Positions 1-64,000 of a DNA stretch of 64,000 bases are shown in pieces. Below the pieces are notes generated by a model. The model worked only from the letters and a program-made list of their open reading frames with translations, was not told where the DNA came from and did not search any database. The translations under genes were made by a program, and so were the position numbers. The stretch spans positions 65,033 through 129,032 of the forward strand of contig CAZNWT010000002.1 of NCBI GenBank assembly GCA_964576795.1, in the 5' to 3' direction. Source of the DNA: an uncultured Victivallales bacterium. Lineage in GTDB: Bacteria; Verrucomicrobiota; Kiritimatiellia; UBA8416. Each line of letters opens with the position of its first letter. The stretch's first letter is position 1.

Positions 1-646
1 TGCCACCGATAGCGACCCCAAGCTTTTGAAGACAATTGAGACGCTTCCTGATGTGCTCTACTCGACCCGCCACCATGTAACGATACCTCGCCGCCCGGAA
101 GGCGTTTTGGTCTACATGCGGACCGCCGAACGCAATGATGCGTTGGCCTATGTGAACCAACAAGGTGAAAGCATCACGGAGTCACAGATGGAGATTCTAC
201 GCGCGGCTGCCTGCACCCCGGACACGCCTGCCCTGCCGCGGCATGACGCGCATCACGGACTGGTACAGGCTGGCGTTGAACACATTGTCCGCGAAGAGAA
301 GCGCATCGGCGGTCAGCTTGGCAACCCGCGCGGGGCGAGATTCCGAACTTACGAGCGTCTGAAGCACTATGTTCAGGATATTCAGGGAACCCTGTTTGAG
401 GCGAACTCCGATGAGATCAACAGAGTCCTTGATGAAATCTACAAATTTCCGCTGCGCCAAGTCGCGACGGACACACTCAATCGCCAACTCAAAGCTGGCA
501 TTAGTGACGATCAACTGGCTGAACTTGCCCTTATGCTGCGCGCCGAGGGGCGACTCTGTTTGGTTCACGATGAAGAAGAGGGCCGTGAGCCCCGCATTGT
601 CTGCTCCATGGGGCTATTCAGCGAACCAGGGGAGGAGCAGTCATGA
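1..646 (+). CDS. 3' end of a large upstream gene (5' part lies outside the window); unknown function; stop overlaps start of the next gene (ATGA)
   Basis: Open frame continues to nt 1 (frame 2: ATDSDPKLLKTIE...). Stop overlaps the start of the PglX-like gene, suggesting an operon. No recognisable catalytic motif in the visible 215 aa. A BrxC-like identity is speculation only. Confidence 0.3.
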   Translation, partial: ATDSDPKLLKTIETLPDVLYSTRHHVTIPRRPEGVLVYMRTAERNDALAYVNQQGESITESQMEILRAAACTPDTPALPRHDAHHGLVQAGVEHIVREEKRIGGQLGNPRGARFRTYERLKHYVQDIQGTLFEANSDEINRVLDEIYKFPLRQVATDTLNRQLKAGISDDQLAELALMLRAEGRLCLVHDEEEGREPRIVCSMGLFSEPGEEQS

Positions 647-3600
647 CATTGAATCTCTCTCGCTGCCGTGACTATCTTAACGGTTTCGAATTTCAGAAGC
701 TGTTTATCGAAGAACTCGGATGGTCGAATCCCGGCGCACGGCATGAAACCCCGTTTGCGATCAAGGAGAAGTCATTTTCGCGCTGCCCTCTGGCAGAGCT
801 GGCCGGTGTCATTGCTTTGGAGATTAAGTCCGAGGATGGTGAGATTCCCGATGCCAAGACGCGTCTGGCTATCCATAAGGTCGTCGCAAAACACTACCAC
901 GAGAATCTTCTTATCTTCGTGGATGCCGCTAGCACTCAAAGCCTCTGGTACTGGGTCAAACGCCAGGACGGCAAGCTACACCCCAGAAGCCACACCTATG
1001 TAAAGGGGCAGCCTGGCGATCTGTTCCTCAGCAAACTGAGCGCCATGGTGTTCGAGATTGGTGATTTCGAGGCGACCGGAGACGTCCCCCTCATTGAGGT
1101 GACCGAACGTCTCAAGACTGCGCTTGATGTAGAGCAGGTCACCAAGAAGTTCTACGGCGAATTTCAGGATCAACATCTTGCATTCATGGACCTGATCAAG
1201 GGCATCAAAGATGAGAAGGACCGCCGCTGGTATGCCTCCGTCCTCCTGCATCGTCTGATGTTCATCTATTTCCTCCAGAAGAAGTTCTTCTTGGACGGCG
1301 GGGATGAGTTCTATCTACAGAACAAACTCGCAACCATGCAGCGAAAGGGCAAGGATCTCTATTTTCAAGAGTTCCTCAAGCCTCTCTTCTTTGAAGGATT
1401 TGCCAAACCAGAAGACGACAGAAGTAATTCCATCAAACAGCTCCTCGGAAAGATCAGATACCTCAATGGCGGCCTATTCCTCAGGCACCGCATTGAGATT
1501 GACTGGCCGAACATCACCGTACCTGACGAAGCATTCAAGAACCTGTTGACGCTCTTCGCTGACTATTCATGGAATCTGAATGATACCCCGGGCGGTAAGG
1601 ACAACGAGATCAATCCAGATGTCCTAGGGTATATCTTTGAGAAATATATCAACCAGAAGGCCTTTGGTGCGTACTACACCCGCCCCGAAATCACGGAATA
1701 TCTGTGCGAGCGCACTATTCATCAGCTCATTCTCGATGGGGTAAACAAGAACGCCACGGGGGCATCCCGTCGGTTTGACGAAATAGGCGACCTCCTCCTG
1801 AATCTCGACGCACGTCTCTGTCAGCTTCTGCTTGATCATGTCCTCCCGGATCTTCGCCTGCTCGATCCAGCCTGTGGTTCTGCCGCGTTTCTGGTTGCTG
1901 CCATGAAAACTCTGATCAACGTTTACTCCGCCGTCATCGGGAGGATCGAATTTCTTGGGCATAAAGGGCTCATGAAGAAGCTAGAGAAGATCCAAAAAGA
2001 TCATCCAAGCATCAGCTACTTCATTAAGAAACGCATTATCACGGACAACCTGTTCGGCGTAGACATCATGGAAGAGGCTGTGGAAATAGCAAAGCTGCGG
2101 CTGTTTCTCGCCCTCGTTGCTGCGGCGAGCAAGGTGGAGGAACTCGAACCGTTGCCCAATATCGAATTCAACATCATGGCCGGCAACTCCCTGATCGGGT
2201 TGCTGCATGTTGATCCATCCAAGTTCAACGCCCTAACCGGCGGTTCTGCACATAAGAAAAAACCTGCCATGGTTCGCGAGCCGGGGCCTGATGAGCTTGG
2301 GTTTGCAGTTGAGAGTAAGGTTGCGAAGACGCGCAAGGAGACCGAGCGTGAATATTTGGCCAAGATCCAGGGGCAGAAATTCGAGGAGCTGCTCAAAGAG
2401 AAGAACGAACTGGTGGCCGTCTATCGCCGTGCCACGGGATACGGCACCGACCTCCAACAGTTGCGCGATGGCATTAAAGCGAAGAAACAGGCCGCCCAGA
2501 GCATTCTCAACAAGCTGTTGCTTGAGCAATTCACGAGCTTGGACATCAAGTATGAGCAAGTCACCTGGGACGACAAGAAGAACAAGGCCGGGCGCTCAAA
2601 GAAGCGGGATCTTCGGGAATCCGACATCCTTGCCCAGAAGCCTTTTCATTGGGGCTATGAATTCGACGAAATCATCAATAAGCGAGGCGGCTTCGACGCC
2701 ATCATCACTAACCCGCCTTGGGAGATCTTCAAACCCAACGGCAAGGAGTTCTTCGAGGACTATTCGGATGCCGTGTCCAAGAAGAAAATGACAATCAAAG
2801 AATTCCAGAATGAGCAAGCGAAGCTCCTGAACAATCCGAGGATACTAAGCTCTTGGCTGGACTATCTCAGCGGATTTCCACATCTCAGTGGTTTTTTCCG
2901 ATCGGCGGAGCAATACCACAATCAGATCAGCATCGTGAATGGCAAGAAGGCCGGAACCGATATCAACCTTTACAAGCTCTTCTTAGAGCAGTGTCACAGT
3001 CTGTTGCGATCCGATGGGCGCTGCGGTATTATTGTCCCGAGTGGAGTCTATACTGATCTCGGAACGAAACAGCTGCGCGAGATGCTGTTTGGTTCATCCA
3101 GGATCGACCGTCTCTTCGGCCTCTCGAACGAGAAATTTGTCTTCGAGAACGTCCATCATGCCTTCAAGTTCTGCATCCTGTCGTTTGTAAAGGGGGGGAC
3201 GTCTGAGTCGTTTCAGGCAGCCTTCCGAATCAACCCACGTGAAGCTGTTGCGGCTGACAAACTTGAGGAGTTTCTGCATACATCGTCGGCTCATATTGAT
3301 GTTTCAGTCGGACTAATCAGGAAACTGGCCCCTGATTCGCTATCAGTTATGGAATTCAGGAGTGCGCTAGATGTCCAGATCGCGAAACAGCTCCTCCATG
3401 TCCCCCTTCTCGGAGAAGACATCCCTGGTCAATGGAATCTACGATTCTCTGCTGAGTTTCACATGACCAATGACAGTCACCTATTCAAGACGGAATCAGG
3501 AAAGGGGCGATTACCCCTGTATGAGGGGAAGATGATCTGGCATTTTGATCATCTATATGCAGATCCAAAATGGTGGGTTGAAGAAAATGAGGGGCGTCTG

Positions 3601-4203
3601 AACCTACTTGGCAAGGAAGATGACTCGGGCCAGAAGCTAGGATATGAGTCAATTCGTCTTGGGTTTCGCGACATAACGGCAACAACAAATGAACGATCTC
3701 TTATTGCCTCAATAATCCCGGCGAAATGCTATGCGGGAAACACTCTGGTTGTGTCGTCCACGCAGAATGATCCCCACACTCTGGTGTTTGTTACTTCGCT
3801 CTTCGATAGCTTCACAATCGACTGGCTCATTCGAAAGAAGATAACGGCTCACTGTAACATGTTCTACATGTATCAGCTTCCGATTCCCCGCCTGACCAAA
3901 AAGGATGCGGCCTTGCTCTCTATTGTGGAACGGACAGCCCGCCTGATCTGCACGACTTCCGAATTCGACGATCTTGCGAAAGATATCTTTGGTGGGCGGG
4001 CAACGGCGAAATCTGTTGGTGTAACCGAGTCCGTAGCGTGCGCCAAGCTCCGGGCAGAGCTGGACGGACTCATCGCGCACCTGTACGGGCTAACGGAGGA
4101 TGAGTTCGCGCACATTCTCACGACCTTCCCGCTTGTGCCAGACCCCGTAAAGGTTGCGGCCCGCAATGCGTATCGTGATGTGGAGAAAGGACTGATCAAA
4201 TGA
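643..4203 (+). CDS. PglX/MmeI-family N6-adenine DNA methyltransferase (BREX PglX-like / type IIL-like), 1186 aa
   Basis: Motif 'GAYYTRPEI', SAM motif I 'LDPACGSAAFLVAAM' (~aa 407), motif IV 'ITNPPWEIFKP' (~aa 690), long C-terminal TRD-like region. The size is typical of PglX. Translationally coupled to both flanking genes. Confidence 0.75.
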   Translation: MTLNLSRCRDYLNGFEFQKLFIEELGWSNPGARHETPFAIKEKSFSRCPLAELAGVIALEIKSEDGEIPDAKTRLAIHKVVAKHYHENLLIFVDAASTQSLWYWVKRQDGKLHPRSHTYVKGQPGDLFLSKLSAMVFEIGDFEATGDVPLIEVTERLKTALDVEQVTKKFYGEFQDQHLAFMDLIKGIKDEKDRRWYASVLLHRLMFIYFLQKKFFLDGGDEFYLQNKLATMQRKGKDLYFQEFLKPLFFEGFAKPEDDRSNSIKQLLGKIRYLNGGLFLRHRIEIDWPNITVPDEAFKNLLTLFADYSWNLNDTPGGKDNEINPDVLGYIFEKYINQKAFGAYYTRPEITEYLCERTIHQLILDGVNKNATGASRRFDEIGDLLLNLDARLCQLLLDHVLPDLRLLDPACGSAAFLVAAMKTLINVYSAVIGRIEFLGHKGLMKKLEKIQKDHPSISYFIKKRIITDNLFGVDIMEEAVEIAKLRLFLALVAAASKVEELEPLPNIEFNIMAGNSLIGLLHVDPSKFNALTGGSAHKKKPAMVREPGPDELGFAVESKVAKTRKETEREYLAKIQGQKFEELLKEKNELVAVYRRATGYGTDLQQLRDGIKAKKQAAQSILNKLLLEQFTSLDIKYEQVTWDDKKNKAGRSKKRDLRESDILAQKPFHWGYEFDEIINKRGGFDAIITNPPWEIFKPNGKEFFEDYSDAVSKKKMTIKEFQNEQAKLLNNPRILSSWLDYLSGFPHLSGFFRSAEQYHNQISIVNGKKAGTDINLYKLFLEQCHSLLRSDGRCGIIVPSGVYTDLGTKQLREMLFGSSRIDRLFGLSNEKFVFENVHHAFKFCILSFVKGGTSESFQAAFRINPREAVAADKLEEFLHTSSAHIDVSVGLIRKLAPDSLSVMEFRSALDVQIAKQLLHVPLLGEDIPGQWNLRFSAEFHMTNDSHLFKTESGKGRLPLYEGKMIWHFDHLYADPKWWVEENEGRLNLLGKEDDSGQKLGYESIRLGFRDITATTNERSLIASIIPAKCYAGNTLVVSSTQNDPHTLVFVTSLFDSFTIDWLIRKKITAHCNMFYMYQLPIPRLTKKDAALLSIVERTARLICTTSEFDDLAKDIFGGRATAKSVGVTESVACAKLRAELDGLIAHLYGLTEDEFAHILTTFPLVPDPVKVAARNAYRDVEKGLIK

Positions 4204-5378
4204 AGAAACAACCAAGCCTAACGAGTGTACGCATTCGCAATTTCAAAGCTATACAGGATAGTGGCACCATTAAATTGGAGCCCCTAACGGTTCTGATTGG
4301 GAACAACGGTTCAGGGAAGAGTAGTTTTATCGAAGGCCTGGAAACGTTTGAACGAATAGTACAAGAGGATCTTGATAGTTCCATGGCGCCATGGCATGGA
4401 TTCGATCACGCTTGGAATCAGGGCGTGTCGCATGAAGACCGGCTAGAGACGAAGGAGAAGCGGGCATACCAGACAAATCCTATGACCTTTACCATCACGG
4501 GGAAACATGGAGGCCGCTTTTTGGGGGCTTTTCGCGCGGAGATGGATATTACCATGGGTAATGGAGGAAATGACCTCTTCATTCAGCGGGAGAAGTTGAA
4601 CTTCCGAAAGGGAATCAAGATAGAGCGCGACGACTCAGGGCTTGTGAAATATGACCCCATGCCGCCAGGACGCCAACAGGGCGGGCTGATGGCCGAGGGG
4701 AAATCTGTCATGCAGGACCTCGGTGCTGGTGGCATAGGTCACTGGCAATTTCTTACTCTGGTTCCCCAGAACATGGGGGAACCCGTCGCACAGAAGCGCA
4801 CAGGCGGCAGTATTCGGCTGAGTAAGGATGGCACGAATATAGCTCAGTACCTCCATTGGGTAAAACAGACCGATTCTGCTGCATTTGAGGGCATTCTTGA
4901 CACTATGCAGTACGTCCTTCCCTATGCGCGGGACCTGCAACCGAAGCTCACATCCGAACTCGAACGTGCCGTCAGCCTTGAAATGACCGAACAGGAGTAC
5001 AAGATTCCAGGTTGGTTGTTCTCTACCGGTACGCTTCGTATTCTTGCCCTTCTTGCCCTCCTTCGTAGCCCGGGACCTCCTCCATTAATTGTGGTAGAGG
5101 AAATCGAGAATGGGCTTGATCCCCGGACTATTCAGTTGGTTCTAGAGGAAATTCGAATGTCCGTCCAAGCGGGAGATACACAGGTTATACTAACCACTCA
5201 TTCTCCCTATCTTCTCGACATGCTGCACCTTCAGCATCTGGTGCTCTGTGAGCGAGTCGATGGTGTCCCTACGTTCGTTCGTCCGGCGGACTCAGAGGTG
5301 GTGAGTGATTGGGCTTCAAGCTTTACTCCTGGGAAGTTGTACACGATGGGACGTCTCGACAGGGGGTCGCGATCATGA
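4200..5378 (+). CDS. ABC/AAA-type ATPase (AAA_21/OLD-like, SMC-type head), 392 aa
   Basis: Walker A 'LIGNNGSGKSS', Walker B/D-loop 'LIVVEEIENGLDP', H-loop 'LTTHSPYLLD'. Start overlaps the stop of the upstream methyltransferase gene. Confidence 0.8.
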   Translation: MKKQPSLTSVRIRNFKAIQDSGTIKLEPLTVLIGNNGSGKSSFIEGLETFERIVQEDLDSSMAPWHGFDHAWNQGVSHEDRLETKEKRAYQTNPMTFTITGKHGGRFLGAFRAEMDITMGNGGNDLFIQREKLNFRKGIKIERDDSGLVKYDPMPPGRQQGGLMAEGKSVMQDLGAGGIGHWQFLTLVPQNMGEPVAQKRTGGSIRLSKDGTNIAQYLHWVKQTDSAAFEGILDTMQYVLPYARDLQPKLTSELERAVSLEMTEQEYKIPGWLFSTGTLRILALLALLRSPGPPPLIVVEEIENGLDPRTIQLVLEEIRMSVQAGDTQVILTTHSPYLLDMLHLQHLVLCERVDGVPTFVRPADSEVVSDWASSFTPGKLYTMGRLDRGSRS

Positions 5379-5971
5379 AGATTGGGATGATCTTTGAAAG
5401 CGGTGCGCAAGGAGCCGACTGGCAGGTCTGCAAGCATCTTGCAGAGAAGCTGAACCCGAGCTTGGATGTAGAATATGTCAACCACAGAAACAAACCCGAA
5501 ATGGTCAGTGACTGTGGCAAGGATGTCCGACTCCTTATTGCGCAGGGCTGCGAGAAAGTCCTCATCGTATGGGACCTCTATCCTTCACCGCACGGTAGTA
5601 ACCAAAAGCCATGTCGCAAAGCAGATCGAGACGCCATAATGCAGTCCCTCACGTATGCCGGAATGGAGGCCAAACCTGTTTGTCTTGTCTGTATCACCGA
5701 AGAGTTGGAGGCGTGGCTATTGGCAGACGGAAGAGCACTCACTGCATGTCTTTCAAGAACAAGCCATCCGGTAAAAAGGATCAGGAGCAGCAAAAAACCG
5801 GACCAGATCATCAGCCCAAAGAAGCGTCTGATTAAGCTGTTCAAGGAGAATGGGCGCGGGAAGTACAACAGTCTTGTTGATGCGATGCGCATCATCAAAG
5901 AGCTACCTGATATGACCCATATCCGGCGATCACCATCCTTCAAGCGTTTTGAGGAAAAGTTGACAACATGA
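5375..5971 (+). CDS. Small DUF4276-like protein, partner of the ATPase (TOPRIM-like? family assignment from memory)
   Basis: ATG at 5375 overlaps the ATPase stop (ATGA). The N-terminus 'MKIGMIFESGAQGADWQV' resembles the DUF4276 EG..E start. Such small proteins habitually follow AAA_21 ATPases in defence islands. Confidence 0.4.
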   Translation: MKIGMIFESGAQGADWQVCKHLAEKLNPSLDVEYVNHRNKPEMVSDCGKDVRLLIAQGCEKVLIVWDLYPSPHGSNQKPCRKADRDAIMQSLTYAGMEAKPVCLVCITEELEAWLLADGRALTACLSRTSHPVKRIRSSKKPDQIISPKKRLIKLFKENGRGKYNSLVDAMRIIKELPDMTHIRRSPSFKRFEEKLTT

Positions 5972-5985
5972 AGAGGCTTAGCAAA

Positions 5986-6076
5986 CCGCCAATGGCGGGC
6001 GAAAAGCAACTGTTGCTCCTGCACTATTTCTGTGTTGACAGCTCCAGTCGAATATACTACTCATTTGAGTAGCGTT
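5986..6076 (+). promoter_or_regulatory. Promoter/operator region of the lexA-like gene. Hairpin CCGCCAATGGCGG (5986-5998); palindromes AGCAACTGTTGCT (6005-6017), CTGTGTTGACAG (6030-6041, contains TTGACA) and CTACTCATTTGAGTAG (6056-6071, 5 nt before the ATG)
   Basis: Perfect inverted repeats read directly from the sequence. A -35-like TTGACA sits inside the second palindrome. The third palindrome overlaps the -10/RBS region. Confidence 0.4.
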
Positions 6077-6694
6077 ATGAAGGGGCCAACACCAAAACAG
6101 CGACAGGTACTGGATTACATCCGAGATGCAATCGACTCGGGGCAACCAACGCCATGCGTTCGGGAAATGCGGGACCATTTTGGGCTTCGCAGTACGAGAG
6201 CCGTCTGTGATCGTTTGGATGCCCTCGAGAAGAAGGGCTTGATTGATCGGGATCCAGGGAAAGCACGCTCCGTTCGCCTCGTGGGGGAGGAAGCGAGACA
6301 AGAGGCAACGGTGGTTGTTCCCGTACTGGGTCACATCCCGGCCGGCGTTGCTGTAGATGCCGAGGAGATGGTTGAAGGGACAATTCGTATCGGCGTCGAA
6401 ACGCTTGGCTTCGAGCCGACAGGGAAGACCTTCGCTCTGGTCGTCCATGGTGATTCCATGGAGGGTCGCGGAATTCTAGATGGCGACAGGATCATTGTTG
6501 ATGGAACACGGGAAGCGGAGAACGGCGACATGGTTGCGGCTTTGATAGATCAGGCGTGTTCTCTCAAGACTCTGGTAAAGGATGCAGACGGAGTATTCCT
6601 GAAGCCGGAAAACCCGGCATACGGGAACCTTATACCTGTTGATGACTTACTGATTCAGGGCGTGGCAAGAACGCTAATACGAACAATCGCTTAG
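6077..6694 (+). CDS. lexA: LexA-family repressor (N-terminal winged HTH + S24 self-cleaving peptidase), 205 aa
   Basis: wHTH 'QRQVLDYIRDAIDSGQPTPCVREM', Ala-Gly cleavage site 'IPAGVAV', Ser nucleophile 'HGDSMEG', Lys 'SLKTLVKD'. Sits 7 nt upstream of the second methyltransferase. Confidence 0.8.
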   Translation: MKGPTPKQRQVLDYIRDAIDSGQPTPCVREMRDHFGLRSTRAVCDRLDALEKKGLIDRDPGKARSVRLVGEEARQEATVVVPVLGHIPAGVAVDAEEMVEGTIRIGVETLGFEPTGKTFALVVHGDSMEGRGILDGDRIIVDGTREAENGDMVAALIDQACSLKTLVKDADGVFLKPENPAYGNLIPVDDLLIQGVARTLIRTIA

Positions 6695-6701
6695 ATAGCC
6701 A

Positions 6702-9700
6702 ATGAACAAGCAGAGCAAAACGATAAGCCGAAAGGCACTGGTCGACGCACACCGCAGAGAGGCGCCAGCAGGGCTGCTATTTTATGGCTCACCGGCCGAA
6801 ATGAAGGCCGACTCAGCGCTTACGCCCTATCTTCATGTGCTCATCCGCGCATGGGATGATTTGGGGCTGAGTGGAGTGCTCTGCGTTGATGGTTTGCCGA
6901 CGCTGTATCTTGCCGTCCGGAGTAAGCCGGTTTCCCCAAGCGATGGTGCGTCCCTACAGCGCCTCTTCTGGAATCAAGGCGTTGCAACAGTGCTTGTTGT
7001 TGCCGATGCAACAACCGTCCGCGTCTACTCCGGTTTGGCCAAGCCCACACGTGCGGATGCCTCAACGGGGGAAGACATCGGCCTGGTCGAGGCGCTGAAT
7101 CTTGCGGATTATGCTGTCAATGTGCGCACTTTCCTGCTGCGACTGGCAACGGGCAGTTACTATCGAGCCAACGCGGCGCATTTCTCCCCAGAGCAAACCG
7201 TTGACGCATATCTGCTGAACAACCTGCGGAAGCTCTGTGACAAGCTCGTCGAGAGCAACAGCCGACTCAACGTTGAGAAGGTACACACATTCCTGGCCCG
7301 TATTCTCTTCGCGTGCTACCTGATTGATAGGGGAATCATCGACTTGGATGACCACACAGAATGCCAGCGTTCTTCCGCAACGTCGCTTGGACAGATGCTT
7401 GACGCCTTGGGAACGGTCGAAGACAAGAGACATGCGCTTCATTGCCTTTTCGAAAGGTTGAAGAATGACTTCAACGGGAGCATGTTTGAGCGTGCGACCC
7501 TTTCCGAATGTAGGCAATTGAGTGCCGCTGCGTTGCAGAGTCTGACGGATTTTCTCCAGGGCCATGACCTAGGGACAGGACAATACACTCTTGATTTCTG
7601 GGCGTACGATTTCCGTTTCATTCCCGTGGAGACGATCAGCGCGGTCTATGAAGATTTTCTAAAACGCGAAGACGAGCCAGAAAAGCGGGCCAAGGGCGCA
7701 TACTACACGCCGAGGTTCCTAGCCGAGACGGTCATTGACTTGGCAATCCCTGCTGACGAAACGCTTGAGGGTAAACGCGTCCTTGATCCCGCCTGCGGTT
7801 CCGGCATATTCCTTGTAACGCTTTTTAACCGCATGGCAACCGCATGGGAAGCCGGGCACCCGACCTTGGCGCGTGACTATGGGCGCAAGGCGGACGCCCT
7901 AAACGCTATACTACGTGACCAACTTTGCGGAGTAGATGTCAACCCAACAGCATGCCGCATTGCTTGCTTCAGTCTCTACCTTGCATTTCTTGATCGCTTC
8001 GATCCGCCAGACGTTCAGGGCTATGTTCGTCGTAAGGGAAAACTGCCCAGCATTCTTCTCCATCGCGATCCTAATTCCGACGACTTGCCGACCTTCCCCG
8101 TAATCCGTGAAGACGACTTCCTGGCCCCCACCCATAAACTACCCGAGGGTTTCGATTATGTTGTCGGCAATCCGCCGTGGGAGGGGCGGGGGGCGAGGAA
8201 TGGCAAACATCATCAATTTGCCCGGAAGGTACCCGACCATCTCGCCGAAGGAGCCGTGGCCTGTCTGCTTCTGCCGTCAAAAACCTTCCTGAACGATAAG
8301 ACGAATCAGTTTCAGAGCGAGTGGTTGCGAACCGTGACCGTCGAGGAGGTGGTCCAGCTCGCCGACTACAGTTTCATCTTATTCAAAGAGGCGAAATGCC
8401 CGTGCATGATTGTGCATTTCAGGGCTGCTTTGCCTGACGTGACTGATGCTCTGATCCAGTATTCGGTGCCCAAAGTAACCCATATTGACCGGCGCGATGG
8501 CATCATCCCTGTGGCCCCCGCCGACAGGAAGTTCATCCCCCTCCGACGGATACTGGCTGCTGCGGATCAAGACGCTGCACCTGCAGTCTGGAAAGAATAT
8601 CTCTGGGGCACGCCCCGCGACATCAAGCTCCTCGATCTGCTTCAGCAAATGCCAAAACTGGGTGACATTGCAGGAAAGCCCCGCGAGAAACTGCGGTGGG
8701 TGAAAGGAGAAGGGTTCCAGCCTGCCACCAAAAGTACAACGAACCCGACTCAGCGCCCTTGGAAGAATACCAAACCATTCTTGAAGGCTTCCGCTCCGTT
8801 CCCCGGTCTGTTTGTCCTGCCGGATGACTGCTCTCCCCTCGGCGAGCGGTTCCCTCTGCTTCACCGTGCACGTAACCCCCGTATCTACGAGTCCCCCCTT
8901 GTGTTGGTGAGTCAAGGAATTGGCAAAGACGGATCTGCGAAAGTTACGTATTGCGCTGAGGACGTCGTTTTCCAGGACTCGCTTCAGGTAATCAGCGGGC
9001 CTGCCGAGGACGAAGACCTGCTGATCTTCTTAGCTGTATACGTGCGCTCAAAGCTCGCCAAGTACTTCCTGTTCAATGTTGCAGCGAACTGGGGAACCGA
9101 ACGGGACAAAATGCTGCTTACGGAGCTTCTCTCGCTTCCCCTTCCGTTGCCAGGTTGCGATTACGTTCCAGCGACTGCCGACAAAATCCTAAAGAAGATC
9201 GCCCAGCGGGTCAAAGCACTCAAGCGCCGAATGCTGACCACGCAGCCGGACGCAGATGACGTGTTGGCGCATCAGCAATGGACTGATAACCGGCGGAGAG
9301 AAACCGAAGACCTCCAGCTTGAACTTGATCCTCTTGTGTTTGAGTACTTCGGCCTCATAGACCAGGAGATTGCGTTGGTTGAAGACTGTGTTGACATCGT
9401 CATCCCAAGTGCGACGCCAGCCAGCTTGAGCGCAGAACTGCGAACCCGCGCCCCCATCCAGAAGAACAACTATGAGAACTACTCCGGCGGGCTTTCTTCG
9501 TATGCCGAGACTCTTGGTAACACACTCAATGAGTGGGCCGGGCAATCGCAATCTGACGTGAGAGTGTCGATATCCGGGGGTGTCCATAAAGCCAGTGACA
9601 TGGCCTGCCTTACGGCTGAACTAACAGCCGATCCGCAGCCATTCAGAGAAGTAACACCTTCAGACGAGACTTTCCTATCCGTCGCCAGGCTGGCCGAATC

Positions 9701-9887
9701 ATCGTCATCTCGATCAGGCTGCCTTGACTACCTGCGTGGCATCATTGCATTTGATGGGACTTTCATCCACATTTTCAAGCCGACGGCCCTCATTGGCTGG
9801 ACCCGAACAGCGGCGCTGAACGACGCCGCGGAGATCTATGCCCGTATAGCGGATGCTCGCAACGCCATGCGGGAGGTCGATGCGTGA
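6702..9887 (+). CDS. Second PglX/type-IIG-like N6-adenine methyltransferase with C-terminal TRD-like half and no recognisable nuclease domain, 1061 aa
   Basis: 'KGAYYTPRFLAETVIDLA', motif I 'LDPACGSGIFLV' (~aa 361), motif IV 'VVGNPPWEG' (~aa 489). Long C-terminal region resembles MmeI/PglX TRDs. Confidence 0.8.
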   Translation: MNKQSKTISRKALVDAHRREAPAGLLFYGSPAEMKADSALTPYLHVLIRAWDDLGLSGVLCVDGLPTLYLAVRSKPVSPSDGASLQRLFWNQGVATVLVVADATTVRVYSGLAKPTRADASTGEDIGLVEALNLADYAVNVRTFLLRLATGSYYRANAAHFSPEQTVDAYLLNNLRKLCDKLVESNSRLNVEKVHTFLARILFACYLIDRGIIDLDDHTECQRSSATSLGQMLDALGTVEDKRHALHCLFERLKNDFNGSMFERATLSECRQLSAAALQSLTDFLQGHDLGTGQYTLDFWAYDFRFIPVETISAVYEDFLKREDEPEKRAKGAYYTPRFLAETVIDLAIPADETLEGKRVLDPACGSGIFLVTLFNRMATAWEAGHPTLARDYGRKADALNAILRDQLCGVDVNPTACRIACFSLYLAFLDRFDPPDVQGYVRRKGKLPSILLHRDPNSDDLPTFPVIREDDFLAPTHKLPEGFDYVVGNPPWEGRGARNGKHHQFARKVPDHLAEGAVACLLLPSKTFLNDKTNQFQSEWLRTVTVEEVVQLADYSFILFKEAKCPCMIVHFRAALPDVTDALIQYSVPKVTHIDRRDGIIPVAPADRKFIPLRRILAAADQDAAPAVWKEYLWGTPRDIKLLDLLQQMPKLGDIAGKPREKLRWVKGEGFQPATKSTTNPTQRPWKNTKPFLKASAPFPGLFVLPDDCSPLGERFPLLHRARNPRIYESPLVLVSQGIGKDGSAKVTYCAEDVVFQDSLQVISGPAEDEDLLIFLAVYVRSKLAKYFLFNVAANWGTERDKMLLTELLSLPLPLPGCDYVPATADKILKKIAQRVKALKRRMLTTQPDADDVLAHQQWTDNRRRETEDLQLELDPLVFEYFGLIDQEIALVEDCVDIVIPSATPASLSAELRTRAPIQKNNYENYSGGLSSYAETLGNTLNEWAGQSQSDVRVSISGGVHKASDMACLTAELTADPQPFREVTPSDETFLSVARLAESSSSRSGCLDYLRGIIAFDGTFIHIFKPTALIGWTRTAALNDAAEIYARIADARNAMREVDA

Positions 9888-10519
9888 ATGCCCGAGCTTG
9901 TGTCGCTCTGTTTCCAGAAGACCAGATTCCCGTAATTCTTGATACGGTGCTCGACTGTGCTTCAACTCTTCGCAAGAAGAGCCCCAACGAACTTGAGAAC
10001 CACCTCTCTACCCGCCTTGTGAAGCGCCTCCAAGTCGATCTACGTATGCGCGGCGGCCCATTCGTAGTGTGTCCCGAATACCAAGTACTTGATAAATCTG
10101 TCGATGATGCTCAACACAAAGGTCACATTGATATTTGCTTCGTGACAACACAGGGAAGCGACACATACTTCGCCATCGAGGCAAAGAGGCTGCATGTCAC
10201 ATATGGAAAAGGAAAGTGGACATCTCTGGTTGGAGAATACGTTACGGGCAACCAAGGTATGATGTGTTTCGTGACGGCCAAGTACTCTGCCGCACAACAA
10301 GCGGGTGCAATGCTCGGGTATGTGTTCGACGGCGATACAAACAAAGCACGTGATGGCATATCCAAGTCCATTGACAACAACAGGACGAAACTCAACTTGG
10401 CAGGGACGCAGGGACTTCTGAAATCGCGGATTGTTCATCGAGCAGAGCACGTCGACGAAACGCAGCACCATTTCGGGCGGCGTCCCTTTACCATGTATCA
10501 CCTCTTGGTGCCCGTATGA
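9884..10519 (+). CDS. PD-(D/E)xK restriction-endonuclease-like protein, 211 aa
   Basis: 'VCPEYQV...GHIDICFVTTQGSDTYFAIEAKRL' gives an E...(P)D...ExK arrangement. Start overlaps the methyltransferase stop (ATGA). Confidence 0.5.
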   Translation: MNARACVALFPEDQIPVILDTVLDCASTLRKKSPNELENHLSTRLVKRLQVDLRMRGGPFVVCPEYQVLDKSVDDAQHKGHIDICFVTTQGSDTYFAIEAKRLHVTYGKGKWTSLVGEYVTGNQGMMCFVTAKYSAAQQAGAMLGYVFDGDTNKARDGISKSIDNNRTKLNLAGTQGLLKSRIVHRAEHVDETQHHFGRRPFTMYHLLVPV

Positions 10520-11076
10520 GTATCAGCGGGGAGACTCTGAGGACGGTTGGTGACGCTTCGATCCTGAAGCGCCCCAAGGTGGCGCTGTTCTGCTCGGTCA
10601 AATGTCCTGGAAGACTAATTCTTGAAACCTACGACCTCGCCAAGAAATTTCGCCGCGACGGCATTCTTGTTGTGAGTGGGTTCCATTCCCCCATGGAGCA
10701 GGAATGCCTCCGCATTCTGCTTCAATCCCCACACCCGGTCATCTGGTGTCTCGCTCGCGGCATGTATCGCCGCGTGCCTACTAGCCCGATAGATTGCCGT
10801 CCTGCAGTCGAGGGTGGCCGTCTAGCGATCGTATCCCCGTTTCCGGAGAAGATGCGCCACGTCACTGCGGAGACGGCGATGATTCGGAATCGCTTCGTCG
10901 CCAGCATGGCCGACGCCATCGTGGTTTCCCACGCGACAAGCGGAGGCAAGATGGATGCCCTATGTAGGGAGCTCCTCGCGGCAGGTAAACCGCTCTACAC
11001 CTTTGATCATCCGGCAAACGAAGAACTTCTGCGTGCTGGGGCACAGTCTGTTGCCGCTATGGCGGGTGCTGGTTGA
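10516..11076 (+). CDS. DprA/Smf-like (SLOG Rossmann) protein, 186 aa
   Basis: 'ILVVSGFHSPMEQECLRILL' resembles the DprA 'SGxARGIDxxAH' signature. 'RNRFVASMADAIVVSHATSGGKMDALCRELLAAGKPLYTF' resembles the DprA C-terminal 'RNRiiagls...vvveaa..SGaliTa..Al..gr.vfavPG'. Overlaps the stop of the nuclease gene. Confidence 0.55.
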   Translation: MSISGETLRTVGDASILKRPKVALFCSVKCPGRLILETYDLAKKFRRDGILVVSGFHSPMEQECLRILLQSPHPVIWCLARGMYRRVPTSPIDCRPAVEGGRLAIVSPFPEKMRHVTAETAMIRNRFVASMADAIVVSHATSGGKMDALCRELLAAGKPLYTFDHPANEELLRAGAQSVAAMAGAG

Positions 11077-11183
11077 ACGTAGCAGAGATACAGACGTCAT
11101 TGATCGGAATGGGGCATCGCCTTGCGGCCCGGGGGCGGGCCACCTCTATTTCAGTAAACCAACCCCATTCTGGAATAATGGAG

Positions 11184-11215
11184 CCGGGGCGCCCTCGCCC
11201 CGGCTGGTATGTGCC
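11184..11215 (+). terminator. GC-rich hairpin CCGGGGCG-CCCT-CGCCCCGG after the DprA-like gene (weak T tract)
   Basis: Inverted repeat read from the sequence, located 110 nt past the end of the plus-strand gene array. Confidence 0.3.
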
Positions 11216-11456
11216 GTTTCTGCGGGGCTCTAACTAATTTGGGCAACGCGTCGTGAAGGGGGTTAGGCAGGTGATCAATTTCTTAACAGCGCATAGTGTT
11301 TCCCCTCGGAAAAATATAGTGGTTTCCCTTAGTATGTTGTCGTACAATTATAACAATTGTGATGTGCGGTGCGTTCGACCAGTCTGGCCTATCAAGTCCA
11401 ATGGTGGATGGCGACTGCGATCTAGCACTTTATCAGACAAAATGGCGGGAACCTAA

Positions 11457-14400
11457 GTGGAATATCATGCGAAAGACCAAAGGGAGGGGCGAAGACGAGA
11501 CGGAGTGGGTCTCGTGTCTCTTTTTCTGGCCCTTCTGGTGTGTCCAATAGGGGGTTGGAGTCAGGAAGCGCCAGCGCAAACGGGGGATGGGGTTCGAGCC
11601 GGCTGCGAAGTCGACTATCCGCCGTTCTGCACCGTCGACGAACAGGGCTCGGCGCGAGGCTTCTCCGTGGAACTCCTACGCGTTGCGATAAAGGCAATGG
11701 AGCGTGACGTTACATTTCGCACGGGCCCTTGGGCGGAGGTCAAGGGGTGGCTGGCACGTGGGGAGATCGACGCGCTGCCGCTGGTCGGCCGCACGCTGGA
11801 GCGGGAAGCCCTATTTGACTTTACGGTTCCCTACATGACGATGCGCGGTTGCATCGTTGTGCGGCAAGGCTCTCGTGACATTCACAATCTTGGCGATCTG
11901 CGAGGCCGTCGCGTGGTGGTGATGGATGCCGACAATGCCGAAGAGTTTCTTCTGCGTGAGCAGCGCAATTTCGATATCATCAGTGTCCCCACCTTTGCGG
12001 ATGCACTGCGTATGCTCTGCGAAGGGGGGGGGCGATGCGGTTTTCATGCAGCGTTTGGTTGCGCTTCGTTTGATCGATGAGCTTGGACTTCAAGACTTGA
12101 TGATTGTGAATCGCCCGATCTCCGGTTATACGCAGGACTTCTGTTTTGCGGTTAAGGACGGCGATAGCGACACGCTTTCGATGTTGAACGAGGGCCTGGC
12201 GTTGGTGGTGGCCGACGGGACGCGCCGCCGACTTTACTCCAAGTGGTTTGCGGCACTCGAACTGCCGTCTGACCGCCCGATTGTCATCGGCGGGGATGAC
12301 AATTACCCGCCATTCGAGTTTCTTGATGAGAAAGGTAACCCGGCAGGTTACAACGTTGATCTCGTGCGGGCTGTGGCGCAGGCCGTGGGGATGGATATCG
12401 AAATACGGCTTGGACCGTGGGCCAATATCGTCAAGGAATTTGAGAAGGGCGAGATTGACGCTATCGAAGGTATGTCATATTCCTTGGACCGTGACGCGAA
12501 CGTCGATTTCAGTCCGCCGCACAACATCAATCATCGTGTTAGTGTTGTCCGCCGGGGAAACGGGCGACCGCCTTGCAACCTCGCTGAACTGCGGGATCTA
12601 TCCATCATTGTTCAGGACGGGGATATCCTGCATGAGTGGGTCGTGGCTCAAGGTCTGACAAACCGCTTGACGGTGGTGCGGGATCAAGAGGATGCGCTGC
12701 GGGAGGTGGCTGCGGGTCGGCAGGACTGTGCTCTTGTGGCGCGTATGTCTGCGCTGTATTGGATCGACAAGTTCAAGTTGCGCAATCTGGTTGTAGGTGA
12801 CGTGCCGCTGTTGGCTTCGCAATACTGTTTTGCTGTCCAGAATGGCGGCAAGGCTCTACTCGCGAATCTTAGTGAAGGACTGAAAGCAATCGAGCAAAGT
12901 GGTGAGTATCGGCGAATCCACGACAAGTGGATGGGGGTCTACGAAGAATCGTCGACATCGCTGTTGGACCTTTTGGGATATGTCGCTGTCGTGGCCATTC
13001 CCCTGTTGGGCATTCTTGCAATGGTTTTCCTCTGGTCATGGTCGCTACAGCGAAAAGTTTCAGAGCGCACGGCGGCATTGCGGGTTAGTGAAGCTCGATT
13101 ACATCGTGCCCAGCGTGTTGCTCTCATTGGCGACTGGGAGCTTGATCTTTCTACAGGCATGGTCGACGCTTCTGAGGAAGCGCGGTGCATCTACGGCTTC
13201 GATAATCGACTTTGGGGCATCAAGGAAGTGCAGGAGATTCCGCTTCCCGAATACCGGGCTATGCTAAATAGCGCTTTGACGGGACTGTGCGAGCGGGGCG
13301 AAGCGTATGATGTTACGTTTCGCATACAAAGACCGTCCGATGGTGCTCTGGTGGACGTCTATTCGGTGGCGAAGTATGACCGCGACAGAAACCTAGTCTA
13401 TGGTGTGATCCAGGATGTGACTGATCAAAAGGCGAACGAAGCGTTGCTGGCGGCCAGCGAGGAGCAACTGCGCTTGGTGCTGGATTCGAGTCCCATCCCC
13501 ACTGCCGTTGTCGATCCCGAGAATGTGAACATATTTTCTTGGAGTCGAAGCGCCTGTGAACTATTTGGTCACACACCAGCCACGACGGCCGAATGGTTCG
13601 AGATTGCCTATCCTGATCCTGACTACCGACGTGAGGTCCTCGAGCGGTGGAAACCATTACTGGCGAAAGGTCGCGATGAGGGGGGGACCGTTTGTGCCGG
13701 CGAGTATCGGATTTGCTGTCAGGATGGCTCAACCCGGGTATGCGAGATCTTTGTACGCTTTGTGCCCGGGAATCTGATCGTCACACTACACGACATCACC
13801 GAGCAGAATCGTCTGCAGGAGAGTCTGCTCCAGGCGCAGAAACTCGAATCCGTGGGCCGGTTGGCTGGGGGCGTGGCACATGACTTCAACAATCTTTTGA
13901 CGGGGATCATGAATTATGTCGATTTATGCCGCGACAATCTTGACGCTGACCATACGGTTCGTCAATGGCTTGATGAAATTACACGCGATTCGCAGCGCTC
14001 TGCGGGATTGGTTCGCCAGCTGCTGACATTTGCCCGGAAGCAGACCATTAAGCCGAAGGTGTTGGACCTCAATGACGCAGTGGCCGACACGCTTAACTTG
14101 CTTCGGCACCTGATCGGTGCAGATGTCAATCTGCTTTGGCAACCGGGAGCAAGTCTGGAGCCGGTGAAGATGGACCCGACCCAGCTTGACCAGATTCTTG
14201 CAAACCTTTGCGTGAATGCACGAGATGCTATCGCGGGGGTGGGAAAAATTACGATTGAAACCATCAATGCAACCATTAATGACGAATACTGCGCGGAGCA
14301 CGCGGAAGCGCGACCGGGCGATTTTATTGTGCTAGCGGTCAGCGATGATGGGTGTGGGATGGATGCGAAGACGCTCGTCAGCATCTTCGAGCCTTTCTTT

Positions 14401-14964
14401 ACGACCAAAGGTGTTGGAAAAGGTACGGGGTTGGGGCTGGCGACACTATACGGAATCGTTAAACAGAATGACGGCTTCATCAACGTCTACAGTGAACCGG
14501 GTGTTGGCACCACGTTTCGAATCTACTTGCCGGTCAGCGAGGAGGGCGTTAGAGCCCCTGCGGTAACCAAGGTTGCGACTCCGCGGCCGCGCGGTAATGA
14601 GACCATTCTGCTGGTCGAGGATGAGAATTCTATTCGTCTTACTACCGCGATGTTCCTTTCCGATTTGGGGTACGAAATGTTATCGGCCGAATCGCCGGAA
14701 GAGGCTGTGGATTTGGTCGCGGGACGCGACGGCGAGATAGATCTGCTGATCACCGATGTGGTGATGCCCGGTATGAGCGGCCGCGACCTGGCGGTGAAAT
14801 TGGAAGAAACGCGTCCCAACATGCGATGCCTTTACGTTTCCGGCTATACGGCTAACGTCATTGCGGATCGTGGGATTTTCGATTCGGATGTTAACTTTCT
14901 TCCCAAGCCATTCTCCCGTGATGATATTGCAAAGAAGGTGCGGGAGATTCTCGACAGTCGCTAG
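11457..14964 (+). CDS. Hybrid sensor histidine kinase (2x periplasmic SBP_bac_3 – TM – PAS – PAS – HisKA – HATPase – REC); reading frame broken in a G9 homopolymer at ~12024-12032
   Basis: ORFs 11457..12080 and 11926..14964 join seamlessly across 'gaagggggggggcgatg' (…ALRMLCEGGG / DAVFMQRLVAL…). H-box 'GGVAHDFNNLL', 'GTGLGLATLYGIV', receiver 'LLITDVVMPGMSG'. Confidence 0.8.
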
Positions 14965-15153
14965 GTTAGTGTCGTGCAAATTAAGAATGAGGGTAAGTCA
15001 GAGAACGTGTCTGTATTTTCGTAATCGTACTCCTGCTCAGTAATCATAATCGGGATGTGAGGTGTCATTTTTGATTAGGATTATGCGTAGGATTACGATT
15101 AGGATGCAAAAAGGATTAAGTATCCTCATGGAAAGTTTAGGGGGAGTTGCACG

Positions 15154-17571
15154 ATGAAAACCAACAATCGAGATCAAACGCCAGCAGGGGCCGTCAATGC
15201 CACGCAGTCATCGAGCGCGTCGGAATTGATTCGTACTGCACGACGTCACTCAATACTAAAATTTATTGTGATCTTTATTGTGATTAGCCTGGCATTTATC
15301 ACTACCGGGCACCGGTACTACCGTCACGAGATAGAGGCGATACGTGTCAACAAGAGAAACGAACTGAGATTCATCGCCGATGAAAAAGCCGCGAGCATTT
15401 CGAACTGGCGGATGGAACGGCTGACGGATGCCCGCCTAATAGCTTCCGGATTAGTCAGAATGCGTGCGATTGAATGGCTCAAGAGGCCCGATGATGAGGC
15501 GCTTAAGCGCCTGCTTCTGCGCCGCTTCCGGCTGTTTCAGGAAGGCTATGAGTTACAGAATGTCATCTTGGCCGACCTGGAGGGGCACCTCTTACTCTCG
15601 TTGGAGCCCGATGGTGTGGTCATGGAGGTTCGGGCGAAGGAATTGGCAGTGCAGGCCGTTGAAGCGAATCAGCCCGTTTTAGGCAATTTCCATGGTTGCG
15701 AGCGTGGTTACGGGATCCATTTGGATGTGGCCGCACCGATCGTGAATGAAGAAGGGGATGTGGTTTCCGTTATTCTGTTGCGCACCGATCCGAATCACTA
15801 TCTATATCCGCTCATCCAATCCTGGCCTACGCCCAGCAAGACAGCAGAAACGCTACTGTTCTGCCGGGATGGTGATGAGGTGCTGTTCTTGAACAAGCTG
15901 CGCCATTTGCCTGATCCACCTTTGACCTTGCGTATTCCTATGACACAAATGAATGTTCCCGCCGTCCAGGCGGCAATGGGCCTGACGGGAGTCTTTGAGG
16001 GCTTAGATTATCGAGGGGAACCGGTTCTGACAGATTTATGCTCTATAGACGGCTCTCCCTGGTACATGGTGGCTAAAGTTGACACACTTGAAATTCTCGC
16101 TGAAGCCCGTTACCGCGCCCGGAGCATCCTGCTCTTCATCGCCCTCGTCCTCGTCCTGCTTGGCCTCCTGACTGCCTATCTGATAAACGAACGGCGGCGA
16201 CATCTCTACAAGTCTCTATTCCGCGCTGAGCAGTGCAGGCGGCAAACCCAGGAAGAGATTCGTGCTACCCTTTACGGCATTGGTGACGGTGTGATCGCCA
16301 CGGATGCCACGGAGCGGGTTACGCGAATGAATCCCGTGGCTGAACAGCTCACCGGTTGGAGCGAGGCCGAAGCATTGACTAAACCACTGAATGATGTGTT
16401 CCGCATCGTCAACGAGGAGACCCGGAGCGAGGTCGAAAACCCCGCCGACCGCGTACTGCGTGAAGGCAAGATCGTAGGGCTGGCAAATCACACGGTGCTG
16501 CTTTCCCGTGACGGAACCGAGCGGGCCATTTCCGATAGCGCCGCTCCCATTCTCGCTGAAGCCGGCGACATTAGGGGCGTCGTATTGGTTTTCCGTGATC
16601 AGACGGCCGAACGTGCAGTGCAGAAGGCGGAGAAAATGCAGCAGCAACTGCGGCTACAGTTGGTACAGTCTCAAAAACTTGAATCCATCGGCACACTGGC
16701 TGGTGGCGTGGCGCATGAGATCAACAACCCAATCATGGGAATTCTGGGGTATGCGCAGCTTATTGTTGATAAACTTGAAGGCCAGAACGATGAAATTGTG
16801 GGTTTTTCGCGCGTGATTATAAACGAGACGGAGCGTGTTGCTACTATCGTTAAAAACCTTTTGGGTTTCGCTCGCCATGACAAACAAGGCTACGGTGCCG
16901 CGCGGCTCTGTGATGTTGTGGATGCGACGATGTCGCTTGTTGGTGTGGTCATGCGTCACGACCATATCGCGCTGGAAATCGACGTGCCCGATGACTTGCC
17001 CCAGATCCATTGCAGTAGCCAACAGATTCAGCAGGTGATCATGAATCTCTTGACGAATGCGCGCGATGCTTTGAACGAGAAATACCCCGGCCGTGACAAC
17101 AGCAAGAAGGCTATTGTCAAGGTGGAGTGTGGAATACGGAACGCAGAAGGAAAATGGAAACTCGGAGACGGGGGCCCAGACTCCGCCAAGGCTACGTTGT
17201 GCAAGCCGTTGCCCTCTATGCTCGGTTTGCGGCCTGCCTTGGAGGGCGGCGGCCTGCCCCGTGCCGTGACGAAGTCTCTGGTTCAGGGGCCTCCGCCGCT
17301 GGACTGCTGGATCCGGTTGACCGTCGAAGATCGTGGCTCTGGCATCCCCCCAGAGCTCCGCGATCGCATTTTCGAGCCCTTCTTTACGACCAAACCTCGG
17401 GACAAAGGCACCGGCCTAGGCTTATCGATCAGCTATGGTATCGTTAGAGATCACGGTGGAGAGCTGAGTGTAGAAAGCGAAGTCGGACAGTGGACGCGTT
17501 TTCATGTAGACTTGCCGGTCCTGAGCGAAGTCGATGGGCCGGTGGTGGGGCCGGTGGAGAGTGGGGCGTGA
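15154..17571 (+). CDS. Sensor histidine kinase (TM – periplasmic sensor – TM – PAS – HisKA – HATPase_c), 805 aa
   Basis: H-box '[14 protein letters not shown]', 'DRGSGIPPE', G2 box '[13 protein letters not shown]'. Confidence 0.8.
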
Positions 17572-17667
17572 ACTGATACTGTGCACCATTAAGAAAGGGT
17601 TTAAGAGTTGGTTGCAAGTGTGGGACCATGCTTCTCCTCGTTATCTGCTTTCGTCGCCCGTTCTCGT

Positions 17668-18606
17668 TCACCCTGCCCGCTTTTTAATGCACTGGCGGGT
17701 GATTTGGATTGCGGCGAGGGGGATAATGGCACCCCAGAGGATGAGTTTGAGAGGGTTGGTGTTGACGGGGGTCACACGGGATAGGTTCCAGAAAATGAGC
17801 AGGCATGATAGCCATACGGCGCTGAAGTTGGGGAGCGACTCGCCTGAGTGCTGAAGCTTCATTCCGGGGGTGCGGTGTCGAGTCACTGGCCAGAAGAGAC
17901 TACTGCCCATGTATCCGAATTGATCTACCGCAGCATGGGCGGCGTAGGCTGCAGCGACCACACCGGCCGCTGTCACGTCCCAGAGCAGCCAGGCGGGAAT
18001 GGCAAAGAACAACCCGACCAGAAGGCTGTGGCTCCATTGACGGTGCCAGGGAATGAACTCAGGAACGATGTATCCGTCCAGGTGCGGGGTCATCTGAAAG
18101 ATGGGGCCTTCAAAGATGTCAATGTTGGTGGCGGCAAGGTAGTCGAGCTTGACGGGATTTAGCAGTGGAGCAGAGGCGCTCGAAGGCTGTTTTGGGGCGG
18201 AGGAGGTTACGGGGGTTCCTCCGGTATCTACTGTGGCCCCCATTTCGACCTCTATGCATTTTGCAGGGAGATTGAATCGTAGGGTGTAACGCTGCCAAAG
18301 ATCGGCGCCAAGCCGAATGGTGTTAAGCTTGATGCGAAACGGTTTTTCAGATCTGGCGGCTTGTGCGATGGATTCGGCGACGGCGTCTGCAATTTGCTGA
18401 GGATCAGGGTCAAGAGGATCAGGAGTGACTTCGACGTGATGGGGATAGAAATAGCGGTAGAACTTGAAATCAAGCGTGTCAGGGAGAAGCCCAAAGATTC
18501 CCCCTAGGATGAAGTAGAGCGGATTGCCGTTTTCTGCTGCTGCTATGGCGCCGGGAAAACAGGAAGCTGTGGCGACGCCGATTGTAAAATGCGTGAGACC
18601 CTTCAT
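17668..18606 (-). CDS. Polytopic membrane protein, possibly membrane-bound metal-dependent hydrolase (DUF457/YdjM-like)
   Basis: N-terminus 'MKGLTHFTIGVA', several hydrophobic segments, His-rich 'AAHAAVDQFGY'. Confidence 0.3.
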   Translation of the reverse strand: MKGLTHFTIGVATASCFPGAIAAAENGNPLYFILGGIFGLLPDTLDFKFYRYFYPHHVEVTPDPLDPDPQQIADAVAESIAQAARSEKPFRIKLNTIRLGADLWQRYTLRFNLPAKCIEVEMGATVDTGGTPVTSSAPKQPSSASAPLLNPVKLDYLAATNIDIFEGPIFQMTPHLDGYIVPEFIPWHRQWSHSLLVGLFFAIPAWLLWDVTAAGVVAAAYAAHAAVDQFGYMGSSLFWPVTRHRTPGMKLQHSGESLPNFSAVWLSCLLIFWNLSRVTPVNTNPLKLILWGAIIPLAAIQITRQCIKKRAG

Positions 18607-18706
18607 GGGAGTAAATCCGAAATTTGAAATTTGAAATTGGGAAATAAAGAAGAGAAAGGGAGAGCGGAGTATTGATTTCCGATTTCTGCTTTCTGCTTTC
18701 GCATTT

Positions 18707-20044
18707 TCACAATAGCCTCAGCCATTGGGCGACGGTGGTGCCGATGCCAGACATATTGCAGGCCATTGGCAGAAGGATTACTCCAAGACAGTTCATGCGG
18801 CGCGAGCCAAAAAGTACGGGGAGTAGTCCAATGCCGGTGGCGACGGTCATGACGCCAAGTCCACTCCATCCGGTAATGCTTCCGACAAGAGCGATGATTA
18901 TGAAAAAGGCAGTGAACGAGATGGGCCGATAGCCAATACGGGCGATGGCTGCGAGTGTCATGCGCGTTAGTGGGGCAACCAGAAGTAGCGCACAGGCTCC
19001 GCCGATAGCGATTGCTGCCAGAGCTAGCAGATATTCGTAGAGGGTGTAGGGTGTCACGATCCCGCCGATGATCCATGCCCCTCCGCCTCGCGTGATTCCG
19101 AGTCCGGGAACAAAGAACAGGAGAAGTCCGCCGACATAGTAGACGAGTTTGGAGGTGCCTTGTGACACCAGAAATGTTCGGTCGTTTCGTATGGCGGTGG
19201 CATGTCCTGCCAAGAGTCCGCCAATGCCGCCAGTGACGACTGGAAAGAAGGCGGCAAAGCCACCGCCCAGTGCGCCGGCGAAGGCACCTCGCAGGGATGT
19301 CGCAGCATCTAGGTGTGTGGTGCAGGTTGTGACCTGTGCGGGGGGTTGTAGATTGTTGGCAAGGTTGAGCAGTAGCCAGGGGATGGTGAAGAGCCCAACA
19401 AAAGCGGGCATCAGATTTTGGAATGATGCGTCGATGGCGATAGGGGTGCGGAAGTAGAGAATAAATCCGAGAAGACCTGAGAGCAGGAATGTGATCAGGC
19501 CGATGCCTGTTGATCGCCATGAATCCGCGAATCTTCCCCAGCCCGCTTGTCCCGAGGGTTTGCTCTTGGGCCATTCCGACATGAGCATGAAGGCGATCAC
19601 GCACCAGAGGATCCAATGTGTGTGTGGACGAAGAACGGTTTGGGCAACCGGGAGTAGAGCTGGGGCCAATGGGCCCAGCACGAGGAGCAGAAGGATGAGT
19701 CCGCCGGCGCTCCCTATGGTGGTTATCATGATGCCGTCCAGCCCATGCCCGTTTAGAAAGAACTTTTGGCCAGGAAGCACGGTGAACATGGCGCTTTCAT
19801 CGGGGGCTGCCAAAAGGATAGAGGGAATGGTGTTCAGCACCGAATAGCCCACCATCAATCCCATGGCAAAGGGGAGTGCTATCTCAGTGGGGATGGGGTG
19901 ACCGTTTGCATTGGCGGTATGGGCGGCGAGGGCGAGAAGTCCCATGATGTTGTAGACATGGAGTCCGGGCACGCATGCCAGAAGCGAGGACAATAAGGTC
20001 CCTAGAATTGTGACAGGTGCTGCTGCGTAGAGTAGGAGCGTCAT
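18707..20044 (-). CDS. tctA: Tripartite tricarboxylate transporter TctA-family permease (likely start 'MTLLLYAAAP')
   Basis: Long multi-TM protein with Gly-rich repeats typical of TctA/DUF112 ('FAGALGGGFAAFFPVVTGGIGGLLAGHA'). Confidence 0.6.
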   Translation of the reverse strand: MTLLLYAAAPVTILGTLLSSLLACVPGLHVYNIMGLLALAAHTANANGHPIPTEIALPFAMGLMVGYSVLNTIPSILLAAPDESAMFTVLPGQKFFLNGHGLDGIMITTIGSAGGLILLLLVLGPLAPALLPVAQTVLRPHTHWILWCVIAFMLMSEWPKSKPSGQAGWGRFADSWRSTGIGLITFLLSGLLGFILYFRTPIAIDASFQNLMPAFVGLFTIPWLLLNLANNLQPPAQVTTCTTHLDAATSLRGAFAGALGGGFAAFFPVVTGGIGGLLAGHATAIRNDRTFLVSQGTSKLVYYVGGLLLFFVPGLGITRGGGAWIIGGIVTPYTLYEYLLALAAIAIGGACALLLVAPLTRMTLAAIARIGYRPISFTAFFIIIALVGSITGWSGLGVMTVATGIGLLPVLFGSRRMNCLGVILLPMACNMSGIGTTVAQWLRLL

Positions 20045-20296
20045 GGGGGAGGGGAGGGTTCCGAGTTCAGGGTTAGGGGCTATTTGGCATAGGTGTAAAG
20101 TTACACAATATCCAATATTCAACAAGGAATATTCAACTGAACATCGGAATCCAAATGCATACATTGCCCGGAAATGCCGAAAGCTGAGCTATGTTCCGGT
20201 GTTTCTCTTCACTTGAAAATTGGATATTCCTTGTTCGACATTGGATATTCAGTTTTTTTGTGTCTAGACCCTTTTCGGACACCGTCTAGCTAGGGG

Positions 20297-20816
20297 TTAT
20301 AGGGGGGCTCTAGGGCTTGGGGTTGGGTTTTGGATGGTTAGGTGTTTGGGTGATTTTAGGTAGAGTTTGGGTCCGGATTTTGCTGTGACGCTGAGGCTGC
20401 CTCGAACCTCGACTTGGTCTCCGGTGGCGGGGATCATGTTGTTTGTGAGCAGGGCTTTGGCAACATCCCGGTAGGCTGCTATTCGGAGACTGTTGCCTTC
20501 TTTGTCATGTATTGTGAATCCGACGTATGCGCGATCGCGTGATATGTAAGCCGCCTTAGACACGCTGCCTTGGACCCGGACGTGAGCGAAATTCATGGCG
20601 GGGGTGATCTCTGCAAGGTTAATCAGAGGGGGCTCTCGGTGACGTGCCGCGGCGTATAGCAGGAACAGCCCTGCGGTTGCCAATGCGATGGCTGTCACAC
20701 GAATGGTGCGCATGATTGGGGCGGGAGTGGCGTTTGCACTACAGTAGGGACAGCGGTTTGCGGGGCCAATGTAGCGGTTGCAGGAGGGGCATAATGGTGA
20801 GGGGGTGGGCGTCATT
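20297..20816 (-). CDS. Zn-ribbon/TM hypothetical protein (CPSC…CPYC, one TM, possible OB-like C-terminus)
   Basis: 'LCPSCNRYIGPANRCPYC' and the hydrophobic stretch 'IRVTAIALATAGLFLLYAAA'. Confidence 0.3.
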
Positions 20817-21783
20817 ACAGCTTTCCGACGATGGTTCTCAGAATGTCCTCCGTTGTGATCAGCCCCACGATATCTTCTTCCTTTTTGACGAGGCACATGG
20901 GCTGACGTCCCCGCCGCATGCGTGGCAAGATGTCATCGAGAGGCATGGTGTTCGGAATAAACTGTGGTGGGCGGATGAAGTCTGCGACAACCTTATGTTG
21001 CTGATCTTTTCCGGCAGAGAGAACGAGAAACACATTAATGATTCCTGTGAATTGTCCGGTGTTGCGATCGACGATAGGCATTCGGGTCAAACCGGTCTGG
21101 CGTGCAAGGGCATAGAACTCCGGAATCTTCATGTCGCCGTAGGCGACAACCATGTCTTTGCGAGACACCATGACGTCTTCGGCCTGTTTTCCTGAAAGTT
21201 CGATGACACGATGGATCATATAGCGCTCTTTGGAAGAGAGGACACCGTCCTTTTCGCCTTCCTTCGCCAAGAGTTTGAGGTCTTCGCGTGTGACGAACGG
21301 ATCGGGTTTTGCAAAGGATGTTTTATCCCCTGGTGAGAGCAGGCGTGCCATGCGGATAATGGCAAATGAGAATGGCATAAAGACAATCTCGGCGATGCGC
21401 AGCACCCCTGCGAAGCGCTCGCAACGTTCAAGCGGGCGGCTGTGAAACCAAGCTTTGGGTAGGTATTCTCCGAAGATGATGATCATGATCGCCGTGATGA
21501 CTGAGGATGTGGCTTCTCCTCCAGGAAGGTTGAGGCGCAGGGCAAGGCTGGCCGCCACAACTGAGTTGACGACGACGCATATGTTGGTGCCGACGAGTGT
21601 TGTGCCCAGAAGCCGGTCGAAATTGACGACAAAGGATTCTAGAATTCGGGCGTTGGTGGAACCTTGCCGCACAAAATGGCGAAGCCGCATGCGGTGAATG
21701 GAGATGACGCCGGTTTCGATGCCGGCGAAGAAGGCATGTCCAATCATGCAGCCTAAGATCACGATCAGGAGGATAGAAATCAT
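20815..21783 (-). CDS. CNNM/DUF21 + CBS-pair membrane protein (HlyC/CorC family, lacks C-terminal transporter-associated domain)
   Basis: DUF21 TM region 'MISILLIVILGCMIGHAFFAGIETGVISI', followed by CBS-like segments. Confidence 0.7.
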   Translation of the reverse strand: MISILLIVILGCMIGHAFFAGIETGVISIHRMRLRHFVRQGSTNARILESFVVNFDRLLGTTLVGTNICVVVNSVVAASLALRLNLPGGEATSSVITAIMIIIFGEYLPKAWFHSRPLERCERFAGVLRIAEIVFMPFSFAIIRMARLLSPGDKTSFAKPDPFVTREDLKLLAKEGEKDGVLSSKERYMIHRVIELSGKQAEDVMVSRKDMVVAYGDMKIPEFYALARQTGLTRMPIVDRNTGQFTGIINVFLVLSAGKDQQHKVVADFIRPPQFIPNTMPLDDILPRMRRGRQPMCLVKKEEDIVGLITTEDILRTIVGKL

Positions 21784-23039
21784 GATGCTTCCTCCTCCTC
21801 TTGATCCGGTGTTTTTACCTTTTCCAGCATCACAAGCAGGATGCGCTGTCGCCTCACAGCCTGAACCGTGGCACGGCATCCCTGAGCTTCTACGGTTTCA
21901 CCCATCCTCGGAATGCGTTCAGCTTCTGCGGCAACCCATCCGGCAATGCGGTCCGCCCCGTCGGCCTCCAGATCCATATCCAACTCGTAGTTGATATCTT
22001 CGAGGCTGACGCCGCCGTCAACAAGCCAGCTTGTTTCGCTGAGCTGCTGGATGGGGTCGGCCTCTTCGCCGTACTCGTTGTCCACGTCTTCTGCGATTTC
22101 TTCAAGAATGTCACCACGGGTGATGACCCCGGCGGTACCGCCATATTCATCAGAGACGACGGCGACGCGACAGTTTTCTTTTTGAAACATCGTGAGCAGC
22201 GTATCAAGGGGCGCGGTCTCGGGAACGAAATGCGGACTGGTTGTAGCAATACTCAGATCGTGCCCTTCCGAGAGCAAAAAGCGAGGGACATCGAGAAAGC
22301 CTTCGATTGCATCCAGAGTTTCGCGATAGAGCGGCAGGTAACGGTAATGCGATTTTCGGGCGATGGCTTCTTGAAGGTCGGGAGGCTCTGTCAAGTCGAT
22401 CCCAATCAGATCGACACGTGGGGTCATGACGTCGCTGGCTTGCGTCTCCTCAAGGCGGATGATTCCGTCCACCATGGTGCGCTCTTCTTCATCCAGCACG
22501 CCCTCTTCTTCACCAACCTCAACGACGGTAAGGAACTCATCTTCGGTAAGTGTTTTGCTGGTGACGTGTAGATCCTTGGCGAAGATGGCGGCGGTCCACT
22601 CAAGGGCATAGCGGAGTGGTTTCATGATGCGAATCAGAAAAATCAACACCTTTGAATAGAGGCCAGCGAGCTCGGGTGCTCGGGCCATGGCGATGCGTTT
22701 TGGGGCCACTTCGCCGAAGAGGAGGAGCAGCATCGTCATGGCAGGAATGGCAATGGCTTCGGCATGTTCAACATCCAGGGATTGAAGAATGGCAAACCCG
22801 AGGGATGCGGACGCTACGTTGACTACCGTGTTGCCAATGAGAATGGTGGAGAGCAACCGCGTTGGGTGGTTGAGCATTTTTTCCACGCGGGCGGCCGCTT
22901 TTGCGTGCTGCTGGCGTAGTCGATTGATTTGAAGCGAGTTCAGTGAGAAAAGGCAGGTTTCTGAGCTCGAAAAGAATGCAGAGCAGAGCAGCAGCAGAAT
23001 CAGCACAATACATTGTATGATCAGGATCGTGGATATCAT
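21780..23039 (-). CDS. HlyC/CorC-family (CNNM) transporter: DUF21 + CBS pair + CorC_HlyC
   Basis: 'LCSAFFSSSETCLFSLN', CBS region, acidic CorC-type C-terminus. Confidence 0.75.
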   Translation of the reverse strand: MISTILIIQCIVLILLLLCSAFFSSSETCLFSLNSLQINRLRQQHAKAAARVEKMLNHPTRLLSTILIGNTVVNVASASLGFAILQSLDVEHAEAIAIPAMTMLLLLFGEVAPKRIAMARAPELAGLYSKVLIFLIRIMKPLRYALEWTAAIFAKDLHVTSKTLTEDEFLTVVEVGEEEGVLDEEERTMVDGIIRLEETQASDVMTPRVDLIGIDLTEPPDLQEAIARKSHYRYLPLYRETLDAIEGFLDVPRFLLSEGHDLSIATTSPHFVPETAPLDTLLTMFQKENCRVAVVSDEYGGTAGVITRGDILEEIAEDVDNEYGEEADPIQQLSETSWLVDGGVSLEDINYELDMDLEADGADRIAGWVAAEAERIPRMGETVEAQGCRATVQAVRRQRILLVMLEKVKTPDQEEEEAS

Positions 23040-23872
23040 GGTGATGGGGGTGGGGTTCTGGGTTCTGGGTTCCGGGTTCCGAGTTCCGAGTTTAGGGATG
23101 TGACGTCGGTAACGCGTAGTTTGGTGCGGTGGATTGCGGGGTAGTGTTGAATTTCCATTACCTTAATCATCCAGTGTTCGTTGATTTTCTTGCAGCTCTT
23201 GACCCAAAGTCGGCGCTTGATGTTTCCTTTGGCGTCATAGCCTTCTGCCTGTAGCATCATATGCGTTTTTTTACTGATCCAAAGGCGAACCGTGGCGTAG
23301 GGGGTGGGGTTCTGGGTTTTGGGTTCCGAGTTCTGGGTTCTGGTCTCGGCCGTGCTTACGACTTGGCTAGGGCTTTGCGTTGTGGGGGCTTTGATTTCGA
23401 CGATGTAACAATCGAAGGTTCGGATGGATTCCTCGCCAACAAGCGTTCCGCCAGGCCACCAAAGAAATGCCAGCGAGAGGTCAACCCAGCTTAAGTCGGT
23501 TTTCTGAATTGGCAGAGATAAATCTTCCAACGGAGCATCCCGAAGGGGATCTCCAGCGGTGTGGTGGTAGTTGGGAGGCTGTCCGTGAGTGATGGTGAGT
23601 TTTTCCAATGCTCGACCAAATGCATCGTGGATGGTGTAGCAGGCGCGCGGGGGTGTCGCCCCCCATTGGGCGTCCAGCGTGACTTTGAATGTAGCCAGAG
23701 GAATTCCGCGTTGCTTCCGGACAAGGAGATCACACGAAACCTGAATGGGATCTGTTGGCAGCTGTGCGACCACATTTCGGAGCAGTTGATCTGCAGAAAA
23801 TTGGACGTTGGTGGCATCAGCTAGAGTTGCGACAGACAACAGCACTAAGGCTGTCGACAGAATCAGTTTCAA
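23036..23872 (-). CDS. Secreted protein, LolA-like outer-membrane lipoprotein-sorting fold (tentative); low-complexity P/T-rich internal repeat
   Basis: Signal peptide 'MKLILSTALVLLSVATLADA'. DNA direct repeat ggggtggggttctgggtt…ccgagttc at 23045-23090 and 23303-23348. Confidence 0.3.
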   Translation of the reverse strand: MKLILSTALVLLSVATLADATNVQFSADQLLRNVVAQLPTDPIQVSCDLLVRKQRGIPLATFKVTLDAQWGATPPRACYTIHDAFGRALEKLTITHGQPPNYHHTAGDPLRDAPLEDLSLPIQKTDLSWVDLSLAFLWWPGGTLVGEESIRTFDCYIVEIKAPTTQSPSQVVSTAETRTQNSEPKTQNPTPYATVRLWISKKTHMMLQAEGYDAKGNIKRRLWVKSCKKINEHWMIKVMEIQHYPAIHRTKLRVTDVTSLNSELGTRNPEPRTPPPSP

Positions 23873-23895
23873 AACGTCGCCTCTCCCGCTACTAG

Positions 23896-24123
23896 CTAGT
23901 CCAACTTTGATTCACAGGGACCTGCTTTCGCATCTGCGTCGATCGCGTGATCCAGAATCTCACGAATTGCTGCCAATCCGGTCGAAGGAATAATGATCGT
24001 ATCACGTCGTCCACCCACATCTTCGGTGACACGAAGGAATCGACCTCTTGGATTCTCCCTTAGATCAAACGAGAACAGCTTCCTTTCGACCTGGACTTTT
24101 TCGCACAAAAGCTCGGTGTCCAC
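23896..24123 (-). CDS. PUR-alpha-like DNA/RNA-binding protein (DUF3276-like)
   Basis: 'KLFSFDLRENPRGRFLRVTEDVGGRRDTIIIPSTGL' matches the PUR-repeat signature. Confidence 0.45.
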   Translation of the reverse strand: MDTELLCEKVQVERKLFSFDLRENPRGRFLRVTEDVGGRRDTIIIPSTGLAAIREILDHAIDADAKAGPCESKLD

Positions 24124-24576
24124 ATCGTCCCCCTCGATTGTAATGCCATACTCATGACATCCGTTCTTATCCTGTTTTAGACTCTAGCATACGTGCGTGG
24201 CCTATTAACAAGCGAAATAATGAATAAAATCTGGATATTTTTCGTGGACTAACCCCCAGAATGCCACTAAGCGGGTGTTGGTGTTGATTGTGTTAAGATT
24301 CGAATGCTGGAAACAAAGGCTCTTCTCAGAAAATGGAGGGTTAGGCTCCGTCCCTACTGTTGTTCGGATGCCAAAATGAGAATTGCGGGTATGCCTCTGT
24401 TGTGACGGATGGCATCGAGCGAACCGCAGGATCGTTTAGGGACACGAGAAGTAGGCACACATCTCCGAGGTGTAGCCCTTCCGGCCTGTGGCCGGTGTGC
24501 ATCCCCGACAATCTATGGCTGGATTTTTACTCAGTATATTGTTGAGGTTAATATACGTTTATGTATATTAATCATT

Positions 24577-25212
24577 ATGAAATACGATAACACAGTGGCG
24601 CTTCTTGGATCCGAAGGGGTATTTGATCTCGCTACGGCAGTCCAACTTCTCAATGAGAAGCGTGAAACGGTTCGCGTCCAGCTCTCTCGCTGGTGCAAAG
24701 CGGGGAAGCTTCTTTCGCTACGCCGTGGGCTGTACGCGTTCCCAGAGCACAATTGCGGCCGAAAGGTGAATCCGGCAGAGTTGGCCAACCGGTTGCTTAC
24801 GCCTTCTTACCTCAGTCGCCATTGGGCGTTGGGTTTTTTTGGCTTGATTCCTGAATCCGTCACGACCTATACCAGCGTGACGTCGCGCACTCCCTGCCGT
24901 TTCAATAACATGTTTGGCGCCTTTCGTTATCAGCACGTGAAGCGTCAGGCTTTCTTTGGATATCGGCCTTATAAAATCGAGGGCAGAACGGTCCTGATGG
25001 CAGAACCGGAGAAGGCGTTGCTTGATTTGTGGCATCTTGAGAAAGGGGCATGGACGGCCGCACGGATGGAAGCCATGCGGTTTCAGAACGTTGAGCTGGT
25101 GGATGCGCAAAAACTGCGTGATTATGCTGAGCGCTATGCTTCGTCTCGGCTAACGGTGGCGGCTTTGGTATGGAGTATGACATTAGGTGAGACAGATGGG
25201 GTAGAATTATGA
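24577..25212 (+). CDS. abiEi: AbiEi-like antitoxin/transcriptional regulator (type IV TA)
   Basis: Start 'MKYDNTVALLG'. N-terminal wHTH followed by the AbiEi C-terminal domain. Stop overlaps the AbiEii start. Confidence 0.6.
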   Translation: MKYDNTVALLGSEGVFDLATAVQLLNEKRETVRVQLSRWCKAGKLLSLRRGLYAFPEHNCGRKVNPAELANRLLTPSYLSRHWALGFFGLIPESVTTYTSVTSRTPCRFNNMFGAFRYQHVKRQAFFGYRPYKIEGRTVLMAEPEKALLDLWHLEKGAWTAARMEAMRFQNVELVDAQKLRDYAERYASSRLTVAALVWSMTLGETDGVEL

Positions 25213-26009
25213 AAGATGAAGCATTGTCAATCGTTGCGGATGTGCATGATCCCGGACGCAAGCTGAACCTTCTGCGCGAGTATCTACAGTCCTGTGCGCT
25301 AAGATCGCTCCACGAGAGCGAGGCCTTTCTGAATCTGTCCTTCGTTGGTGGCACTGCCCTGCGCTTCCTGTTCAATCTGCCCCGTTTTTCAGAGGATCTG
25401 GATTTTTCTTTGGAGGCTCCCGATGGTTACGATGGTGAACGATGGATGAAGAAGCTAAAGACCGATTTTGAACTGGCGGGGTTTGAGACAGGGATTCGAT
25501 GGAATTCAAAGACGACTGTGCACAAGGCATGGCTTCGTGTAGGCGAGATTCTGCATGACACGGGCTTGGCGGCGATGCGGGAGCAGAAGCTCTCCATCAA
25601 GCTTGAGATTGACACGCGCCCTCCTGCCGGTGCCGCGTGTCAGAGGACCATTGTCACGAGGCATCGCATTCTGGCACTGCAACACCATGACCTGCCCTCG
25701 TTGTTTGCTGGCAAGATCCATGCACTCATGACGCGCGGCTACCCAAAAGGTCGCGACTGGTACGATCTCCTCTGGTATAGGGGACAACGACCGCGCCCCC
25801 AACCCAACCTGATTCAATTGCAGAATGCTCTGGATCAAACGCAGGGAAAAGGGGCTGTCGATGCCGAGGATTGGCGAACTGTTTTAAAGGTACAGTTCGA
25901 TTCCCTTGACGTGACAGCATTGGCCGAGGATGTTGCCCCATTTCTTGAACGCCCATCAGAGGCCGCCCTCTTGTCGCGAGACAACATCTGTTCCCTGCTA
26001 CAGTCGTGA
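25209..26009 (+). CDS. abiEii: AbiEii/AbiGii-family nucleotidyltransferase toxin (DUF1814)
   Basis: 'SFVGGTALRFLFNLPRFSEDLDFSL' is the nucleotidyltransferase hG[GS]…D.D motif. Confidence 0.7.
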   Translation: MKDEALSIVADVHDPGRKLNLLREYLQSCALRSLHESEAFLNLSFVGGTALRFLFNLPRFSEDLDFSLEAPDGYDGERWMKKLKTDFELAGFETGIRWNSKTTVHKAWLRVGEILHDTGLAAMREQKLSIKLEIDTRPPAGAACQRTIVTRHRILALQHHDLPSLFAGKIHALMTRGYPKGRDWYDLLWYRGQRPRPQPNLIQLQNALDQTQGKGAVDAEDWRTVLKVQFDSLDVTALAEDVAPFLERPSEAALLSRDNICSLLQS

Positions 26010-26097
26010 AAGGACGTAGAACGTTGCTCTGCGCCGTTTAACGCGGCGGGGATGTGCACACAACGGGATCAGATGTCAACACGCAATGGTATGCTAC

Positions 26098-26145
26098 GGG
26101 GTCAGATGTCAAAAATTTCCTAGAAAATTTTTGACGTCTGCCCCC
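26098..26145. repeat. P1 palindrome copy (~48-bp perfect hairpin GGGGTCAGATGTCAAAAATTTYCTAGAAAATTTTTGACGTCTGMCCCC). Other copies at 27726-27773, 28142-28189 (inside the RAYT-DnaA CDS), 28842-28889 and 29113-29161. Half-copies at 26063-26080, 28106-28128, 29041-29060 and 29162-29181
   Basis: Read directly from the sequence. Palindrome centred on TCTAGA, at least 5 full copies within 3.2 kb. Confidence 0.9.
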
Positions 26146-26414
26146 TTTTTCTTCTGACCCCTTTTTTACGGTACCAGCCGGTGCGCCACCATAGCATGTG
26201 TCATTCCGAGCGAAGTGCTTGCATCCCGGACTTGCTTCGGGGGCGAGGGATCTCGGTTTGGGCAACACGCCTTTAATGGATGACCCCGGTTATGAGTAGG
26301 CACACATTCCCGACAGTCCCTAATCGGGATTCCCAACTCCGAGGTGTAGCCCCAGATTGTATCTGGGCCCGCCTGACGGGCGGGAATACGTGATGCAATG
26401 ACGCACAGAGAGCA

Positions 26415-27576
26415 TCAGGCGATGATAGAGCCATCCCAAAGGCGATTGAGAAATTCGCGCCAGGGAAGGATGTCAATCTCGCCGACTCGTCTGGCTTGGG
26501 ATTCGTTACATACGACAATGGCTTTTGCAGGGGAATACTCATCTATGAAGGCCCGTAGAGGGCGAAGATCCCGTGACTGTACGCTACGTGTTCCTTTCAC
26601 CTCAATGGCCACCTGACCGTCACCTAGGATAAAGTCGACCTCCAAGCCTGACTTGGTACGCCAAAAGGCAAGTTTATGTTCAAGCTCTAGATAGGAGCGG
26701 TGCGCAACTAATTCCATAAGCATGAAATGTTCAAACGCTTGACCAAACAATTCGCCACGCTCTGATTCAATTTTTCGGCCTGAAAGAAATCCCGCTACCC
26801 CAACATCGAAGAGGTAGAACTTCGAAGCTTTTCCAATGACTTGTCGGCTTTGACGCCTCTTAAACGGTGGCAGCATCATCCCTAGTAGCGTATCCATGAG
26901 AATTTGGTAGTACTCTCGAACCGTTTTTGCGTCGACTCCGCACTCACGCGCAATGTTGGCGAAATTGGTCAGCTGGCCATGCGAATACCCCATTGCCTCA
27001 AAGAATCGGGAAAATGCCGGGATGTTCCTCGTGAGACCTTCGTCAAAGACTTCCTCTTTAAGATAGTCACTTACGTAAGCTTTCAGATCTCGGCGACCGT
27101 GCGTTTGGAGATAGTGCGCGGGAATGAGTCCAAGATTCAAAGCCTGCAGCAGATCAAGCTCTGGTAGTTCACGTGTTGTTAGCGGATGCATGTGAAAGCG
27201 CCAAGCGCGACCGCCAAGCAGGTTTGCGTGCCCCCTGCGGAGTTTGCGTGCACTTGAACCGCAAAGAATGAAACCAATGCCTTTGTTTTCGATCAGCCAG
27301 TGCACCTCATTCAGTAAATGAGGGACTTTTTGAACTTCATCGAGAATAACGGGGTGTTGCAGCTCTTCTGGTGTGCGTGCCAGCAGCTGCTCGCGAAGAA
27401 GTGCAGGTCGCTTTGTGAGTTCAAAAAGCAGGTCGGTTTTTAGAAAATCATAAACAATACTATCAGGAAAACGCATTTTCAGCAGTGTTGATTTCCCTGT
27501 TTTCCTCGCACCCCACAAGAATGCAGATTGCCCGGTCGGCAAGTCCAGATTTATGATTCTATCTATCGAATTCATG
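26415..27576 (-). CDS. AAA+ ATPase of the AAA_14 + DUF4143 family ('ATP-binding protein')
   Basis: Walker A 'GARKTGKST', Walker B 'PVILDEVQ', DUF4143-like C-terminal half. Confidence 0.7.
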
Positions 27577-27784
27577 ATATCGTCCCCCGAATAAGTCAAC
27601 TAAACAGGAGTAGGTTGCCGGTTTTGGACGGTTAATGCAAGTAAGATCTTTTTGGTAGGCGAGGGTAGGCACACATCTCCGAGGTGTAGCCCTCTCATTC
27701 CTGCCTGTGGCCGGTGTAGGCCCACGGGGTCAGATATCAAAAATTTCCTAGAAAATTTTTGACGTCGGACCCCTGACTGGGTAA

Positions 27785-28840
27785 TCACCTCGTTAAATCG
27801 CCACATAATGCATAAAGTTGCGTGGCCATCACTTGATTATCTGCTACTTCTTGTCGGAGCTTTTTCAACTGTGCTGATACAGCTGCCGAAGTTCCGTACT
27901 CGAGCGTTTCGGCAACTTCTCTTTGGTTCATCCCTGCAAGTTTACAGAGCAAATAAGCGGCAATAGGTCTCGCAAATGAACCATATTGACGCCGCAGCAG
28001 TTCAGAGGGATTTAAATCAAAATGCTGTGCCACCGCATGAATAATGACTTCTGGAGAAATGTTTACCGATCGTCTTCTGAAATGATCTGCGGGAGAAGCC
28101 TCCCCGGGGTCAGATGTCAAAAATTTCGTACCCTCTGCCACGGGGTCAGACGTCAAAAATTTTCTAGAAAATTTTTGACATCTGACCCCGCTCTCTCCGC
28201 TCTCCCCTCCCTCTGATTTTAGAATTTCAATAAATTCGGTGTCTGTATTAGCAATACCCGCCTCAATAAACTTTCTGTATTGTTCTTCCCGATCATGGTT
28301 TTGCTCCATCATTGAAAGTATGGGTTGGTACTCTACAAAGTTCCAGCGCCAAACGGGATCAATGTATCCGCGAAAGGTGCTCCAGCCATATTGGCGCAGA
28401 TAGAGGATTTTTTCGTCAACGGTGCTGTCCTTATGTCGACTGGTGTGTATGGGATTGAGGTGTATATAGCGGCTGAGTTTGAGAAGGTATTGATTCCCTT
28501 TGACGAGAACGGAGTTATAGCGTCCTTGAAAAAGATGGCCGCACTCATTGTGTCGAAGGTTGAAATAAACGCTATAGCCGGTGAGAACGCTTTGCATAAA
28601 GCGGCTGATATTCGCCTTGGGAGTTTCTGCTAATAAGTGGAAATGATTATCCATGAGACAGATCAGATAGAGGCGGACATCATAAGAATCGCAACTCTCG
28701 GCCAGACGACGAAGTAGTCGTTCTCGATCGTGATTGTCGTTAAAAATATCACGCCGCCCGTTGCCGCGGGAGGTGATGTGGTATATGGCGCCCTCAAATT
28801 GCAATCTGCGCTTACGTGGCATAGAACACCTTTCGCACAA
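27785..28840 (-). CDS. HUH Y1 transposase (IS200/RAYT-like) fused to a DnaA domain-IV-like HTH; carries an in-frame P1 palindrome insertion in the linker
   Basis: HuH 'LMDNHFHLLAE', catalytic-Tyr motif 'SRYIHLNPI'. C-terminus 'FARPIAAYLLCKLAGMNQREVAETLEYGTSAAVSAQLKKL' resembles DnaA domain IV. Linker peptide 'GVRCQKFSRKFLTSDP' is translated from the palindrome. Confidence 0.75.
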   Translation of the reverse strand: MCERCSMPRKRRLQFEGAIYHITSRGNGRRDIFNDNHDRERLLRRLAESCDSYDVRLYLICLMDNHFHLLAETPKANISRFMQSVLTGYSVYFNLRHNECGHLFQGRYNSVLVKGNQYLLKLSRYIHLNPIHTSRHKDSTVDEKILYLRQYGWSTFRGYIDPVWRWNFVEYQPILSMMEQNHDREEQYRKFIEAGIANTDTEFIEILKSEGGESGESGVRCQKFSRKFLTSDPVAEGTKFLTSDPGEASPADHFRRRSVNISPEVIIHAVAQHFDLNPSELLRRQYGSFARPIAAYLLCKLAGMNQREVAETLEYGTSAAVSAQLKKLRQEVADNQVMATQLYALCGDLTR

Positions 28841-29212
28841 CGGGGTCAGATGTCAAAAATTTTCTAGAAAATTTTTGACGTCTGCCCCCTACCTTCCATC
28901 TCTCGAAATGCAACCGTTTCTATCTCTCGATACGGAACCGAGTCATAGCAGGATATAGAGGCGACGGGGGAGGACGTGCTGGGAAAATAGTGATTTATAA
29001 GGGAATTTCAGGGGGAGCAGATCGCTATAGCTTCAATATTTGAATTTTTGAAGCCTGACCCCAGAGGGTTACCAGAGGGTTAATTTCGCAACGGGGGCAC
29101 GCAACCGCGCAACGGGGTCAGATGTCAAAAATTTTCTAGGAAATTTTTGACGTCTGACCCCAATTTTTGACGTCTGACCCCTGGCTTGCTGGTGACATTT
29201 GATTTAGCCTCT

Positions 29213-29320
29213 AAGTAGGCACACATCTCCGAGGTGTAGGCTTCTCTGGTTCCGGCCTGTGGCCGGTGTGCATCCCCGACAATCCCTGTCGGGGTTCCCA
29301 ACTCGGAGATATGCACGTAC
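29213..29320. repeat. P2 element (~105 bp, GTAGGCACACATCTCCGAGGTGTAG…CCGGCCTGTGGCCGG…CCCCGACAATCCCTGTCGGGG…CTCGGAGATATGCAC), a MITE/REPIN-like unit with internal hairpins. Other copies at 24450-24512, 26291-26400 and 27663-27720, always next to P1 copies
   Basis: Four copies with GTAG 5' ends and imperfect terminal inverted repeats. Confidence 0.8.
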
Positions 29321-29357
29321 TGAAGATAGACGGAGGGGGGGGGCAGGTGTTGGTGTT

Positions 29358-29816
29358 TTAGATTGGTATTTCCAGAATTTCCACTAGGGCGTGGGGATCC
29401 AGGCGGAAGGATGAGCCCTTGCCTTCGTAGAAGCCGTGGGTTTTGATCATATGGATGTGTAGATCGGTGTAGGTGATTTCCCGGTTGTTTCGGGTGTTTT
29501 TCACTTGGATGAAGGTTTTTTCAAAGATGCCATCCTCAAAGGGGCAAGGGAGCTTTCCACGGATGTTGTCTACGCGCACTTCAAAGTGGTCTTCTACGGT
29601 GATGCAGGTGCCGAGTCCACGCATGCCTTGATCTCGCAAGGTCTGCATGCGTTCAGCAATGGCTTCGTGAGTGGTGCCGATGCGTTGCACTTCGGCGTCA
29701 TCATCAATTAGAATATCGAGCAGTTTGCGGGAGTCGGTGCCGAGCAACCCTTTTAGGGTGATTCCCCCCGGGCGCATGTTGTGTTGGATCTTGTCCATTT
29801 CGGTGGTTTGCTTCAT
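29358..29816 (-). CDS. Hypothetical protein downstream of nqrF
   Basis: ORF with start 'MKQTTEMDKIQ'. No recognisable motifs. Confidence 0.3.
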   Translation of the reverse strand: MKQTTEMDKIQHNMRPGGITLKGLLGTDSRKLLDILIDDDAEVQRIGTTHEAIAERMQTLRDQGMRGLGTCITVEDHFEVRVDNIRGKLPCPFEDGIFEKTFIQVKNTRNNREITYTDLHIHMIKTHGFYEGKGSSFRLDPHALVEILEIPI

Positions 29817-29832
29817 GAGGTGGCTCCCTTCG

Positions 29833-30933
29833 TCAAAACTTATCGTAGAAGATGTTGGCTTCTGGCATCCCGTTTTGGGTGAGGACGGCGACGCAGGCGT
29901 CAATCATGAAGGGACTGCCGCAGAGGTAGGCTTCCATTTTTGTCGCGTCTTGGGTGTAACGATCCACAACTTCGGTAATGAGTCCGGTTTCGCCTTCCCA
30001 GTTGTCGGTTTCTGCGGGTTCGGAAAGTGCCGGCACGAATTTGAAGTCAAACAGCTCGCTTTCCAGTTGTTTCATTTCGTCCAGTAGGAACAAATCGCGC
30101 TTACTGCGGGCACCAAAGAAGTACATGGCTTTGCGCTGTATGTTCTGCTCTTTCATGTGGCTGAGAATGGATTTTATGGGGGCCATTCCGGAGCCACCGG
30201 CGATGCAGATGATGGGGGCATCGGTATTGGATAGACAAAAGTTTCCGTAGGGGCCATTGACCGTCATCGTGTCGCCTACTTTCAGGTGGCGATGGATATA
30301 GGTGGTGCAGATGCCGTCCGGAACCAGCCTGATTTCCATTTCAATCGTGTTGTGCTGTGAGGGAGAAGAGGAAAGGGAGTAAGCTCGGTACACGGGTTCA
30401 TCAGTCAATTCATATTCGGGCGCTTCAATTTGCATAAATTGCCCGGCTGTGAAGTCGATGGTGTTGGGGGCTTCCAGTGCGAGGGTGAGTTGTTTGATGT
30501 CGTGGGTCAGGTCAATGATGCTGGCTACCCGTGTCCGAAACTCTCTGACATAGAGGAGATTTGGATCAATTTCTAATTGCATGTCCTGTTTGACTTTGAT
30601 CTGGCAAGAGAGGCGAATATTGTTCTTCTTTTCGTCTTCCGACAACCAGGGCAGTTCGGTGGGAAGAATATCTCCTGCACCGGCGATCACTTTGCATTTG
30701 CAGAGCCCGCAGGAGCCGCGTCCGCCGCAGGCAGAGGGGATGAAGACTTTGGCTTCTTTCAGGGTGTTGAGGAGTGATCTTCCTCCCTGAGCTTGAATGG
30801 TTTTGTCACCATTGATGGTGATGGTGACTTCACCATAGTTGCCAATGGTGGATTCTGCGATCACCATGAGAATGGCAAGAACGGTTGAAATGGCGCAGAG
30901 GGTACCGACACTAATTAAGAATGTGACCCACAC
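29833..30933 (-). CDS. nqrF: Na+-translocating NADH:quinone oxidoreductase subunit F (2Fe-2S ferredoxin + FAD/NAD binding)
   Basis: N-terminal TM, 'CGGRGSCGLCKCKV' [2Fe-2S] motif, FAD/NAD-binding half. Confidence 0.85.
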   Translation of the reverse strand: MWVTFLISVGTLCAISTVLAILMVIAESTIGNYGEVTITINGDKTIQAQGGRSLLNTLKEAKVFIPSACGGRGSCGLCKCKVIAGAGDILPTELPWLSEDEKKNNIRLSCQIKVKQDMQLEIDPNLLYVREFRTRVASIIDLTHDIKQLTLALEAPNTIDFTAGQFMQIEAPEYELTDEPVYRAYSLSSSPSQHNTIEMEIRLVPDGICTTYIHRHLKVGDTMTVNGPYGNFCLSNTDAPIICIAGGSGMAPIKSILSHMKEQNIQRKAMYFFGARSKRDLFLLDEMKQLESELFDFKFVPALSEPAETDNWEGETGLITEVVDRYTQDATKMEAYLCGSPFMIDACVAVLTQNGMPEANIFYDKF

Positions 30934-30945
30934 AGCAATAACTCC

Positions 30946-31536
30946 CTAGATAGTGATCATGCCGGAGAAGCCCATAAAGGCTAGGGCCATAATCCCTGCG
31001 ATAATCAGTGTGATGCCGGCGCCTTCGAGCCCTTTTGGAATTTTGGACCGTTTCATGTTCTGGCGGATTCCCGCCATAGCGAGAATGGCAAGTAGCCAAC
31101 CGAGGCCGCTCCCCAAGCCATAGAAGAAGGACTGCGTAAAGGTGTAGTCTCGGATCAGCATAAAGAGGCTAACGCCAAGAATGGCGCAGTTTACGGTAAT
31201 CAGAGGAAGAAAGATGCCGAGGGCGGCATAGAGGGTTTCTGAGACGCGCTCGATGATCATTTCTACGATTTGTACGAAGGCGGCGATGACGATGATGAAT
31301 ACGATAAATTTAAAGTGTTCAAGGTGGAGCGGCACTAGAATGGCGTAGTAGACGATCCAGTTCAGCATGGAGGTGGTGGTCATGACAAACACAACGGCGG
31401 TCCCCAGCCCTAATGATGTTTTGACTTCCCGTGAGGCTCCAAGAAAGGAACACATTCCGAGATAGTTCGTTAGCAGAATGTTGTTGGTGAAGATGGCGGA
31501 AAAGAAGATTGCAAAGAGACCTACAAATTCTTGCAT
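30946..31536 (-). CDS. nqrE: NQR subunit E
   Basis: Start 'MQEFVGLFAIFFSAIF' overlaps the nqrD stop. Polytopic NqrE/RnfA-like protein. Confidence 0.8.
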   Translation of the reverse strand: MQEFVGLFAIFFSAIFTNNILLTNYLGMCSFLGASREVKTSLGLGTAVVFVMTTTSMLNWIVYYAILVPLHLEHFKFIVFIIVIAAFVQIVEMIIERVSETLYAALGIFLPLITVNCAILGVSLFMLIRDYTFTQSFFYGLGSGLGWLLAILAMAGIRQNMKRSKIPKGLEGAGITLIIAGIMALAFMGFSGMITI

Positions 31537-32156
31537 TACGAGGCTCCTTTCGCATCGTCTTTGACGAAGTGGCTCTTGATGATCCAGATCAGGATGGCCA
31601 ACGTGAAGAAGGCGCCCGGTGCCATGACCATGATAGACCAGTTCACCCACCAGTCGCTAAACCAGGGGATGGTGTATCCCCATATTGTTGCAGATCCCAT
31701 TAGTTCTCGCACAAAAGCAATAATGAGTAGGACGTAGGAGTAGCCAATGCCCGAAGCGATGCCATCGACTAGCGAGGGGATGGGGGGATTGGTCAAGGCA
31801 AAGGCTTCTGCCCGGCCCATGATGATGCAGTTGGTGATGATCAGCCCGACGTAGGGACCCAGCTGGCGTGAGATGCCGGGGAGCGTGGCTTGAATGACCA
31901 GATCGACAATGATGACATAGGCAGCAATGATGAGGGTTTCTACCATCATGCGTATGCTTCCGGGGATCCACTTGCGCAGGAGTGAAATAGTGGTGTTGGA
32001 ACACGCGAGTGTGAAGATCACGCCCAGGCACATGACCACGGTGTTTTCTAGCACATTGGTGACGGCGAGCGTCGAGCAGATGCCCAATACCTGCACAAAG
32101 ACGGGATTGTTCTTTCCCATGCTTGAGCTAAAGATCTGTTTTGCTTTCGTGGCCAT
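31536..32156 (-). CDS. nqrD: NQR subunit D
   Basis: 'NPVFVQVLGICSTLAVT' is typical of NqrD/RnfE. Confidence 0.8.
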   Translation of the reverse strand: MATKAKQIFSSSMGKNNPVFVQVLGICSTLAVTNVLENTVVMCLGVIFTLACSNTTISLLRKWIPGSIRMMVETLIIAAYVIIVDLVIQATLPGISRQLGPYVGLIITNCIIMGRAEAFALTNPPIPSLVDGIASGIGYSYVLLIIAFVRELMGSATIWGYTIPWFSDWWVNWSIMVMAPGAFFTLAILIWIIKSHFVKDDAKGAS

Positions 32157-32165
32157 TGTGTGTGT

Positions 32166-32828
32166 TTAGTTCTTTGCTGGTGTCGTTGTAAGCAACTGTG
32201 CCCGTTCGAGACTATCGTTCATGATATTCCGTACGGCGGTTGAGGTGATTGTGGCTCCTGTTATCTGATCAAAGGTGTTTGCATCGGCATCGGATGCCCG
32301 AGTTTTGTCTTTGGGCTCTGGCGTCAGGGCTGTGAATGGCCCCTTTTTGCCGATGAATTGCTGTTTAAACCAGGATTCGTCAATGCGAGCGCCAAGGCCA
32401 GGGGTTTCCATGTGCTCCAGGAAGGTGACGGCCTTGATGCGTGTTCCGTCTGGGGTGAACCCCACAAATGCCGTGATTTGTCCCCAGAGTCCGGGGCCCC
32501 GCGAGATCACAACGAAGGCTTCGGTTCCGAGGGCGTCGGCGGAGCGTACGCGAAAATGATCGGTTGCTTTGGCCTCTTTTTCGAGCAGGCTTCCGCTAGC
32601 ATCGTATGCCGTAACATTGGCATCGTACCAGGCGATGAGCGCATCCGCATTTTCGGGTTTCGGCATCCCGCTGGCATCGCATACAGCTTGTTTCAAGAAC
32701 AGCGTCTTGTTGCGCTCGACCGTGCTTTGGGTTGCCATATGAACGGCGGTCACGATTGAAATAAACACAAAGGTAATGCTGAACATGAAGAACACCGTAA
32801 AGCGCTTTTGTTTCCAGCCGCTGCTCAT
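32166..32828 (-). CDS. nqrC: NQR subunit C (FMN-binding)
   Basis: Single TM plus the FMN-attachment motif 'TGATITSTAV'. Confidence 0.8.
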   Translation of the reverse strand: MSSGWKQKRFTVFFMFSITFVFISIVTAVHMATQSTVERNKTLFLKQAVCDASGMPKPENADALIAWYDANVTAYDASGSLLEKEAKATDHFRVRSADALGTEAFVVISRGPGLWGQITAFVGFTPDGTRIKAVTFLEHMETPGLGARIDESWFKQQFIGKKGPFTALTPEPKDKTRASDADANTFDQITGATITSTAVRNIMNDSLERAQLLTTTPAKN

Positions 32829-33826
32829 GCCTGTTTTGCCTTTTGTTTGATGCTTTTGATGGCGTAGTCGGTGATGGGCGTAAACATGTTAGCGAGAAGA
32901 ATGGCAAACATGGTGCCTGCAGGCCATACGGTGAACACCTGAATGAGCGATGACAGGATGCCGATTGTGGCTCCGTAGAGCCAACGTCCTTCGTTTGTTT
33001 TGGGTGCAGAGACTGGGTCTGTGGCATAGAAGAAGGCCCCGAACAAAAGACTGCCGGAAAATAAGGCGGAGAGTGGATTCGAAGCACTGGTGACTCCCGT
33101 CAAATACAGAATCCCCTGCATGGCGACAAACGCGACAAGCGTTGAAACGACTTGGCGGTAATTCGCGGCTTTCTTGCGGATCAGATAGAGCCCGCCGAGA
33201 ATCACCAGCACGGCACTGGTGCCGCCGATGACTCCTGCTGTATTGCCAAGAAAGAGTTTGGGCCATGAGAACCGCATGGGGTCCATGGTTTCTGCTGCAA
33301 GGTTGAGAGGCTTGAGCCATGCTGAGGGGGTTGCCTGTGTGATGGCATCTGTTGCTGAGTTTGCATATGCCGTCAGGCCGCCAAGGATGCCATCAATCGG
33401 GTGTGTCCAGCAGCGTGCGGTCATATAGTCGCCGAAGCTGATATAGATGAATGCCCGTCCTGTTAACGCGGGGTTGAAGATGTTCTTCCCAAATCCGCCG
33501 AACACCATCTTTCCGAATACGACGCCAAACACCACACCGACTACGACCATCCAGAGCGGAAGCATGGGGGGGAGAGAGAGTGCAAACAGCGTGCTAGTAA
33601 CGAAAACGGCAGAGGTGACGGGTTGGCCCTCTTTGCGGGTGAAAACGGATTCGCTAATGAACCCAGCACTATTGGCAACCAAAAGCATTAACAGAGAGCG
33701 CCATCCGAAGAAATAGATGGACGAAATGGCGATTGGAATGAGCGCATAAAGCACCCGCTTCATGGGCAATTGCCAGTTGATAAATTTGTTCTTCTTTTTT
33801 GCTGGCACAACACTCTCCCTATGCAT
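32825..33826 (-). CDS. nqrB: NQR subunit B
   Basis: NqrB/RnfD-family polytopic protein ('GGFGKNIFNPALTGRAF', 'YATDPVSAP'). Confidence 0.8.
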   Translation of the reverse strand: MHRESVVPAKKKNKFINWQLPMKRVLYALIPIAISSIYFFGWRSLLMLLVANSAGFISESVFTRKEGQPVTSAVFVTSTLFALSLPPMLPLWMVVVGVVFGVVFGKMVFGGFGKNIFNPALTGRAFIYISFGDYMTARCWTHPIDGILGGLTAYANSATDAITQATPSAWLKPLNLAAETMDPMRFSWPKLFLGNTAGVIGGTSAVLVILGGLYLIRKKAANYRQVVSTLVAFVAMQGILYLTGVTSASNPLSALFSGSLLFGAFFYATDPVSAPKTNEGRWLYGATIGILSSLIQVFTVWPAGTMFAILLANMFTPITDYAIKSIKQKAKQA

Positions 33827-34160
33827 CCCTATGAATTAATGTGCACTTTAAGAAAATAATGCCACCAATTCAATATCTTTATAAAAAAGGAGGGGTAATG
33901 GAGTGAAGGCCATCTATTCCAGTTAAGATTTTGAACAAAGAGGAAGCAAAGGAATACAGAAAGCCTGCTATTCTAAAGATCAAGGAAGCTTGGGCTACTG
34001 CTGGAATTTGAACAGAAGGAAACGAAGAGAACGAAGAAGAAGACTCAACTCATGTTGCCGGATTGAAGTTGTTCTGTTGGACACATATGATACATTTAGA
34101 ATCACTGTAAAGAGATGCGTTTACAATGGGATCGAAGCTTTGTTTGATGGAGGCGATGTT

Positions 34161-35006
34161 ATGAGTAAAGAAGAGGCGTTGGCTGTTTTTGAGAAACATT
34201 CAATTCGTCGGTTCTATGACGAAACCGATGAAGCTTGGTATTTTTCTGTTGTGGATGTTGTTGGCGCACTTACGGACAGTGCCAACCCGCGGGATTACTG
34301 GTTTAAGATGAAAATCCGGGTTAAGAGTGAGGATGGATTTCAGTTGTCGACAATTTGTCGACAACTGAAACTAATCTCTTCCGATGGAAAGAAATACGCT
34401 ACTGATTGTGCAAATGTGGAGGGGGTGTTCCGAATTATTCAATCCATCCCATCGCCCAAGGCGGAACCCTTTAAGCAGTGGTTGGCCAAGGTGGGGTACG
34501 AGCGAGTTCAGGATATGAGTGATCCTGCGCGTTCACTCGACCGGGCCCGTGACTACTGGCAGCAGCATGGGCGCAGCGAAAAATGGATTCAGCAGCGTAT
34601 GATGGGGCAGGAGACCCGCAACAAACTGACCGATTATTGGAAAGGTCACGAAATCAAGGGAGAAGGTGAGTATGCCATTCTCACCAATATCATTCATCGG
34701 GAGTGGAGCGGGGTTTCGGTAAAGCATCATAAGGCTGCCAAAGGTCTCAAAACTCAGAATTTGAGAGACCACATGAGTGAGGCGGAACTGATTTTTACCG
34801 CATTGGCCGAACTGTCCACCCGACAGATCGCCGAGAGTGTCGAAGCAACGGGACTGCCGGAAAATTCCGAAGCAGGACGGAAGGGTGGCGGCATTGCGAA
34901 GAAGGCGCGCAGAGAACTTGAGCAGAAGACAGGTCGAAGTGTAGTGACCGGTGAGAACTTTTTACCGCCAGAGGCCGGAAAGAAAGAACGGAAGCCGGTC
35001 AAATGA
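34161..35006 (+). CDS. Bro-N domain protein (DinD/antirepressor-like)
   Basis: 'FEKHSIRRFYDETDEAWYFSVVDVVGALTDSANPRDYW' matches the Bro-N signature. Start set at MSKEE with a plausible RBS. Confidence 0.5.
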   Translation: MSKEEALAVFEKHSIRRFYDETDEAWYFSVVDVVGALTDSANPRDYWFKMKIRVKSEDGFQLSTICRQLKLISSDGKKYATDCANVEGVFRIIQSIPSPKAEPFKQWLAKVGYERVQDMSDPARSLDRARDYWQQHGRSEKWIQQRMMGQETRNKLTDYWKGHEIKGEGEYAILTNIIHREWSGVSVKHHKAAKGLKTQNLRDHMSEAELIFTALAELSTRQIAESVEATGLPENSEAGRKGGGIAKKARRELEQKTGRSVVTGENFLPPEAGKKERKPVK

Positions 35007-35340
35007 GTAAAGAGGTGATATCCATGCAATCATTCTGCTGTCAATGATTCTGCCAAATCTCTCTTCTCATTTTTCTTAGGTTGCGGCTTTGCCTTCACCT
35101 ATTATTAGTCTTTTTGTGTGGTGATAAATCTGCCCTGTAACACGATGTCTCAGGCGTGCGAAATCCTGTCGCATTGATGTTATGCGGCGCAATAAACTAA
35201 AGCGAAAAATCATGTAAGACACTGGTTGTGTCGTTGTACGGTTTACCCTGCATTGCACAACGAGCATGGTTGTCAATTTTGTGCGCATGTGTAATAGTCT
35301 GTTTCAAGAATCAAGATTAGGCTGACTCGGTGCTCAGCTT

Positions 35341-38217
35341 ATGAAGGGGGCGCGGTTGCGGTTAACAGATTACCATGCAAAGTATTATGCGAATGAGCTG
35401 ACCAAGCGTTGCTCTTCCGATAGTCTTGAGAAGCTTACGGCATCGCTGCTTGATGCCCGCGTCGACCTCAACCCCCACCAGATTGAAGCTGCTCTTTTTG
35501 CTTTTAAATCTCCGTTTTCGACTGGAGCAATCTTGGCTGACGAAGTTGGGCTGGGAAAGACGATCGAAGCGGGCATCGTCCTTTCTCAGAAGTGGGCGGA
35601 ACAGAAGCGCAAAATCCTGATCATTGTTCCATCCAGCTTGCGGAAGCAGTGGAATCAGGAGCTCGCAGAGAAGTTCTTTCTGCCTTCCTCAATTTTGGAA
35701 GCAAAACCATTTAACAAGTGCATTAAGGCAGGAGAGGCAAATCCTTTCACGCGGGACGAAATCGTGATCTGTTCTTACCATTTTGCCCGAAACAAAGCCG
35801 ACTATGTATCCCGTATCGGATGGGATCTCGTCATCTTTGACGAAGCACACCGTCTGCGGAATGTATATAAGCCGAACAACAAAATTGCCCGGACACTAAA
35901 GGAAGCTCTCAAGAATTCCCCGAAGCTCTTGCTTACCGCGACACCGCTACAAAACTCACTGTTGGAGCTCTACGGTCTGGTCAGTTTTGTCGATGAGTAT
36001 TGCTTCGGCGATCTCAAAAGTTTTCGGAGTCAGTACGCTCGCCTCGGGACACAGGACACGTTTGCTGAATTAAAGTCGAGGCTGCAGCCGATCTGCCAAC
36101 GCACCTTGCGGCGGCAGGTTCTTGAGTATGTCCGGTACACGAACCGTGTGCCTATTACGCAGGCCTTTATCCCAAGTAAGGAGGAACAGGTTCTGTATGA
36201 GCTGGTATCGGAGTACCTTCAGCGTTCTAATTTACAGGCTTTACCCCCTAGCCAACGCTCGCTGATGACTCTCGTTATGAGGAAACTCCTAGCCTCATCT
36301 ACTTTCGCTATCGCGGGAGCTCTGAGTTCATTGGTGCGGAAGCTGGAGGGGCGTCTACGGCACGCGCGCATCAAGGCTGAAGACGATGAATTGGGGATGG
36401 ACTTCGAGAAGTTGGATGAACTCAGAGATGAATGGGATCAGGGCGATGCAGATGAAGAACTCGAAACACTGTCGAAGGAGGATGCAGAAGCCATTTCCGC
36501 CGAGATTGAGGATCTGAAGCAGTTTCGCGATTTGGCTGAGTCCATTGCCCACAACGCCAAAGGCAAAGCCCTTGTCAAGGCACTCCGTACAGGAATGAAG
36601 AAGGCCGTTGAACTCGGGGCCGAAAAGAAGGCTATCATTTTCACTGAATCCCGACGCACTCAGGAGTATCTCGCCAATGTGCTAGCCGACACTGAATTCT
36701 CGGGGAAGGTTGTGCTGTTTAATGGATCAAACAACCTTCCTGACGCTAAGGATACATACCACAAGTGGCTTGAGAAGCATGCCGGCACAGATATGATCAC
36801 TGGATCGCGGACGGCAGATAAGAGGGCCGCGTTGGTCGACTCATTTCGCGAAGACTCCCAGATTATGATTGCGACAGAAGCTGCTGCCGAAGGCATCAAC
36901 CTCCAGTTCTGCTCTTTGGTTGTGAACTATGATCTGCCATGGAATCCCCAACGCATTGAGCAGCGCATCGGAAGATGCCATCGCTATGGACAGAAGCATG
37001 ACGTTGTTGTGGTCAATTTCTTGAACAAGAAGAATGCCGCCGATCAACGCGTCTTTCAGCTTCTGTCCGAGAAATTCATGCTCTTCAGCGGGGTGTTTGG
37101 CGCTAGTGATGAAGTGCTGGGAAGCATTGAATCCGGCGTCGACTTCGAGAAGCGTATTGTCGAGATCTACCAGACTTGCCGAACGCCTCAAGAGATAGAC
37201 GCTCTATTCGACAAGCTTCAGCAAGAGCTCTCTTCTGAAATTGACGAAACCATGGGGATTACACGGCAGAAGCTTCTTGAGAATTTTGACGAAGAGGTAC
37301 ACGAGAAGCTTCGAGTCAATCTACAGGCTAGCACCGAATACCTGAACCGCTACGAGAAACTCCTTTGGAGACTCACGGCTCACGCGCTTAATGATTGTGC
37401 CGAAATCAACGAGGCCGATTTGTCCTTTGTGCTTTCAGAAAATCCCTTTGCCGGAAAGGGCATCTCTACCGGGCGGTACCGCTTTGGACGGGAGGTGGCT
37501 GACGCGCATCACTATCGCTTAGGACATCCGCTGGCCCATTCTATCCTGGGGCACTACAAGCCGCTTACTCTGCCGGACGCCTCGCTTGATTTTGACTATT
37601 CAGGGACGCCCTCGAAAATCTCTGTACTGGATGACATGGCGGGAGAAACCGGATGGCTACGGCTGGACCGACTGACAATCGACTCATTTGAGACTGAAGA
37701 TCATCTCCTGTGGGCAGGAATCACGGATGCGGGGCACGTGCTCTCTGACGAACAATGCCGCCGACTCTTCAGCCTTCCGGCTGTCCAAGGAATCCTGGAT
37801 TACTCGAATACAAAGGACGAAAAGGTAATCAATCAGATCCTCCATGCCGGACAGCAGACCGTGATTCAAACCAACGCCGAACGCAATGCCGGCTTTTTTG
37901 ATGCTGAAATGGGAAAACTGGACCACTGGTCAGAGGACATGAAAACCAGTCTTGAGATTCGGCTCAAGCAGCTCGACATCGACATCAAGAGTATGAAGAC
38001 CGAAGCGCGCAAGATGATCAGCCTTGAGGAGAAGGTCGCCGCCCATCGCCATATCAAGGATCTGGAGAAACAGCGTAATGAAATGCGCCTCAACCTCTAT
38101 CAGGCTCAAGATGATGTTGAATCGAAGAAAGAAGCACTGATAGAAGAAATCGAAGCCCGTCTCAAACAACAAATATCGACGACAACACTATTTAGTATAA
38201 AGTGGAAATTAATATAA
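35341..38217 (+). CDS. SNF2-family helicase (SNF2_N + Helicase_C) with ~400-aa C-terminal extension ending in a coiled-coil, 958 aa
   Basis: Motif I 'ADEVGLGKTIEAG', motif II 'DLVIFDEAHRLRN', Helicase_C 'ATEAAAEGINLQ…QRIGRCHRYGQ'. Confidence 0.85.
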   Translation: MKGARLRLTDYHAKYYANELTKRCSSDSLEKLTASLLDARVDLNPHQIEAALFAFKSPFSTGAILADEVGLGKTIEAGIVLSQKWAEQKRKILIIVPSSLRKQWNQELAEKFFLPSSILEAKPFNKCIKAGEANPFTRDEIVICSYHFARNKADYVSRIGWDLVIFDEAHRLRNVYKPNNKIARTLKEALKNSPKLLLTATPLQNSLLELYGLVSFVDEYCFGDLKSFRSQYARLGTQDTFAELKSRLQPICQRTLRRQVLEYVRYTNRVPITQAFIPSKEEQVLYELVSEYLQRSNLQALPPSQRSLMTLVMRKLLASSTFAIAGALSSLVRKLEGRLRHARIKAEDDELGMDFEKLDELRDEWDQGDADEELETLSKEDAEAISAEIEDLKQFRDLAESIAHNAKGKALVKALRTGMKKAVELGAEKKAIIFTESRRTQEYLANVLADTEFSGKVVLFNGSNNLPDAKDTYHKWLEKHAGTDMITGSRTADKRAALVDSFREDSQIMIATEAAAEGINLQFCSLVVNYDLPWNPQRIEQRIGRCHRYGQKHDVVVVNFLNKKNAADQRVFQLLSEKFMLFSGVFGASDEVLGSIESGVDFEKRIVEIYQTCRTPQEIDALFDKLQQELSSEIDETMGITRQKLLENFDEEVHEKLRVNLQASTEYLNRYEKLLWRLTAHALNDCAEINEADLSFVLSENPFAGKGISTGRYRFGREVADAHHYRLGHPLAHSILGHYKPLTLPDASLDFDYSGTPSKISVLDDMAGETGWLRLDRLTIDSFETEDHLLWAGITDAGHVLSDEQCRRLFSLPAVQGILDYSNTKDEKVINQILHAGQQTVIQTNAERNAGFFDAEMGKLDHWSEDMKTSLEIRLKQLDIDIKSMKTEARKMISLEEKVAAHRHIKDLEKQRNEMRLNLYQAQDDVESKKEALIEEIEARLKQQISTTTLFSIKWKLI

Positions 38218-38233
38218 AGCTCACGGACGAGGG

Positions 38234-38305
38234 GGGGGCTGGCCTTCGGGGAAGGCCGCCCTACTGGCTGAGAGCCGTAGCCCCCACTTCCCCGAAGCGC
38301 AGGGC
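38234..38305. repeat. REP doublet (type A GGGCTGGCCTTCGGGGAAGGCCGCCCTAC + type B GTAGCCCCCRCTTCCCCGAAGCGCAGGGC). Further clusters at 39938-40044, 40663-40720, 40778-40988 (C+A+tandem 16-mers+B), 42728-42830 (C+A+B) and 44393-44455 (C+A, inside a CDS 3' end)
   Basis: Each unit is a GC-rich hairpin with GTAG/CTAC termini, with A and B in inverted orientation (REPIN-like). Type C is GTAGCCCCGCCTTCMCCGAAGGCGAGGG. Confidence 0.85.
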
Positions 38306-38402
38306 CGAGGAACGCTAGGATGATGGCAGCGAAAATGAATTTCAGAGTGATCCTTAAATTTACCTTGAAGGTAAATCAAGATGAATGCTATAAAGGTGTT
38401 CG

Positions 38403-38714
38403 ATGAAGTATGAGTTAGCGGGGAAGCACCTCAAAGACCTCTACACAAAGGGCGCCAGCAAAAAATTCAAGTTCATGGACAAGAAGCTCTGCTCAAAGTT
38501 CGTAGAACGCGTTGGGCGGATTGAAGCCGCAGAGAACATTTACGACCTAAGGAATCCACCATCAATGGAGTTTGAGTCTTTGGAGGGCTACCCCAACCGG
38601 TTTTCTATCCGTTTAGACAAAAAGCATCGTCTTGAGTTCGATATCGAATTTGAAGACGAAAAGAAGACGTTTGGTTCCGTAACCGTGATTACGGTAAGCA
38701 AGCACTACGAGTGA
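38403..38714 (+). CDS. higB: HigB-like toxin (RelE/ParE superfamily, 'plasmid maintenance system killer')
   Basis: 103 aa, 'LRNPPSMEFESLEGYPNRFSIRLDKKHRLEFDIEFED'. Lies upstream of the HTH partner, i.e. the hig gene order. Confidence 0.6.
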   Translation: MKYELAGKHLKDLYTKGASKKFKFMDKKLCSKFVERVGRIEAAENIYDLRNPPSMEFESLEGYPNRFSIRLDKKHRLEFDIEFEDEKKTFGSVTVITVSKHYE

Positions 38715-39823
38715 GGCATGTGATGGGTAAACTAAAGCCATTTGTGAATTTGGGTCCGGGCGATACGATTCGAGAAGAGTTGGCGTATTTAAGCTGGGAG
38801 CAGAAGGACTTGGCGGAAATCATGGGGCGAACAGAGAAGAATGTTAGCCAATTGATCACGAACAAGGCCCCCGTGACGTATGAGACAGCTAGCCAGCTTT
38901 CGAAGGTCTTCAAGCAATCCGTGCAGTTTTGGCTCAATCTCGATGCCAATTACCGGCAACGACTCGAAGAAAGTGCAAAGGTTGTGGATACAGAAGCAAA
39001 AGCGCTCATCTACCGCTACATGCCAGTGCGCGAATTACGCAAGTATATCGACCTCCCACGAAGAACCGATGATCTTATTGCAGCAGTCAAAAGTTTCTGG
39101 GACATAGATGAACTGAATTTTGCGTTCTTGGAAACACAAGCGCAGGTCTGTTTCCGTAAATCCGAAGCCTACCGCAATTTCAATCCCTACTATGCCCTCA
39201 CGTGGCTTCAGCTTGCACGCAACTCTCTCACTGGGCATCGCCCTAAAGCGACCTACGCCCCAGATCGCTTGATGGCACTTGCTGAGAAAATTTGTGATTA
39301 TACGATACAGTCTAATGGCATTCATGCATTCATAAAGCAGCTGAACCGTTGTGGCGTTGTCTTTCTGCATCTTGATCATTTTCAGCAGACTTACGTGGAT
39401 GGTGCCTCATTCTTTGATAATGGCAAACCGGTCATTATTTACACTGCCCGTTATAACCGAAACGACAACTTTTGGTTCACAATGGCTCACGAACTTGGGC
39501 ACGTTCTGCTGCATGCCGACGATCAAGAGTCATTCTTTATCGACTCACTGGATCACCTTGATCTTTCTAATAAACGAGAAAAGGAAGCTGACGCTTTTGC
39601 TGAGAAAAGGCTTCGTTCTTCTGAGATTTTGGAGTCATTTCACGGCGTTAAGCGGCCAACGGTTGTTCGGATAAAGAGTGTAGCTCAGAAACTTGGACTC
39701 CATCCTGCGGTAATTGCCGGAAGCCTGCAGCATCACGGCCAAGCATCCTGGAGCAGTTTCCATGAGCTGAAGGAGGGTGTGAAAGCTGATCTTCCTCGTG
39801 CGAAGATCGAAAGGGCGAAATGA
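38711..39823 (+). CDS. HigA-like XRE HTH antitoxin fused to an ImmA/IrrE-family Zn-metallopeptidase domain
   Basis: HTH 'IREELAYLSWEQKDLAEIMGRTEKNVSQLI', HEXXH motif 'FTMAHELGHVLLH'. Start overlaps the HigB stop. Confidence 0.75.
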   Translation: MRHVMGKLKPFVNLGPGDTIREELAYLSWEQKDLAEIMGRTEKNVSQLITNKAPVTYETASQLSKVFKQSVQFWLNLDANYRQRLEESAKVVDTEAKALIYRYMPVRELRKYIDLPRRTDDLIAAVKSFWDIDELNFAFLETQAQVCFRKSEAYRNFNPYYALTWLQLARNSLTGHRPKATYAPDRLMALAEKICDYTIQSNGIHAFIKQLNRCGVVFLHLDHFQQTYVDGASFFDNGKPVIIYTARYNRNDNFWFTMAHELGHVLLHADDQESFFIDSLDHLDLSNKREKEADAFAEKRLRSSEILESFHGVKRPTVVRIKSVAQKLGLHPAVIAGSLQHHGQASWSSFHELKEGVKADLPRAKIERAK

Positions 39824-40181
39824 ACATGCGCAAGATTAATGGGTTTCATTTTGCTCTTCCGTTGTGGAGATCAATATGAGTAAACCCACAATAATCTGCC
39901 CCAAGTGCACGTCTCGAGGTGGAGCTTGCAGGAGGGTGGGGCTGGCCTTCGGGGAAGGCCGCCCTACGTGGGGACGAGCGATGCAGGGATGATGACGAAA
40001 GGTTAGTGGCGTTGAGTAGCCCCCGCTTCCCCGAAGCGCAGGGCCGCACAAGGCAAGGACTACAGCAGGACAAAACAACATGACACGACATCCGGACACA
40101 GTCAGTTTTTAGCGGGGCGTCCTTCCGCATTGGGAGGTCGTCGACGGCTGCTATTTCGTAACAGTTCGGCTGGCAAACAGT

Positions 40182-40661
40182 TTGCCGCGACACGTTACGG
40201 AAGAACTGGCTGCTGTGTTGTCGGATGTGACGGAAAAGGATTATCTGAAGAAGTCGCGGGCGTATTTCAAGCAGATGGAGCAGTGGCTCGACAAGAACAC
40301 GGGGGATACGTGGTTACAGCAAGAGGCTGTGGCATCCATTGTGCAAGACACGATTGAGAAGTATACGAATCTGGGCTATTGGCATATGTTTGCAGCCGTG
40401 ACCATGCCGAATCATGTCCACCTGTTCTTTCGTTGTGGCGATCGGTCGCTTGGGCGTGTCATGCGTAGTTTCAAGCGCTATACTGGGCGAGCTGGAAACG
40501 CGGTGCTGGGGCGACACGGCAAACGCTTTTGGCAGCGGGAATGGTTTGATCATTGGTCGCGCAGCACAGATGAAGATGACAAGATTGTGTCGTATATCAG
40601 GAACAACCCCATGCGTGCAGGATTGATAAAGGATGGCGAAACATGGCCATGGTTGATGTAA
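40182..40661 (+). CDS. REP-associated tyrosine transposase (RAYT, IS200-like Y1 HUH), 159 aa
   Basis: HuH 'MPNHVHLFF', Tyr motif 'VSYIRNNPMRAGL'. Flanked on both sides by GTAG-REP doublets. Confidence 0.8.
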   Translation: MPRHVTEELAAVLSDVTEKDYLKKSRAYFKQMEQWLDKNTGDTWLQQEAVASIVQDTIEKYTNLGYWHMFAAVTMPNHVHLFFRCGDRSLGRVMRSFKRYTGRAGNAVLGRHGKRFWQREWFDHWSRSTDEDDKIVSYIRNNPMRAGLIKDGETWPWLM

Positions 40662-40838
40662 TGGGGCTGGCCTTCGGGGAAGGCCGCCCTACGTAGCCCC
40701 CGCTTCCCCGAAGCGCAGGGCAGAACCGGGCAAGGATTACAGCAAAGAAAATGGCGAATGATTGGCGGGGGTGAATTGAGTAGCCCCGCCTTCACCGAAG
40801 GCGAGGGTTGGGCTGGCCTTCGGGGAAGGCCGCCCTAC

Positions 40839-40918
40839 TTGGGGCCGCGCGATATTGGGGCCGCGCGATATAGGGGCCGCGTGATGCAAGGGCCGCGTGA
40901 TGCGAGATGTTCGTGATG
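40839..40918. repeat. Five degenerate 16-nt tandem repeats (TTGGGGCCGCGCGATA…) inside a REPIN spacer
   Basis: Read from the sequence. The homologous spacer at 39968-40015 has a single unit. Confidence 0.8.
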
Positions 40919-41014
40919 CAGGGATGATGGTGAACGATCAGTGGCGTTGAGTAGCCCCCGCTTCCCCGAAGCGTAGGGCAAAAGCACTGGGCAAAACAAC
41001 GCAAGGAATTTGGT

Positions 41015-42706
41015 ATGCCTAAGAAAAAACAGAAACTTGAACTGACATGGATTGGGAAGGATGAGCAGCCGCAGCTTGAGCCACGGATTCTTATTGAAGA
41101 TCCGAGTAAGTCATATGGCGATTCGAATGCCGAGAATATGCTAATCCATGGGGACAATCTGCTTGCTCTCAAGGCACTGGAACAGGAGTTTACTGGGAAA
41201 GTTCAATGTATCTATGTTGATCCACCATTCAACACCGGCCAAGCGTTTCAGCACTACGAAGATGGAGTTGCTCATTCGTTGTGGCTGACTCTTATGGAGT
41301 CTCGGATTGAGTTTCTCTTCAGATTGTTGAGCCCAACGGGAACGCTGTGGGTACATTTGGACGACAATGAGGTCCACTATATGAAAGTTCTTATGGATCA
41401 GACTCTTGGACGAAGTCGGTTCATATCATCAATTGTGTGGCGAGCGGCCGACTCCTCGAATAATGATGCGAAGCAGTTTTCCTTGGACCACAACACTATT
41501 CTTGTCTATGCCAAAAGCTCCGACTGGGAGTCATTTCTTCTTCCTCGGCAAGACAAGGACAATCTGCACTACAGTAATCCAGATGACGACCCTCGGGGAC
41601 CGTGGTTTCAGGGTAACCTATCTTCTCCAAACCCCCGAGAAAATCTGCGCTTTGATGTCTCTTCCCCGCAAGGCTATGTGATTCATCCGCCGAGTAATGG
41701 ATGGCGCTGGAGCAGAGAGCGTATGAATTCTATGATCAGCACAGGGGAGATCGCTTTCTCTAGCGACGGAACGAGGGTAATGAAGAAGACGTACCTCGCG
41801 AACCAAAAGGGCCTTTCGCCCTCATCGCTCTGGAGTGACATTGAAGACACCGGGCACAACCGACAGGCAAAGTATGAGCTGAAAAAGCTTTTTCCCGACA
41901 CTCCGACGGCAGAGCTTTTCAAGACCCCTAAGCCGGAACGTCTGATTTACAAAATCCTTCAGATAGCCACGAAAGAGGGGGATATCGTGTTGGACTCATT
42001 CCTTGGTTCTGGAACTACTGCGGCGGTCGCACATAAGTTGGGGCGTAGATGGATAGGCGCCGAACTGGGAAATGCCTACAGCGAGGCCTGCATTCCCCGG
42101 CTCAGAAAGGTTTGCGACGGAACCGACCAAGGGGGAGTATCTAAATTGATTGAGTGGGTTGGCGGCGGCGGATTCAAGTGCTACGAACTTGCTCCCAGCC
42201 TCTTGAAGTCTGATACACACGGCAACTGGGTAATCAGCGATGAGTACAATGCCGACATGTTGGCCGCCGCGATGGCGAAGCATGAGGCGTTCAACTACAG
42301 CCCGGATGCGGAGATCTACTGGAAGCAGGGTAAATCATCCGATAAGGATTTTATTTTCACCACGACGTCATTTGTACAGGTGGCATTTCTTGATCGGTTG
42401 CACGAGGAAATGCAAGAGGATGAGCACCTGCTGATTTGCTGCAAGAAGTTTTCTGCGCCCTGTGCGCGACGCTATTCCAACATTGAGATCAGGAAGATCC
42501 CGAAGATGCTACTGGGTAAGTGCGAGTTCGGGCGTGATGACTATAGCCTTAACATCGTGAATGTTCCCACAGAGGAGGATGCGCCCGCTTTTGTGCCGCA
42601 AGGCCCTCCCGCTGCGCCAACTGCAAAACCGAAGCCAAAACGCAAGAAGGGCGGACGTCCCGGCCTGAGTCAGCCGGATTTGTTTGGTGAAGGAACGGCA
42701 GAATGA
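41015..42706 (+). CDS. mod: Type III restriction-modification Mod subunit (beta-class N6-adenine methyltransferase)
   Basis: Motif IV 'IYVDPPFNTG' precedes motif I 'VLDSFLGSGTTAAVA', the beta-class order. 563 aa. Confidence 0.85.
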   Translation: MPKKKQKLELTWIGKDEQPQLEPRILIEDPSKSYGDSNAENMLIHGDNLLALKALEQEFTGKVQCIYVDPPFNTGQAFQHYEDGVAHSLWLTLMESRIEFLFRLLSPTGTLWVHLDDNEVHYMKVLMDQTLGRSRFISSIVWRAADSSNNDAKQFSLDHNTILVYAKSSDWESFLLPRQDKDNLHYSNPDDDPRGPWFQGNLSSPNPRENLRFDVSSPQGYVIHPPSNGWRWSRERMNSMISTGEIAFSSDGTRVMKKTYLANQKGLSPSSLWSDIEDTGHNRQAKYELKKLFPDTPTAELFKTPKPERLIYKILQIATKEGDIVLDSFLGSGTTAAVAHKLGRRWIGAELGNAYSEACIPRLRKVCDGTDQGGVSKLIEWVGGGGFKCYELAPSLLKSDTHGNWVISDEYNADMLAAAMAKHEAFNYSPDAEIYWKQGKSSDKDFIFTTTSFVQVAFLDRLHEEMQEDEHLLICCKKFSAPCARRYSNIEIRKIPKMLLGKCEFGRDDYSLNIVNVPTEEDAPAFVPQGPPAAPTAKPKPKRKKGGRPGLSQPDLFGEGTAE

Positions 42707-42866
42707 GTATGCAGCGTTACGAATTGAGTAGCCCCGCCTTCCCCGAAGGCGAGGGCCGGGAGCTGGCCTTCGGGGAAGGCCGCTCTACTGCACCGCGCGA
42801 CGTAGCCCCCGCTTCCCCGAAGCGCAGGGCCGCACAGCGCAGGGATTGTGGTGGGGGGAATGGCAG

Positions 42867-44480
42867 ATGAAAACGAACAAACGTCAACTGCTGAAGGTGA
42901 GTCTGCCCTTTGGAAGCACGGAAGGCATAGCGCTGGAGTTCAAGGAAGCCAGAAATGCGTTGCCGAAGAATCTTTTCGATACGGTCTGCGCTTTTCTGAA
43001 TATGGATGGTGGGTTGATTGTTCTGGGAGTGGCCGATGATGGTGCCATCACGGGGGTGGAGCCCGGGGCTGTAGACGCGATCAAGACTGAGCTTGCGAAT
43101 CTTTCCAATAATCCCCAGAAGCTGTCACCGCCTTATTTGCTCTTTCCTCATGTTGAGGTGCACGACGGGAAACGCGTAATCACAGTGCAAGTTCCGGCCA
43201 GCTCGCAGGTTCACCAGACTGGCGGGCATACCTATCTGCGTAGTGAGGATGGTGACTATCGTATCAAGGGGCTAAACCAGATCGCGGGGCTGATGAATCG
43301 GAAGTTGAGTCTATTCAGTGAGCAGCGCGTGCTGCCATATTTGGGCATGGATGATCTGGATCCAGCGTTGTTTGAAAAGGCACGAATCCTGATGAAGGCG
43401 CACCTGCCGCAGCACCCGTGGGCTGCCCTACCGCCCGAGGATTTATTGAAAGTGGCGGGCTTTGTCCGGAAGGATTTTGAGACGGGAAAGCCGGGGTATA
43501 CACTTGCCGCCGCGCTAATGTTCGGCACGGACGCCACCATTCAGAGCGCGGCACCCGGATACAAGTTCGATGCGCTGCTACGGCGGCATGATCAGGAACG
43601 TTTTGATGATCGGTTGACGGTGCGAACCAACCTGATTGATGCTTTCGATCTGCTGATGGGATTCGTGGACAAGCACCTGAATGATCCTTTCTATCAGGAG
43701 GGGACGACCAGTATCAGCCTGCGCGCCGTCATCTTCCGTGAGCTTGTGGCAAACATCATCGCCCATCGGGATTATGTAAGTGTGGCTCCGGCGACGTTCT
43801 GTATCTATCCAGACCGGGTGGAGCTGAAGAATCCGAACATCCCGCACTATCATGGCAGAATAGATCCGGATGCCTTCACGCCTTTCCCCAAGAATCCGAC
43901 CATCTGCAAGTTCATGATCCAGATTGGGCGCTATGAGGAGCTAGGCTCCGGCGTGCGGCGCGTGAACAAGTATCTACCATACTATGCCCCCGGTGCGGGA
44001 AAACCCGTATTCGAAGATGGCGATATGTTTACAGTAACTGTGCCGGTAGTGGACACCCTGAAAAAGAAACGGCTAGAGTCGGCACCAGTCGGGGCACCAG
44101 TCGAGGCACCAGTTGGGGCACCAGTCGAGGCACCAGTCGCAGGGCAAGTCACAGGGCAAGTCACAGGGCAAGTCACAGGGCAAGTACAGAGGATACTTGC
44201 GATCTGCGAGGGGGAGATGACACGAAAAGAGCTGCAACTCGCCATCGGACTGAAGGGGCGTGACAACTTTGAGGTCAACTATCTCAAGCCTGCACTGGTC
44301 GCAGATTTGCTAGAAATGACCATCCCCGACAAGCCGAAGAGTCGCTTGCAGAAGTACCGGATCACGGACAAAGGGCGTGAGTTGCAAGAACAAGTAGCCC
44401 CGCCTTCACCGAAGGCGAGGGCCGGGGGGCTGGCCTTCGGGGAAGGCCGCCCTACTCAAGAGCTGGAGGAAACCTCATGA
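42867..44480 (+). CDS. AlbA_2/Schlafen-like (divergent AAA, PF04326-type) + HATPase_c_4-like + C-terminal wHTH protein. Contains in-frame 12-nt tandem repeats and a REP-derived C-terminal tail
   Basis: 'EGIALEFKEARNALPKNLFDTVCAFLNMDGGLIVLGV', 'IAHRDYVS…PDRVELKNPN', 'IGRYEELGSGVRRV'. Repeat peptide 'APVGAPVEAPVGAPVEAPVAGQVTGQVTGQVTGQV'. Last 25 aa are encoded by REP C+A. Confidence 0.6.
   Translation: MKTNKRQLLKVSLPFGSTEGIALEFKEARNALPKNLFDTVCAFLNMDGGLIVLGVADDGAITGVEPGAVDAIKTELANLSNNPQKLSPPYLLFPHVEVHDGKRVITVQVPASSQVHQTGGHTYLRSEDGDYRIKGLNQIAGLMNRKLSLFSEQRVLPYLGMDDLDPALFEKARILMKAHLPQHPWAALPPEDLLKVAGFVRKDFETGKPGYTLAAALMFGTDATIQSAAPGYKFDALLRRHDQERFDDRLTVRTNLIDAFDLLMGFVDKHLNDPFYQEGTTSISLRAVIFRELVANIIAHRDYVSVAPATFCIYPDRVELKNPNIPHYHGRIDPDAFTPFPKNPTICKFMIQIGRYEELGSGVRRVNKYLPYYAPGAGKPVFEDGDMFTVTVPVVDTLKKKRLESAPVGAPVEAPVGAPVEAPVAGQVTGQVTGQVTGQVQRILAICEGEMTRKELQLAIGLKGRDNFEVNYLKPALVADLLEMTIPDKPKSRLQKYRITDKGRELQEQVAPPSPKARAGGLAFGEGRPTQELEETS
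44081..44190. repeat. In-frame 12-nt tandem repeats (gcaccagtcgrg x5 then gggcaagtcaca x4) within the CDS
   Basis: Read from the sequence. Confidence 0.9.
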
Positions 44481-47137
44481 ACCATACCGCAAACTATGTG
44501 CGCAACCGCCTAAGCCTTCGCCCTCCGCAGACGGAGAGCTTGGAGATCCTGGCGTCATTGGCCGAAAAGCTATCGCTATCCAAAAGCCCTGACCTGGCAT
44601 CCGAGCTGGAACTCGTGAAAGCCGGGTTCTCAACCTGCACCGATTTTGAGCGTGATTTTCCGTCGCTCTGCTTTGCGCTGGCCACGGGTGTCGGCAAGAC
44701 GCGGCTGATGGGAGCTTTTGTTGCGTATCTCTACCTGGAAAAGGGCATTCGTAACTTTTTCATCATGTCACCCAACCTCACGGTCTACAATAAGTTGATC
44801 GAGGATTTTTCAGATCCATCCAGTCCCAAGTATGTCTTTCCGGGCATCGGGGATCTGTCCCAGAATCCGCCTCGGATTATTACGGGCGACAATTATGAAT
44901 ACGCGGCTCAGGGGGATTTGCTGACGGATGTGAACATTAATTTCTTCAATATTTCGAAGATTAATGCAGAGACCAGAAGTGGAGGCGTGCCCCGCATCAA
45001 GCGCATGGCCGAATATCTCGGTGAGAGCTATTTCAACTACCTTTCGAATTTGGATGACCTTGTCCTGCTGATGGACGAGTCCCACCATTATCGGGCGGCC
45101 CGCGGAATGGCCGTTATCAACGAGCTCAGGCCTATCTTGGGCCTAGAGTTAACAGCCACTCCCCAGGTCGAAAACGGGGGTAAGAAGATCCCTTTCAAGA
45201 ATGTGGTCTACGAGTATTCTCTCAGCAAGGCCATTCAGGACGGTTTCGTAAAGACCCCGGCTGTCGCCACGCGAAAGGATTTTGATCCTTCGCAGCATAG
45301 TGATGAGGAGCTTGATCGCATTAAACTTGAAGACGGTATCCGCATTCATGAGGACACTCGTGTGGCCCTCGAACTCTATGCACGCGACAACAAAATATGC
45401 CGGGTGAAACCGTTCATTCTGGTTGTCGCAAAGGACACCCGGCATGCGGGCCAGCTCAAGGCTATGATTGAGTCTGACAAATTCTTCGAAGGGCAGTATG
45501 CAGATAAGGTAATGGAGATCCACTCGAACCAACGTGGTTCAGAGAAGGATGAGAATATCGAGAAGCTATTGGCCTTGGAGGCTGTGGACAACAATATTGA
45601 AATTGTCATTCATGTGAACATGCTCAAGGAGGGGTGGGACGTCAACAACCTCTATACGATTATTCCGCTCCGTACCGCTGCATCGACAACCCTCCGCGAA
45701 CAGACTATAGGTCGCGGCCTCCGGCTCCCCTATGGCGTCATCACAGGTGATCCCAAGGTCGACAAGCTCACCATTGTGTCGCATGACCGATTCCAGGAAA
45801 TTGTGGACGAGGCCAACAAACCGAATTCAATCATTCATCTTGAGAATGTGATCGAAATCGACGAGGAGTTAACGACTCCGAAGGAGACTGTCAGCACGGT
45901 ATCCTCCATGGACACATTTTTCGATCCGGAGCAGAAGCAGGTCGAAGCTATTGAGAACAAGGCTGAAAGACAGAGAGCCCAGCTAACGCTCGACACGAAG
46001 AAGGAAATCGTCACTGCGCTGCATAGCCTCAATGCGGAGGTGAAGTCGGTGCATGAGCTAACACGACCGGAAGTGAAAAAGCTAACGGTGGAGCGTATTA
46101 AGCAGAAGTTTGCGGGGGATCTCTTTGTCGACGACCGGGTCAAGGAAGCGGAATCCCATTACGATGCCATAGCCAAGGAGTTCACAAAGCGGATCATTGA
46201 GATCCCGAGAATCATCATTCAGCAGTCCGATAACGTGCGGTCGGGATTTCATGAGTTCAAACTGGACGTCCTGGGGCTGGATCTGAAGCCAGTGTCGGAA
46301 GAGATTGTCAGGCAATCCCTCACTGATAACACCATGGAATCCATTTATGGTAAGGGACGTATTATTCCGGAGAATCTCGACAACCTAATCGTCAATGAAC
46401 TTATAAACGCCCCCGAGATTGACTACGACGAATGTTCGGATCTGCTGTTCTCGCTAGCAAATGACGCGCTGACTAAGTTGCGGTCGTCTCTAAACGAGGA
46501 TGACCTCATCAATGTCGTACAGTACCATCGGCGAGATATCGCGGCCTTCATCTATAAACAGATGATGGCTCCCTCGCATTTCTACTGTGATACACCTGCG
46601 TACGAGGAGGCGATTGTCCATCCGTTTACCCAGATTGAGGCGCACAACTTCTCGATGTTCTCTGCTGACACAATCCACGACTACACCGAAACCATTACGC
46701 CGACGCGATTGATCCCCTCCAAAGTGTTTGCTGGTTTCAAGAAGGCCTGCCACGACAAATACAAATTCGACTCCAAAACCGAGAAAGACTTCGCGGCCAT
46801 CATAGAGAAGGACGAGGATGTGTTGAAGTGGCTGAGACCAGCGAAGAAACAGTTTCAGATCTACTGGAAGCACAACTCCCGCCAGTACATCCCCGACTTC
46901 GTTGTCGAAACCGCCGACACCATCTACATGGTCGAGACGAAAAAAGAGGGCGACATCGAAACCGGCGAGGTGCAGGAGAAGGCGACTGCCGCCGTTGAAT
47001 ACTGCAAGCATGCCTCCAATTTCACCACCAAGAACAACGGCAAGCCCTGGCAATACGTCATCATCCCCCACAACGCCGTGTTTGCGAATATGGGGTTAAG
47101 CACACTCGCCACAAAGTTCGCACACCCCACAGACTAA
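44477..47137 (+). CDS. res: Type III restriction enzyme Res subunit (SF2 helicase + C-terminal PD-(D/E)xK)
   Basis: Walker A 'LATGVGKTRLM', motif II 'LLMDESHHY', C-terminal 'YIPDFVVETADTIYMVETKKEGD'. Start overlaps the stop of the upstream gene. Confidence 0.85.
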   Translation: MNHTANYVRNRLSLRPPQTESLEILASLAEKLSLSKSPDLASELELVKAGFSTCTDFERDFPSLCFALATGVGKTRLMGAFVAYLYLEKGIRNFFIMSPNLTVYNKLIEDFSDPSSPKYVFPGIGDLSQNPPRIITGDNYEYAAQGDLLTDVNINFFNISKINAETRSGGVPRIKRMAEYLGESYFNYLSNLDDLVLLMDESHHYRAARGMAVINELRPILGLELTATPQVENGGKKIPFKNVVYEYSLSKAIQDGFVKTPAVATRKDFDPSQHSDEELDRIKLEDGIRIHEDTRVALELYARDNKICRVKPFILVVAKDTRHAGQLKAMIESDKFFEGQYADKVMEIHSNQRGSEKDENIEKLLALEAVDNNIEIVIHVNMLKEGWDVNNLYTIIPLRTAASTTLREQTIGRGLRLPYGVITGDPKVDKLTIVSHDRFQEIVDEANKPNSIIHLENVIEIDEELTTPKETVSTVSSMDTFFDPEQKQVEAIENKAERQRAQLTLDTKKEIVTALHSLNAEVKSVHELTRPEVKKLTVERIKQKFAGDLFVDDRVKEAESHYDAIAKEFTKRIIEIPRIIIQQSDNVRSGFHEFKLDVLGLDLKPVSEEIVRQSLTDNTMESIYGKGRIIPENLDNLIVNELINAPEIDYDECSDLLFSLANDALTKLRSSLNEDDLINVVQYHRRDIAAFIYKQMMAPSHFYCDTPAYEEAIVHPFTQIEAHNFSMFSADTIHDYTETITPTRLIPSKVFAGFKKACHDKYKFDSKTEKDFAAIIEKDEDVLKWLRPAKKQFQIYWKHNSRQYIPDFVVETADTIYMVETKKEGDIETGEVQEKATAAVEYCKHASNFTTKNNGKPWQYVIIPHNAVFANMGLSTLATKFAHPTD

Positions 47138-47173
47138 TGGCAAGTATCGGTGGATTCTGATAGCCCTGATGAT

Positions 47174-47680
47174 TCAGCCAAGATCAATGCGGCGGTAAAT
47201 CATGTGGTTCTTGTCGAAGATAAAGTAGCCAGTGAAGGGTTTCCGTTTTAGCATTAGGGGGATCCAGTATTGGTCGTCTTCCCACATCTTGTCATAGGGA
47301 ATGGCATCGAGTGGTGTCCAGAGGGGGATGGCTTCATCGGTCTCGCGGGGAGTTCCGGTGTAGCCTTCTGCTCTGAATGCGGTGCAATGGATCGAAAATC
47401 CATCCCTAAATTGAAATGAGAGTTCGCCGCAATAGGAGACTGCTTCAGGGGTGATGCAGAGTTCTTCTTGAGTTTCACGGATGGCGGCTTCAAGCGGGGT
47501 CTCTCCCGGTTCAATCCGTCCCCCAGGGCCGCTGATATTGCCGGCTCCCAGTCCGCGTTTTTTATGAATCAAAAGCACATTTCCATCTTGAATCACAAAA
47601 AGTAGCGTCGCGCGCTGCTGTGGAACCCAGGTTGCCCAGTCGATGTCGTTAATGCTTTTCATGCTGTTATCATTCTCCAC
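47174..47680 (-). CDS. NUDIX hydrolase (MutT-like)
   Basis: NUDIX box 'GPGGRIEPGETPLEAAIRETQEELCI'. Confidence 0.8.
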   Translation of the reverse strand: MENDNSMKSINDIDWATWVPQQRATLLFVIQDGNVLLIHKKRGLGAGNISGPGGRIEPGETPLEAAIRETQEELCITPEAVSYCGELSFQFRDGFSIHCTAFRAEGYTGTPRETDEAIPLWTPLDAIPYDKMWEDDQYWIPLMLKRKPFTGYFIFDKNHMIYRRIDLG

Positions 47681-47699
47681 CTAGCCGCGGTCTAAGTAC

Positions 47700-47930
47700 A
47701 ACTCTACGCGCTCCTCGAATACGTGGAAGCACGTCCTACAAGGATTTTGGATGGTGCGGTTGGTGTAGGACGGGCTTCCCCGGTATTCCGGGGCGCCCGT
47801 GGTATTCCGAGGGATCCGTGTCGATGGTGCTGAATCTCCACGCGCTCTTCGAATACGGGGAAGCACGTCCTACAACGCGCGCCTTCAAAATCAATTTGCG
47901 TTTTCCTCATTCTTCTCGCAAGAACCCCTC
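47700..47930. repeat. Intergenic repeat structure: 37-nt direct repeat (CACGCGCTCYTCGAATACGKGGAAGCACGTCCTACAA at ~47705 and ~47840) with internal inverted copies (TGTAGGACGGGCTTCC)
   Basis: Read from the sequence. Confidence 0.7.
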
Positions 47931-47957
47931 TTGAGTAGTTGCATATCATAGATGCTC

Positions 47958-48614
47958 TTATTTCCCCGGCAAGACATAGAAAAACACTGCGATGAAGTGA
48001 CTGAAGCTTCCAATCAAGACAAACACATGGAATAGGGCGTGGTTGAACCGTATCTTCTTGATGGCGTAAAGGGTCGCTCCCAGAGTGTAGGCCATGCCGC
48101 CCGCGAAGAGCCAGACTAGACCTTCTTCAGGCAGATTATGCACGAGGGGTTTTGCGGCAATGATGCCGATCCAACCCATGAATACGTACATGAGCGTTGA
48201 CACGATCTTGTATCGTCCTGTGAAGAATAGTTTCAGAATGATGCCCGTCAAGGCCAGCCCCCAGACAATGCCGAAGATGACCCAGCCGAGAGGCCCTCGT
48301 AACGTGACGAGTGCAAATGGCGTGTAGGTGCCGGCAATAAGTGCGTAGATGGAGGCGTGATCGAGAATCCTCAGACGGGTTCTCAGCGCAGGGGTGCTGG
48401 TGCTGTGGTAGATTGTGGATGCGGCGAATAGCACAATCAGGCTGGATCCAAAAATGCTGAAACTCACCACATGCCAGGTGTTTCCGTATAGCGTAGCCCG
48501 GACTACCAGCAGCGCGAGTGCCGTAATGCTTAATACTAGGCCGATTGCATGCGAAACGATGTTCGTTTTCTCTTCTGCGGGAGAGTAAGAAATCGTCTGT
48601 TTTGAAGTTTTCAT
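47958..48614 (-). CDS. Hemolysin III/PAQR-family channel protein
   Basis: Seven-TM protein with 'YHS…H' motifs ('STIYHSTS', 'RILDHASIY', 'HALFHVFVLIGSFSHF'). Confidence 0.7.
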   Translation of the reverse strand: MKTSKQTISYSPAEEKTNIVSHAIGLVLSITALALLVVRATLYGNTWHVVSFSIFGSSLIVLFAASTIYHSTSTPALRTRLRILDHASIYALIAGTYTPFALVTLRGPLGWVIFGIVWGLALTGIILKLFFTGRYKIVSTLMYVFMGWIGIIAAKPLVHNLPEEGLVWLFAGGMAYTLGATLYAIKKIRFNHALFHVFVLIGSFSHFIAVFFYVLPGK

Positions 48615-48627
48615 ATGCTGGTGATCG

Positions 48628-49641
48628 TTATAGTTTCCAGCGGTATTCCAAGCGCGTCTCCCGATTGAGATCAAACCAGGCGCGGGTTTTGATGGAGGTA
48701 GCCGCCTTTAGCAGTGCTTTCAAAGAAAAGGCGGTTTCGTAACGGTAGACAATGATGTCGTTGACGTCTAGCAGCTCCGCTGTGCGTATCATGGCGTCGT
48801 TCCAATAGCCGGTTTCGTCAATCAGTCCAAGGCGTAGTGCCTCGTCGGACGTAAAGATGCGGCCATCTGCCAGAGTGCGTACCTCGGTCTCGGGGAGATC
48901 GCGATGTTTGACGACGAGTTCGACAAAACGGTCATACAGCGAATCGACGACGGACTGCATGAGGGCCTGTTGTTGTTCCGTAAAGTCGCCGAGGGGATTG
49001 AGGATGTCTTTGTTGACGCCCGACTTGATGGTGACGTCTTTGATTCCGTGTTTCATTGCCAGTTCGTGAAAATTGACAGATTGTATGAGTACGCCGATGG
49101 AGCCTGTGATGGTGGTGGGATGCGCAATGATATGATCTGCAGCTAGTGCAATGTAGTAGGCCCCGGAGGCGGCCATGTCTCCGCATATCGCCACGATGCG
49201 GCGTTCGGAACGTGATTTTTTAAAGTTCAGAAGCGCATTGTAGATGATGTCGCTGGCGGTGATGCCACCACCGCCACTGTCGATGTCGAGGATGATGGCT
49301 TGGACGTCTTTGTCCAGTGTTGCCCGTCGAATGGCGTTCAAGGCCATTCCGGCAGAGCTTCCGGAATGAAAGAGGGAGCCGCTATCGCCCAGCATGATCA
49401 TGCCGGTAATGGGGATGCGAACGACTTTGTTGCTGCCTTGGCCGTATGACCAGATCTCATCAAGGGCAGGGCATTCGTCGTCGCCGTATTCTGCGGTAGA
49501 CTTTGCAAAGTGACCCGAAGAAAGGAGGGGACTGCCTGTGGTTCTCAACCAGAGAAAGGCAGCACCAAAGATGAGGAGAAATGTCAGGATTAGTAGGCAT
49601 CCGGGGCGTCGTCGATGAGGTTTGTATGTCACTTTGCTCAT
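48628..49641 (-). CDS. sppA: Signal peptide peptidase SppA (S49)
   Basis: 'AICGDMAASGAYYIALAADHI', 'GSIGVL'. Confidence 0.8.
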   Translation of the reverse strand: MSKVTYKPHRRRPGCLLILTFLLIFGAAFLWLRTTGSPLLSSGHFAKSTAEYGDDECPALDEIWSYGQGSNKVVRIPITGMIMLGDSGSLFHSGSSAGMALNAIRRATLDKDVQAIILDIDSGGGGITASDIIYNALLNFKKSRSERRIVAICGDMAASGAYYIALAADHIIAHPTTITGSIGVLIQSVNFHELAMKHGIKDVTIKSGVNKDILNPLGDFTEQQQALMQSVVDSLYDRFVELVVKHRDLPETEVRTLADGRIFTSDEALRLGLIDETGYWNDAMIRTAELLDVNDIIVYRYETAFSLKALLKAATSIKTRAWFDLNRETRLEYRWKL

Positions 49642-49841
49642 ATGCTTTCTTTCGTTTTACTTCGTTTGCGACCGAGCATGATTATTCACTCCCATTTTCT
49701 GTTCCATCTGTGAATGCTTTGCTTGTGGTATGGGGTTTGTTAGCATGACGCAAAGACTAACATAGGGCGGGTATTGCTAAAAGGTGGAAAGCGCTATGCA
49801 AGCCGTTGCTGTTTTTGGATTCAGGAAAAGGGAGAAATGCT

Positions 49842-50843
49842 ATGTTTGAAAAAGAACGTGATATTGCGGTTGAGGCGGTTGGGCGTGCAGCCAAACTCTG
49901 TCAGAGCGTACGCGAGTCTCTCATGTCTGCGGAAACGATTTCCAAGATAGACCGTTCGCCTGTAACGGTGGCAGATTTTGGCGCACAGGCTGTTATTATT
50001 AGCGCGATCCACGCGGCCTTTCCTGGGGATCCTATTGTGGCAGAGGAAGATACGTCAGCGCTGTGCGGGGATGATGCGCGTCCACTCCGAGAAAAGGTTT
50101 TAGAATATGTACGGGGTGTGGATTCAGGTATGACAGAAAGTGAGATGCTGGATGCCATCGACGGCGGGCAGCATCGCGGTGGGGGTGCGGGGCGATTCTG
50201 GACGCTTGATCCCATCGACGGAACCAAGGGATATATTCGGGGCGATCAATATGCCATAGCCCTTGCGCTGATCGAGGATGGGGACGTGGTGTTCGGTATT
50301 TTGGGATGCCCCAATCTGCCTGTTGACGGACTATGTTCTGATGGCTCCCGGGGCGTCATTCTGACAGCAACCCGGGGAGAGGGGGCTGTTCTTCAGAATA
50401 TTGCCACGGGTGTGCGTCGTCAGATTCTCGTTACGGCGGAGGATGATCCGGCTATGGCCGTGTTCTGTGAGTCTTTTGAATCCGGGCACACTGCCCATGG
50501 TGCCTCTGCGGAGGTTGTTAAATCGCTGTGTGTTGCCGTAGCGCCTGCTCGGTTGGACAGCCAATGCAAATATGCTGTTGTGGCGCGGGGCGATGCCGGG
50601 GTCTACATGCGGCTTCCAACGCGCGGCGACTATGAGGAAAAGATTTGGGATCACGCCGCGGGTGTCATCATTGTGGAAGAGGCTGGTGGCGTTGTCACCG
50701 ATGCGCGTGGTGAACCGCTTGATTTTACGCAGGGCCGGACGCTACGCAAGAACAAGGGTGTCGTGGCTACGAATGGGCACTTGCATGCCGATGTCATTGC
50801 CGCCATTGCTACTGCTATGCCCGGGCTTCGCGCGGATGCGTGA
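49842..50843 (+). CDS. Inositol-monophosphatase-family 3'(2'),5'-bisphosphate nucleotidase (CysQ/HAL2-like)
   Basis: 'WTLDPIDGTKGY', 'WDHAAG'. RBS GGGAG upstream of MFEKERD. Confidence 0.7.
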   Translation: MFEKERDIAVEAVGRAAKLCQSVRESLMSAETISKIDRSPVTVADFGAQAVIISAIHAAFPGDPIVAEEDTSALCGDDARPLREKVLEYVRGVDSGMTESEMLDAIDGGQHRGGGAGRFWTLDPIDGTKGYIRGDQYAIALALIEDGDVVFGILGCPNLPVDGLCSDGSRGVILTATRGEGAVLQNIATGVRRQILVTAEDDPAMAVFCESFESGHTAHGASAEVVKSLCVAVAPARLDSQCKYAVVARGDAGVYMRLPTRGDYEEKIWDHAAGVIIVEEAGGVVTDARGEPLDFTQGRTLRKNKGVVATNGHLHADVIAAIATAMPGLRADA

Positions 50844-50968
50844 TGGGGTGGGGTGGGTATGGTCACAATGATTATGGCTGTGAAAGAGAGGCGCGGGTGG
50901 CCGTGAGGACACTTCGTCCTGCACTTACCCCTCCCCTTATTACTAGGTTACACTCTTGTTCGGCGATA

Positions 50969-52375
50969 TTAGCTACGCGCTGGATCTGCCGCATCCCACG
51001 GAAACACCCAATCGCGCTGTTTCGGAGAACGGGTCTCCATATAGTGGGCGACCTCGTATCTCTCCATGCAGGCAGCCCCGTCGAGGAACTCGTCTCCCAT
51101 GGCGTCAAGTCGTGCCTGGAGCTGTTTTTCCAGGCTCTCTTGCAGGGACTGCGCTTCGGGACGGCCGTTGAGGTTCCTCATCTGGTAGGGATCAACCTCG
51201 TTGTCGAATAGGAGCCAGGGCCCGGCGGAATCGCGGACGTAGGTGTACCGTGCGGTGCGCAGGCCGCGATAGGCCTTCATCTTGTTCCTGACGATTTCAG
51301 CGAACTCAATGGGAATGTTCAGCAGTCCCGCTTCCGCGCCCGTCGACTCCTTCTCGCCGCGAATAAATGGGGACCAGTCGGAGCCTCCGACAGAGCTTGG
51401 AATTGGCAGACCGACCAGTCCCAGCAAGGTTGGCATGATGTCAGGTGCGTCTATTGGCACGTCGAGCGTGAAGGCTTCCCCCTTCTGAAGTCTTGGGTAG
51501 TGCAATAGGAATGGAACACGTATGGATTCGTCAAACGGGAAGAGCTTCGTGTCTAGCCCCTGGCTCTGCATCATGTCACCGTGGTCAGAGGTGAAGATGA
51601 AAATTGTGTCTTCCTCGGTCCCCGAGTCACGTATGGCATCCCTCACAATCTTGATGGCGTCGTCGAGCGCTGCGATGTGAGAGTAGTAACCCCTGAGTTG
51701 TGTTGTGGCTTGTTCTCTGTATTCAGCGGGCACGTTCGGGCGCAGCGTTATCTCGCGATCCGTGTATCGCTGCCGGTATTCCTCGGGCGCCGAGTGCAAC
51801 GGAAAGTGCGGCGGCCCCCAGGAGAGCATCAGCATGAACGGGCTGTCGTCGTTCGCATGATCGCTTATGTACTGGGCCGCATCACAGCTCTGATGGAACG
51901 CATCATAGCCTTCCCACATATGCTCTGTTGCATCGTCGTTGAAGAAGTAGGGCGATTCGTTGTAATTGTGGCAGCACTCGAAGCCTTTCCAGTAGTCGAA
52001 ACCGAGCTGGTAGTCGCGCGGGACGTAAGCGCGGCGGCGACCGTATTTGCCGTCAGGGCTTCCGTAGAGATGCCATTTGCCGATGTAGGCGGTGTTGTAC
52101 CCTCCGTCACTGAATGCCCGTGCGATGGAGTATACATTAGGATCGAGTTCCACGTCGTTGATGACGACACCGTGGCTCAGGGGGTATTGGCCAGTGAGCA
52201 GGCTGGCCCGGTAAGGACAGCAGACAGAGCATCCGGAAATGGCGGTGGTAAAGTTGATACTCTCGGCGGCGAGTTTGTCGAGGACCGGTGTATCACAGTT
52301 GGGGTCGCCTGTGTAGCCAGTGGCCTGCGCACGCCATTCATCTGCAAAGACAAAAACGATGTTTGGTCGCTTCAT
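50969..52375 (-). CDS. Formylglycine-dependent sulfatase
   Basis: 'CSVCCPYRASLLTGQYP' (C-x-P-x-R), 'GKWHLYGSP'. Confidence 0.85.
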   Translation of the reverse strand: MKRPNIVFVFADEWRAQATGYTGDPNCDTPVLDKLAAESINFTTAISGCSVCCPYRASLLTGQYPLSHGVVINDVELDPNVYSIARAFSDGGYNTAYIGKWHLYGSPDGKYGRRRAYVPRDYQLGFDYWKGFECCHNYNESPYFFNDDATEHMWEGYDAFHQSCDAAQYISDHANDDSPFMLMLSWGPPHFPLHSAPEEYRQRYTDREITLRPNVPAEYREQATTQLRGYYSHIAALDDAIKIVRDAIRDSGTEEDTIFIFTSDHGDMMQSQGLDTKLFPFDESIRVPFLLHYPRLQKGEAFTLDVPIDAPDIMPTLLGLVGLPIPSSVGGSDWSPFIRGEKESTGAEAGLLNIPIEFAEIVRNKMKAYRGLRTARYTYVRDSAGPWLLFDNEVDPYQMRNLNGRPEAQSLQESLEKQLQARLDAMGDEFLDGAACMERYEVAHYMETRSPKQRDWVFPWDAADPARS

Positions 52376-52469
52376 ATTACTCCTTGGCAATGTTCCATGC
52401 CACATAACCATGTCGAACGTTGTTAATTAGACTTTTCTTGGCGCGAAGGCGTTAAGAAATAGTTCTGCA

Positions 52470-54839
52470 TTATTCGTATTCTATCATCCACTTCCCATTC
52501 GTGTTGGTGGCGGAGGAGAGTGTCAAGCAGCTTAGCCCGGCAACGGAATGAGGCCTAAGTTGATATTTACAGCCTTCTGCATTTGCCTTAAGGATCTTGG
52601 GCCCGTTGTTGGCGATAACGATCTTGAACGGTTCTCCACCAATTAGATGAGCCGTACCACTCAACGTTCCCTTTCCGGCATCACAATGGATGTTCGACAT
52701 ATCAACCCAGCCTTGGAGGAGGTGGCGGTCGGTGCTAATCACCTGGGGGTGAGGCTGTGCCTTGCGTAATGAAATCATAGAACAACAGTTGGGTTCCAGT
52801 TCTTGTTCAATGCTGTCAGTGCCGCGGTACCGCCCAAGGTAGGTGTCCGACCAAAATTCATAGGCGTGGTACTCGTCTGCCGGATCCAGCCCAACAGCGT
52901 TGGCAACCCGATCTCCGCTGATTGCAGTGGCAACCAGTGCCTTCGTTTTTCCTGTGTTGTAGAGGGCAATCTGATGCCAATTGGGCGTAAGCTCCAGATC
53001 ATAGACCTGTGGATTGAGCACGCCGATGAAGGCATCGAGTGGACGCGCCGTCTTCAATTCCCGATAGTGAGGGTAGCTGCGGGATACGATCCGGGTAATT
53101 TCAGGGGTAAAGAAGGAGAAGGATGTGGATAGATCAAGGCGACCACTGGTCAGGAAGTTCATCGTGATCATCGACTGCAGTACGCCCTCGCTCAGACCGT
53201 GCACGGCCTTGGTGTCGGAGTAATAGTTGAACACCGTCCGGTTCTTATACCAGCGCAGGCCGCTTCGCGAGATCATTTCCGGCACGAACTTGTTGGAGTC
53301 GGTCCATGTTCGCTGTGTGTCAACCAGCCCCGCGGTCATATCCAAGCAGGGGCGCCCGGACTCTCCGATGTTTCGTTCATCAATAAGACCGTCTTTTCCC
53401 ATTGCTTCGCGTAGCAGCCGAAAGGCGCGACGGTAGGCGGCATTGCAGGTAGCGTAGCGGTCGTCAAAGCCTCCTTCCGGACGCCAAGCAGTGGCGGGAT
53501 AATCGACCTTGACCCCACGGACCCCGTCTTGACGGAGCTTCGTCCAGGCCTTGATGAAGTGCTGTGAGAATTCCTTGTCCGTGTAGTCGTAGGTTACATA
53601 CGGCTGATGATGTGGATGTTTTTGCCCTTTTTTCATGTTTGGTTTAATCTTGTCAACTTCGGAGCCGTCGTTGAAGAGCATGTATTGTGGGTATTTCCGA
53701 ACAAAGTCGTCGGAAGGCATACCCAACTGCATGTAGATATAGGGGATCCCGTTGCTGTTGACCATGGCCTCGCTCCATTTGGCAATGGATTCGTATGGTG
53801 GACGCAGGTGCCCGAATTTACGCATGTGGGCGTCGTCCCACCATCCCTGCTCGGTGTCGAAATGATACTTGTCCGGTTCAAGGCGGAGCGCAACCTTTGT
53901 GTGCCGGGTCAGTCCGCACTGGTTGGCGTGCTCGAGTTGTTCCACCAGTTTGGGTGAGGTGTTAACATTGGGAAGTTTACTCACGCTACCGACACTCCAC
54001 CCGCAGAGCACGGGAAAGTCGTAAACGTTAGGGCTCGCTTTGTTTGCCTGCTGCATGGCCAATCCATAACGCTCCAACGCATCGAAGGGTTCGTGGGTGT
54101 AGACGTCCAGATAAAAAGTGTCTGCTGACAAATAAGTTTGGTCTTCATCCACCAGTCTACCCACAGGATCCTCAGCAAAAAATGAGAGCGAGCCGTCCCG
54201 AAGGGCGGCGATCTTAGCAAACTCGCTTTGGACCAGGCCACCCCAGACAACGGTGCAGCGATGCTTATCGATTAAAGCTGTTAGCATCAAACTATTGGCA
54301 GAGATACGCGAAAGCCCCGGTTTCACAAGGGTTGGCTCCCCTCCTGCTGCGCCGTTGAGCGTAAGAGGGTCTGTCATCTCACGCCCACCAAAGAGTTCCC
54401 CCCTTGCCAGTGGCTGACTCTTCATTAACCGCATCTTGAGATAATCAGGGGTTTTTAATCCGAAACCGAATACCAAGGCGGGATTGTTTTCATAAAGGGT
54501 ATAGGTAAACAGGTGTTGTGCGGGAGACGCGCCGCTAGCCTGAAACGAACCATAGCGAAGTAGATTCCAGTCATACACTTCAAGAACTAGACGTTTACCG
54601 GTGCCCAGATTGTTCTGCACATCTTCTGCTTTTAGCAGCTTGATGTCTTGCGCCATCTCCCCTGAAGGCAACCCAAACTGTGCATTTGAGAGCAAAATTT
54701 CCTTCGTGCGTGTGTCATGGATAGAGAAGATGCCCCTTTTATAATCAAATAGAACTGAAATTATCCCGTTATCTAGCGAACCATTCACGTATGTCACGGG
54801 TTTTGTCATTTCACTGGTTGGAAGGTATGTGCTTGTCAT
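52470..54839 (-). CDS. Large glycoside-hydrolase-like protein (family uncertain)
   Basis: 789 aa. Sits in a glycan-degradation cluster. No confident catalytic motif. Confidence 0.3.
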   Translation of the reverse strand: MTSTYLPTSEMTKPVTYVNGSLDNGIISVLFDYKRGIFSIHDTRTKEILLSNAQFGLPSGEMAQDIKLLKAEDVQNNLGTGKRLVLEVYDWNLLRYGSFQASGASPAQHLFTYTLYENNPALVFGFGLKTPDYLKMRLMKSQPLARGELFGGREMTDPLTLNGAAGGEPTLVKPGLSRISANSLMLTALIDKHRCTVVWGGLVQSEFAKIAALRDGSLSFFAEDPVGRLVDEDQTYLSADTFYLDVYTHEPFDALERYGLAMQQANKASPNVYDFPVLCGWSVGSVSKLPNVNTSPKLVEQLEHANQCGLTRHTKVALRLEPDKYHFDTEQGWWDDAHMRKFGHLRPPYESIAKWSEAMVNSNGIPYIYMQLGMPSDDFVRKYPQYMLFNDGSEVDKIKPNMKKGQKHPHHQPYVTYDYTDKEFSQHFIKAWTKLRQDGVRGVKVDYPATAWRPEGGFDDRYATCNAAYRRAFRLLREAMGKDGLIDERNIGESGRPCLDMTAGLVDTQRTWTDSNKFVPEMISRSGLRWYKNRTVFNYYSDTKAVHGLSEGVLQSMITMNFLTSGRLDLSTSFSFFTPEITRIVSRSYPHYRELKTARPLDAFIGVLNPQVYDLELTPNWHQIALYNTGKTKALVATAISGDRVANAVGLDPADEYHAYEFWSDTYLGRYRGTDSIEQELEPNCCSMISLRKAQPHPQVISTDRHLLQGWVDMSNIHCDAGKGTLSGTAHLIGGEPFKIVIANNGPKILKANAEGCKYQLRPHSVAGLSCLTLSSATNTNGKWMIEYE

Positions 54840-55130
54840 GGGGGGGGGCTTTCACTGACTGGAAGGTATGTGCTTTCGAGGAAAACATAACAATGAATAT
54901 GCTTACTATCAACGGTCTTGCGCTTTCTATTTGTTGTATTTCATATTCTATCATTTTCTTTTTCGCAAAACCCTCGAAAAGGTTCACATAGACCGGCTTG
55001 TGTTAGTTGATACATGGGCCCGCAGTCAGAAATCCGATTCGATGTTGTGAATCCAGCAGTTGATCGCATTACTAATGCCAAAGATGTAGGCTTCAGCGCT
55101 ATCAAGGCAGATTTCAGGGTGAAAGTGCCT

Positions 55131-55694
55131 TCAGTCGCCTCGGTTTTGAATTCTTGCAGCGATGCGTCTGGCGCACAGATCGCATCCTGCTTCAGTAAGG
55201 TGGACCATATCTTCCGATATGTATCGCTTCACATCCTTGGCAATGGGTGAATGCAAGTCGTTAATCTCGATGCCGAGGACACTAACCAGATCGACTGCTG
55301 CTTGGTTGTACTCGCTGATGTCGTCGTTGCGTCGTGGGTGAATAGATGAACTTTTGAATTGCTCAGGCCAGACGGGTGTGGTGGTTGCGAAAACCAGCCG
55401 CTTTGTCTTCTTCAGGAGGATGGTGGCAATGCGTTCCTGAATTTCCAGATAGTTTGCCAAAGGGGTATGGATCCTGCCGTCAGGCATATGACAAGTGTCC
55501 CACTGCCCATTGTTCCATTGAATGACGTCGAAGTCATCATCGGGCACCCATGCCGAAAGATTGAAGAGTGTATAGGCGGAGAAGCGGCAATTGTCATCTG
55601 GCCCTGTCAATGTGGCCTCGTCCGCAAGCAAGGCGGCGACCTTGGCTTGATAGCCCAATCGGATTGAATCTCCTATCAACATGATCTTTGTCAT
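55131..55694 (-). CDS. SGNH/GDSL hydrolase
   Basis: 'IMLIGDSIRLGY' is the GDSx motif. Confidence 0.6.
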   Translation of the reverse strand: MTKIMLIGDSIRLGYQAKVAALLADEATLTGPDDNCRFSAYTLFNLSAWVPDDDFDVIQWNNGQWDTCHMPDGRIHTPLANYLEIQERIATILLKKTKRLVFATTTPVWPEQFKSSSIHPRRNDDISEYNQAAVDLVSVLGIEINDLHSPIAKDVKRYISEDMVHLTEAGCDLCARRIAARIQNRGD

Positions 55695-55780
55695 TCCATT
55701 ATCTCCATATTGCTTGCACAACGTCTGCGCTAAGGCGCGGGTTTTGGACCGTCGCCTTCAGTGCTTGGTTCGAAAATTCT

Positions 55781-56884
55781 CTATACGATTTCTAATCCAT
55801 CACGATCAGGTAGCTGCGGAAAGGGGGCAGAGGGCAAGGTCTGATACCAGTAGGCGACAGAGCAAATGTCATGCTGTCCAGGATAGTATCGTCCCTCACT
55901 GCGCCAGCCCAAGGCTTGAATCGTAACGCTCAGTTCCTTCTGAAAGCGAATCGGATCCATGATATGCCAGCGATACATGGATTGTCGATGTTGTGCATTG
56001 TAGAGACCGTCCGGTCTTATGACCTGGTGCATTCCAAGGAAAGGAGTGCTGTAGATCTGGTACTCGCCGGCGACGTCCCAGTTGTATGATCCGCCGAAAT
56101 AGTCTTCAGTTCCTGTACCACAAATGGTCGGGAATTCAGTATCTCCATCGAGGTAGAACTTGATTTCGCCCTCGCCCCACCAGCCATTGTTGTTGATACC
56201 CCAGCCCATTGATGTCCCGACGTAATGACCCGTGCCGGTGACGTTGTTCACGATGGTGTACGCCTGCTTGTATGGTAAAGGATTCGTGCGGCGGTACTGT
56301 GCATGGAAATACGCGCAGTCCTCTGTTACGTCTGTGAAGACGTAGTTGATCTGATAATAGCAGACCTGTGCACTATTCGGATGGATGTTCTGTAGCGTGA
56401 TTCTGCAATGCTTGCGAAACGGCATTTCCCAAAAGCAATTAAGCCCACTCTTCGGTGCGACTACCACGGGTTGAGAGTTCACGGCCACAGATTTCTCTTT
56501 GCCATCATCCATATATGTTGCGCCCCAAGGCAACGCAAAGAAATCTGGCAGTGGTACTTCGACAGACGGATGCTCCTGGTTGTCCCAATAGATCCTAAGA
56601 ATAAAATCTCGGCCGGTGTAGCCGGTCAGCCACATGCTCTGAATCGCGCCACTGCCTTCTATCTCTGCAAGAACAGCGGTTTCGCCAGGTTCAATATTGA
56701 TTGAGGGACTGACTTTCCACCCTTTGCCCATATCTCTGGCGCATGCCGCACCTGTACCCTCGCTGGCCATGGCGCCTTTGCCCTTTTCGCCTGTAACATT
56801 CTCAGCGCTGATCGACCTCGTCTGCGCATCTGAAAGTCGCGACAAGTTCCCCAGATTAAGGCCGAGACCGTTGAATCCGCTCAT
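55781..56884 (-). CDS. DUF2961/GH172-like protein
   Basis: N-terminus 'SRLSDAQTRSISAENVTGEKGKGAMA' is typical of DUF2961 (from memory). Confidence 0.45.
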   Translation of the reverse strand: MSGFNGLGLNLGNLSRLSDAQTRSISAENVTGEKGKGAMASEGTGAACARDMGKGWKVSPSINIEPGETAVLAEIEGSGAIQSMWLTGYTGRDFILRIYWDNQEHPSVEVPLPDFFALPWGATYMDDGKEKSVAVNSQPVVVAPKSGLNCFWEMPFRKHCRITLQNIHPNSAQVCYYQINYVFTDVTEDCAYFHAQYRRTNPLPYKQAYTIVNNVTGTGHYVGTSMGWGINNNGWWGEGEIKFYLDGDTEFPTICGTGTEDYFGGSYNWDVAGEYQIYSTPFLGMHQVIRPDGLYNAQHRQSMYRWHIMDPIRFQKELSVTIQALGWRSEGRYYPGQHDICSVAYWYQTLPSAPFPQLPDRDGLEIV

Positions 56885-56942
56885 TGTTCATTTCTCCTTC
56901 ATATATGTGCCGATGTGTGAACCTCTAGCGCTTTGATTCTCA

Positions 56943-57200
56943 TTATTTGTACACGTCTCGTCGGTTACCGACTTTGACGACACAGATGATAAGTTTGTCA
57001 TCCTCAATGGTGTAGAGAATGCGATAACTTCCCTGTCGCAGGCGATATCGTTCTTGGCCGGAGAGCTTCTTTGACTGTGGTGGCCAGGGAACTCTTGCAA
57101 GAGCCTTGATGGCCGTGAGAATTCGCTTTACGTCCTTCTTCGGGATCTTCTTAAGATCTTTCGAGACCGATTGCTTTACGATAAGCTTATATGATGCCAT
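56943..57200 (-). CDS. RelE/ParE-family type II toxin
   Basis: 'YRLRQGSYRILYTIEDDKLIICVVKVGNRRDVY'. Confidence 0.7.
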   Translation of the reverse strand: MASYKLIVKQSVSKDLKKIPKKDVKRILTAIKALARVPWPPQSKKLSGQERYRLRQGSYRILYTIEDDKLIICVVKVGNRRDVYK

Positions 57201-57420
57201 CGAGCTTTAGTCCCTTCACAAAGGCATCGAACTCGACCGTCGGCTCGTTCTTCCGCTCCTCAAACGCCGCGAGGTCGCTGGCATCTTCCGCCAGTTCGTC
57301 TCGCACGGCATCATTGACGAGCGCCGAAACGGAGCGCGACGTCTCCACTGACTGAAGGCGTAGCGCCTTGTGTAGTACCGGGTCAAGATAGACTGTTGCT
57401 CGTTTGGTCAGCGTGCTCAT
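57187..57420 (-). CDS. RHH/ParD-like antitoxin
   Basis: Small protein overlapping the toxin start. 'ATVYLDPVLHKALRLQSVETSRSVSALVNDAVRDEL'. Confidence 0.5.
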   Translation of the reverse strand: MSTLTKRATVYLDPVLHKALRLQSVETSRSVSALVNDAVRDELAEDASDLAAFEERKNEPTVEFDAFVKGLKLDGII

Positions 57421-57498
57421 GTTCCACCTCCATTGTTCAAACCATGATAACGTCACAGCGCTACAACGTCAAGACGTCATATCCGCCTTCACAGAACG

Positions 57499-58409
57499 CT
57501 ATGCATCAGACGCTTCGGAAGCCGCGCTTTGCGCAGATTCCGAAGTCGCTTCTGCATGCATTTGTTCGGCAAGGGCATTTTGGACCTTTCGTGCATCGAG
57601 CATTCGTGGTTGCACTCCTTCCATCTGAGCCAAGACGGCAGCCGCCCCTGCGGCCGCGCCTGTCGCCATGGCTATTGCCATGACGCGATACGATGCGTGG
57701 CATAGGCGCGGACCACGCCAATCGTCTCCGGCAACACCCCGGCGTCTTGTGCCTCAAGAGCAATTGTTTGCCACGTCTTGCCGCCTACGAGAAGGGTCAT
57801 GGCCTGCTCTTCGGAGCCGCAGTGGAGGGCGCGACTTTCGTCCACGCCGGAGACACGAAACATGATGGTAGCCGGCTGCATCAGGCCGTCACCGGGACGT
57901 CCCTGCTCGAATTCCGCGCCGGCCATGAAACCGACGTCACCGTCTCCGGTGGCGTCAACAAAGACCTTGCCAAGGAATTCAACTGGTCCTTTCTTGGTCG
58001 CGCAGGATACGCCGATTACCTGTTGACCATTCATGCGCGTAGCGGTCACGATGCTGTGCAGGAGAATCTCTGCACCTGATTCGATCACCTGCTGCGCCGC
58101 CAGTATGTCAAAGCGTTCGAAGTCGACATGTCTTCCTCCCAACTTGGCGAGTAGGGACGAAACGAATGTAGACTCCACCGACCCCATGATGGGTTGCACG
58201 AGTCCAGACGTCGCCATGCCTCCAAGGCGACCGTACCGTTCGAGGAGAAGCACGCGAGCGCCGAGGTGGCCTGCAACAATGGATGCGGCAATGCCGGCCG
58301 GTCCTCCTCCGCACACTATCACGTCATATGTATTCTTCTGTGCCATGAATCTGATTTCTTGCTGCCGAACATATGTATTAGACAAAAAAGGGGAGTCACA
58401 TCTCGACAC
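57499..58409 (-). pseudogene. FAD-dependent oxidoreductase (PF12831-like) with frameshift near 57672-57690
   Basis: N-terminus 'YDVIVCGGGPAGIAASIVAGHLGARVLLLER'. The C-terminal 'AIAMATGAAAGAAAVLAQ…' continues in another frame (ORF 57499..57681). Confidence 0.55.
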
Positions 58410-58606
58410 TCAACAATATTTTGCCATGCACAAAATACGATCACAAGCTCTGCTTTACGTCAATCATTGGTTGTCGATTGTCGAGACGTGATAGACATGT
58501 AAAGGCTATTACTTATTTGAGGCTCTAAAGTGGTGAGCTACTATTGAAGGCTAACAACGAAAGGGACGGAAGAATTCTTGTCAGGTGGATCTTCTTGGGT
58601 ATTGTC

Positions 58607-60094
58607 TTACCCCAGTTTAAACGTCATTGCAGCAAAGCACAACGCCGGTAGATGGCAGTGTGCTTCACCGTTACGAACATCGATAGAGTCAAAGCTTTCT
58701 GCTCTGACAACTGTGCGATTTTCGAGGGTATTCGCCGCCTTGGCGTCTGGTCCGTAAAGCACCTCCGCGTTTTGACAGGAGACAATCGAAGCGTCGGCGA
58801 GGCTCACGCATACATCAGCCAATTCATCAATGCTACGATTGGTGAGAAACACATGGAGCTTGCTCTCGTCCAGTATGGCACTCGCATCGACGTAGTGAAC
58901 GCAGCCATTTGTGCTGCCTTCGTAACTTGGGCCATCCACCGAAAGTTGAAGGGCAACGCCCTTGCGTCGTTTTGAGAACATTTCGAACGGATAAAAAATG
59001 CTTTGTATCAGCATGTTGTCTTTATTGGTAAGAATCGGAGCAATTACATTAACAATCTGGGCAAGATTGGCTATTTTGACCACATCCGCATGGCGAACAA
59101 AGCTGTGCAGGAATCCGGCAACAACTAGCGCATCTTCGAGGTTGTAGACTTCTTCGATAAGATGAGGAGCTACCTTGCCGTGACCGTCTGATTCGTGGTT
59201 CTTGTACCATATGTTCCATTCGTCAAAGCAAAGGTATGCGCGCTTCTTACTTCGGCGTTGGGCCTGGACGAATCGGCACGCTGCATCCATTTCTTCGATC
59301 TGTCGGTCTATTGATGCTGTAACGGCAAGATAGTCCGATGTGTCGTCGTTAGGATTGCCGACATACCTATGCAGGCTGATATAGTCAGCGAGATCACCAA
59401 GATGTTCCAGCACTTGTCTGTCCCAGTCCATGTAGCTTTCCATTCCGATGCCGCATGATCCACAAGCGACTAACTCAAGGGTGGAGTCGGTATCATTCAT
59501 CATCTTTGCGGCCTGCTGCGCGCGAATTGCGTACTGGTCGGCGGGAACATGCCCGAGCTGCCAAGGGCCGTCCATCTCATTTCCAAGGCACCAGAGTTTC
59601 ACCCCATGCGGTTTTGCGTTGCCGTTGAACACGCGCATGTTTGCGTACCGTGTGCCGGCGGCGCTATTGCAGTACTCCACCCAGTTGCGGGCTTCTTCTG
59701 GGGTTCCGGTGCCAAGGTTAACGGTCAGCATGGGCGTCCAGCCCATCTTTCGGCACAAATGGATGTATTCGTCCGTTCCGAACTGATTTGTCTCAATGCT
59801 TTGCCACGCCAGTTCCCGCACAGTTGGACGTTGGTTACGAGGACCGATACCGTCCTTCCAGTGGTAACCTGATGCGAAGTTGCCGCCTGGATAGCGCATC
59901 GCCGTCATGTCAAGCAGTTGCAGAGCGCCGAGGACATCCGCCCTGTATCCATCGGCATCAGCGTGCGAACTGTCGGGATCATAGACCCCCTCGTAAACGG
60001 CACGACCCATGTGCTCAAGAAAGCCCCCAAAGATGCGCGGATCAACCGGAGCAATTCTGAATCTTGTATGGAGTGTGATTTGCGTCTTTTTCAT
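58607..60094 (-). CDS. GH51 alpha-L-arabinofuranosidase
   Basis: 'VDPRIFGGFLEHMGRAVYEGVYDP', 'CLGNEMDGPWQ'. Confidence 0.75.
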   Translation of the reverse strand: MKKTQITLHTRFRIAPVDPRIFGGFLEHMGRAVYEGVYDPDSSHADADGYRADVLGALQLLDMTAMRYPGGNFASGYHWKDGIGPRNQRPTVRELAWQSIETNQFGTDEYIHLCRKMGWTPMLTVNLGTGTPEEARNWVEYCNSAAGTRYANMRVFNGNAKPHGVKLWCLGNEMDGPWQLGHVPADQYAIRAQQAAKMMNDTDSTLELVACGSCGIGMESYMDWDRQVLEHLGDLADYISLHRYVGNPNDDTSDYLAVTASIDRQIEEMDAACRFVQAQRRSKKRAYLCFDEWNIWYKNHESDGHGKVAPHLIEEVYNLEDALVVAGFLHSFVRHADVVKIANLAQIVNVIAPILTNKDNMLIQSIFYPFEMFSKRRKGVALQLSVDGPSYEGSTNGCVHYVDASAILDESKLHVFLTNRSIDELADVCVSLADASIVSCQNAEVLYGPDAKAANTLENRTVVRAESFDSIDVRNGEAHCHLPALCFAAMTFKLG

Positions 60095-60177
60095 ATGCTG
60101 TCCCTTGCCCAGACCCTATGACGTTTATCTTGAGCTTTCGACGGTCTGTTGCCGATAAGCTTGAGAATTCTGTTAAC

Positions 60178-62256
60178 TCACCTTGTTCCAGAATACTTGA
60201 TGACTGCTTCCCGTTCACTTGTCAGTGGCACGACAATATCGAATCGGTTCTTTTGTCCGTCAACAACACGAACGGTCATATGGTCATTGTCTTGAGATAT
60301 GATTGATGTGCCAATGTGAGGAACCTGATCTGTTGCCGGAAATAGAAGCCATGCAAAAGTGGTGCTGCCGTCGATCTTAGCTGAGAAAACCGCAGAGGGA
60401 CTTGGTTCGGCTTGGTTGTACTTCTCGCTGTACCAGCCTTGGAGACGGGGTTTGTCCTGTCCTTTCACCACGTTGACGTTCCACGCAATGTCCCCAATGG
60501 GTATAATTCCCAAGTTCCCTTTGTCTGGGTCTGTTGAGAGAACTCGTCCATCACGTACCACAACCGTGCAATGGGGATGCCAGTGCCAAAGAGCCTGTAG
60601 CTTCCGAGGGCGATCGGTCTCAATGCGATCGAGAACGATCCAGAATGCACCCCGTACGTAAAATACAGCCCGTGTGTGCTTCACGTTCCCGTCAATGTTG
60701 CTGAATTGGTCGAATGAACCACGCGCATAGTCAAAGTCCTTTTCAATTCTCCAACTTTCCTTAGCGAGTGGGCTCTCCGCCGACCTTGGCCCTGGCTTCT
60801 GTCCATGGTCATCGACAAGAATTACGTTGTGACCGGCGGAGTGCAACGCGTAGGCGTTTCTGAACCTGTTGGCCAATGCGCCCTGGTAGGCGAACCGCCC
60901 GCTATCCACAAGCAAATCCCGACCGTAGGCTGATACGGATATGTGAAGCTTGTCATTGTGCTGGTGTCCGGAACCCCAGGGACCGATATCAAAGAAAGCC
61001 CACTGCGCCTCAGCGTCGTAGCCGCTGCGCATGATCAGATGTCCTGCCCAGGGAAAGAGGACGGATGGTTTTCCTTTGGGCAACTGTCCCTCTCGTCCGT
61101 TGCTGGCGATGAAGCGCCAGTCGTCCCGGCCGTAGGTGGTGGCTGCGCTTATTACCCGGGTTCGATTGAAATCTCGGTCTGAGTCATTGTTGAGAAGTCC
61201 AAAGCCGTCGGGTCGTATAGTTGCAGCTAGGTAGTTCCACATACGCTGCAAGCATTCCTCAAACTCCTTAGGCAACGGTTTCTTTGCTTCTCGGTAGATT
61301 TTTGCGAACTGCTCAAAATTGGAGAGCGCAACCCTATGATAGTGGGATGTCAGTTCCGTCTGCACCCCATCGGGATAGACCTGGCTCTTCAACTCGCGGC
61401 CCAAGTGTAACTTGGCGTACTCAAGCCAGACCGAAGCGTCTTTGAATTCTGGCCATGCCACAGCGACCATGGCCAAAGCCGACAGCTCCATGGTTGCCCA
61501 ATTACCGCGACCATGAAAGTGGCGCAGGTAGTGTGCGTGTTCGGGCAGACTGCTTAATAGCAGCAAACGCGTGGCGTTACTGAACTTCTCATGCTCCTGA
61601 AGTCCGTAGAAGACCTTGGCCCAAATCTTGACACGAAAGCTGGCTTCCAGCCCGCGCCACATTGCCGAACTGCTTTTCTTCTTGGGATAGGGCAGACTGC
61701 TGATGATCCAATCTCGCAGATCTGTGTCTATCTTTTCAACGTACCTGGGATTGCCGGTACGCTGGTAAGCGGCCAGGAGCTTTCCCAGGTAAAAATGGCG
61801 ATTCAGCGCCCAGGCCCATTCCATGTCATTGGACGGGCCCTTATGGTCCCATTGAAGCCGTCCATCAGCGCGACGGGGTACGAGCGAGGTCTGTTCGTAA
61901 AATGTAAGCCGGTCTTCACACGCAGCGTCAGCCGCCTGGTCTTGCGCTTTTCCGGGAGCGACCGCCTCTTGCCGTAGCCCAGCTCCTGATTTGCTGTTTT
62001 GGTAATACTTCAGAAGTGCTTCACATGCCTCAGATAGTGCGCTCTTATGAAAGGCCTGTTTTACATTCTCAAGACCCGGGGCGTCGAGATTGAGTGCCCC
62101 AAGCAATTCTTGCATCCTCTTGGGATACTTGTTGCAAACGTCGTCTACAGAAGTCATCGTCATCCAATCCTTTCCGTCATTGTCCGCGTGGGCTTTGCCT
62201 CCACCCCATATGCTTAAGAAACAGATTCCGAGGCTCGCAATTATCGTTTTTGTCAT
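60178..62256 (-). CDS. Heparinase II/III-like polysaccharide lyase (secreted)
   Basis: Signal peptide, then an (alpha/alpha) toroid N-terminal half and a beta-sandwich C-terminal half typical of heparinase II/III-family proteins. Confidence 0.55.
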   Translation of the reverse strand: MTKTIIASLGICFLSIWGGGKAHADNDGKDWMTMTSVDDVCNKYPKRMQELLGALNLDAPGLENVKQAFHKSALSEACEALLKYYQNSKSGAGLRQEAVAPGKAQDQAADAACEDRLTFYEQTSLVPRRADGRLQWDHKGPSNDMEWAWALNRHFYLGKLLAAYQRTGNPRYVEKIDTDLRDWIISSLPYPKKKSSSAMWRGLEASFRVKIWAKVFYGLQEHEKFSNATRLLLLSSLPEHAHYLRHFHGRGNWATMELSALAMVAVAWPEFKDASVWLEYAKLHLGRELKSQVYPDGVQTELTSHYHRVALSNFEQFAKIYREAKKPLPKEFEECLQRMWNYLAATIRPDGFGLLNNDSDRDFNRTRVISAATTYGRDDWRFIASNGREGQLPKGKPSVLFPWAGHLIMRSGYDAEAQWAFFDIGPWGSGHQHNDKLHISVSAYGRDLLVDSGRFAYQGALANRFRNAYALHSAGHNVILVDDHGQKPGPRSAESPLAKESWRIEKDFDYARGSFDQFSNIDGNVKHTRAVFYVRGAFWIVLDRIETDRPRKLQALWHWHPHCTVVVRDGRVLSTDPDKGNLGIIPIGDIAWNVNVVKGQDKPRLQGWYSEKYNQAEPSPSAVFSAKIDGSTTFAWLLFPATDQVPHIGTSIISQDNDHMTVRVVDGQKNRFDIVVPLTSEREAVIKYSGTR

Positions 62257-62455
62257 GATTTCTCCGGGACCCAACGTTCACGGATGAGCTTCTCGGGGAG
62301 TCGCGCTCGGCTCGGATTCCTGAGTAACTGCTCCATCCGATTGTTGAACTAAGCCGCTGCGCGGCAATTCTTCTCTGGCATCTTGTTCCCATGGAAGTTC
62401 TGCGTTGGGTCCTGCAGCATGTCTTGCCATCCCGCTTGTCCGCGTCTGCTTGAAC

Positions 62456-63412
62456 TTAGGGTTGGGCCACGTTGTTACGATCATTCAGGTACTGCTCGAA
62501 GAACCCTATCACGCTAGGCACATGAAACTCGTGACCTCCTTTGTGCGCGATGAGTGTCACGTTCTGCTGTTTCTCGAAATCGGCATAAATTGTCCCAATA
62601 TCCTGTATAGCCTCGAGCGCAAGGGAAGGGGGGAACTGTGAAAGATGTTCATCAAGACCATTTTGACAAAGCAAAGCTCTGGGCGCGATCAGTGAGTAAA
62701 TATCTGTGAACTCAACTAGTTCCCTCAATCCTGAGAACTTCCAGCACATGCAGTGATTCTCTTCCATCTGATCCATCTTGGTCAGGAAACCTGAAACGAT
62801 ATTAGCTCGCACCCGCTGGTCCATTGCACCGAGCCACATCACCATCTCCCCTCCAAGAGATATTCCGGCGCTGCCGATACGCCTGGCATCCACCTCTTTT
62901 TGCGCCGCCAGAAAATCGACGCAGCGCATCAGGGACCAGAGACGCTCGCCTACCAAAGTGCGGTCCTTTTCATAGACCTCGTGCTGGCCGACCTCTGTGG
63001 ACGCTGTGACATAGCCCTTTTTCGCAAGAATATGGCCGATGCGGTGATACCCGTTGTCGGCCTCATAAGAGGTATGGCGTGACCCACCATGGCCGGAAAC
63101 CAGAACGATAGCGGGGAAAGGCCCATTGCGATCCGCCGGTACAGTCAGCACTATGTTCATACGTCGGCCCGGAGTGGCGTTGATTTCGATCTCGTGAACT
63201 ACATATCCTTCTTCCTTTTTGGTGGAAAGCGTTTTTGCAAAAAATGGAAATGGCGTGTCTCCCGTGACCAAGTCGGTCATCTTGAGAAGATTGAATAGCC
63301 TTAGCCGTACGTCTCTTTGCCAGATCTTCGCTTCGTCTGGTGATCGGGAAGTGTATGGCATGCTTTCAGTGCTTGTTTTAGAAGTATAAGCGATATTTTC
63401 ATGTTGTGTCAT
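62456..63412 (-). CDS. Alpha/beta hydrolase (acetyl-xylan-esterase/dienelactone-hydrolase-like)
   Basis: 'GISLGG' nucleophile elbow. Confidence 0.55.
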   Translation of the reverse strand: MTQHENIAYTSKTSTESMPYTSRSPDEAKIWQRDVRLRLFNLLKMTDLVTGDTPFPFFAKTLSTKKEEGYVVHEIEINATPGRRMNIVLTVPADRNGPFPAIVLVSGHGGSRHTSYEADNGYHRIGHILAKKGYVTASTEVGQHEVYEKDRTLVGERLWSLMRCVDFLAAQKEVDARRIGSAGISLGGEMVMWLGAMDQRVRANIVSGFLTKMDQMEENHCMCWKFSGLRELVEFTDIYSLIAPRALLCQNGLDEHLSQFPPSLALEAIQDIGTIYADFEKQQNVTLIAHKGGHEFHVPSVIGFFEQYLNDRNNVAQP

Positions 63413-63430
63413 TGGTTGTCTTTACCTTTG

Positions 63431-64000
63431 TTATCTGTTCAACGTTTGAATCTCCATGGGTTTGAACTGTCGATACCATGTGATCGCTTCACCGTTTGAG
63501 TTATTGTCGTCTGTGATGAAACACCAGTTGTTTGGTTCCGAGGTCGGGGTAAGAGCAAATCCTTCAAGGTTGCCCTTGCGAGGCCCTGTATACTCGATGA
63601 TTTGGCGCAGCCGCCTGTCGCTTCCGTCAACATACGAATTGAGTCTAGTCACTTCCAGATAGTTGGCGCCAGTGTTGTGCCATATGTACAGTTTCCCCGT
63701 TGACCGATCAAATTCGAGACTGGCTGTTTCCTTCTGTCCGGTTTTGTACCGGCCCACATATCCGTAGCTGTCATTCGTACGGTTCAAATCAAAGACATGA
63801 ACATAGCCGCCAGACTGATGCCCGACGAACATCAACCCGCTCATGCCGTTGGTGCTGGTGTAAAGAGCGCCGTTCGCGGCCCGGAACCCCTGGCGGCGAA
63901 GCCACTTGTCGGGTACAAACGTGATGCCCTCGGGTCCGGTGCCACCCACTTCCGGGCACTGTGCGCGAATGTCCCAGCACCTGTTCTGTGCCACCACGCC
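63431..64000 (-). CDS. 3' part of a gene whose N-terminus is outside the window. Beta-propeller-like (phytase/esterase-like?)
   Basis: ORF runs to the window edge. Confidence 0.25.
   Translation of the reverse strand, partial: GVVAQNRCWDIRAQCPEVGGTGPEGITFVPDKWLRRQGFRAANGALYTSTNGMSGLMFVGHQSGGYVHVFDLNRTNDSYGYVGRYKTGQKETASLEFDRSTGKLYIWHNTGANYLEVTRLNSYVDGSDRRLRQIIEYTGPRKGNLEGFALTPTSEPNNWCFITDDNNSNGEAITWYRQFKPMEIQTLNR

Follow-up and report, generated by a model that had tools for sequence, protein, structure and literature searches.

A probable REPtron with a nonsense-interrupted RAYT gene inside a defence operon of a PVC-superphylum bacterium

What are the short hairpins that recur between, and once within, the genes of a type III restriction-modification operon, and how do they relate to the transposase gene in their midst? 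We propose, with a probability of about 0.85, that the locus is a REPtron, that is, a gene for a RAYT (REP-associated tyrosine transposase) together with the cognate non-autonomous repeats that surround it, situated within a conserved SNF2-Mod-Schlafen-like-Res defence operon. The host belongs to the PVC superphylum (Planctomycetes, Verrucomicrobia, Chlamydiae). The genes concerned occupy the following positions in the window (the whole 64-kb stretch of DNA analysed).

35341-38217, plus strand: SNF2 helicase, DrmD-like (Pfam; PADLOC DrmD, 4e-209; 47% identity with the first gene of a homologous operon, L134)
38403-39823, plus strand: HigB-like toxin (38403-38714) overlapping an HTH + M78 peptidase (38711-39823), PD-Lambda-2_B-like (domain and defence searches)
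40080-40661, plus strand: RAYT-type Y1/HUH transposase gene, 193 codons (Pfam, NCBIfam, alignment, PDB match)
41015-42706, plus strand: type III methyltransferase, mod (domain and defence searches)
42867-44480, plus strand: Schlafen/AlbA_2 + HATPase_c_4 + Fic-like_C (winged-helix) gene (domain searches)
44477-47137, plus strand: type III restriction enzyme, res (domain and defence searches)

The preliminary description of this DNA had named three related hairpin units, A, B and C, arranged as doublets or triplets at six sites, and all of them could be located: 14 GTAG-tagged bulged hairpins of 28-29 nt (six A, five B and three C) lie between 38236 and 44455, where dinucleotide-preserving shuffles give 0.00 chance matches for each unit. 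Unit A reads GGGCTGGCCTTCGGGGAAGGCCGCCCTAC. Twelve of the 14 units are extragenic.

38236-38264, minus strand: REP unit A, site 1 (exact match, hairpin; begins 18 nt past the SNF2/DrmD-like stop codon)
38277-38305, plus strand: REP unit B, site 1 (1 mismatch)
39939-39967, minus strand: REP unit A, site 2, on the upstream side of the RAYT gene (unit match)
40016-40044, plus strand: REP unit B, site 2 (end 35 nt ahead of the RAYT ATG)
40664-40692, minus strand: REP unit A, site 3 (begins 2 nt past the RAYT stop codon)
40693-40721, plus strand: REP unit B, site 3 (head-to-head against A, CTAC/GTAG)
40780-40807, plus strand: REP unit C, site 4 (unit match)
40810-40838, minus strand: REP unit A, site 4 (unit match, fold; with C a tail-to-tail REPIN)
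40839-40918, no strand: spacer expanded into roughly five tandem copies of a 16-nt unit resembling GGGGCCGCGCGATATA (repeat search)
40951-40979, plus strand: REP unit B, site 4 (1 mismatch; end 35 nt ahead of the mod ATG)
42728-42755, plus strand: REP unit C, site 5 (begins 21 nt past the mod stop codon)
42760-42788, minus strand: REP unit A, site 5 (2 mismatches)
42802-42830, plus strand: REP unit B, site 5 (end 36 nt ahead of the Schlafen-like ATG)
44394-44421, plus strand: REP unit C, site 6 (translated within the Schlafen-like 3' tail)
44427-44455, minus strand: REP unit A, site 6 (translated within the Schlafen-like 3' tail)

All 14 units carry an unpaired GTAG at one end of a short imperfect palindrome (20-40 nt class), folding into an outer stem of 3-4 bp, one bulged base, an inner stem of 7 bp ending in CTTC/GAAG and a loop of 3 nt. 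The units invariably succeed one another as (C)-A-(B) and alternate in orientation, much as BIME clusters do: A-B at site 1, A and B separated by 48 nt at site 2, A and B abutting at site 3, C-A-tandem array-B at site 4, C-A-B at site 5 and C-A at site 6. C+A forms a tail-to-tail doublet (REPIN) whose arms, 9 nt apart, are about 85% complementary, and A+B a head-to-head doublet. Across many genomes, 52 distinct related units retain the hairpin by means of compensatory changes, 91% of the cells being paired versus 73% in shuffles (none of 500 shuffles reaches 91%) and 28-51% when the partners are slid; the bulged-A architecture is retained across twelve stem combinations. The GTAG tag, the bulged GC-rich hairpin, the inverted doublets and the alternating triplets support the assignment of these units to the GTAG-type REPs.

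The transposase gene is bracketed by REP units, with A-B upstream and abutting A and B downstream of 40080-40661, just as had been described. It matches Pfam Y1_Tnp at 7e-8, and the 182 residues after the in-frame TAG described below score 78.9 bits (E = 3.3e-22) against NCBIfam REP_Tyr_transpos, a model with a cut-off of 80 bits, while the IS200 model gives only 24.5 bits. Both the HUH motif (HVH) and the tyrosine motif (SYIRNNP) are conserved in the alignment of homologues, and the alignment with the best PDB match, E. coli TnpAREP (4ER8), spans the two. The length of 159 aa given earlier is an artefact, obtained by starting at the first TTG past an in-frame TAG; the gene has 193 codons from the ATG at 40080. 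This TAG is codon 11 (40110-40112), a position occupied by Trp in 12 of 12 full-length homologues (191-193 aa), and it is an ordinary stop codon in the source genome, where it ends 4 of 40 long ORFs. Because the TGG-to-TAG nonsense change falls ahead of the first beta-strand, this RAYT copy is, judging from the sequence, probably inactive and the repeats are probably relics; the TAG call is based on one assembly, and a sequencing error or a minority allele is possible. With the gene interrupted, present-day mobilisation by this copy cannot be assumed.

Intact homologues of the gene occur in the contigs L129, L137 and L138 (76-82% identical), and those of L129, L130, L137 and L138 are flanked by related REP units; L137 has an exact C together with an A that differs at one position, and L138 has an exact C. 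The reading of the locus as a GTAG-type REP/REPIN family with its RAYT is thus borne out by the unit anatomy, by the enclosed Y1 gene and by the same pairing of units with RAYT homologues elsewhere. The relatives carry the labels Kiritimatiellae, Verrucomicrobiota, Victivallales and Planctomycetia. If it works like E. coli TnpAREP and the IS200/IS605 enzymes, an intact RAYT would bind the folded hairpin on single-stranded DNA and read the GTAG tag, and its catalytic tyrosine would cut and rejoin the DNA, copying doublets to new sites. No target-site signature was found for the REP units.

The E. coli REP/BIME system with TnpAREP (4ER8; PMC3479197) resembles the present one in the GTAG located 5' of an imperfect, bulged GC-rich hairpin, in subtypes that alternate in orientation within clusters, in repeats that flank the transposase gene and in the alignable HUH and Tyr motifs. 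The protein similarity is, however, very low (E = 0.004 over about 90 residues), the clade described here has an N-terminal FWRGxLPHWE motif, the stem and loop sequences differ, the host belongs to the PVC superphylum rather than to the Gammaproteobacteria, and the copy is nonsense-mutated. With the REPINs and RAYTs of Pseudomonas (PMC3116915, PMC5581495) the locus shares the inverted REP doublet with a short spacer as the likely replicative unit, and REPs or REPINs flanking the gene; Pseudomonas REPINs number hundreds genome-wide, whereas only a 6-kb cluster is visible here, and a third unit, B, is joined head-to-head in addition to the tail-to-tail C+A. A further description concerns the PVC bacteria themselves, including Opitutus terrae, in which GTAG REPs, REPtrons and dimers of both the head-to-head and the tail-to-tail type are known (Di Nocera et al. 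2013, PMC3733652). The same study reports intragenic REP dimers encoding 20-30 aa, about 10% of which lie at ORF ends, and the GTAG stem-loops, both dimer types, grouped elements, REPtrons and intragenic dimers all have their likeness here. The exact A/B/C family may be undescribed, set against the PVC REP families by description and not by consensus sequence. IS200/IS605 elements likewise employ a Y1/HUH transposase that acts on subterminal hairpins in single-stranded DNA; they move whole, with distinct left and right ends and in several identical copies, whereas in the present locus the short hairpins repeat and not the gene. An IS200/IS605 insertion sequence was rejected, as repetition is limited to the 29-nt units and short composite modules, the gene being present once in the window.

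The operon also holds a doublet inside a gene. C+A at 44394-44455 lies within an ORF whose stop codon, a TGA ending at position 44480, overlaps the res ATG at 44477. It had been proposed that this doublet supplies the last ~25 codons of the Schlafen-like gene; that it is translated and that the stop and start codons overlap holds true, the insertion itself comprising 21 codons with 7 apparently native codons after it. The 40 homologues compared end 4-16 residues past a KGRxxL helix, and removal of 63 nt restores a 516-aa protein ending in ...KGRELQE(H/Q)QELEETS. Most plausibly, then, the doublet was inserted in frame, adding 63 nt to a C-terminal tail that is variable and presumably tolerates it; its placement there would follow from the operon having almost no intergenic space. 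Rickettsia palindromic elements (RPEs; cited in PMC3733652) are similarly palindromic repeats translated in frame within genes; they differ in being longer, in having no known RAYT and in being commonly intragenic, whereas one of six sites is intragenic here, in a variable tail.

The positions of the units relative to the genes raise the question whether the hairpins are kept as putative intercistronic RNA elements (3' stabilisers, processing sites or attenuators) that would govern how strongly the SNF2, toxin-antitoxin, Mod, Schlafen-like and Res genes are expressed relative to one another, a role compatible with a REPtron. Each REP cluster sits between genes that run in the same direction and begins 2-21 nt past the stop codon lying upstream of it (115 nt at site 2), the distance from B to the next start is 35-36 nt at three sites, the units fold into stable hairpins, and the same placement bias of REPs led the authors of PMC3733652 to argue for REP transcription. 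On the coding strand, however, no unit is followed by a T-run, none has an Rfam match, and L134, a syntenic homologous operon free of REPs, functions with overlapping genes; we therefore consider such a role unlikely. As a separate candidate, an intrinsic terminator was rejected: the sole in-unit scan match is on the non-coding strand (44420-44398), and no unit is followed by a plus-strand T-run.

In L134, where stop and start codons overlap, both the toxin-antitoxin pair and the RAYT gene are missing. A broader proposal, which we regard as doubtful, is that in this lineage the REP modules are more than passengers: RAYT-linked clusters would seed preferentially close to their transposase gene and serve as intercistronic RNA elements or portable joints, opening the overlapping SNF2-Mod-Schlafen-Res operon to toxin-antitoxin insertion and uncoupling Mod and Res expression; were it true, REPs would drive the modular evolution of defence islands. 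Still less probable is that the A-B modules are attC-like recombination joints, by which the HigB/HTH-M78 pair and the RAYT gene were inserted as cassettes into a SNF2-Mod-Res operon. Each of the two inserts does lie between direct repeats of the A-B module, alike in orientation, and L134 has neither the inserts nor the REPs. L134 also shows, however, that accessory genes move within this operon without REPs; no integron-type integrase is found among the genes examined (24.4-47.7 kb), the other defence genes of the window (0.6-11 kb) are without REPs, and RAYT homologues elsewhere do not adjoin defence genes. An integron cassette array in the strict sense was rejected, no integrase domain being present in the ORFs scanned over that interval, and the units being GTAG-tagged and matching RAYT-flanking repeats.

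The REPtron reading has also to account for the tight local clustering. No further copy of A, B or C is present in the window, even with relaxed core motifs, or in the 4.3 kb of the source contig past its right edge; all 14 copies lie inside 6.2 kb, at most ~4 kb from the RAYT gene, and the other ~62 kb of the 68 kb of genome read are empty of them. It had been stated in advance that repeats confined to this locus would argue for local duplication. The family proved not to be bound to the locus, as nine other contigs (eight metagenome contigs and L002) carry exact A units with unrelated flanks, a C-like partner lying upstream of the exact A in at least five of them, and the same unit architecture is found in more than 119 stretches of other genomes on many contigs, including dozens of contigs within single MAGs; in the 68 kb read here the confinement stands, dispersal being seen in other genomes and contigs. 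That one hairpin-bearing junction segment was merely duplicated repeatedly during island assembly, with no mobile REP family, is therefore most improbable, for although the local clustering and the repeats longer than single units that the sites have in common (A-spacer-B; B with a 33-nt tail) speak for it, exact A and near-exact C recur amid unrelated flanks and beside intact RAYT homologues.

Local duplication nevertheless added to the copy number, since these composite modules are repeated: sites 2 and 4 are 91-92% identical over 51 and 65 nt, and at four sites B with its ~33-nt tail shows 74-79% identity over 62 nt. Under the REPtron reading, the local multiplicity would stem in part from short-range spread around the transposase gene, and also from duplication or gene conversion of these modules. 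One spacer had been said to have expanded into five 16-nt tandem repeats, and the array is indeed present at site 4, where TRF reports 3.8 copies (88%) over 40841-40901, with a degenerate continuation; the homologous spacer of site 2 holds one 16-nt copy, and slippage may have produced the array.

The locus adds a REP/RAYT pair from a poorly sampled clade, although the kind of element is already known and knowledge of how REPs work is unchanged by it. It appears to capture a RAYT just after inactivation, with one nonsense codon in an otherwise conserved gene, and an unusually tight clustering of repeats around a transposase gene, in an operon whose genes overlap in the REP-free homologue. It also provides, together with a relative, two doublets translated in frame, one in the tail of a Schlafen-like defence protein and the other in a histidine-kinase ATPase loop. 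For annotation, such repeats matter in that they fragment k-mer assemblies and give rise to spurious ORF starts and extensions. A second, unrelated Y1 transposase at 27785-28840 is ringed by its own locally clustered palindromes, which hints that transposase-proximal clustering may be the rule here.

The repeats lie within a defence operon, the genes of which were assigned with Pfam and PADLOC.

Genes of the operon (window positions)
35341-38217, DrmD-like SNF2 helicase
38403-38714, HigB-like toxin, overlapping the HTH + M78 peptidase gene
38711-39823, HTH + M78 peptidase gene
40080-40661 (+), REP-associated tyrosine (Y1) transposase, RAYT
41015-42706, type III methyltransferase (mod), after the Y1 transposase gene
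42867-44480, Schlafen/AlbA_2 + HATPase_c_4 + winged-helix protein (Schlafen-like)
44477-47137, type III restriction enzyme (res)

A related operon on a Logan contig (L134) encodes the SNF2 (47% identical), Schlafen-like (67%), Mod (48%) and Res (59%) proteins together with a small extra gene; its stop and start codons overlap, and the CTTCNCCGAAG core of the repeats is absent from it. This gene content and these overlaps imply that SNF2-Mod-Schlafen-like-Res is a conserved, tightly packed system. The operon of the window is the same system, its close packing broken up by repeats, a toxin-antitoxin pair and a transposase gene. REP-free defence genes are found elsewhere in the window (643-11076, 25209-26009 and 33990-35006), among them an AAA_15 ATPase + DUF4276 pair (PARIS-like), a LexA-like repressor, a 1061-aa N6_Mtase/MmeI-like methyltransferase, a DprA-like DNA_processg_A protein, an AbiEii toxin and a Bro-N protein matching PADLOC PDC-S13.

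Exact and near-exact searches located three subtypes of GTAG-tagged hairpin, A (six copies), B (five) and C (three), all within 38236-44455 and on the plus strand as written, where none is expected from dinucleotide-preserving shuffles.

Repeat sites (window positions, plus strand as written)
Site 1, 38236-38305: A, 12 nt, B
Site 2, 39939-40044: A, 48 nt, B
Site 3, 40664-40721: A + B, abutting as CTAC/GTAG
Site 4, 40780-40979: C, A, expanded spacer, B
Site 5, 42728-42830: C, A, B
Site 6, 44394-44455: C, A

Each unit on its own forms a hairpin with a 3-nt loop, in which one bulged base separates the 7-bp inner stem from the 3-4-bp outer stem. Read from the GTAG end, A is on the minus strand and B and C are on the plus strand, thus the orientation alternates, the order being [C]-A-[B] throughout; C+A forms a tail-to-tail doublet (a REPIN) with arms ~85% complementary, and A+B a head-to-head doublet. 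The spacer of site 4 holds about five 16-nt tandem units, the homologous spacer of site 2 one. Both the hairpin units at six sites and the spacer with five 16-nt repeats, as given in the preliminary description, are therefore borne out. A relaxed scan (core CTTCNCCGAAG and GTAG-anchored hairpins) detected no further family member in the whole 64-kb window. An assembly artefact is ruled out, since two independent assemblies are 100% identical between the repeats and the units fall far below k = 141 in length. In the k-mer assembly of SRR8526173 (Logan, same organism) two contigs break exactly at REP copies (L001, equal to window 40944-42829, runs from B to B; L132 has unit A of site 6 at its start). 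In practice such breaks point to repetition of the units at or above the assembler's k. The sole Rfam match, HIV_FS2, is a chance one (E = 0.92, far below the gathering score), which disposes of a known structured RNA, and scans for canonical terminators and promoters each gave fewer matches than shuffles. A small ORF at 39877-39993 (MSKPTIICPKCTSRGGACRRVGLAFGEGRPTWGRAMQG), with a zinc-ribbon-like CPKC start, reads straight through unit A of site 2; it may be what is left of a gene that the repeat truncated, or a chance ORF.

Translated from the ATG at 40080, the RAYT gene has 193 codons, of which only codon 11 is an in-frame stop (TAG). The preliminary description recognized the transposase correctly; its 159-aa size, however, was counted from the first TTG past this stop. 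A database search yielded 258 homologues, the closest being 193 aa long and 75-82% identical. In an alignment of 13 relatives, the thirteenth row of which is the truncated 148-aa product of the window itself, starting downstream, the codon-11 position is Trp in all 12 full-length homologues and falls within a nearly invariant FWRGxLPHWE motif. In the rest of the window's protein all invariant residues are retained, those of the HUH motif (HVH) and of SYIRNNP among them. TAG terminates four of 40 long ORFs in this genome and is thus an ordinary stop, which rules out its reading as a sense codon. Together with the conserved Trp, this makes a very recent pseudogene, arisen by TGG to TAG, the simplest reading of the gene, barring an assembly error at that base. 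The NCBIfam model "REP-associated tyrosine transposase" scores 78.9 bits (cut-off 80) and the IS200 model 24.5 bits; among solved structures the best match is E. coli TnpAREP in complex with REP (4ER8), the alignment spanning both catalytic motifs.

The pairing of this enzyme with its repeats was checked on the contigs of four intact homologues. In a Verrucomicrobiota MAG (L129, RAYT 76% identical) two head-to-head doublets lie upstream and one downstream of the gene, and in the Kiritimatiellae MAG JAFGHX01 (L130) related units lie directly upstream, the motif being present, among the matches listed, on several other contigs of that MAG as well. L137 (RAYT 80% identical) carries a C-like + A-like doublet upstream and an exact C plus an A with one loop mismatch downstream, and L138 (82% identical) an exact C upstream. 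The association of this RAYT clade with these repeats therefore recurs in independent genomes.

The degenerate pattern GTAGSSCSSSCTTCNCCGAAGSSS matched more than 119 stretches in species-representative genomes (a lower bound); those listed are typically single inverted doublets, mostly on many contigs of a few Victivallales, Kiritimatiellae and Desulfohalobiaceae MAGs. Among the copies of all fetched loci, 153 of 188 have the exact architecture (GTAG, 3 bp, 7 bp, loop, bulged A), with twelve stem combinations. Over 52 distinct sequences 91% of stem pair cells are Watson-Crick or G-U, compared to 73% in shuffles (reached by none of 500) and 28-51% with the partners slid, the search pattern having fixed part of the inner stem and left the outer stem and the bulged A free. 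The matches at many loci and the covariation together establish that the REP family is real. The exact 26-nt A core was matched in nine contigs, eight of them metagenomic and one (L002) from a Planctomycetia-labelled MAG, and is preceded by a C-like GTAG unit in at least five of the nine; none of the nine shares flanks with the island, and unit A was not found in the viral contigs searched. A specific tie of these contigs to defence genes seems unlikely, the flanks of the eight metagenome contigs looking heterogeneous as judged from raw ORFs (e.g. helicase-like, integrase-like and Fic-like). In five high-GC metagenome contigs (L122, L123, L125, L127 and L128) exact A is followed by a common ~60-nt segment (tcgtctccggtgccgtctcatcatgttctctctgtgcgcgcggccgc...), so there A is part of a longer repeated element.

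Multiplicity within the island is partly local. This genome was examined over 68 kb (the window, which is the reverse complement of 4314-68313 in the 133-kb contig ENA ERZ27316330 k141_358956, plus 4.3 kb of that source contig), and all copies found there lie within ~4 kb of the RAYT; none occurs at the other defence genes at 0.6-11 kb of the window. Between sites 2 and 4, identity is 91-92% both for A with its flank and for the spacer with B; four sites share B with a 33-nt tail at 74-79% identity. As these shared repeats are longer than one unit, local duplication or gene conversion of composite modules added to the copy number, alongside whatever transposition occurred. Confinement of the repeats to one locus, which would have argued for local duplication instead of a REP family, thus applies to the 68 kb of this genome, yet the family is present at many loci elsewhere.

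Site 6 lies inside a gene. The Pfam winged-helix domain of the Schlafen-like protein stops just short of the doublet, and 40 homologues (54-76% identical) end 4-16 residues past a conserved SRLQKYRLTDKGRxxL helix, the REPIN-encoded segment being absent from all 40. In the window the C-terminus reads KGRELQEQ, VAPPSPKARAGGLAFGEGRPT, QELEETS and stop. A protein of 516 residues with the C-terminus KGRELQE(H/Q)QELEETS, its TGA still overlapping the res ATG, is recovered on deletion of 63 nt (the 62-nt doublet and one flanking base), whereas deletion of 62 nt would fuse the frame into res. From the homologue tails and the outcome of these deletions we infer that the doublet is a 21-codon in-frame insertion into the variable tail of a gene without intergenic space behind it; the predicted empty site, lacking 44393-44456, would read ...CAAGAACA joined to TCAAGAG.... 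The doublet had been described as translated into the last ~25 codons, with the stop overlapping the res start; translation and overlap hold, the terminal codons being instead the 21-codon insert followed by QELEETS. Only three of six frames are open through the doublet, hence surviving intragenic copies are a filtered subset. A second translated copy, a C-like + exact-A doublet in frame (VGPRSPNARPGAGLAFGEGRPT), was found at 323-391 (minus) of L002 within ORF 69-2708, which encodes a histidine kinase, and maps to a variable loop of its ATPase domain; the window orthologue of this kinase (15154-17571, 55% identical) has a different, longer loop without the repeat. The linker of the Schlafen-like protein also contains two in-frame 12-nt tandem arrays (44081-44189; GGCACCAGTCGA x4.9 and AGTCACAGGGCA x4.7) encoding (V/A)-x-A/G-P/Q tetrapeptides, and homologues have similar VTPQ/VTGE repeats in variable number.

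Anatomy, covariation, enzyme family and motifs, recurrent gene-repeat co-occurrence, nonsense codon and a probable tail insertion are shown here. By analogy to TnpAREP and IS200/IS605 enzymes, whose mechanism is set out in established work (PMC3479197), a RAYT of this clade would bind the folded hairpin on single-stranded DNA, recognize the GTAG tag, then cleave and rejoin via its tyrosine. The RAYT of the window probably no longer does so, as its gene is interrupted ahead of the first beta-strand (YFVTVRL). A co-opted RNA role of the hairpins, compatible with REP origin, is possible: the hairpins follow closely on stop codons where neighbouring genes run in the same direction, and the end of B lies 35-36 nt ahead of three start codons. 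They have no T-runs, no Rfam family was matched and the REP-free operon manages without them. Integron-like cassette joints are unsupported: the ORFs scanned between 24.4 and 47.7 kb include no integrase, and REPs are missing from the window's other defence genes.

The interpretation as a REP family with its RAYT is therefore supported and the observation behind it confirmed, with corrections to the size and intactness of the RAYT, to the intragenic doublet and to the partly local multiplicity. Precedent exists in published REP/RAYT work for every element of the finding. GTAG-tagged REPs occur in more than 80 species, including the PVC superphylum, with Opitutus terrae "highly enriched" (Di Nocera et al. 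2013, PMC3733652); head-to-head and tail-to-tail dimers, grouped elements, REPtrons (RAYT genes surrounded by cognate REPs) and one family clustered in blocks at few loci were described there. The same study covers intragenic REPs, of which O. terrae has the most; its dimers code for 20-30 amino acids, and ~10% are situated at ORF ends. REPINs and RAYTs were described by Bertels and Rainey (PMC3116915, PMC5581495). This A/B/C family and its RAYT clade may be new; the freshly inactivated RAYT gene and the tight clustering inside a defence operon are new.

A second, unrelated Y1 transposase is encoded at 27785-28840 (minus; Pfam Y1_Tnp and a DnaA_C-like HTH; HFH and YIHLNP motifs). Around it (26098-29181) is a repeat family of its own, a 48-nt near-perfect palindrome (GGGGTCAGATGTCAAAAATTTTCTAGAAAATTTTTGACGTCTGACCCC) present in full at 26098, 27726, 28142, 28842 and 29114 and as half copies at 28106, 29043 and 29162. 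One and a half of these copies are read in frame within the interdomain linker of the enzyme (residues ~217-245). The arrangement resembles a second REPtron-like unit, with local clustering here too. A third repeat, AAGTAGGCACACATCTCCGAGGTGTAG, is present at 24449, 27663 and 29213, followed by TTCCGGCCTGTGGCCGGTGTGCATCCCCGACAATC at two of the three sites.

Follow-up and report, generated by a model that had tools for sequence, protein, structure and literature searches.

The region from 33.9 to 47.1 kb of the 64-kb window (the whole stretch of DNA analysed) forms a defence island around a restriction-modification (RM)-like core of three genes, encoding an SNF2 helicase, a type III-like methyltransferase (Mod) and a Res protein. 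Lodged between mod and res is a passenger gene of the Schlatpase-HTH type. Its product, probably a second-line RNase, is composed of an AlbA_2/Schlafen (SLFN) RNase domain in which the ExxxxExK motif is intact, a GHKL ATPase and a tethered winged helix. The Nqr/Rnf housekeeping genes stop at 33.8 kb, ahead of the island, whose features are given in Table 1.

Table 1. Features of the defence island (positions in the window; mod, Schlafen gene and res from ORF analysis)
Feature	Position	Strand	Evidence and remarks
Bro-N domain protein	33990-35006	+	Pfam Bro-N 2.5e-10; opens the island
SNF2-family helicase (DrmD/BrxHII/RapA-like)	35341-38217	+	third conserved partner of the Mod-Res family
Span with 14 REP units, two variants	38243-44470	.	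nine of variant 1, five of variant 2
REP blocks at gene junctions	38243-38299, 39932-40048, 40657-40983, 42721-42834, 44387-44470
HigB-like toxin	38403-38714	+	Pfam HigB-like_toxin 5e-8; passenger in SNF2/mod junction
HigA/Xre-M78 protein	38711-39823	+	Pfam Peptidase_M78 and HTH_3; passenger in SNF2/mod junction
REP-associated tyrosine transposase (RAYT)	40182-40661	+	NCBIfam REP_Tyr_transpos 5.7e-20, Pfam Y1_Tnp 7e-8
mod, type III-like N6-adenine methyltransferase	41015-42706	+	563 aa, beta-class motif order
Schlafen (SLFN/AlbA_2) + GHKL ATPase + winged-helix gene (Schlatpase-HTH)	42867-44480	+	Pfam, AF2
Schlafen RNase catalytic motif E-x4-E-x-K (EGIALEFK)	42921-42944	+	invariant residues
GHKL (HATPase_c_4) ATP-binding domain	43803-44039	+	Pfam, invariant columns, fold
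12-nt tandem array 1	44082-44141	+	five units GCACCAGTCGRG, encoding APVG APVE APVG APVE APVA
12-nt tandem array 2	44142-44189	+	four units GGGCAAGTCACA, encoding GQVT GQVT GQVT GQVQ
Fic-like_C winged helix-turn-helix domain	44181-44366	+	Pfam 5.2e-24
REP doublet (REPIN) in 3' end of Schlafen ORF	44387-44470	+	repeat families D1, D2; pattern match 44402
Ribosome-binding site of res (GGAGGAA)	44466-44472
ATGA overlap of Schlafen gene with res	44477-44480
res, SF2 helicase with C-terminal PD-(D/E)xK nuclease	44477-47137	+	886 aa

The identities of Mod and Res, named from their motifs in the first-pass annotation, were borne out. The mod translation contains motif IV (VDPPFNTG) followed by motif I (FLGSGTT), and matches Pfam N6_N4_Mtase (3.6e-47) and PADLOC MTase_III (9.7e-179). 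Res carries the motifs MDESHH and PDF..VETK and matches PADLOC REase_III (2.8e-178), Pfam ResIII (6e-19) and Helicase_C, together with a weak match to RE_endonuc. The SNF2 helicase matches Pfam SNF2-rel_dom (4.9e-37) and PADLOC DrmD (4.3e-209), and scores 700 bits against NCBIfam DISARM_DrmD_b, under the cut-off of 950 bits. A same-strand SNF2 homologue is present upstream of mod in 40 of the 44 related loci selected by Mod (immediately adjoining in 11), and the core is therefore SNF2-Mod-Res, not the plain two-gene type III RM system that had been supposed. With canonical type III systems (EcoP15I/EcoP1I, Mod2Res1-2) it shares a beta-class Mod, a Res composed of an SF2 helicase and a C-terminal PD-(D/E)xK nuclease, and the placement of mod ahead of res on one strand; it differs from them in the third conserved gene, in the passengers that often part mod from res, and in the weak match of Res to NCBIfam PRK15483 of the EcoP15I type (33.8 bits against a cut-off of 564).

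The junctions of the SNF2-Mod-Res core genes are insertion hot spots that collect passenger defence genes. The view that mod and res are normally adjacent is correct for about two-thirds of this RM family, whereas in 21 of 64 relatives some gene stands between them, the inserts counted being RhuM (eight), YhcG (three), AAA_15/21 (two), and PDDEXK_3, Fic, Schlatpase and DUF3800 (one each). The SNF2/mod gaps contain OLD-like ATPases, AIPR, SIR2-HerA, Abi_2, GmrSD and Schlatpases. In the window, this gap is occupied by the HigB/HigA-like pair (38403-39823), matching PADLOC PD-Lambda-2_B (9.8e-44), and L081 and one further locus have M78-HTH genes at this junction. In another related locus, L012, a further Bro-N gene is placed between SNF2 and the Schlafen gene.

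The gene interposed between mod and res, already recognised as such (hereafter the Schlafen gene), starts either with the tabulated ATG, preceded by a G-rich ribosome-binding site (537 aa), or with a TTG at 42846 (544 aa). The sequence collection searched contained no copy of the exact protein, and 1359 homologues were found at E<1e-10. The earlier domain calls (AlbA_2/Schlafen, HATPase_c_4 and wHTH) all hold, by Pfam and by fold. The N-terminal part matches SLFN_AlbA_2 (3e-16), and HATPase_c_4, at 25.5 bits marginally under the 26-bit Pfam cut-off, is also backed by Pfam hits precomputed for homologues; the two domains together constitute the "Schlatpase" module. In a 33-sequence alignment (A1), residues E20, E25 and K27 show no variation, and the N-box (E293..N297) and GSG (361-363) of the GHKL domain are invariant across the family. 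PMC13056530 defines Ex4(E/D)xK as the catalytic motif of prokaryotic Schlafens. The AF2 model (pLDDT 84, above 90 in the winged helix) has fold matches to 3lmm over its full length, to SLFN5/11/13/14, to the SAMD9 tRNase, to PDK/histidine-kinase CA domains and to the winged helix of 4rgl (2e-13 by sequence; fold rmsd 1.3 A over 68 aligned columns).

The REP doublets bracketing the Schlafen gene spread from the nearby RAYT transposase. All 14 REP copies of the window lie within 38.2-44.5 kb, where chance would predict none, and stand on both sides of the RAYT gene; each unit has a GTAG that never varies and then a GC-rich hairpin (fold z about -3). The 160-nt spacer from mod to the Schlafen gene is made of such hairpins, and a scan for promoters and terminators at the locus gave results at chance level. 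As in known REP/RAYT (REPIN) systems, a RAYT-family Y1 transposase is flanked by short palindromes with a 5' GTAG, and the units form doublets in intergenic spacers; unlike in those systems, the copies of the window are confined to the defence island and one doublet has joined the coding region of the Schlafen gene, at its 3' end. The protein's non-homologous tail VAPPSPKARAGGLAFGEGRPTQELEETS (pLDDT < 50) comes from this doublet; homologues stop 0-25 aa past KGRELL, with unrelated tails. The doublet took the place of the native stop codon of the gene, and because the reading frame runs through it, the gene now overlaps res. The ATGA overlap, described at first as coupling to res, is thus real but secondary, a product of the read-through.

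The 5 + 4 in-frame 12-nt units first noticed in the linker were read again in frame, and TRF detected period 12 twice, at 44081-44139 (4.9 copies, 89% matches; 94% matches at period 24) and at 44135-44189 (4.7 copies, 95% matches). The residues of array 1 have pLDDT < 50. Array 2, whose unit agrees with the family-wide consensus SAAGTCACCSCN, passes straight into helix 1 of the winged helix. According to the AF2 model, the nine-tetrapeptide tract is predicted to be a disordered tether of the winged helix, which is consistent with the spacer role proposed for it.

The repeats had appeared to be a peculiarity of this locus, but a tract precedes the winged helix throughout the family and in other architectures too, three in all, and the winged-helix module also occurs on Fic and DUF4062 enzymes. 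In each of the 65 full-length homologues the 3' third of the gene contains a tandem array, whose period is 12, 24 or 36 in 58 of them; periods of 3, 5 or 6 at the protein level were found in none of the 65. Such arrays are not a product of chance, since in 80 related loci period-12n arrays reach 4.4 per kb in the homologous linker vs 0.087 per kb elsewhere. Unit sequence and copy number vary widely from lineage to lineage, and synonymous positions of the units are kept across phyla, with A ahead of GTC in 49 of 51 and GTG used 0 times. Repeat number changes without frameshift, as anticipated: L001 and L017 share 98.5% identity across 1608 nt, with a sole indel of 24 nt (two units), proteins 97-99.8% identical exhibit indels of 4, 8 or 12 aa, and all observed variants are full length and differ by multiples of 4 aa. 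This variation comes from relatives, not from the source organism of the window. Between some alleles the first 380 aa are 93-97% identical and the last 80 aa 37-60% identical; tether and winged helix form one family-wide module, swapped whole between alleles sharing a Schlatpase core.

This type of gene and its presence in RM clusters have already been described. It corresponds to pSlfn-HisKinase-HTH, which comprises 19.2% of prokaryotic Schlafens and shares with the present protein the order of the three domains, the ExxxxExK motif, PF04326 and PF13749, the C-terminal HTH and a location in defence islands (Taboada et al., Nat Microbiol 2026, PMC13056530; bioRxiv 10.64898/2026.05.29.728809). 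A published survey reported a tight association of Schlafen-ATPase-DNA-binding proteins with RM, BREX and type I CRISPR systems. The same architecture inside a methylation-based core operon is known from BREX and BREX-related loci of at least 1017 taxa, where a Schlafen RNase with a minimal histidine kinase as well as a wHTH was termed a "backup suicidal effector" (NAR 2026, PMC12839542), and from RM-associated Schlafen clusters (Nat Commun 2026, PMC13462974); unlike in these, the host here is SNF2 with a type III-like Mod and Res. The 2026 papers place the Schlatpase-HTH family inside RM/BREX operons as a likely back-up RNase, the role of the embedded Schlafens in PMC12839542 and PMC13462974 being a computational inference too. 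Schlatpase is a named supradomain, and published work on SLFN-pAgo describes ATP-driven tetramerisation and tRNA cleavage. The literature searched yielded no experiment on a Schlatpase-HTH protein from an RM operon and, in the portions covered, no description of a variable tetrapeptide/12-nt repeat tether; neither the tether nor a type III-like host operon is mentioned in the text of PMC13056530 reached by term search or in the available part of bioRxiv 10.64898/2026.05.29.728809.

The Schlafen gene had been taken for a partner particular to this locus, but it belongs to a very large family found also in the order hsdM-X-hsdS in type I operons (HsdM in 15 of 69 upstream and HsdS in 11 of 66 downstream neighbours) and in the order SNF2-X-mod-res. 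L110 carries a distant, tract-less Schlatpase paralogue between mod and res, which entered this slot independently. The closest relatives stand between SNF2 and mod, an order present in L001 and L017, with overlapping stops and starts, and in L012 and L064. Schlatpase genes occur in just a few of the Mod-selected loci, and on a Legionella plasmid a family member stands alone, beside an integrase. Since its slots differ between operons, the family may act autonomously.

The gene could accordingly be a self-contained defence or selfish element with no functional tie to SNF2-Mod-Res, positioned between mod and res solely because RM junctions tolerate insertions and supply transcription. The unrelated genes in the mod/res slot of relatives, the several operon types and positions of the family, its solitary member next to an integrase, published SLFN-pAgo relatives without a conserved partner, and the REP doublets standing as direct repeats on either side all agree with this. 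We nevertheless consider it unlikely, as immediate neighbours are strongly enriched for same-strand RM components, often with overlapping stops and starts, tight RM linkage recurs in published surveys, and two unrelated Schlatpase lineages arrived in this one RM family. Far less probable is the older COG2865 reading, by which some sources name homologues "putative transcriptional regulator" and the protein, like a C-protein, would bind DNA through its winged helix and time the expression of mod and res. Its C-terminal winged helix and position within the operon fit such a role, but a repressor would have no need of a Schlafen catalytic triad and ATP-binding GHKL residues that are invariant, Fic and DUF4062 enzymes carry the same winged-helix module, the relatives are nucleases, and two-thirds of the related RM systems manage without a mod/res insert, and few of the Mod-selected loci carry a Schlatpase.

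Tandem repeats of two kinds are familiar from RM genes. In HsdS of EcoR124I/EcoR124II, TAEL tetrapeptide (12-bp) repeats contribute to a helical coiled-coil spacer between the two target-recognition domains; their copy number shifts by unequal crossing-over or slippage, altering molecular spacing, and they alter the RM enzyme's own DNA specificity. The Schlafen tract resembles them in having an in-frame 12-nt unit for 4 aa, in a protein encoded at an RM locus, but is disordered by prediction and belongs to an accessory nuclease. The repeats of phasevarions lie in mod, are built of units of 1-5 nt and switch expression through frameshifts. A type III-like locus where a coding region contains a hypermutable tandem repeat, its copy number shifting in relatives, recalls this arrangement, yet here the repeat lies in the passenger gene, TRF detected no tandem repeat inside mod, and the variants remain full length. 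Since gain or loss of 12 nt cannot turn the gene off, phase-variable mod genes offer a weak analogy, and it is extremely improbable that the repeats serve as a switch for the accessory gene or for res. Far easier to entertain, although still doubtful, is that the arrays are by-products of replication slippage, neutral for function, in a low-complexity linker, their number drifting and only a minimum length mattering; this is compatible with the predicted disorder, the wide lineage differences in unit sequence and number, and distant paralogues such as L110 without a tract. Against it, the arrays are universal among full-length homologues with the periods given above, their synonymous sites are conserved across phyla, and three architectures pair the tract with the winged helix, all of which suggests that it is maintained, not just tolerated.

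A latent tRNA-directed RNase between RM genes has a precedent in the anticodon nuclease PrrC, whose gene belongs to the type Ic RM operon of EcoprrI. PrrC, which resembles ABC ATPases and has an anticodon nuclease domain, binds EcoprrI and is released by the T4 Stp peptide. The Schlafen protein is unrelated to PrrC in fold, but shares the position of an RNase gene between RM genes and fits the model of a second-line suicide effector guarding RM. From published work on relatives we infer its RNase activity, its trigger and a possible dependence on Mod or Res. ATP binding would cause the protein to oligomerise via the GHKL domain, and the oligomer would then serve as a second line of defence, an RNase of the abortive-infection type and most likely a tRNase. 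Either a phage cue or a failing RM system would set it off, much as with PrrC, embedded in the type I system EcoprrI. Through its winged helices the complex may attach to DNA or to a partner, with the length of the tether setting their reach.

The coordinates of the mod, middle and res genes reported in the first-pass annotation hold, and so do the assignments of the two core proteins. The translated Mod has the beta-class motif order, with motif IV (VDPPFNTG) about 260 aa N-terminal of motif I (FLGSGTT), and matches N6_N4_Mtase (3.6e-47) and PADLOC MTase_III (9.7e-179). Res carries an SF2 (DEAH-type) helicase motif (MDESHH) followed by a C-terminal PD-(D/E)xK nuclease motif (PDF...VETK); it matches ResIII (6e-19), Helicase_C, PADLOC REase_III (2.8e-178) and, weakly, RE_endonuc, while its score against the EcoP15I-type NCBIfam model is far under the cut-off. 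The island containing these genes is bordered by housekeeping Nqr/Rnf genes on one side and NUDIX/HlyIII/S49 genes on the other. No compositional anomaly was detected in it (GC 0.48-0.56 throughout), no known RNA or tRNA was found within it, and a promoter and terminator scan performed no better than chance and was uninformative.

Coordinates of the island, its genes and its repeats, with two genes lying outside it (positions in the window)
Feature	Position	Strand	Remarks
DUF4143/AAA_14 ATPase gene	26415-27599		outside the island
Second Y1 (IS200-like) transposase	27785-28840	minus	fused to a DnaA_C-type HTH; outside the island
Island	~33.9-47.15 kb
SNF2 helicase	35341-38217
REP units	38243-44470		14 units, two variants
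HigB-like toxin and HigA/Xre-M78 protein	38403-39823		4-nt overlap; M78 protein 370 aa, PADLOC PD-Lambda-2_B 9.8e-44
RAYT (REP-associated tyrosine transposase)	40182-40661
16-nt tandem repeat GGGGCCGCGCGATATW	40828-40901		~3.8 copies; inside the REP cluster between RAYT and mod
mod	41015-42706
REP doublet	42721-42834		in the mod|Schlafen spacer
Middle (Schlafen) gene	42867-44480	plus	ATG start; alternative TTG start at 42846
In-frame 12-nt arrays	44082-44189		TRF, period 12: 44081-44139 and 44135-44189
REP doublet	44387-44470		3' end of the Schlafen ORF
res	44477-47137

The description of the locus as a plain two-gene type III restriction-modification (RM) system is not borne out. In the window, mod is not directly followed by res, the two being kept apart by a 1.77-kb insert, and a further component recurs in related loci. 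Two sets of relatives were used, one from genomes and chosen by the middle gene (L001-L080), the other from metagenomes and chosen by Mod alone (L081-L160). A homologue of the window's SNF2 helicase was found upstream of mod, on the same strand, in 40 of the 44 Mod-selected loci with enough upstream sequence, and SNF2 directly adjoins mod in 11 Mod-selected loci. The core is therefore SNF2-Mod-Res, and in view of the conserved SNF2 gene and the mod/res insert the host system can be called no more than a type III-like variant with three components; no named system composed of SNF2, a type III-like Mod and Res was found in the literature searched. The helicase is DrmD/BrxHII/RapA-like and scores 700 bits against the 950-bit cut-off of the DrmD_b model. 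DISARM (class 1) was rejected because of this sub-threshold score and because the ORFs scanned, both within the island and in its surroundings, included no DrmA, DrmB or DrmC.

The statement that mod and res are normally adjacent is true of 43 of the 64 loci in which both genes were seen, but in the other 21 one or two genes lie between them. The mod|res inserts of the Mod-selected loci encode RhuM (8 cases), YhcG/DUF1016 (3), AAA_15/21 (2) and, in one case each, PDDEXK_3, Fic, DUF3800 and a Schlafen-ATPase ("Schlatpase") protein. The SNF2|mod gap of these loci contains genes for OLD-like ATPases, AIPR, SIR2-HerA, S8+AAA, Abi_2, ThsA_Macro, GmrSD and M78-HTH proteins, and two Schlatpases. Both junctions of the SNF2-Mod-Res family are slots in which passenger defence genes are accommodated. 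In the window, the SNF2|mod gap is occupied by the HigB/HigA-M78 pair and the RAYT transposase. M78-HTH genes similar to the HigA/Xre-M78 gene of the window fill the same junction in the Mod-selected locus L081.

The start codon of the middle gene is more plausibly the ATG, which is preceded by a G-rich ribosome-binding site, and the resulting protein has 537 aa. Of the domains first proposed for it, two were confirmed in Pfam, SLFN/AlbA_2 (PF04326) with 60.4 bits (cut-off 25.3) and the C-terminal HTH domain Fic-like_C with 84.4 bits; HATPase_c_4 (PF13749) scores 25.5 bits, just short of its cut-off of 26. On balance, a GHKL ATPase domain is present after the SLFN domain, since most homologues carry a precomputed PF13749 match, the N-box (E293..N297) and the GSG loop are invariant in an alignment of 33 homologues, and the fold matches kinase CA domains. 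In the same alignment, residues E20, E25 and K27 of the Schlafen motif E-x4-E-x-K (EGIALEFK) are invariant; the catalytic motif is defined as E-x4-(E/D)-x-K in PMC13056530. The domain architecture is shown, with both the catalytic and the ATP-binding residues intact. In the AlphaFold2 model (pLDDT 84) the SLFN, middle and GHKL domains and the winged helix (residues 439-511) are confident, the repeat tract (412-436) has a pLDDT below 50, and the tail (514-538) is disordered. Fold searches returned (i) for the full chain, 3lmm, a structural-genomics protein of the same architecture, (ii) for the N-domain, SLFN5/11/13/14 and the SAMD9 tRNase, (iii) for the ATPase, PDK and the CA domains of histidine kinases, and (iv) for the C-terminus, the winged helix of the Fic protein 4rgl (rmsd 1.3 A).

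Among the candidates scored, 1359 homologues of the middle protein were found at E<1e-10. The gene belongs to a described family and sits in a described kind of context. Its architecture is almost certainly that of pSlfn-HisKinase-HTH, which accounts for 19.2% of prokaryotic Schlafens (PMC13056530), and of the "Schlatpase" plus HTH described in bioRxiv 10.64898/2026.05.29.728809. Published surveys tie this architecture tightly to RM, BREX and type I CRISPR loci and read the linkage as that of a back-up abortive effector (PMC13462974, PMC12839542). Among the 80 loci L001-L080, a type I HsdM gene lies immediately upstream of the Schlafen gene in 15 of 69 cases and an SNF2 helicase gene in 7-8 of 69, while HsdS follows downstream in 11 of 66. 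The association with RM components is family-wide, and in the window the gene lies on the same strand within the operon. Mod and Res of the window type both occur in L001, L012, L017 and L064, while in L003 and at the edge of L026 Mod alone is seen before the contig ends. The order in the former four loci is SNF2 - Schlafen gene - (small genes) - mod - (PDDEXK_3 or RhuM) - res, with overlapping stops and starts in the SNF2-Schlafen-mod-res operon of L001 and L017; the window therefore contains the same parts in another order. The mod-Schlatpase-res order of the window was found in one other locus, L110 (547-6444). The Schlatpase of L110 retains ExxxxExK, is only 24% identical to that of the window, has a different C-terminus and lacks tetrapeptide repeats, and is therefore an independent capture. 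SNF2-Mod-Res junctions have captured two independent Schlafen lineages.

The overlap of the middle gene with res (ATGA), noted in the first-pass annotation, is present, but its reading as a sign of partnership does not stand. Homologues stop 0-25 aa past KGRELL and have unrelated tails, whereas the window ORF continues for 28 extra codons through a REP doublet, absent from all homologues, to a TGA overlapping the ATG of res. This doublet now codes for the C-terminal end of the Schlafen protein, a tail that is predicted to be disordered. Because the ORF reads through the doublet, the overlap is a by-product of REP insertion, not an ancient coupling. Translational coupling as evidence of partnership was accordingly rejected, the tail being REP-derived and res having its own ribosome-binding site (GGAGGAA). 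In every REP unit a GC-rich hairpin follows an invariant GTAG. The units are confined to 38.2-44.5 kb, grouped around the RAYT gene and at every island junction. The RAYT protein, a Y1 transposase with GTAG-palindrome units on either side of its gene, matches NCBIfam REP_Tyr_transpos (E 5.7e-20, 71.7 bits, slightly below the 80-bit cut-off). The two REP doublets are direct repeats flanking the Schlafen gene, so that recombination between them might conceivably remove it.

The two in-frame 12-nt arrays ahead of the winged helix were confirmed with TRF and read APVG APVE APVG APVE APVA, then GQVT GQVT GQVT GQVQ. In nearly all of the best 120 homologues, tetrapeptide units (for example TPQV, TPEV, GEQV, APVE and GPES) make up the linker that joins the ATPase to the winged helix. 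With a strict score, a period-4 run was found in 67 of these 120 proteins and runs of period 3, 5 or 6 in none; after shuffling no run appeared. In nucleotide sequence, each of the 65 full-length genomic homologues carries a tandem array in the linker. The period is 12, 24 or 36 in 58 genes, a good many arrays are 100% perfect, and the linker is about 50-fold richer in period-12n arrays than other parts of the loci. The number of units varies. Over 1608 nt, the Schlafen genes of L001 and L017 share 98.5% identity, and the one indel between them is 24 nt long, equal to two units. In four 90%-identity clusters the tract length differs by exactly 4, 8 or 12 aa (1-3 units) between proteins of 97-99.8% identity or, for one cluster, proteins at equal distance from the representative. 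Copy number thus differs between near-identical alleles, and the array is an in-frame VNTR whose repeat number is not invariant. This holds for relatives, the exact window protein being absent from the collection. No paper on the repeat tract of the Schlafen-winged-helix family was found in the literature searched, and the repeats are the part of the finding that goes beyond it.

The tract and the winged helix form a module that occurs on other proteins and is exchanged between alleles. Just upstream of the SNF2 gene of L001 (997-2535), it follows a different N-terminal part in a DUF4062-HATPase_c_4-(GVHD)n-Fic-like_C protein, and the solved Fic protein 4rgl has a GDQV-TDQV tract ahead of its Fic-like_C domain. 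Several homologues (proteins P0023, P0027, P0028, P0030, P0042, P0050 and P0053; loci L035-L037, L042 and L054) have two or three tandem winged helices, each preceded by its own tetrapeptide tract. In mosaic alleles (clusters of P0090, P0079, P0034 and P0007), the first 380 aa are 93-97% identical and the final 80 aa 37-60%. Identity falls at the start of the linker, right past ..TIPL, so that the exchanged unit comprises both the repeat tract and the winged helix. Proteins of this family combine a variable tether, predicted to be disordered, with an exchangeable winged helix. A role of the repeats as recombination breakpoint is weakened, since the array moves with the winged helix and the joint lies at the linker start. 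A query with the repeat-plus-winged-helix part returned short ORFs only (L162-L167; P0245 and P0203), limited to repeat tract and winged helix, some of them starting within the end of the ATPase domain; one is kept beside sarcosine-oxidase genes in three samples and another adjoins IS91 fragments. The idea of silent cassettes, spare modules kept next to full-length genes, is not supported: the two ORFs checked, P0245 and P0203, are orphan 3' remnants in housekeeping or IS91 contexts.

The repeat units are also conserved across phyla at synonymous sites. One unit per locus from 51 loci gave the consensus SAAGTCACCSCN. The Val codon follows an A in 49 of the 51 loci; it is GTC in 40 of 51 and GTG in none. 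Gln is encoded by CAA in 86% of cases in the repeats versus 32% in the rest of the same genes, and Pro by CCA in 51% versus 10%. Candidate explanations are that the Shine-Dalgarno-like GAGGTG is avoided in a reiterated tract, or that the motif has a function of its own as DNA or RNA. The conservation at synonymous sites, the near-perfect DNA identity within arrays with gain and loss of units among near-identical alleles, and the travelling of the array with winged helices swapped between otherwise identical Schlafen-ATPase cores suggested a further reading, in which the array would be a maintained diversification device of the module and not a passive linker. We regard it as doubtful; in its stronger form, the repeated DNA or RNA motif itself would be a binding or recombination site.

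That neutral slippage alone explains the repeats is rather unlikely, because the tract is universal in the family and its synonymous sites are conserved; this account covers the repeats only and is compatible with the best explanation of the gene, and our gradings are not meant to sum to certainty. Phase-variable repeats in type III mod genes were brought up in the first-pass annotation, but a contingency switch is excluded here by the 12-nt unit: the variants, 4, 8 or 12 aa apart, all remain full length, and mod has no repeat. We therefore regard such a switch as wholly improbable.

tRNA or RNA cleavage and phage defence have been demonstrated for other Schlafen architectures (pSlfn5, SLFN-pAgo and Cash), and PrrC in EcoprrI is the classical precedent for an RM-linked second-line effector. 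By analogy, the middle protein may back up SNF2-Mod-Res as a second-line defence that responds to a phage product, DNA ends or loss of restriction; once activated it would cleave tRNA and arrest growth. Its winged helices would hold the complex on DNA or on a partner, within a reach set by tether length. We give this effector model an even chance, and consider the combination of gene identity and effector model, the best explanation overall, moderately probable. An autonomous hitch-hiker, that is, a Schlafen gene without a functional tie to SNF2-Mod-Res, would account for the many different slots and for stand-alone copies such as the family member beside an integrase on a Legionella plasmid, and is unlikely in our judgement. 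A transcriptional regulator is very unlikely, as the enzymatic residues are conserved and most related RM systems have no such gene.

Schlafen-ATPase-HTH genes are among the commonest uncharacterised genes within RM and BREX operons, and recent papers propose that they encode back-up RNases. To this, the present locus and its relatives add (i) an SNF2-Mod-Res family whose junctions are docking slots for passengers, (ii) a putative DNA-binding end that is a separable module exchanged between alleles, and (iii) a hypervariable in-frame repeat, unexpectedly conserved in nucleotide sequence, on which this module hangs. The family-wide VNTR, the module exchange and the nucleotide conservation of the unit deserve follow-up. 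On the doubtful reading of the array as a diversification device, if tether length and module identity jointly set the DNA or partner that can be reached, the targeting end of RM-embedded Schlafens would evolve rapidly, in functional analogy to type I HsdS with its TAEL repeats and TRD swapping. The 12-bp TAEL repeats are alike in unit size and in-frame variability; however, they are helical and belong to HsdS, whereas the tether of the window is predicted to be disordered and lies in an accessory nuclease. Should neither tether length nor module identity control activation or target choice, the locus would be an ordinary defence island with an embedded Schlafen gene; if one of them does, this would explain the diversification of these effectors and provide an easy experimental handle on them.
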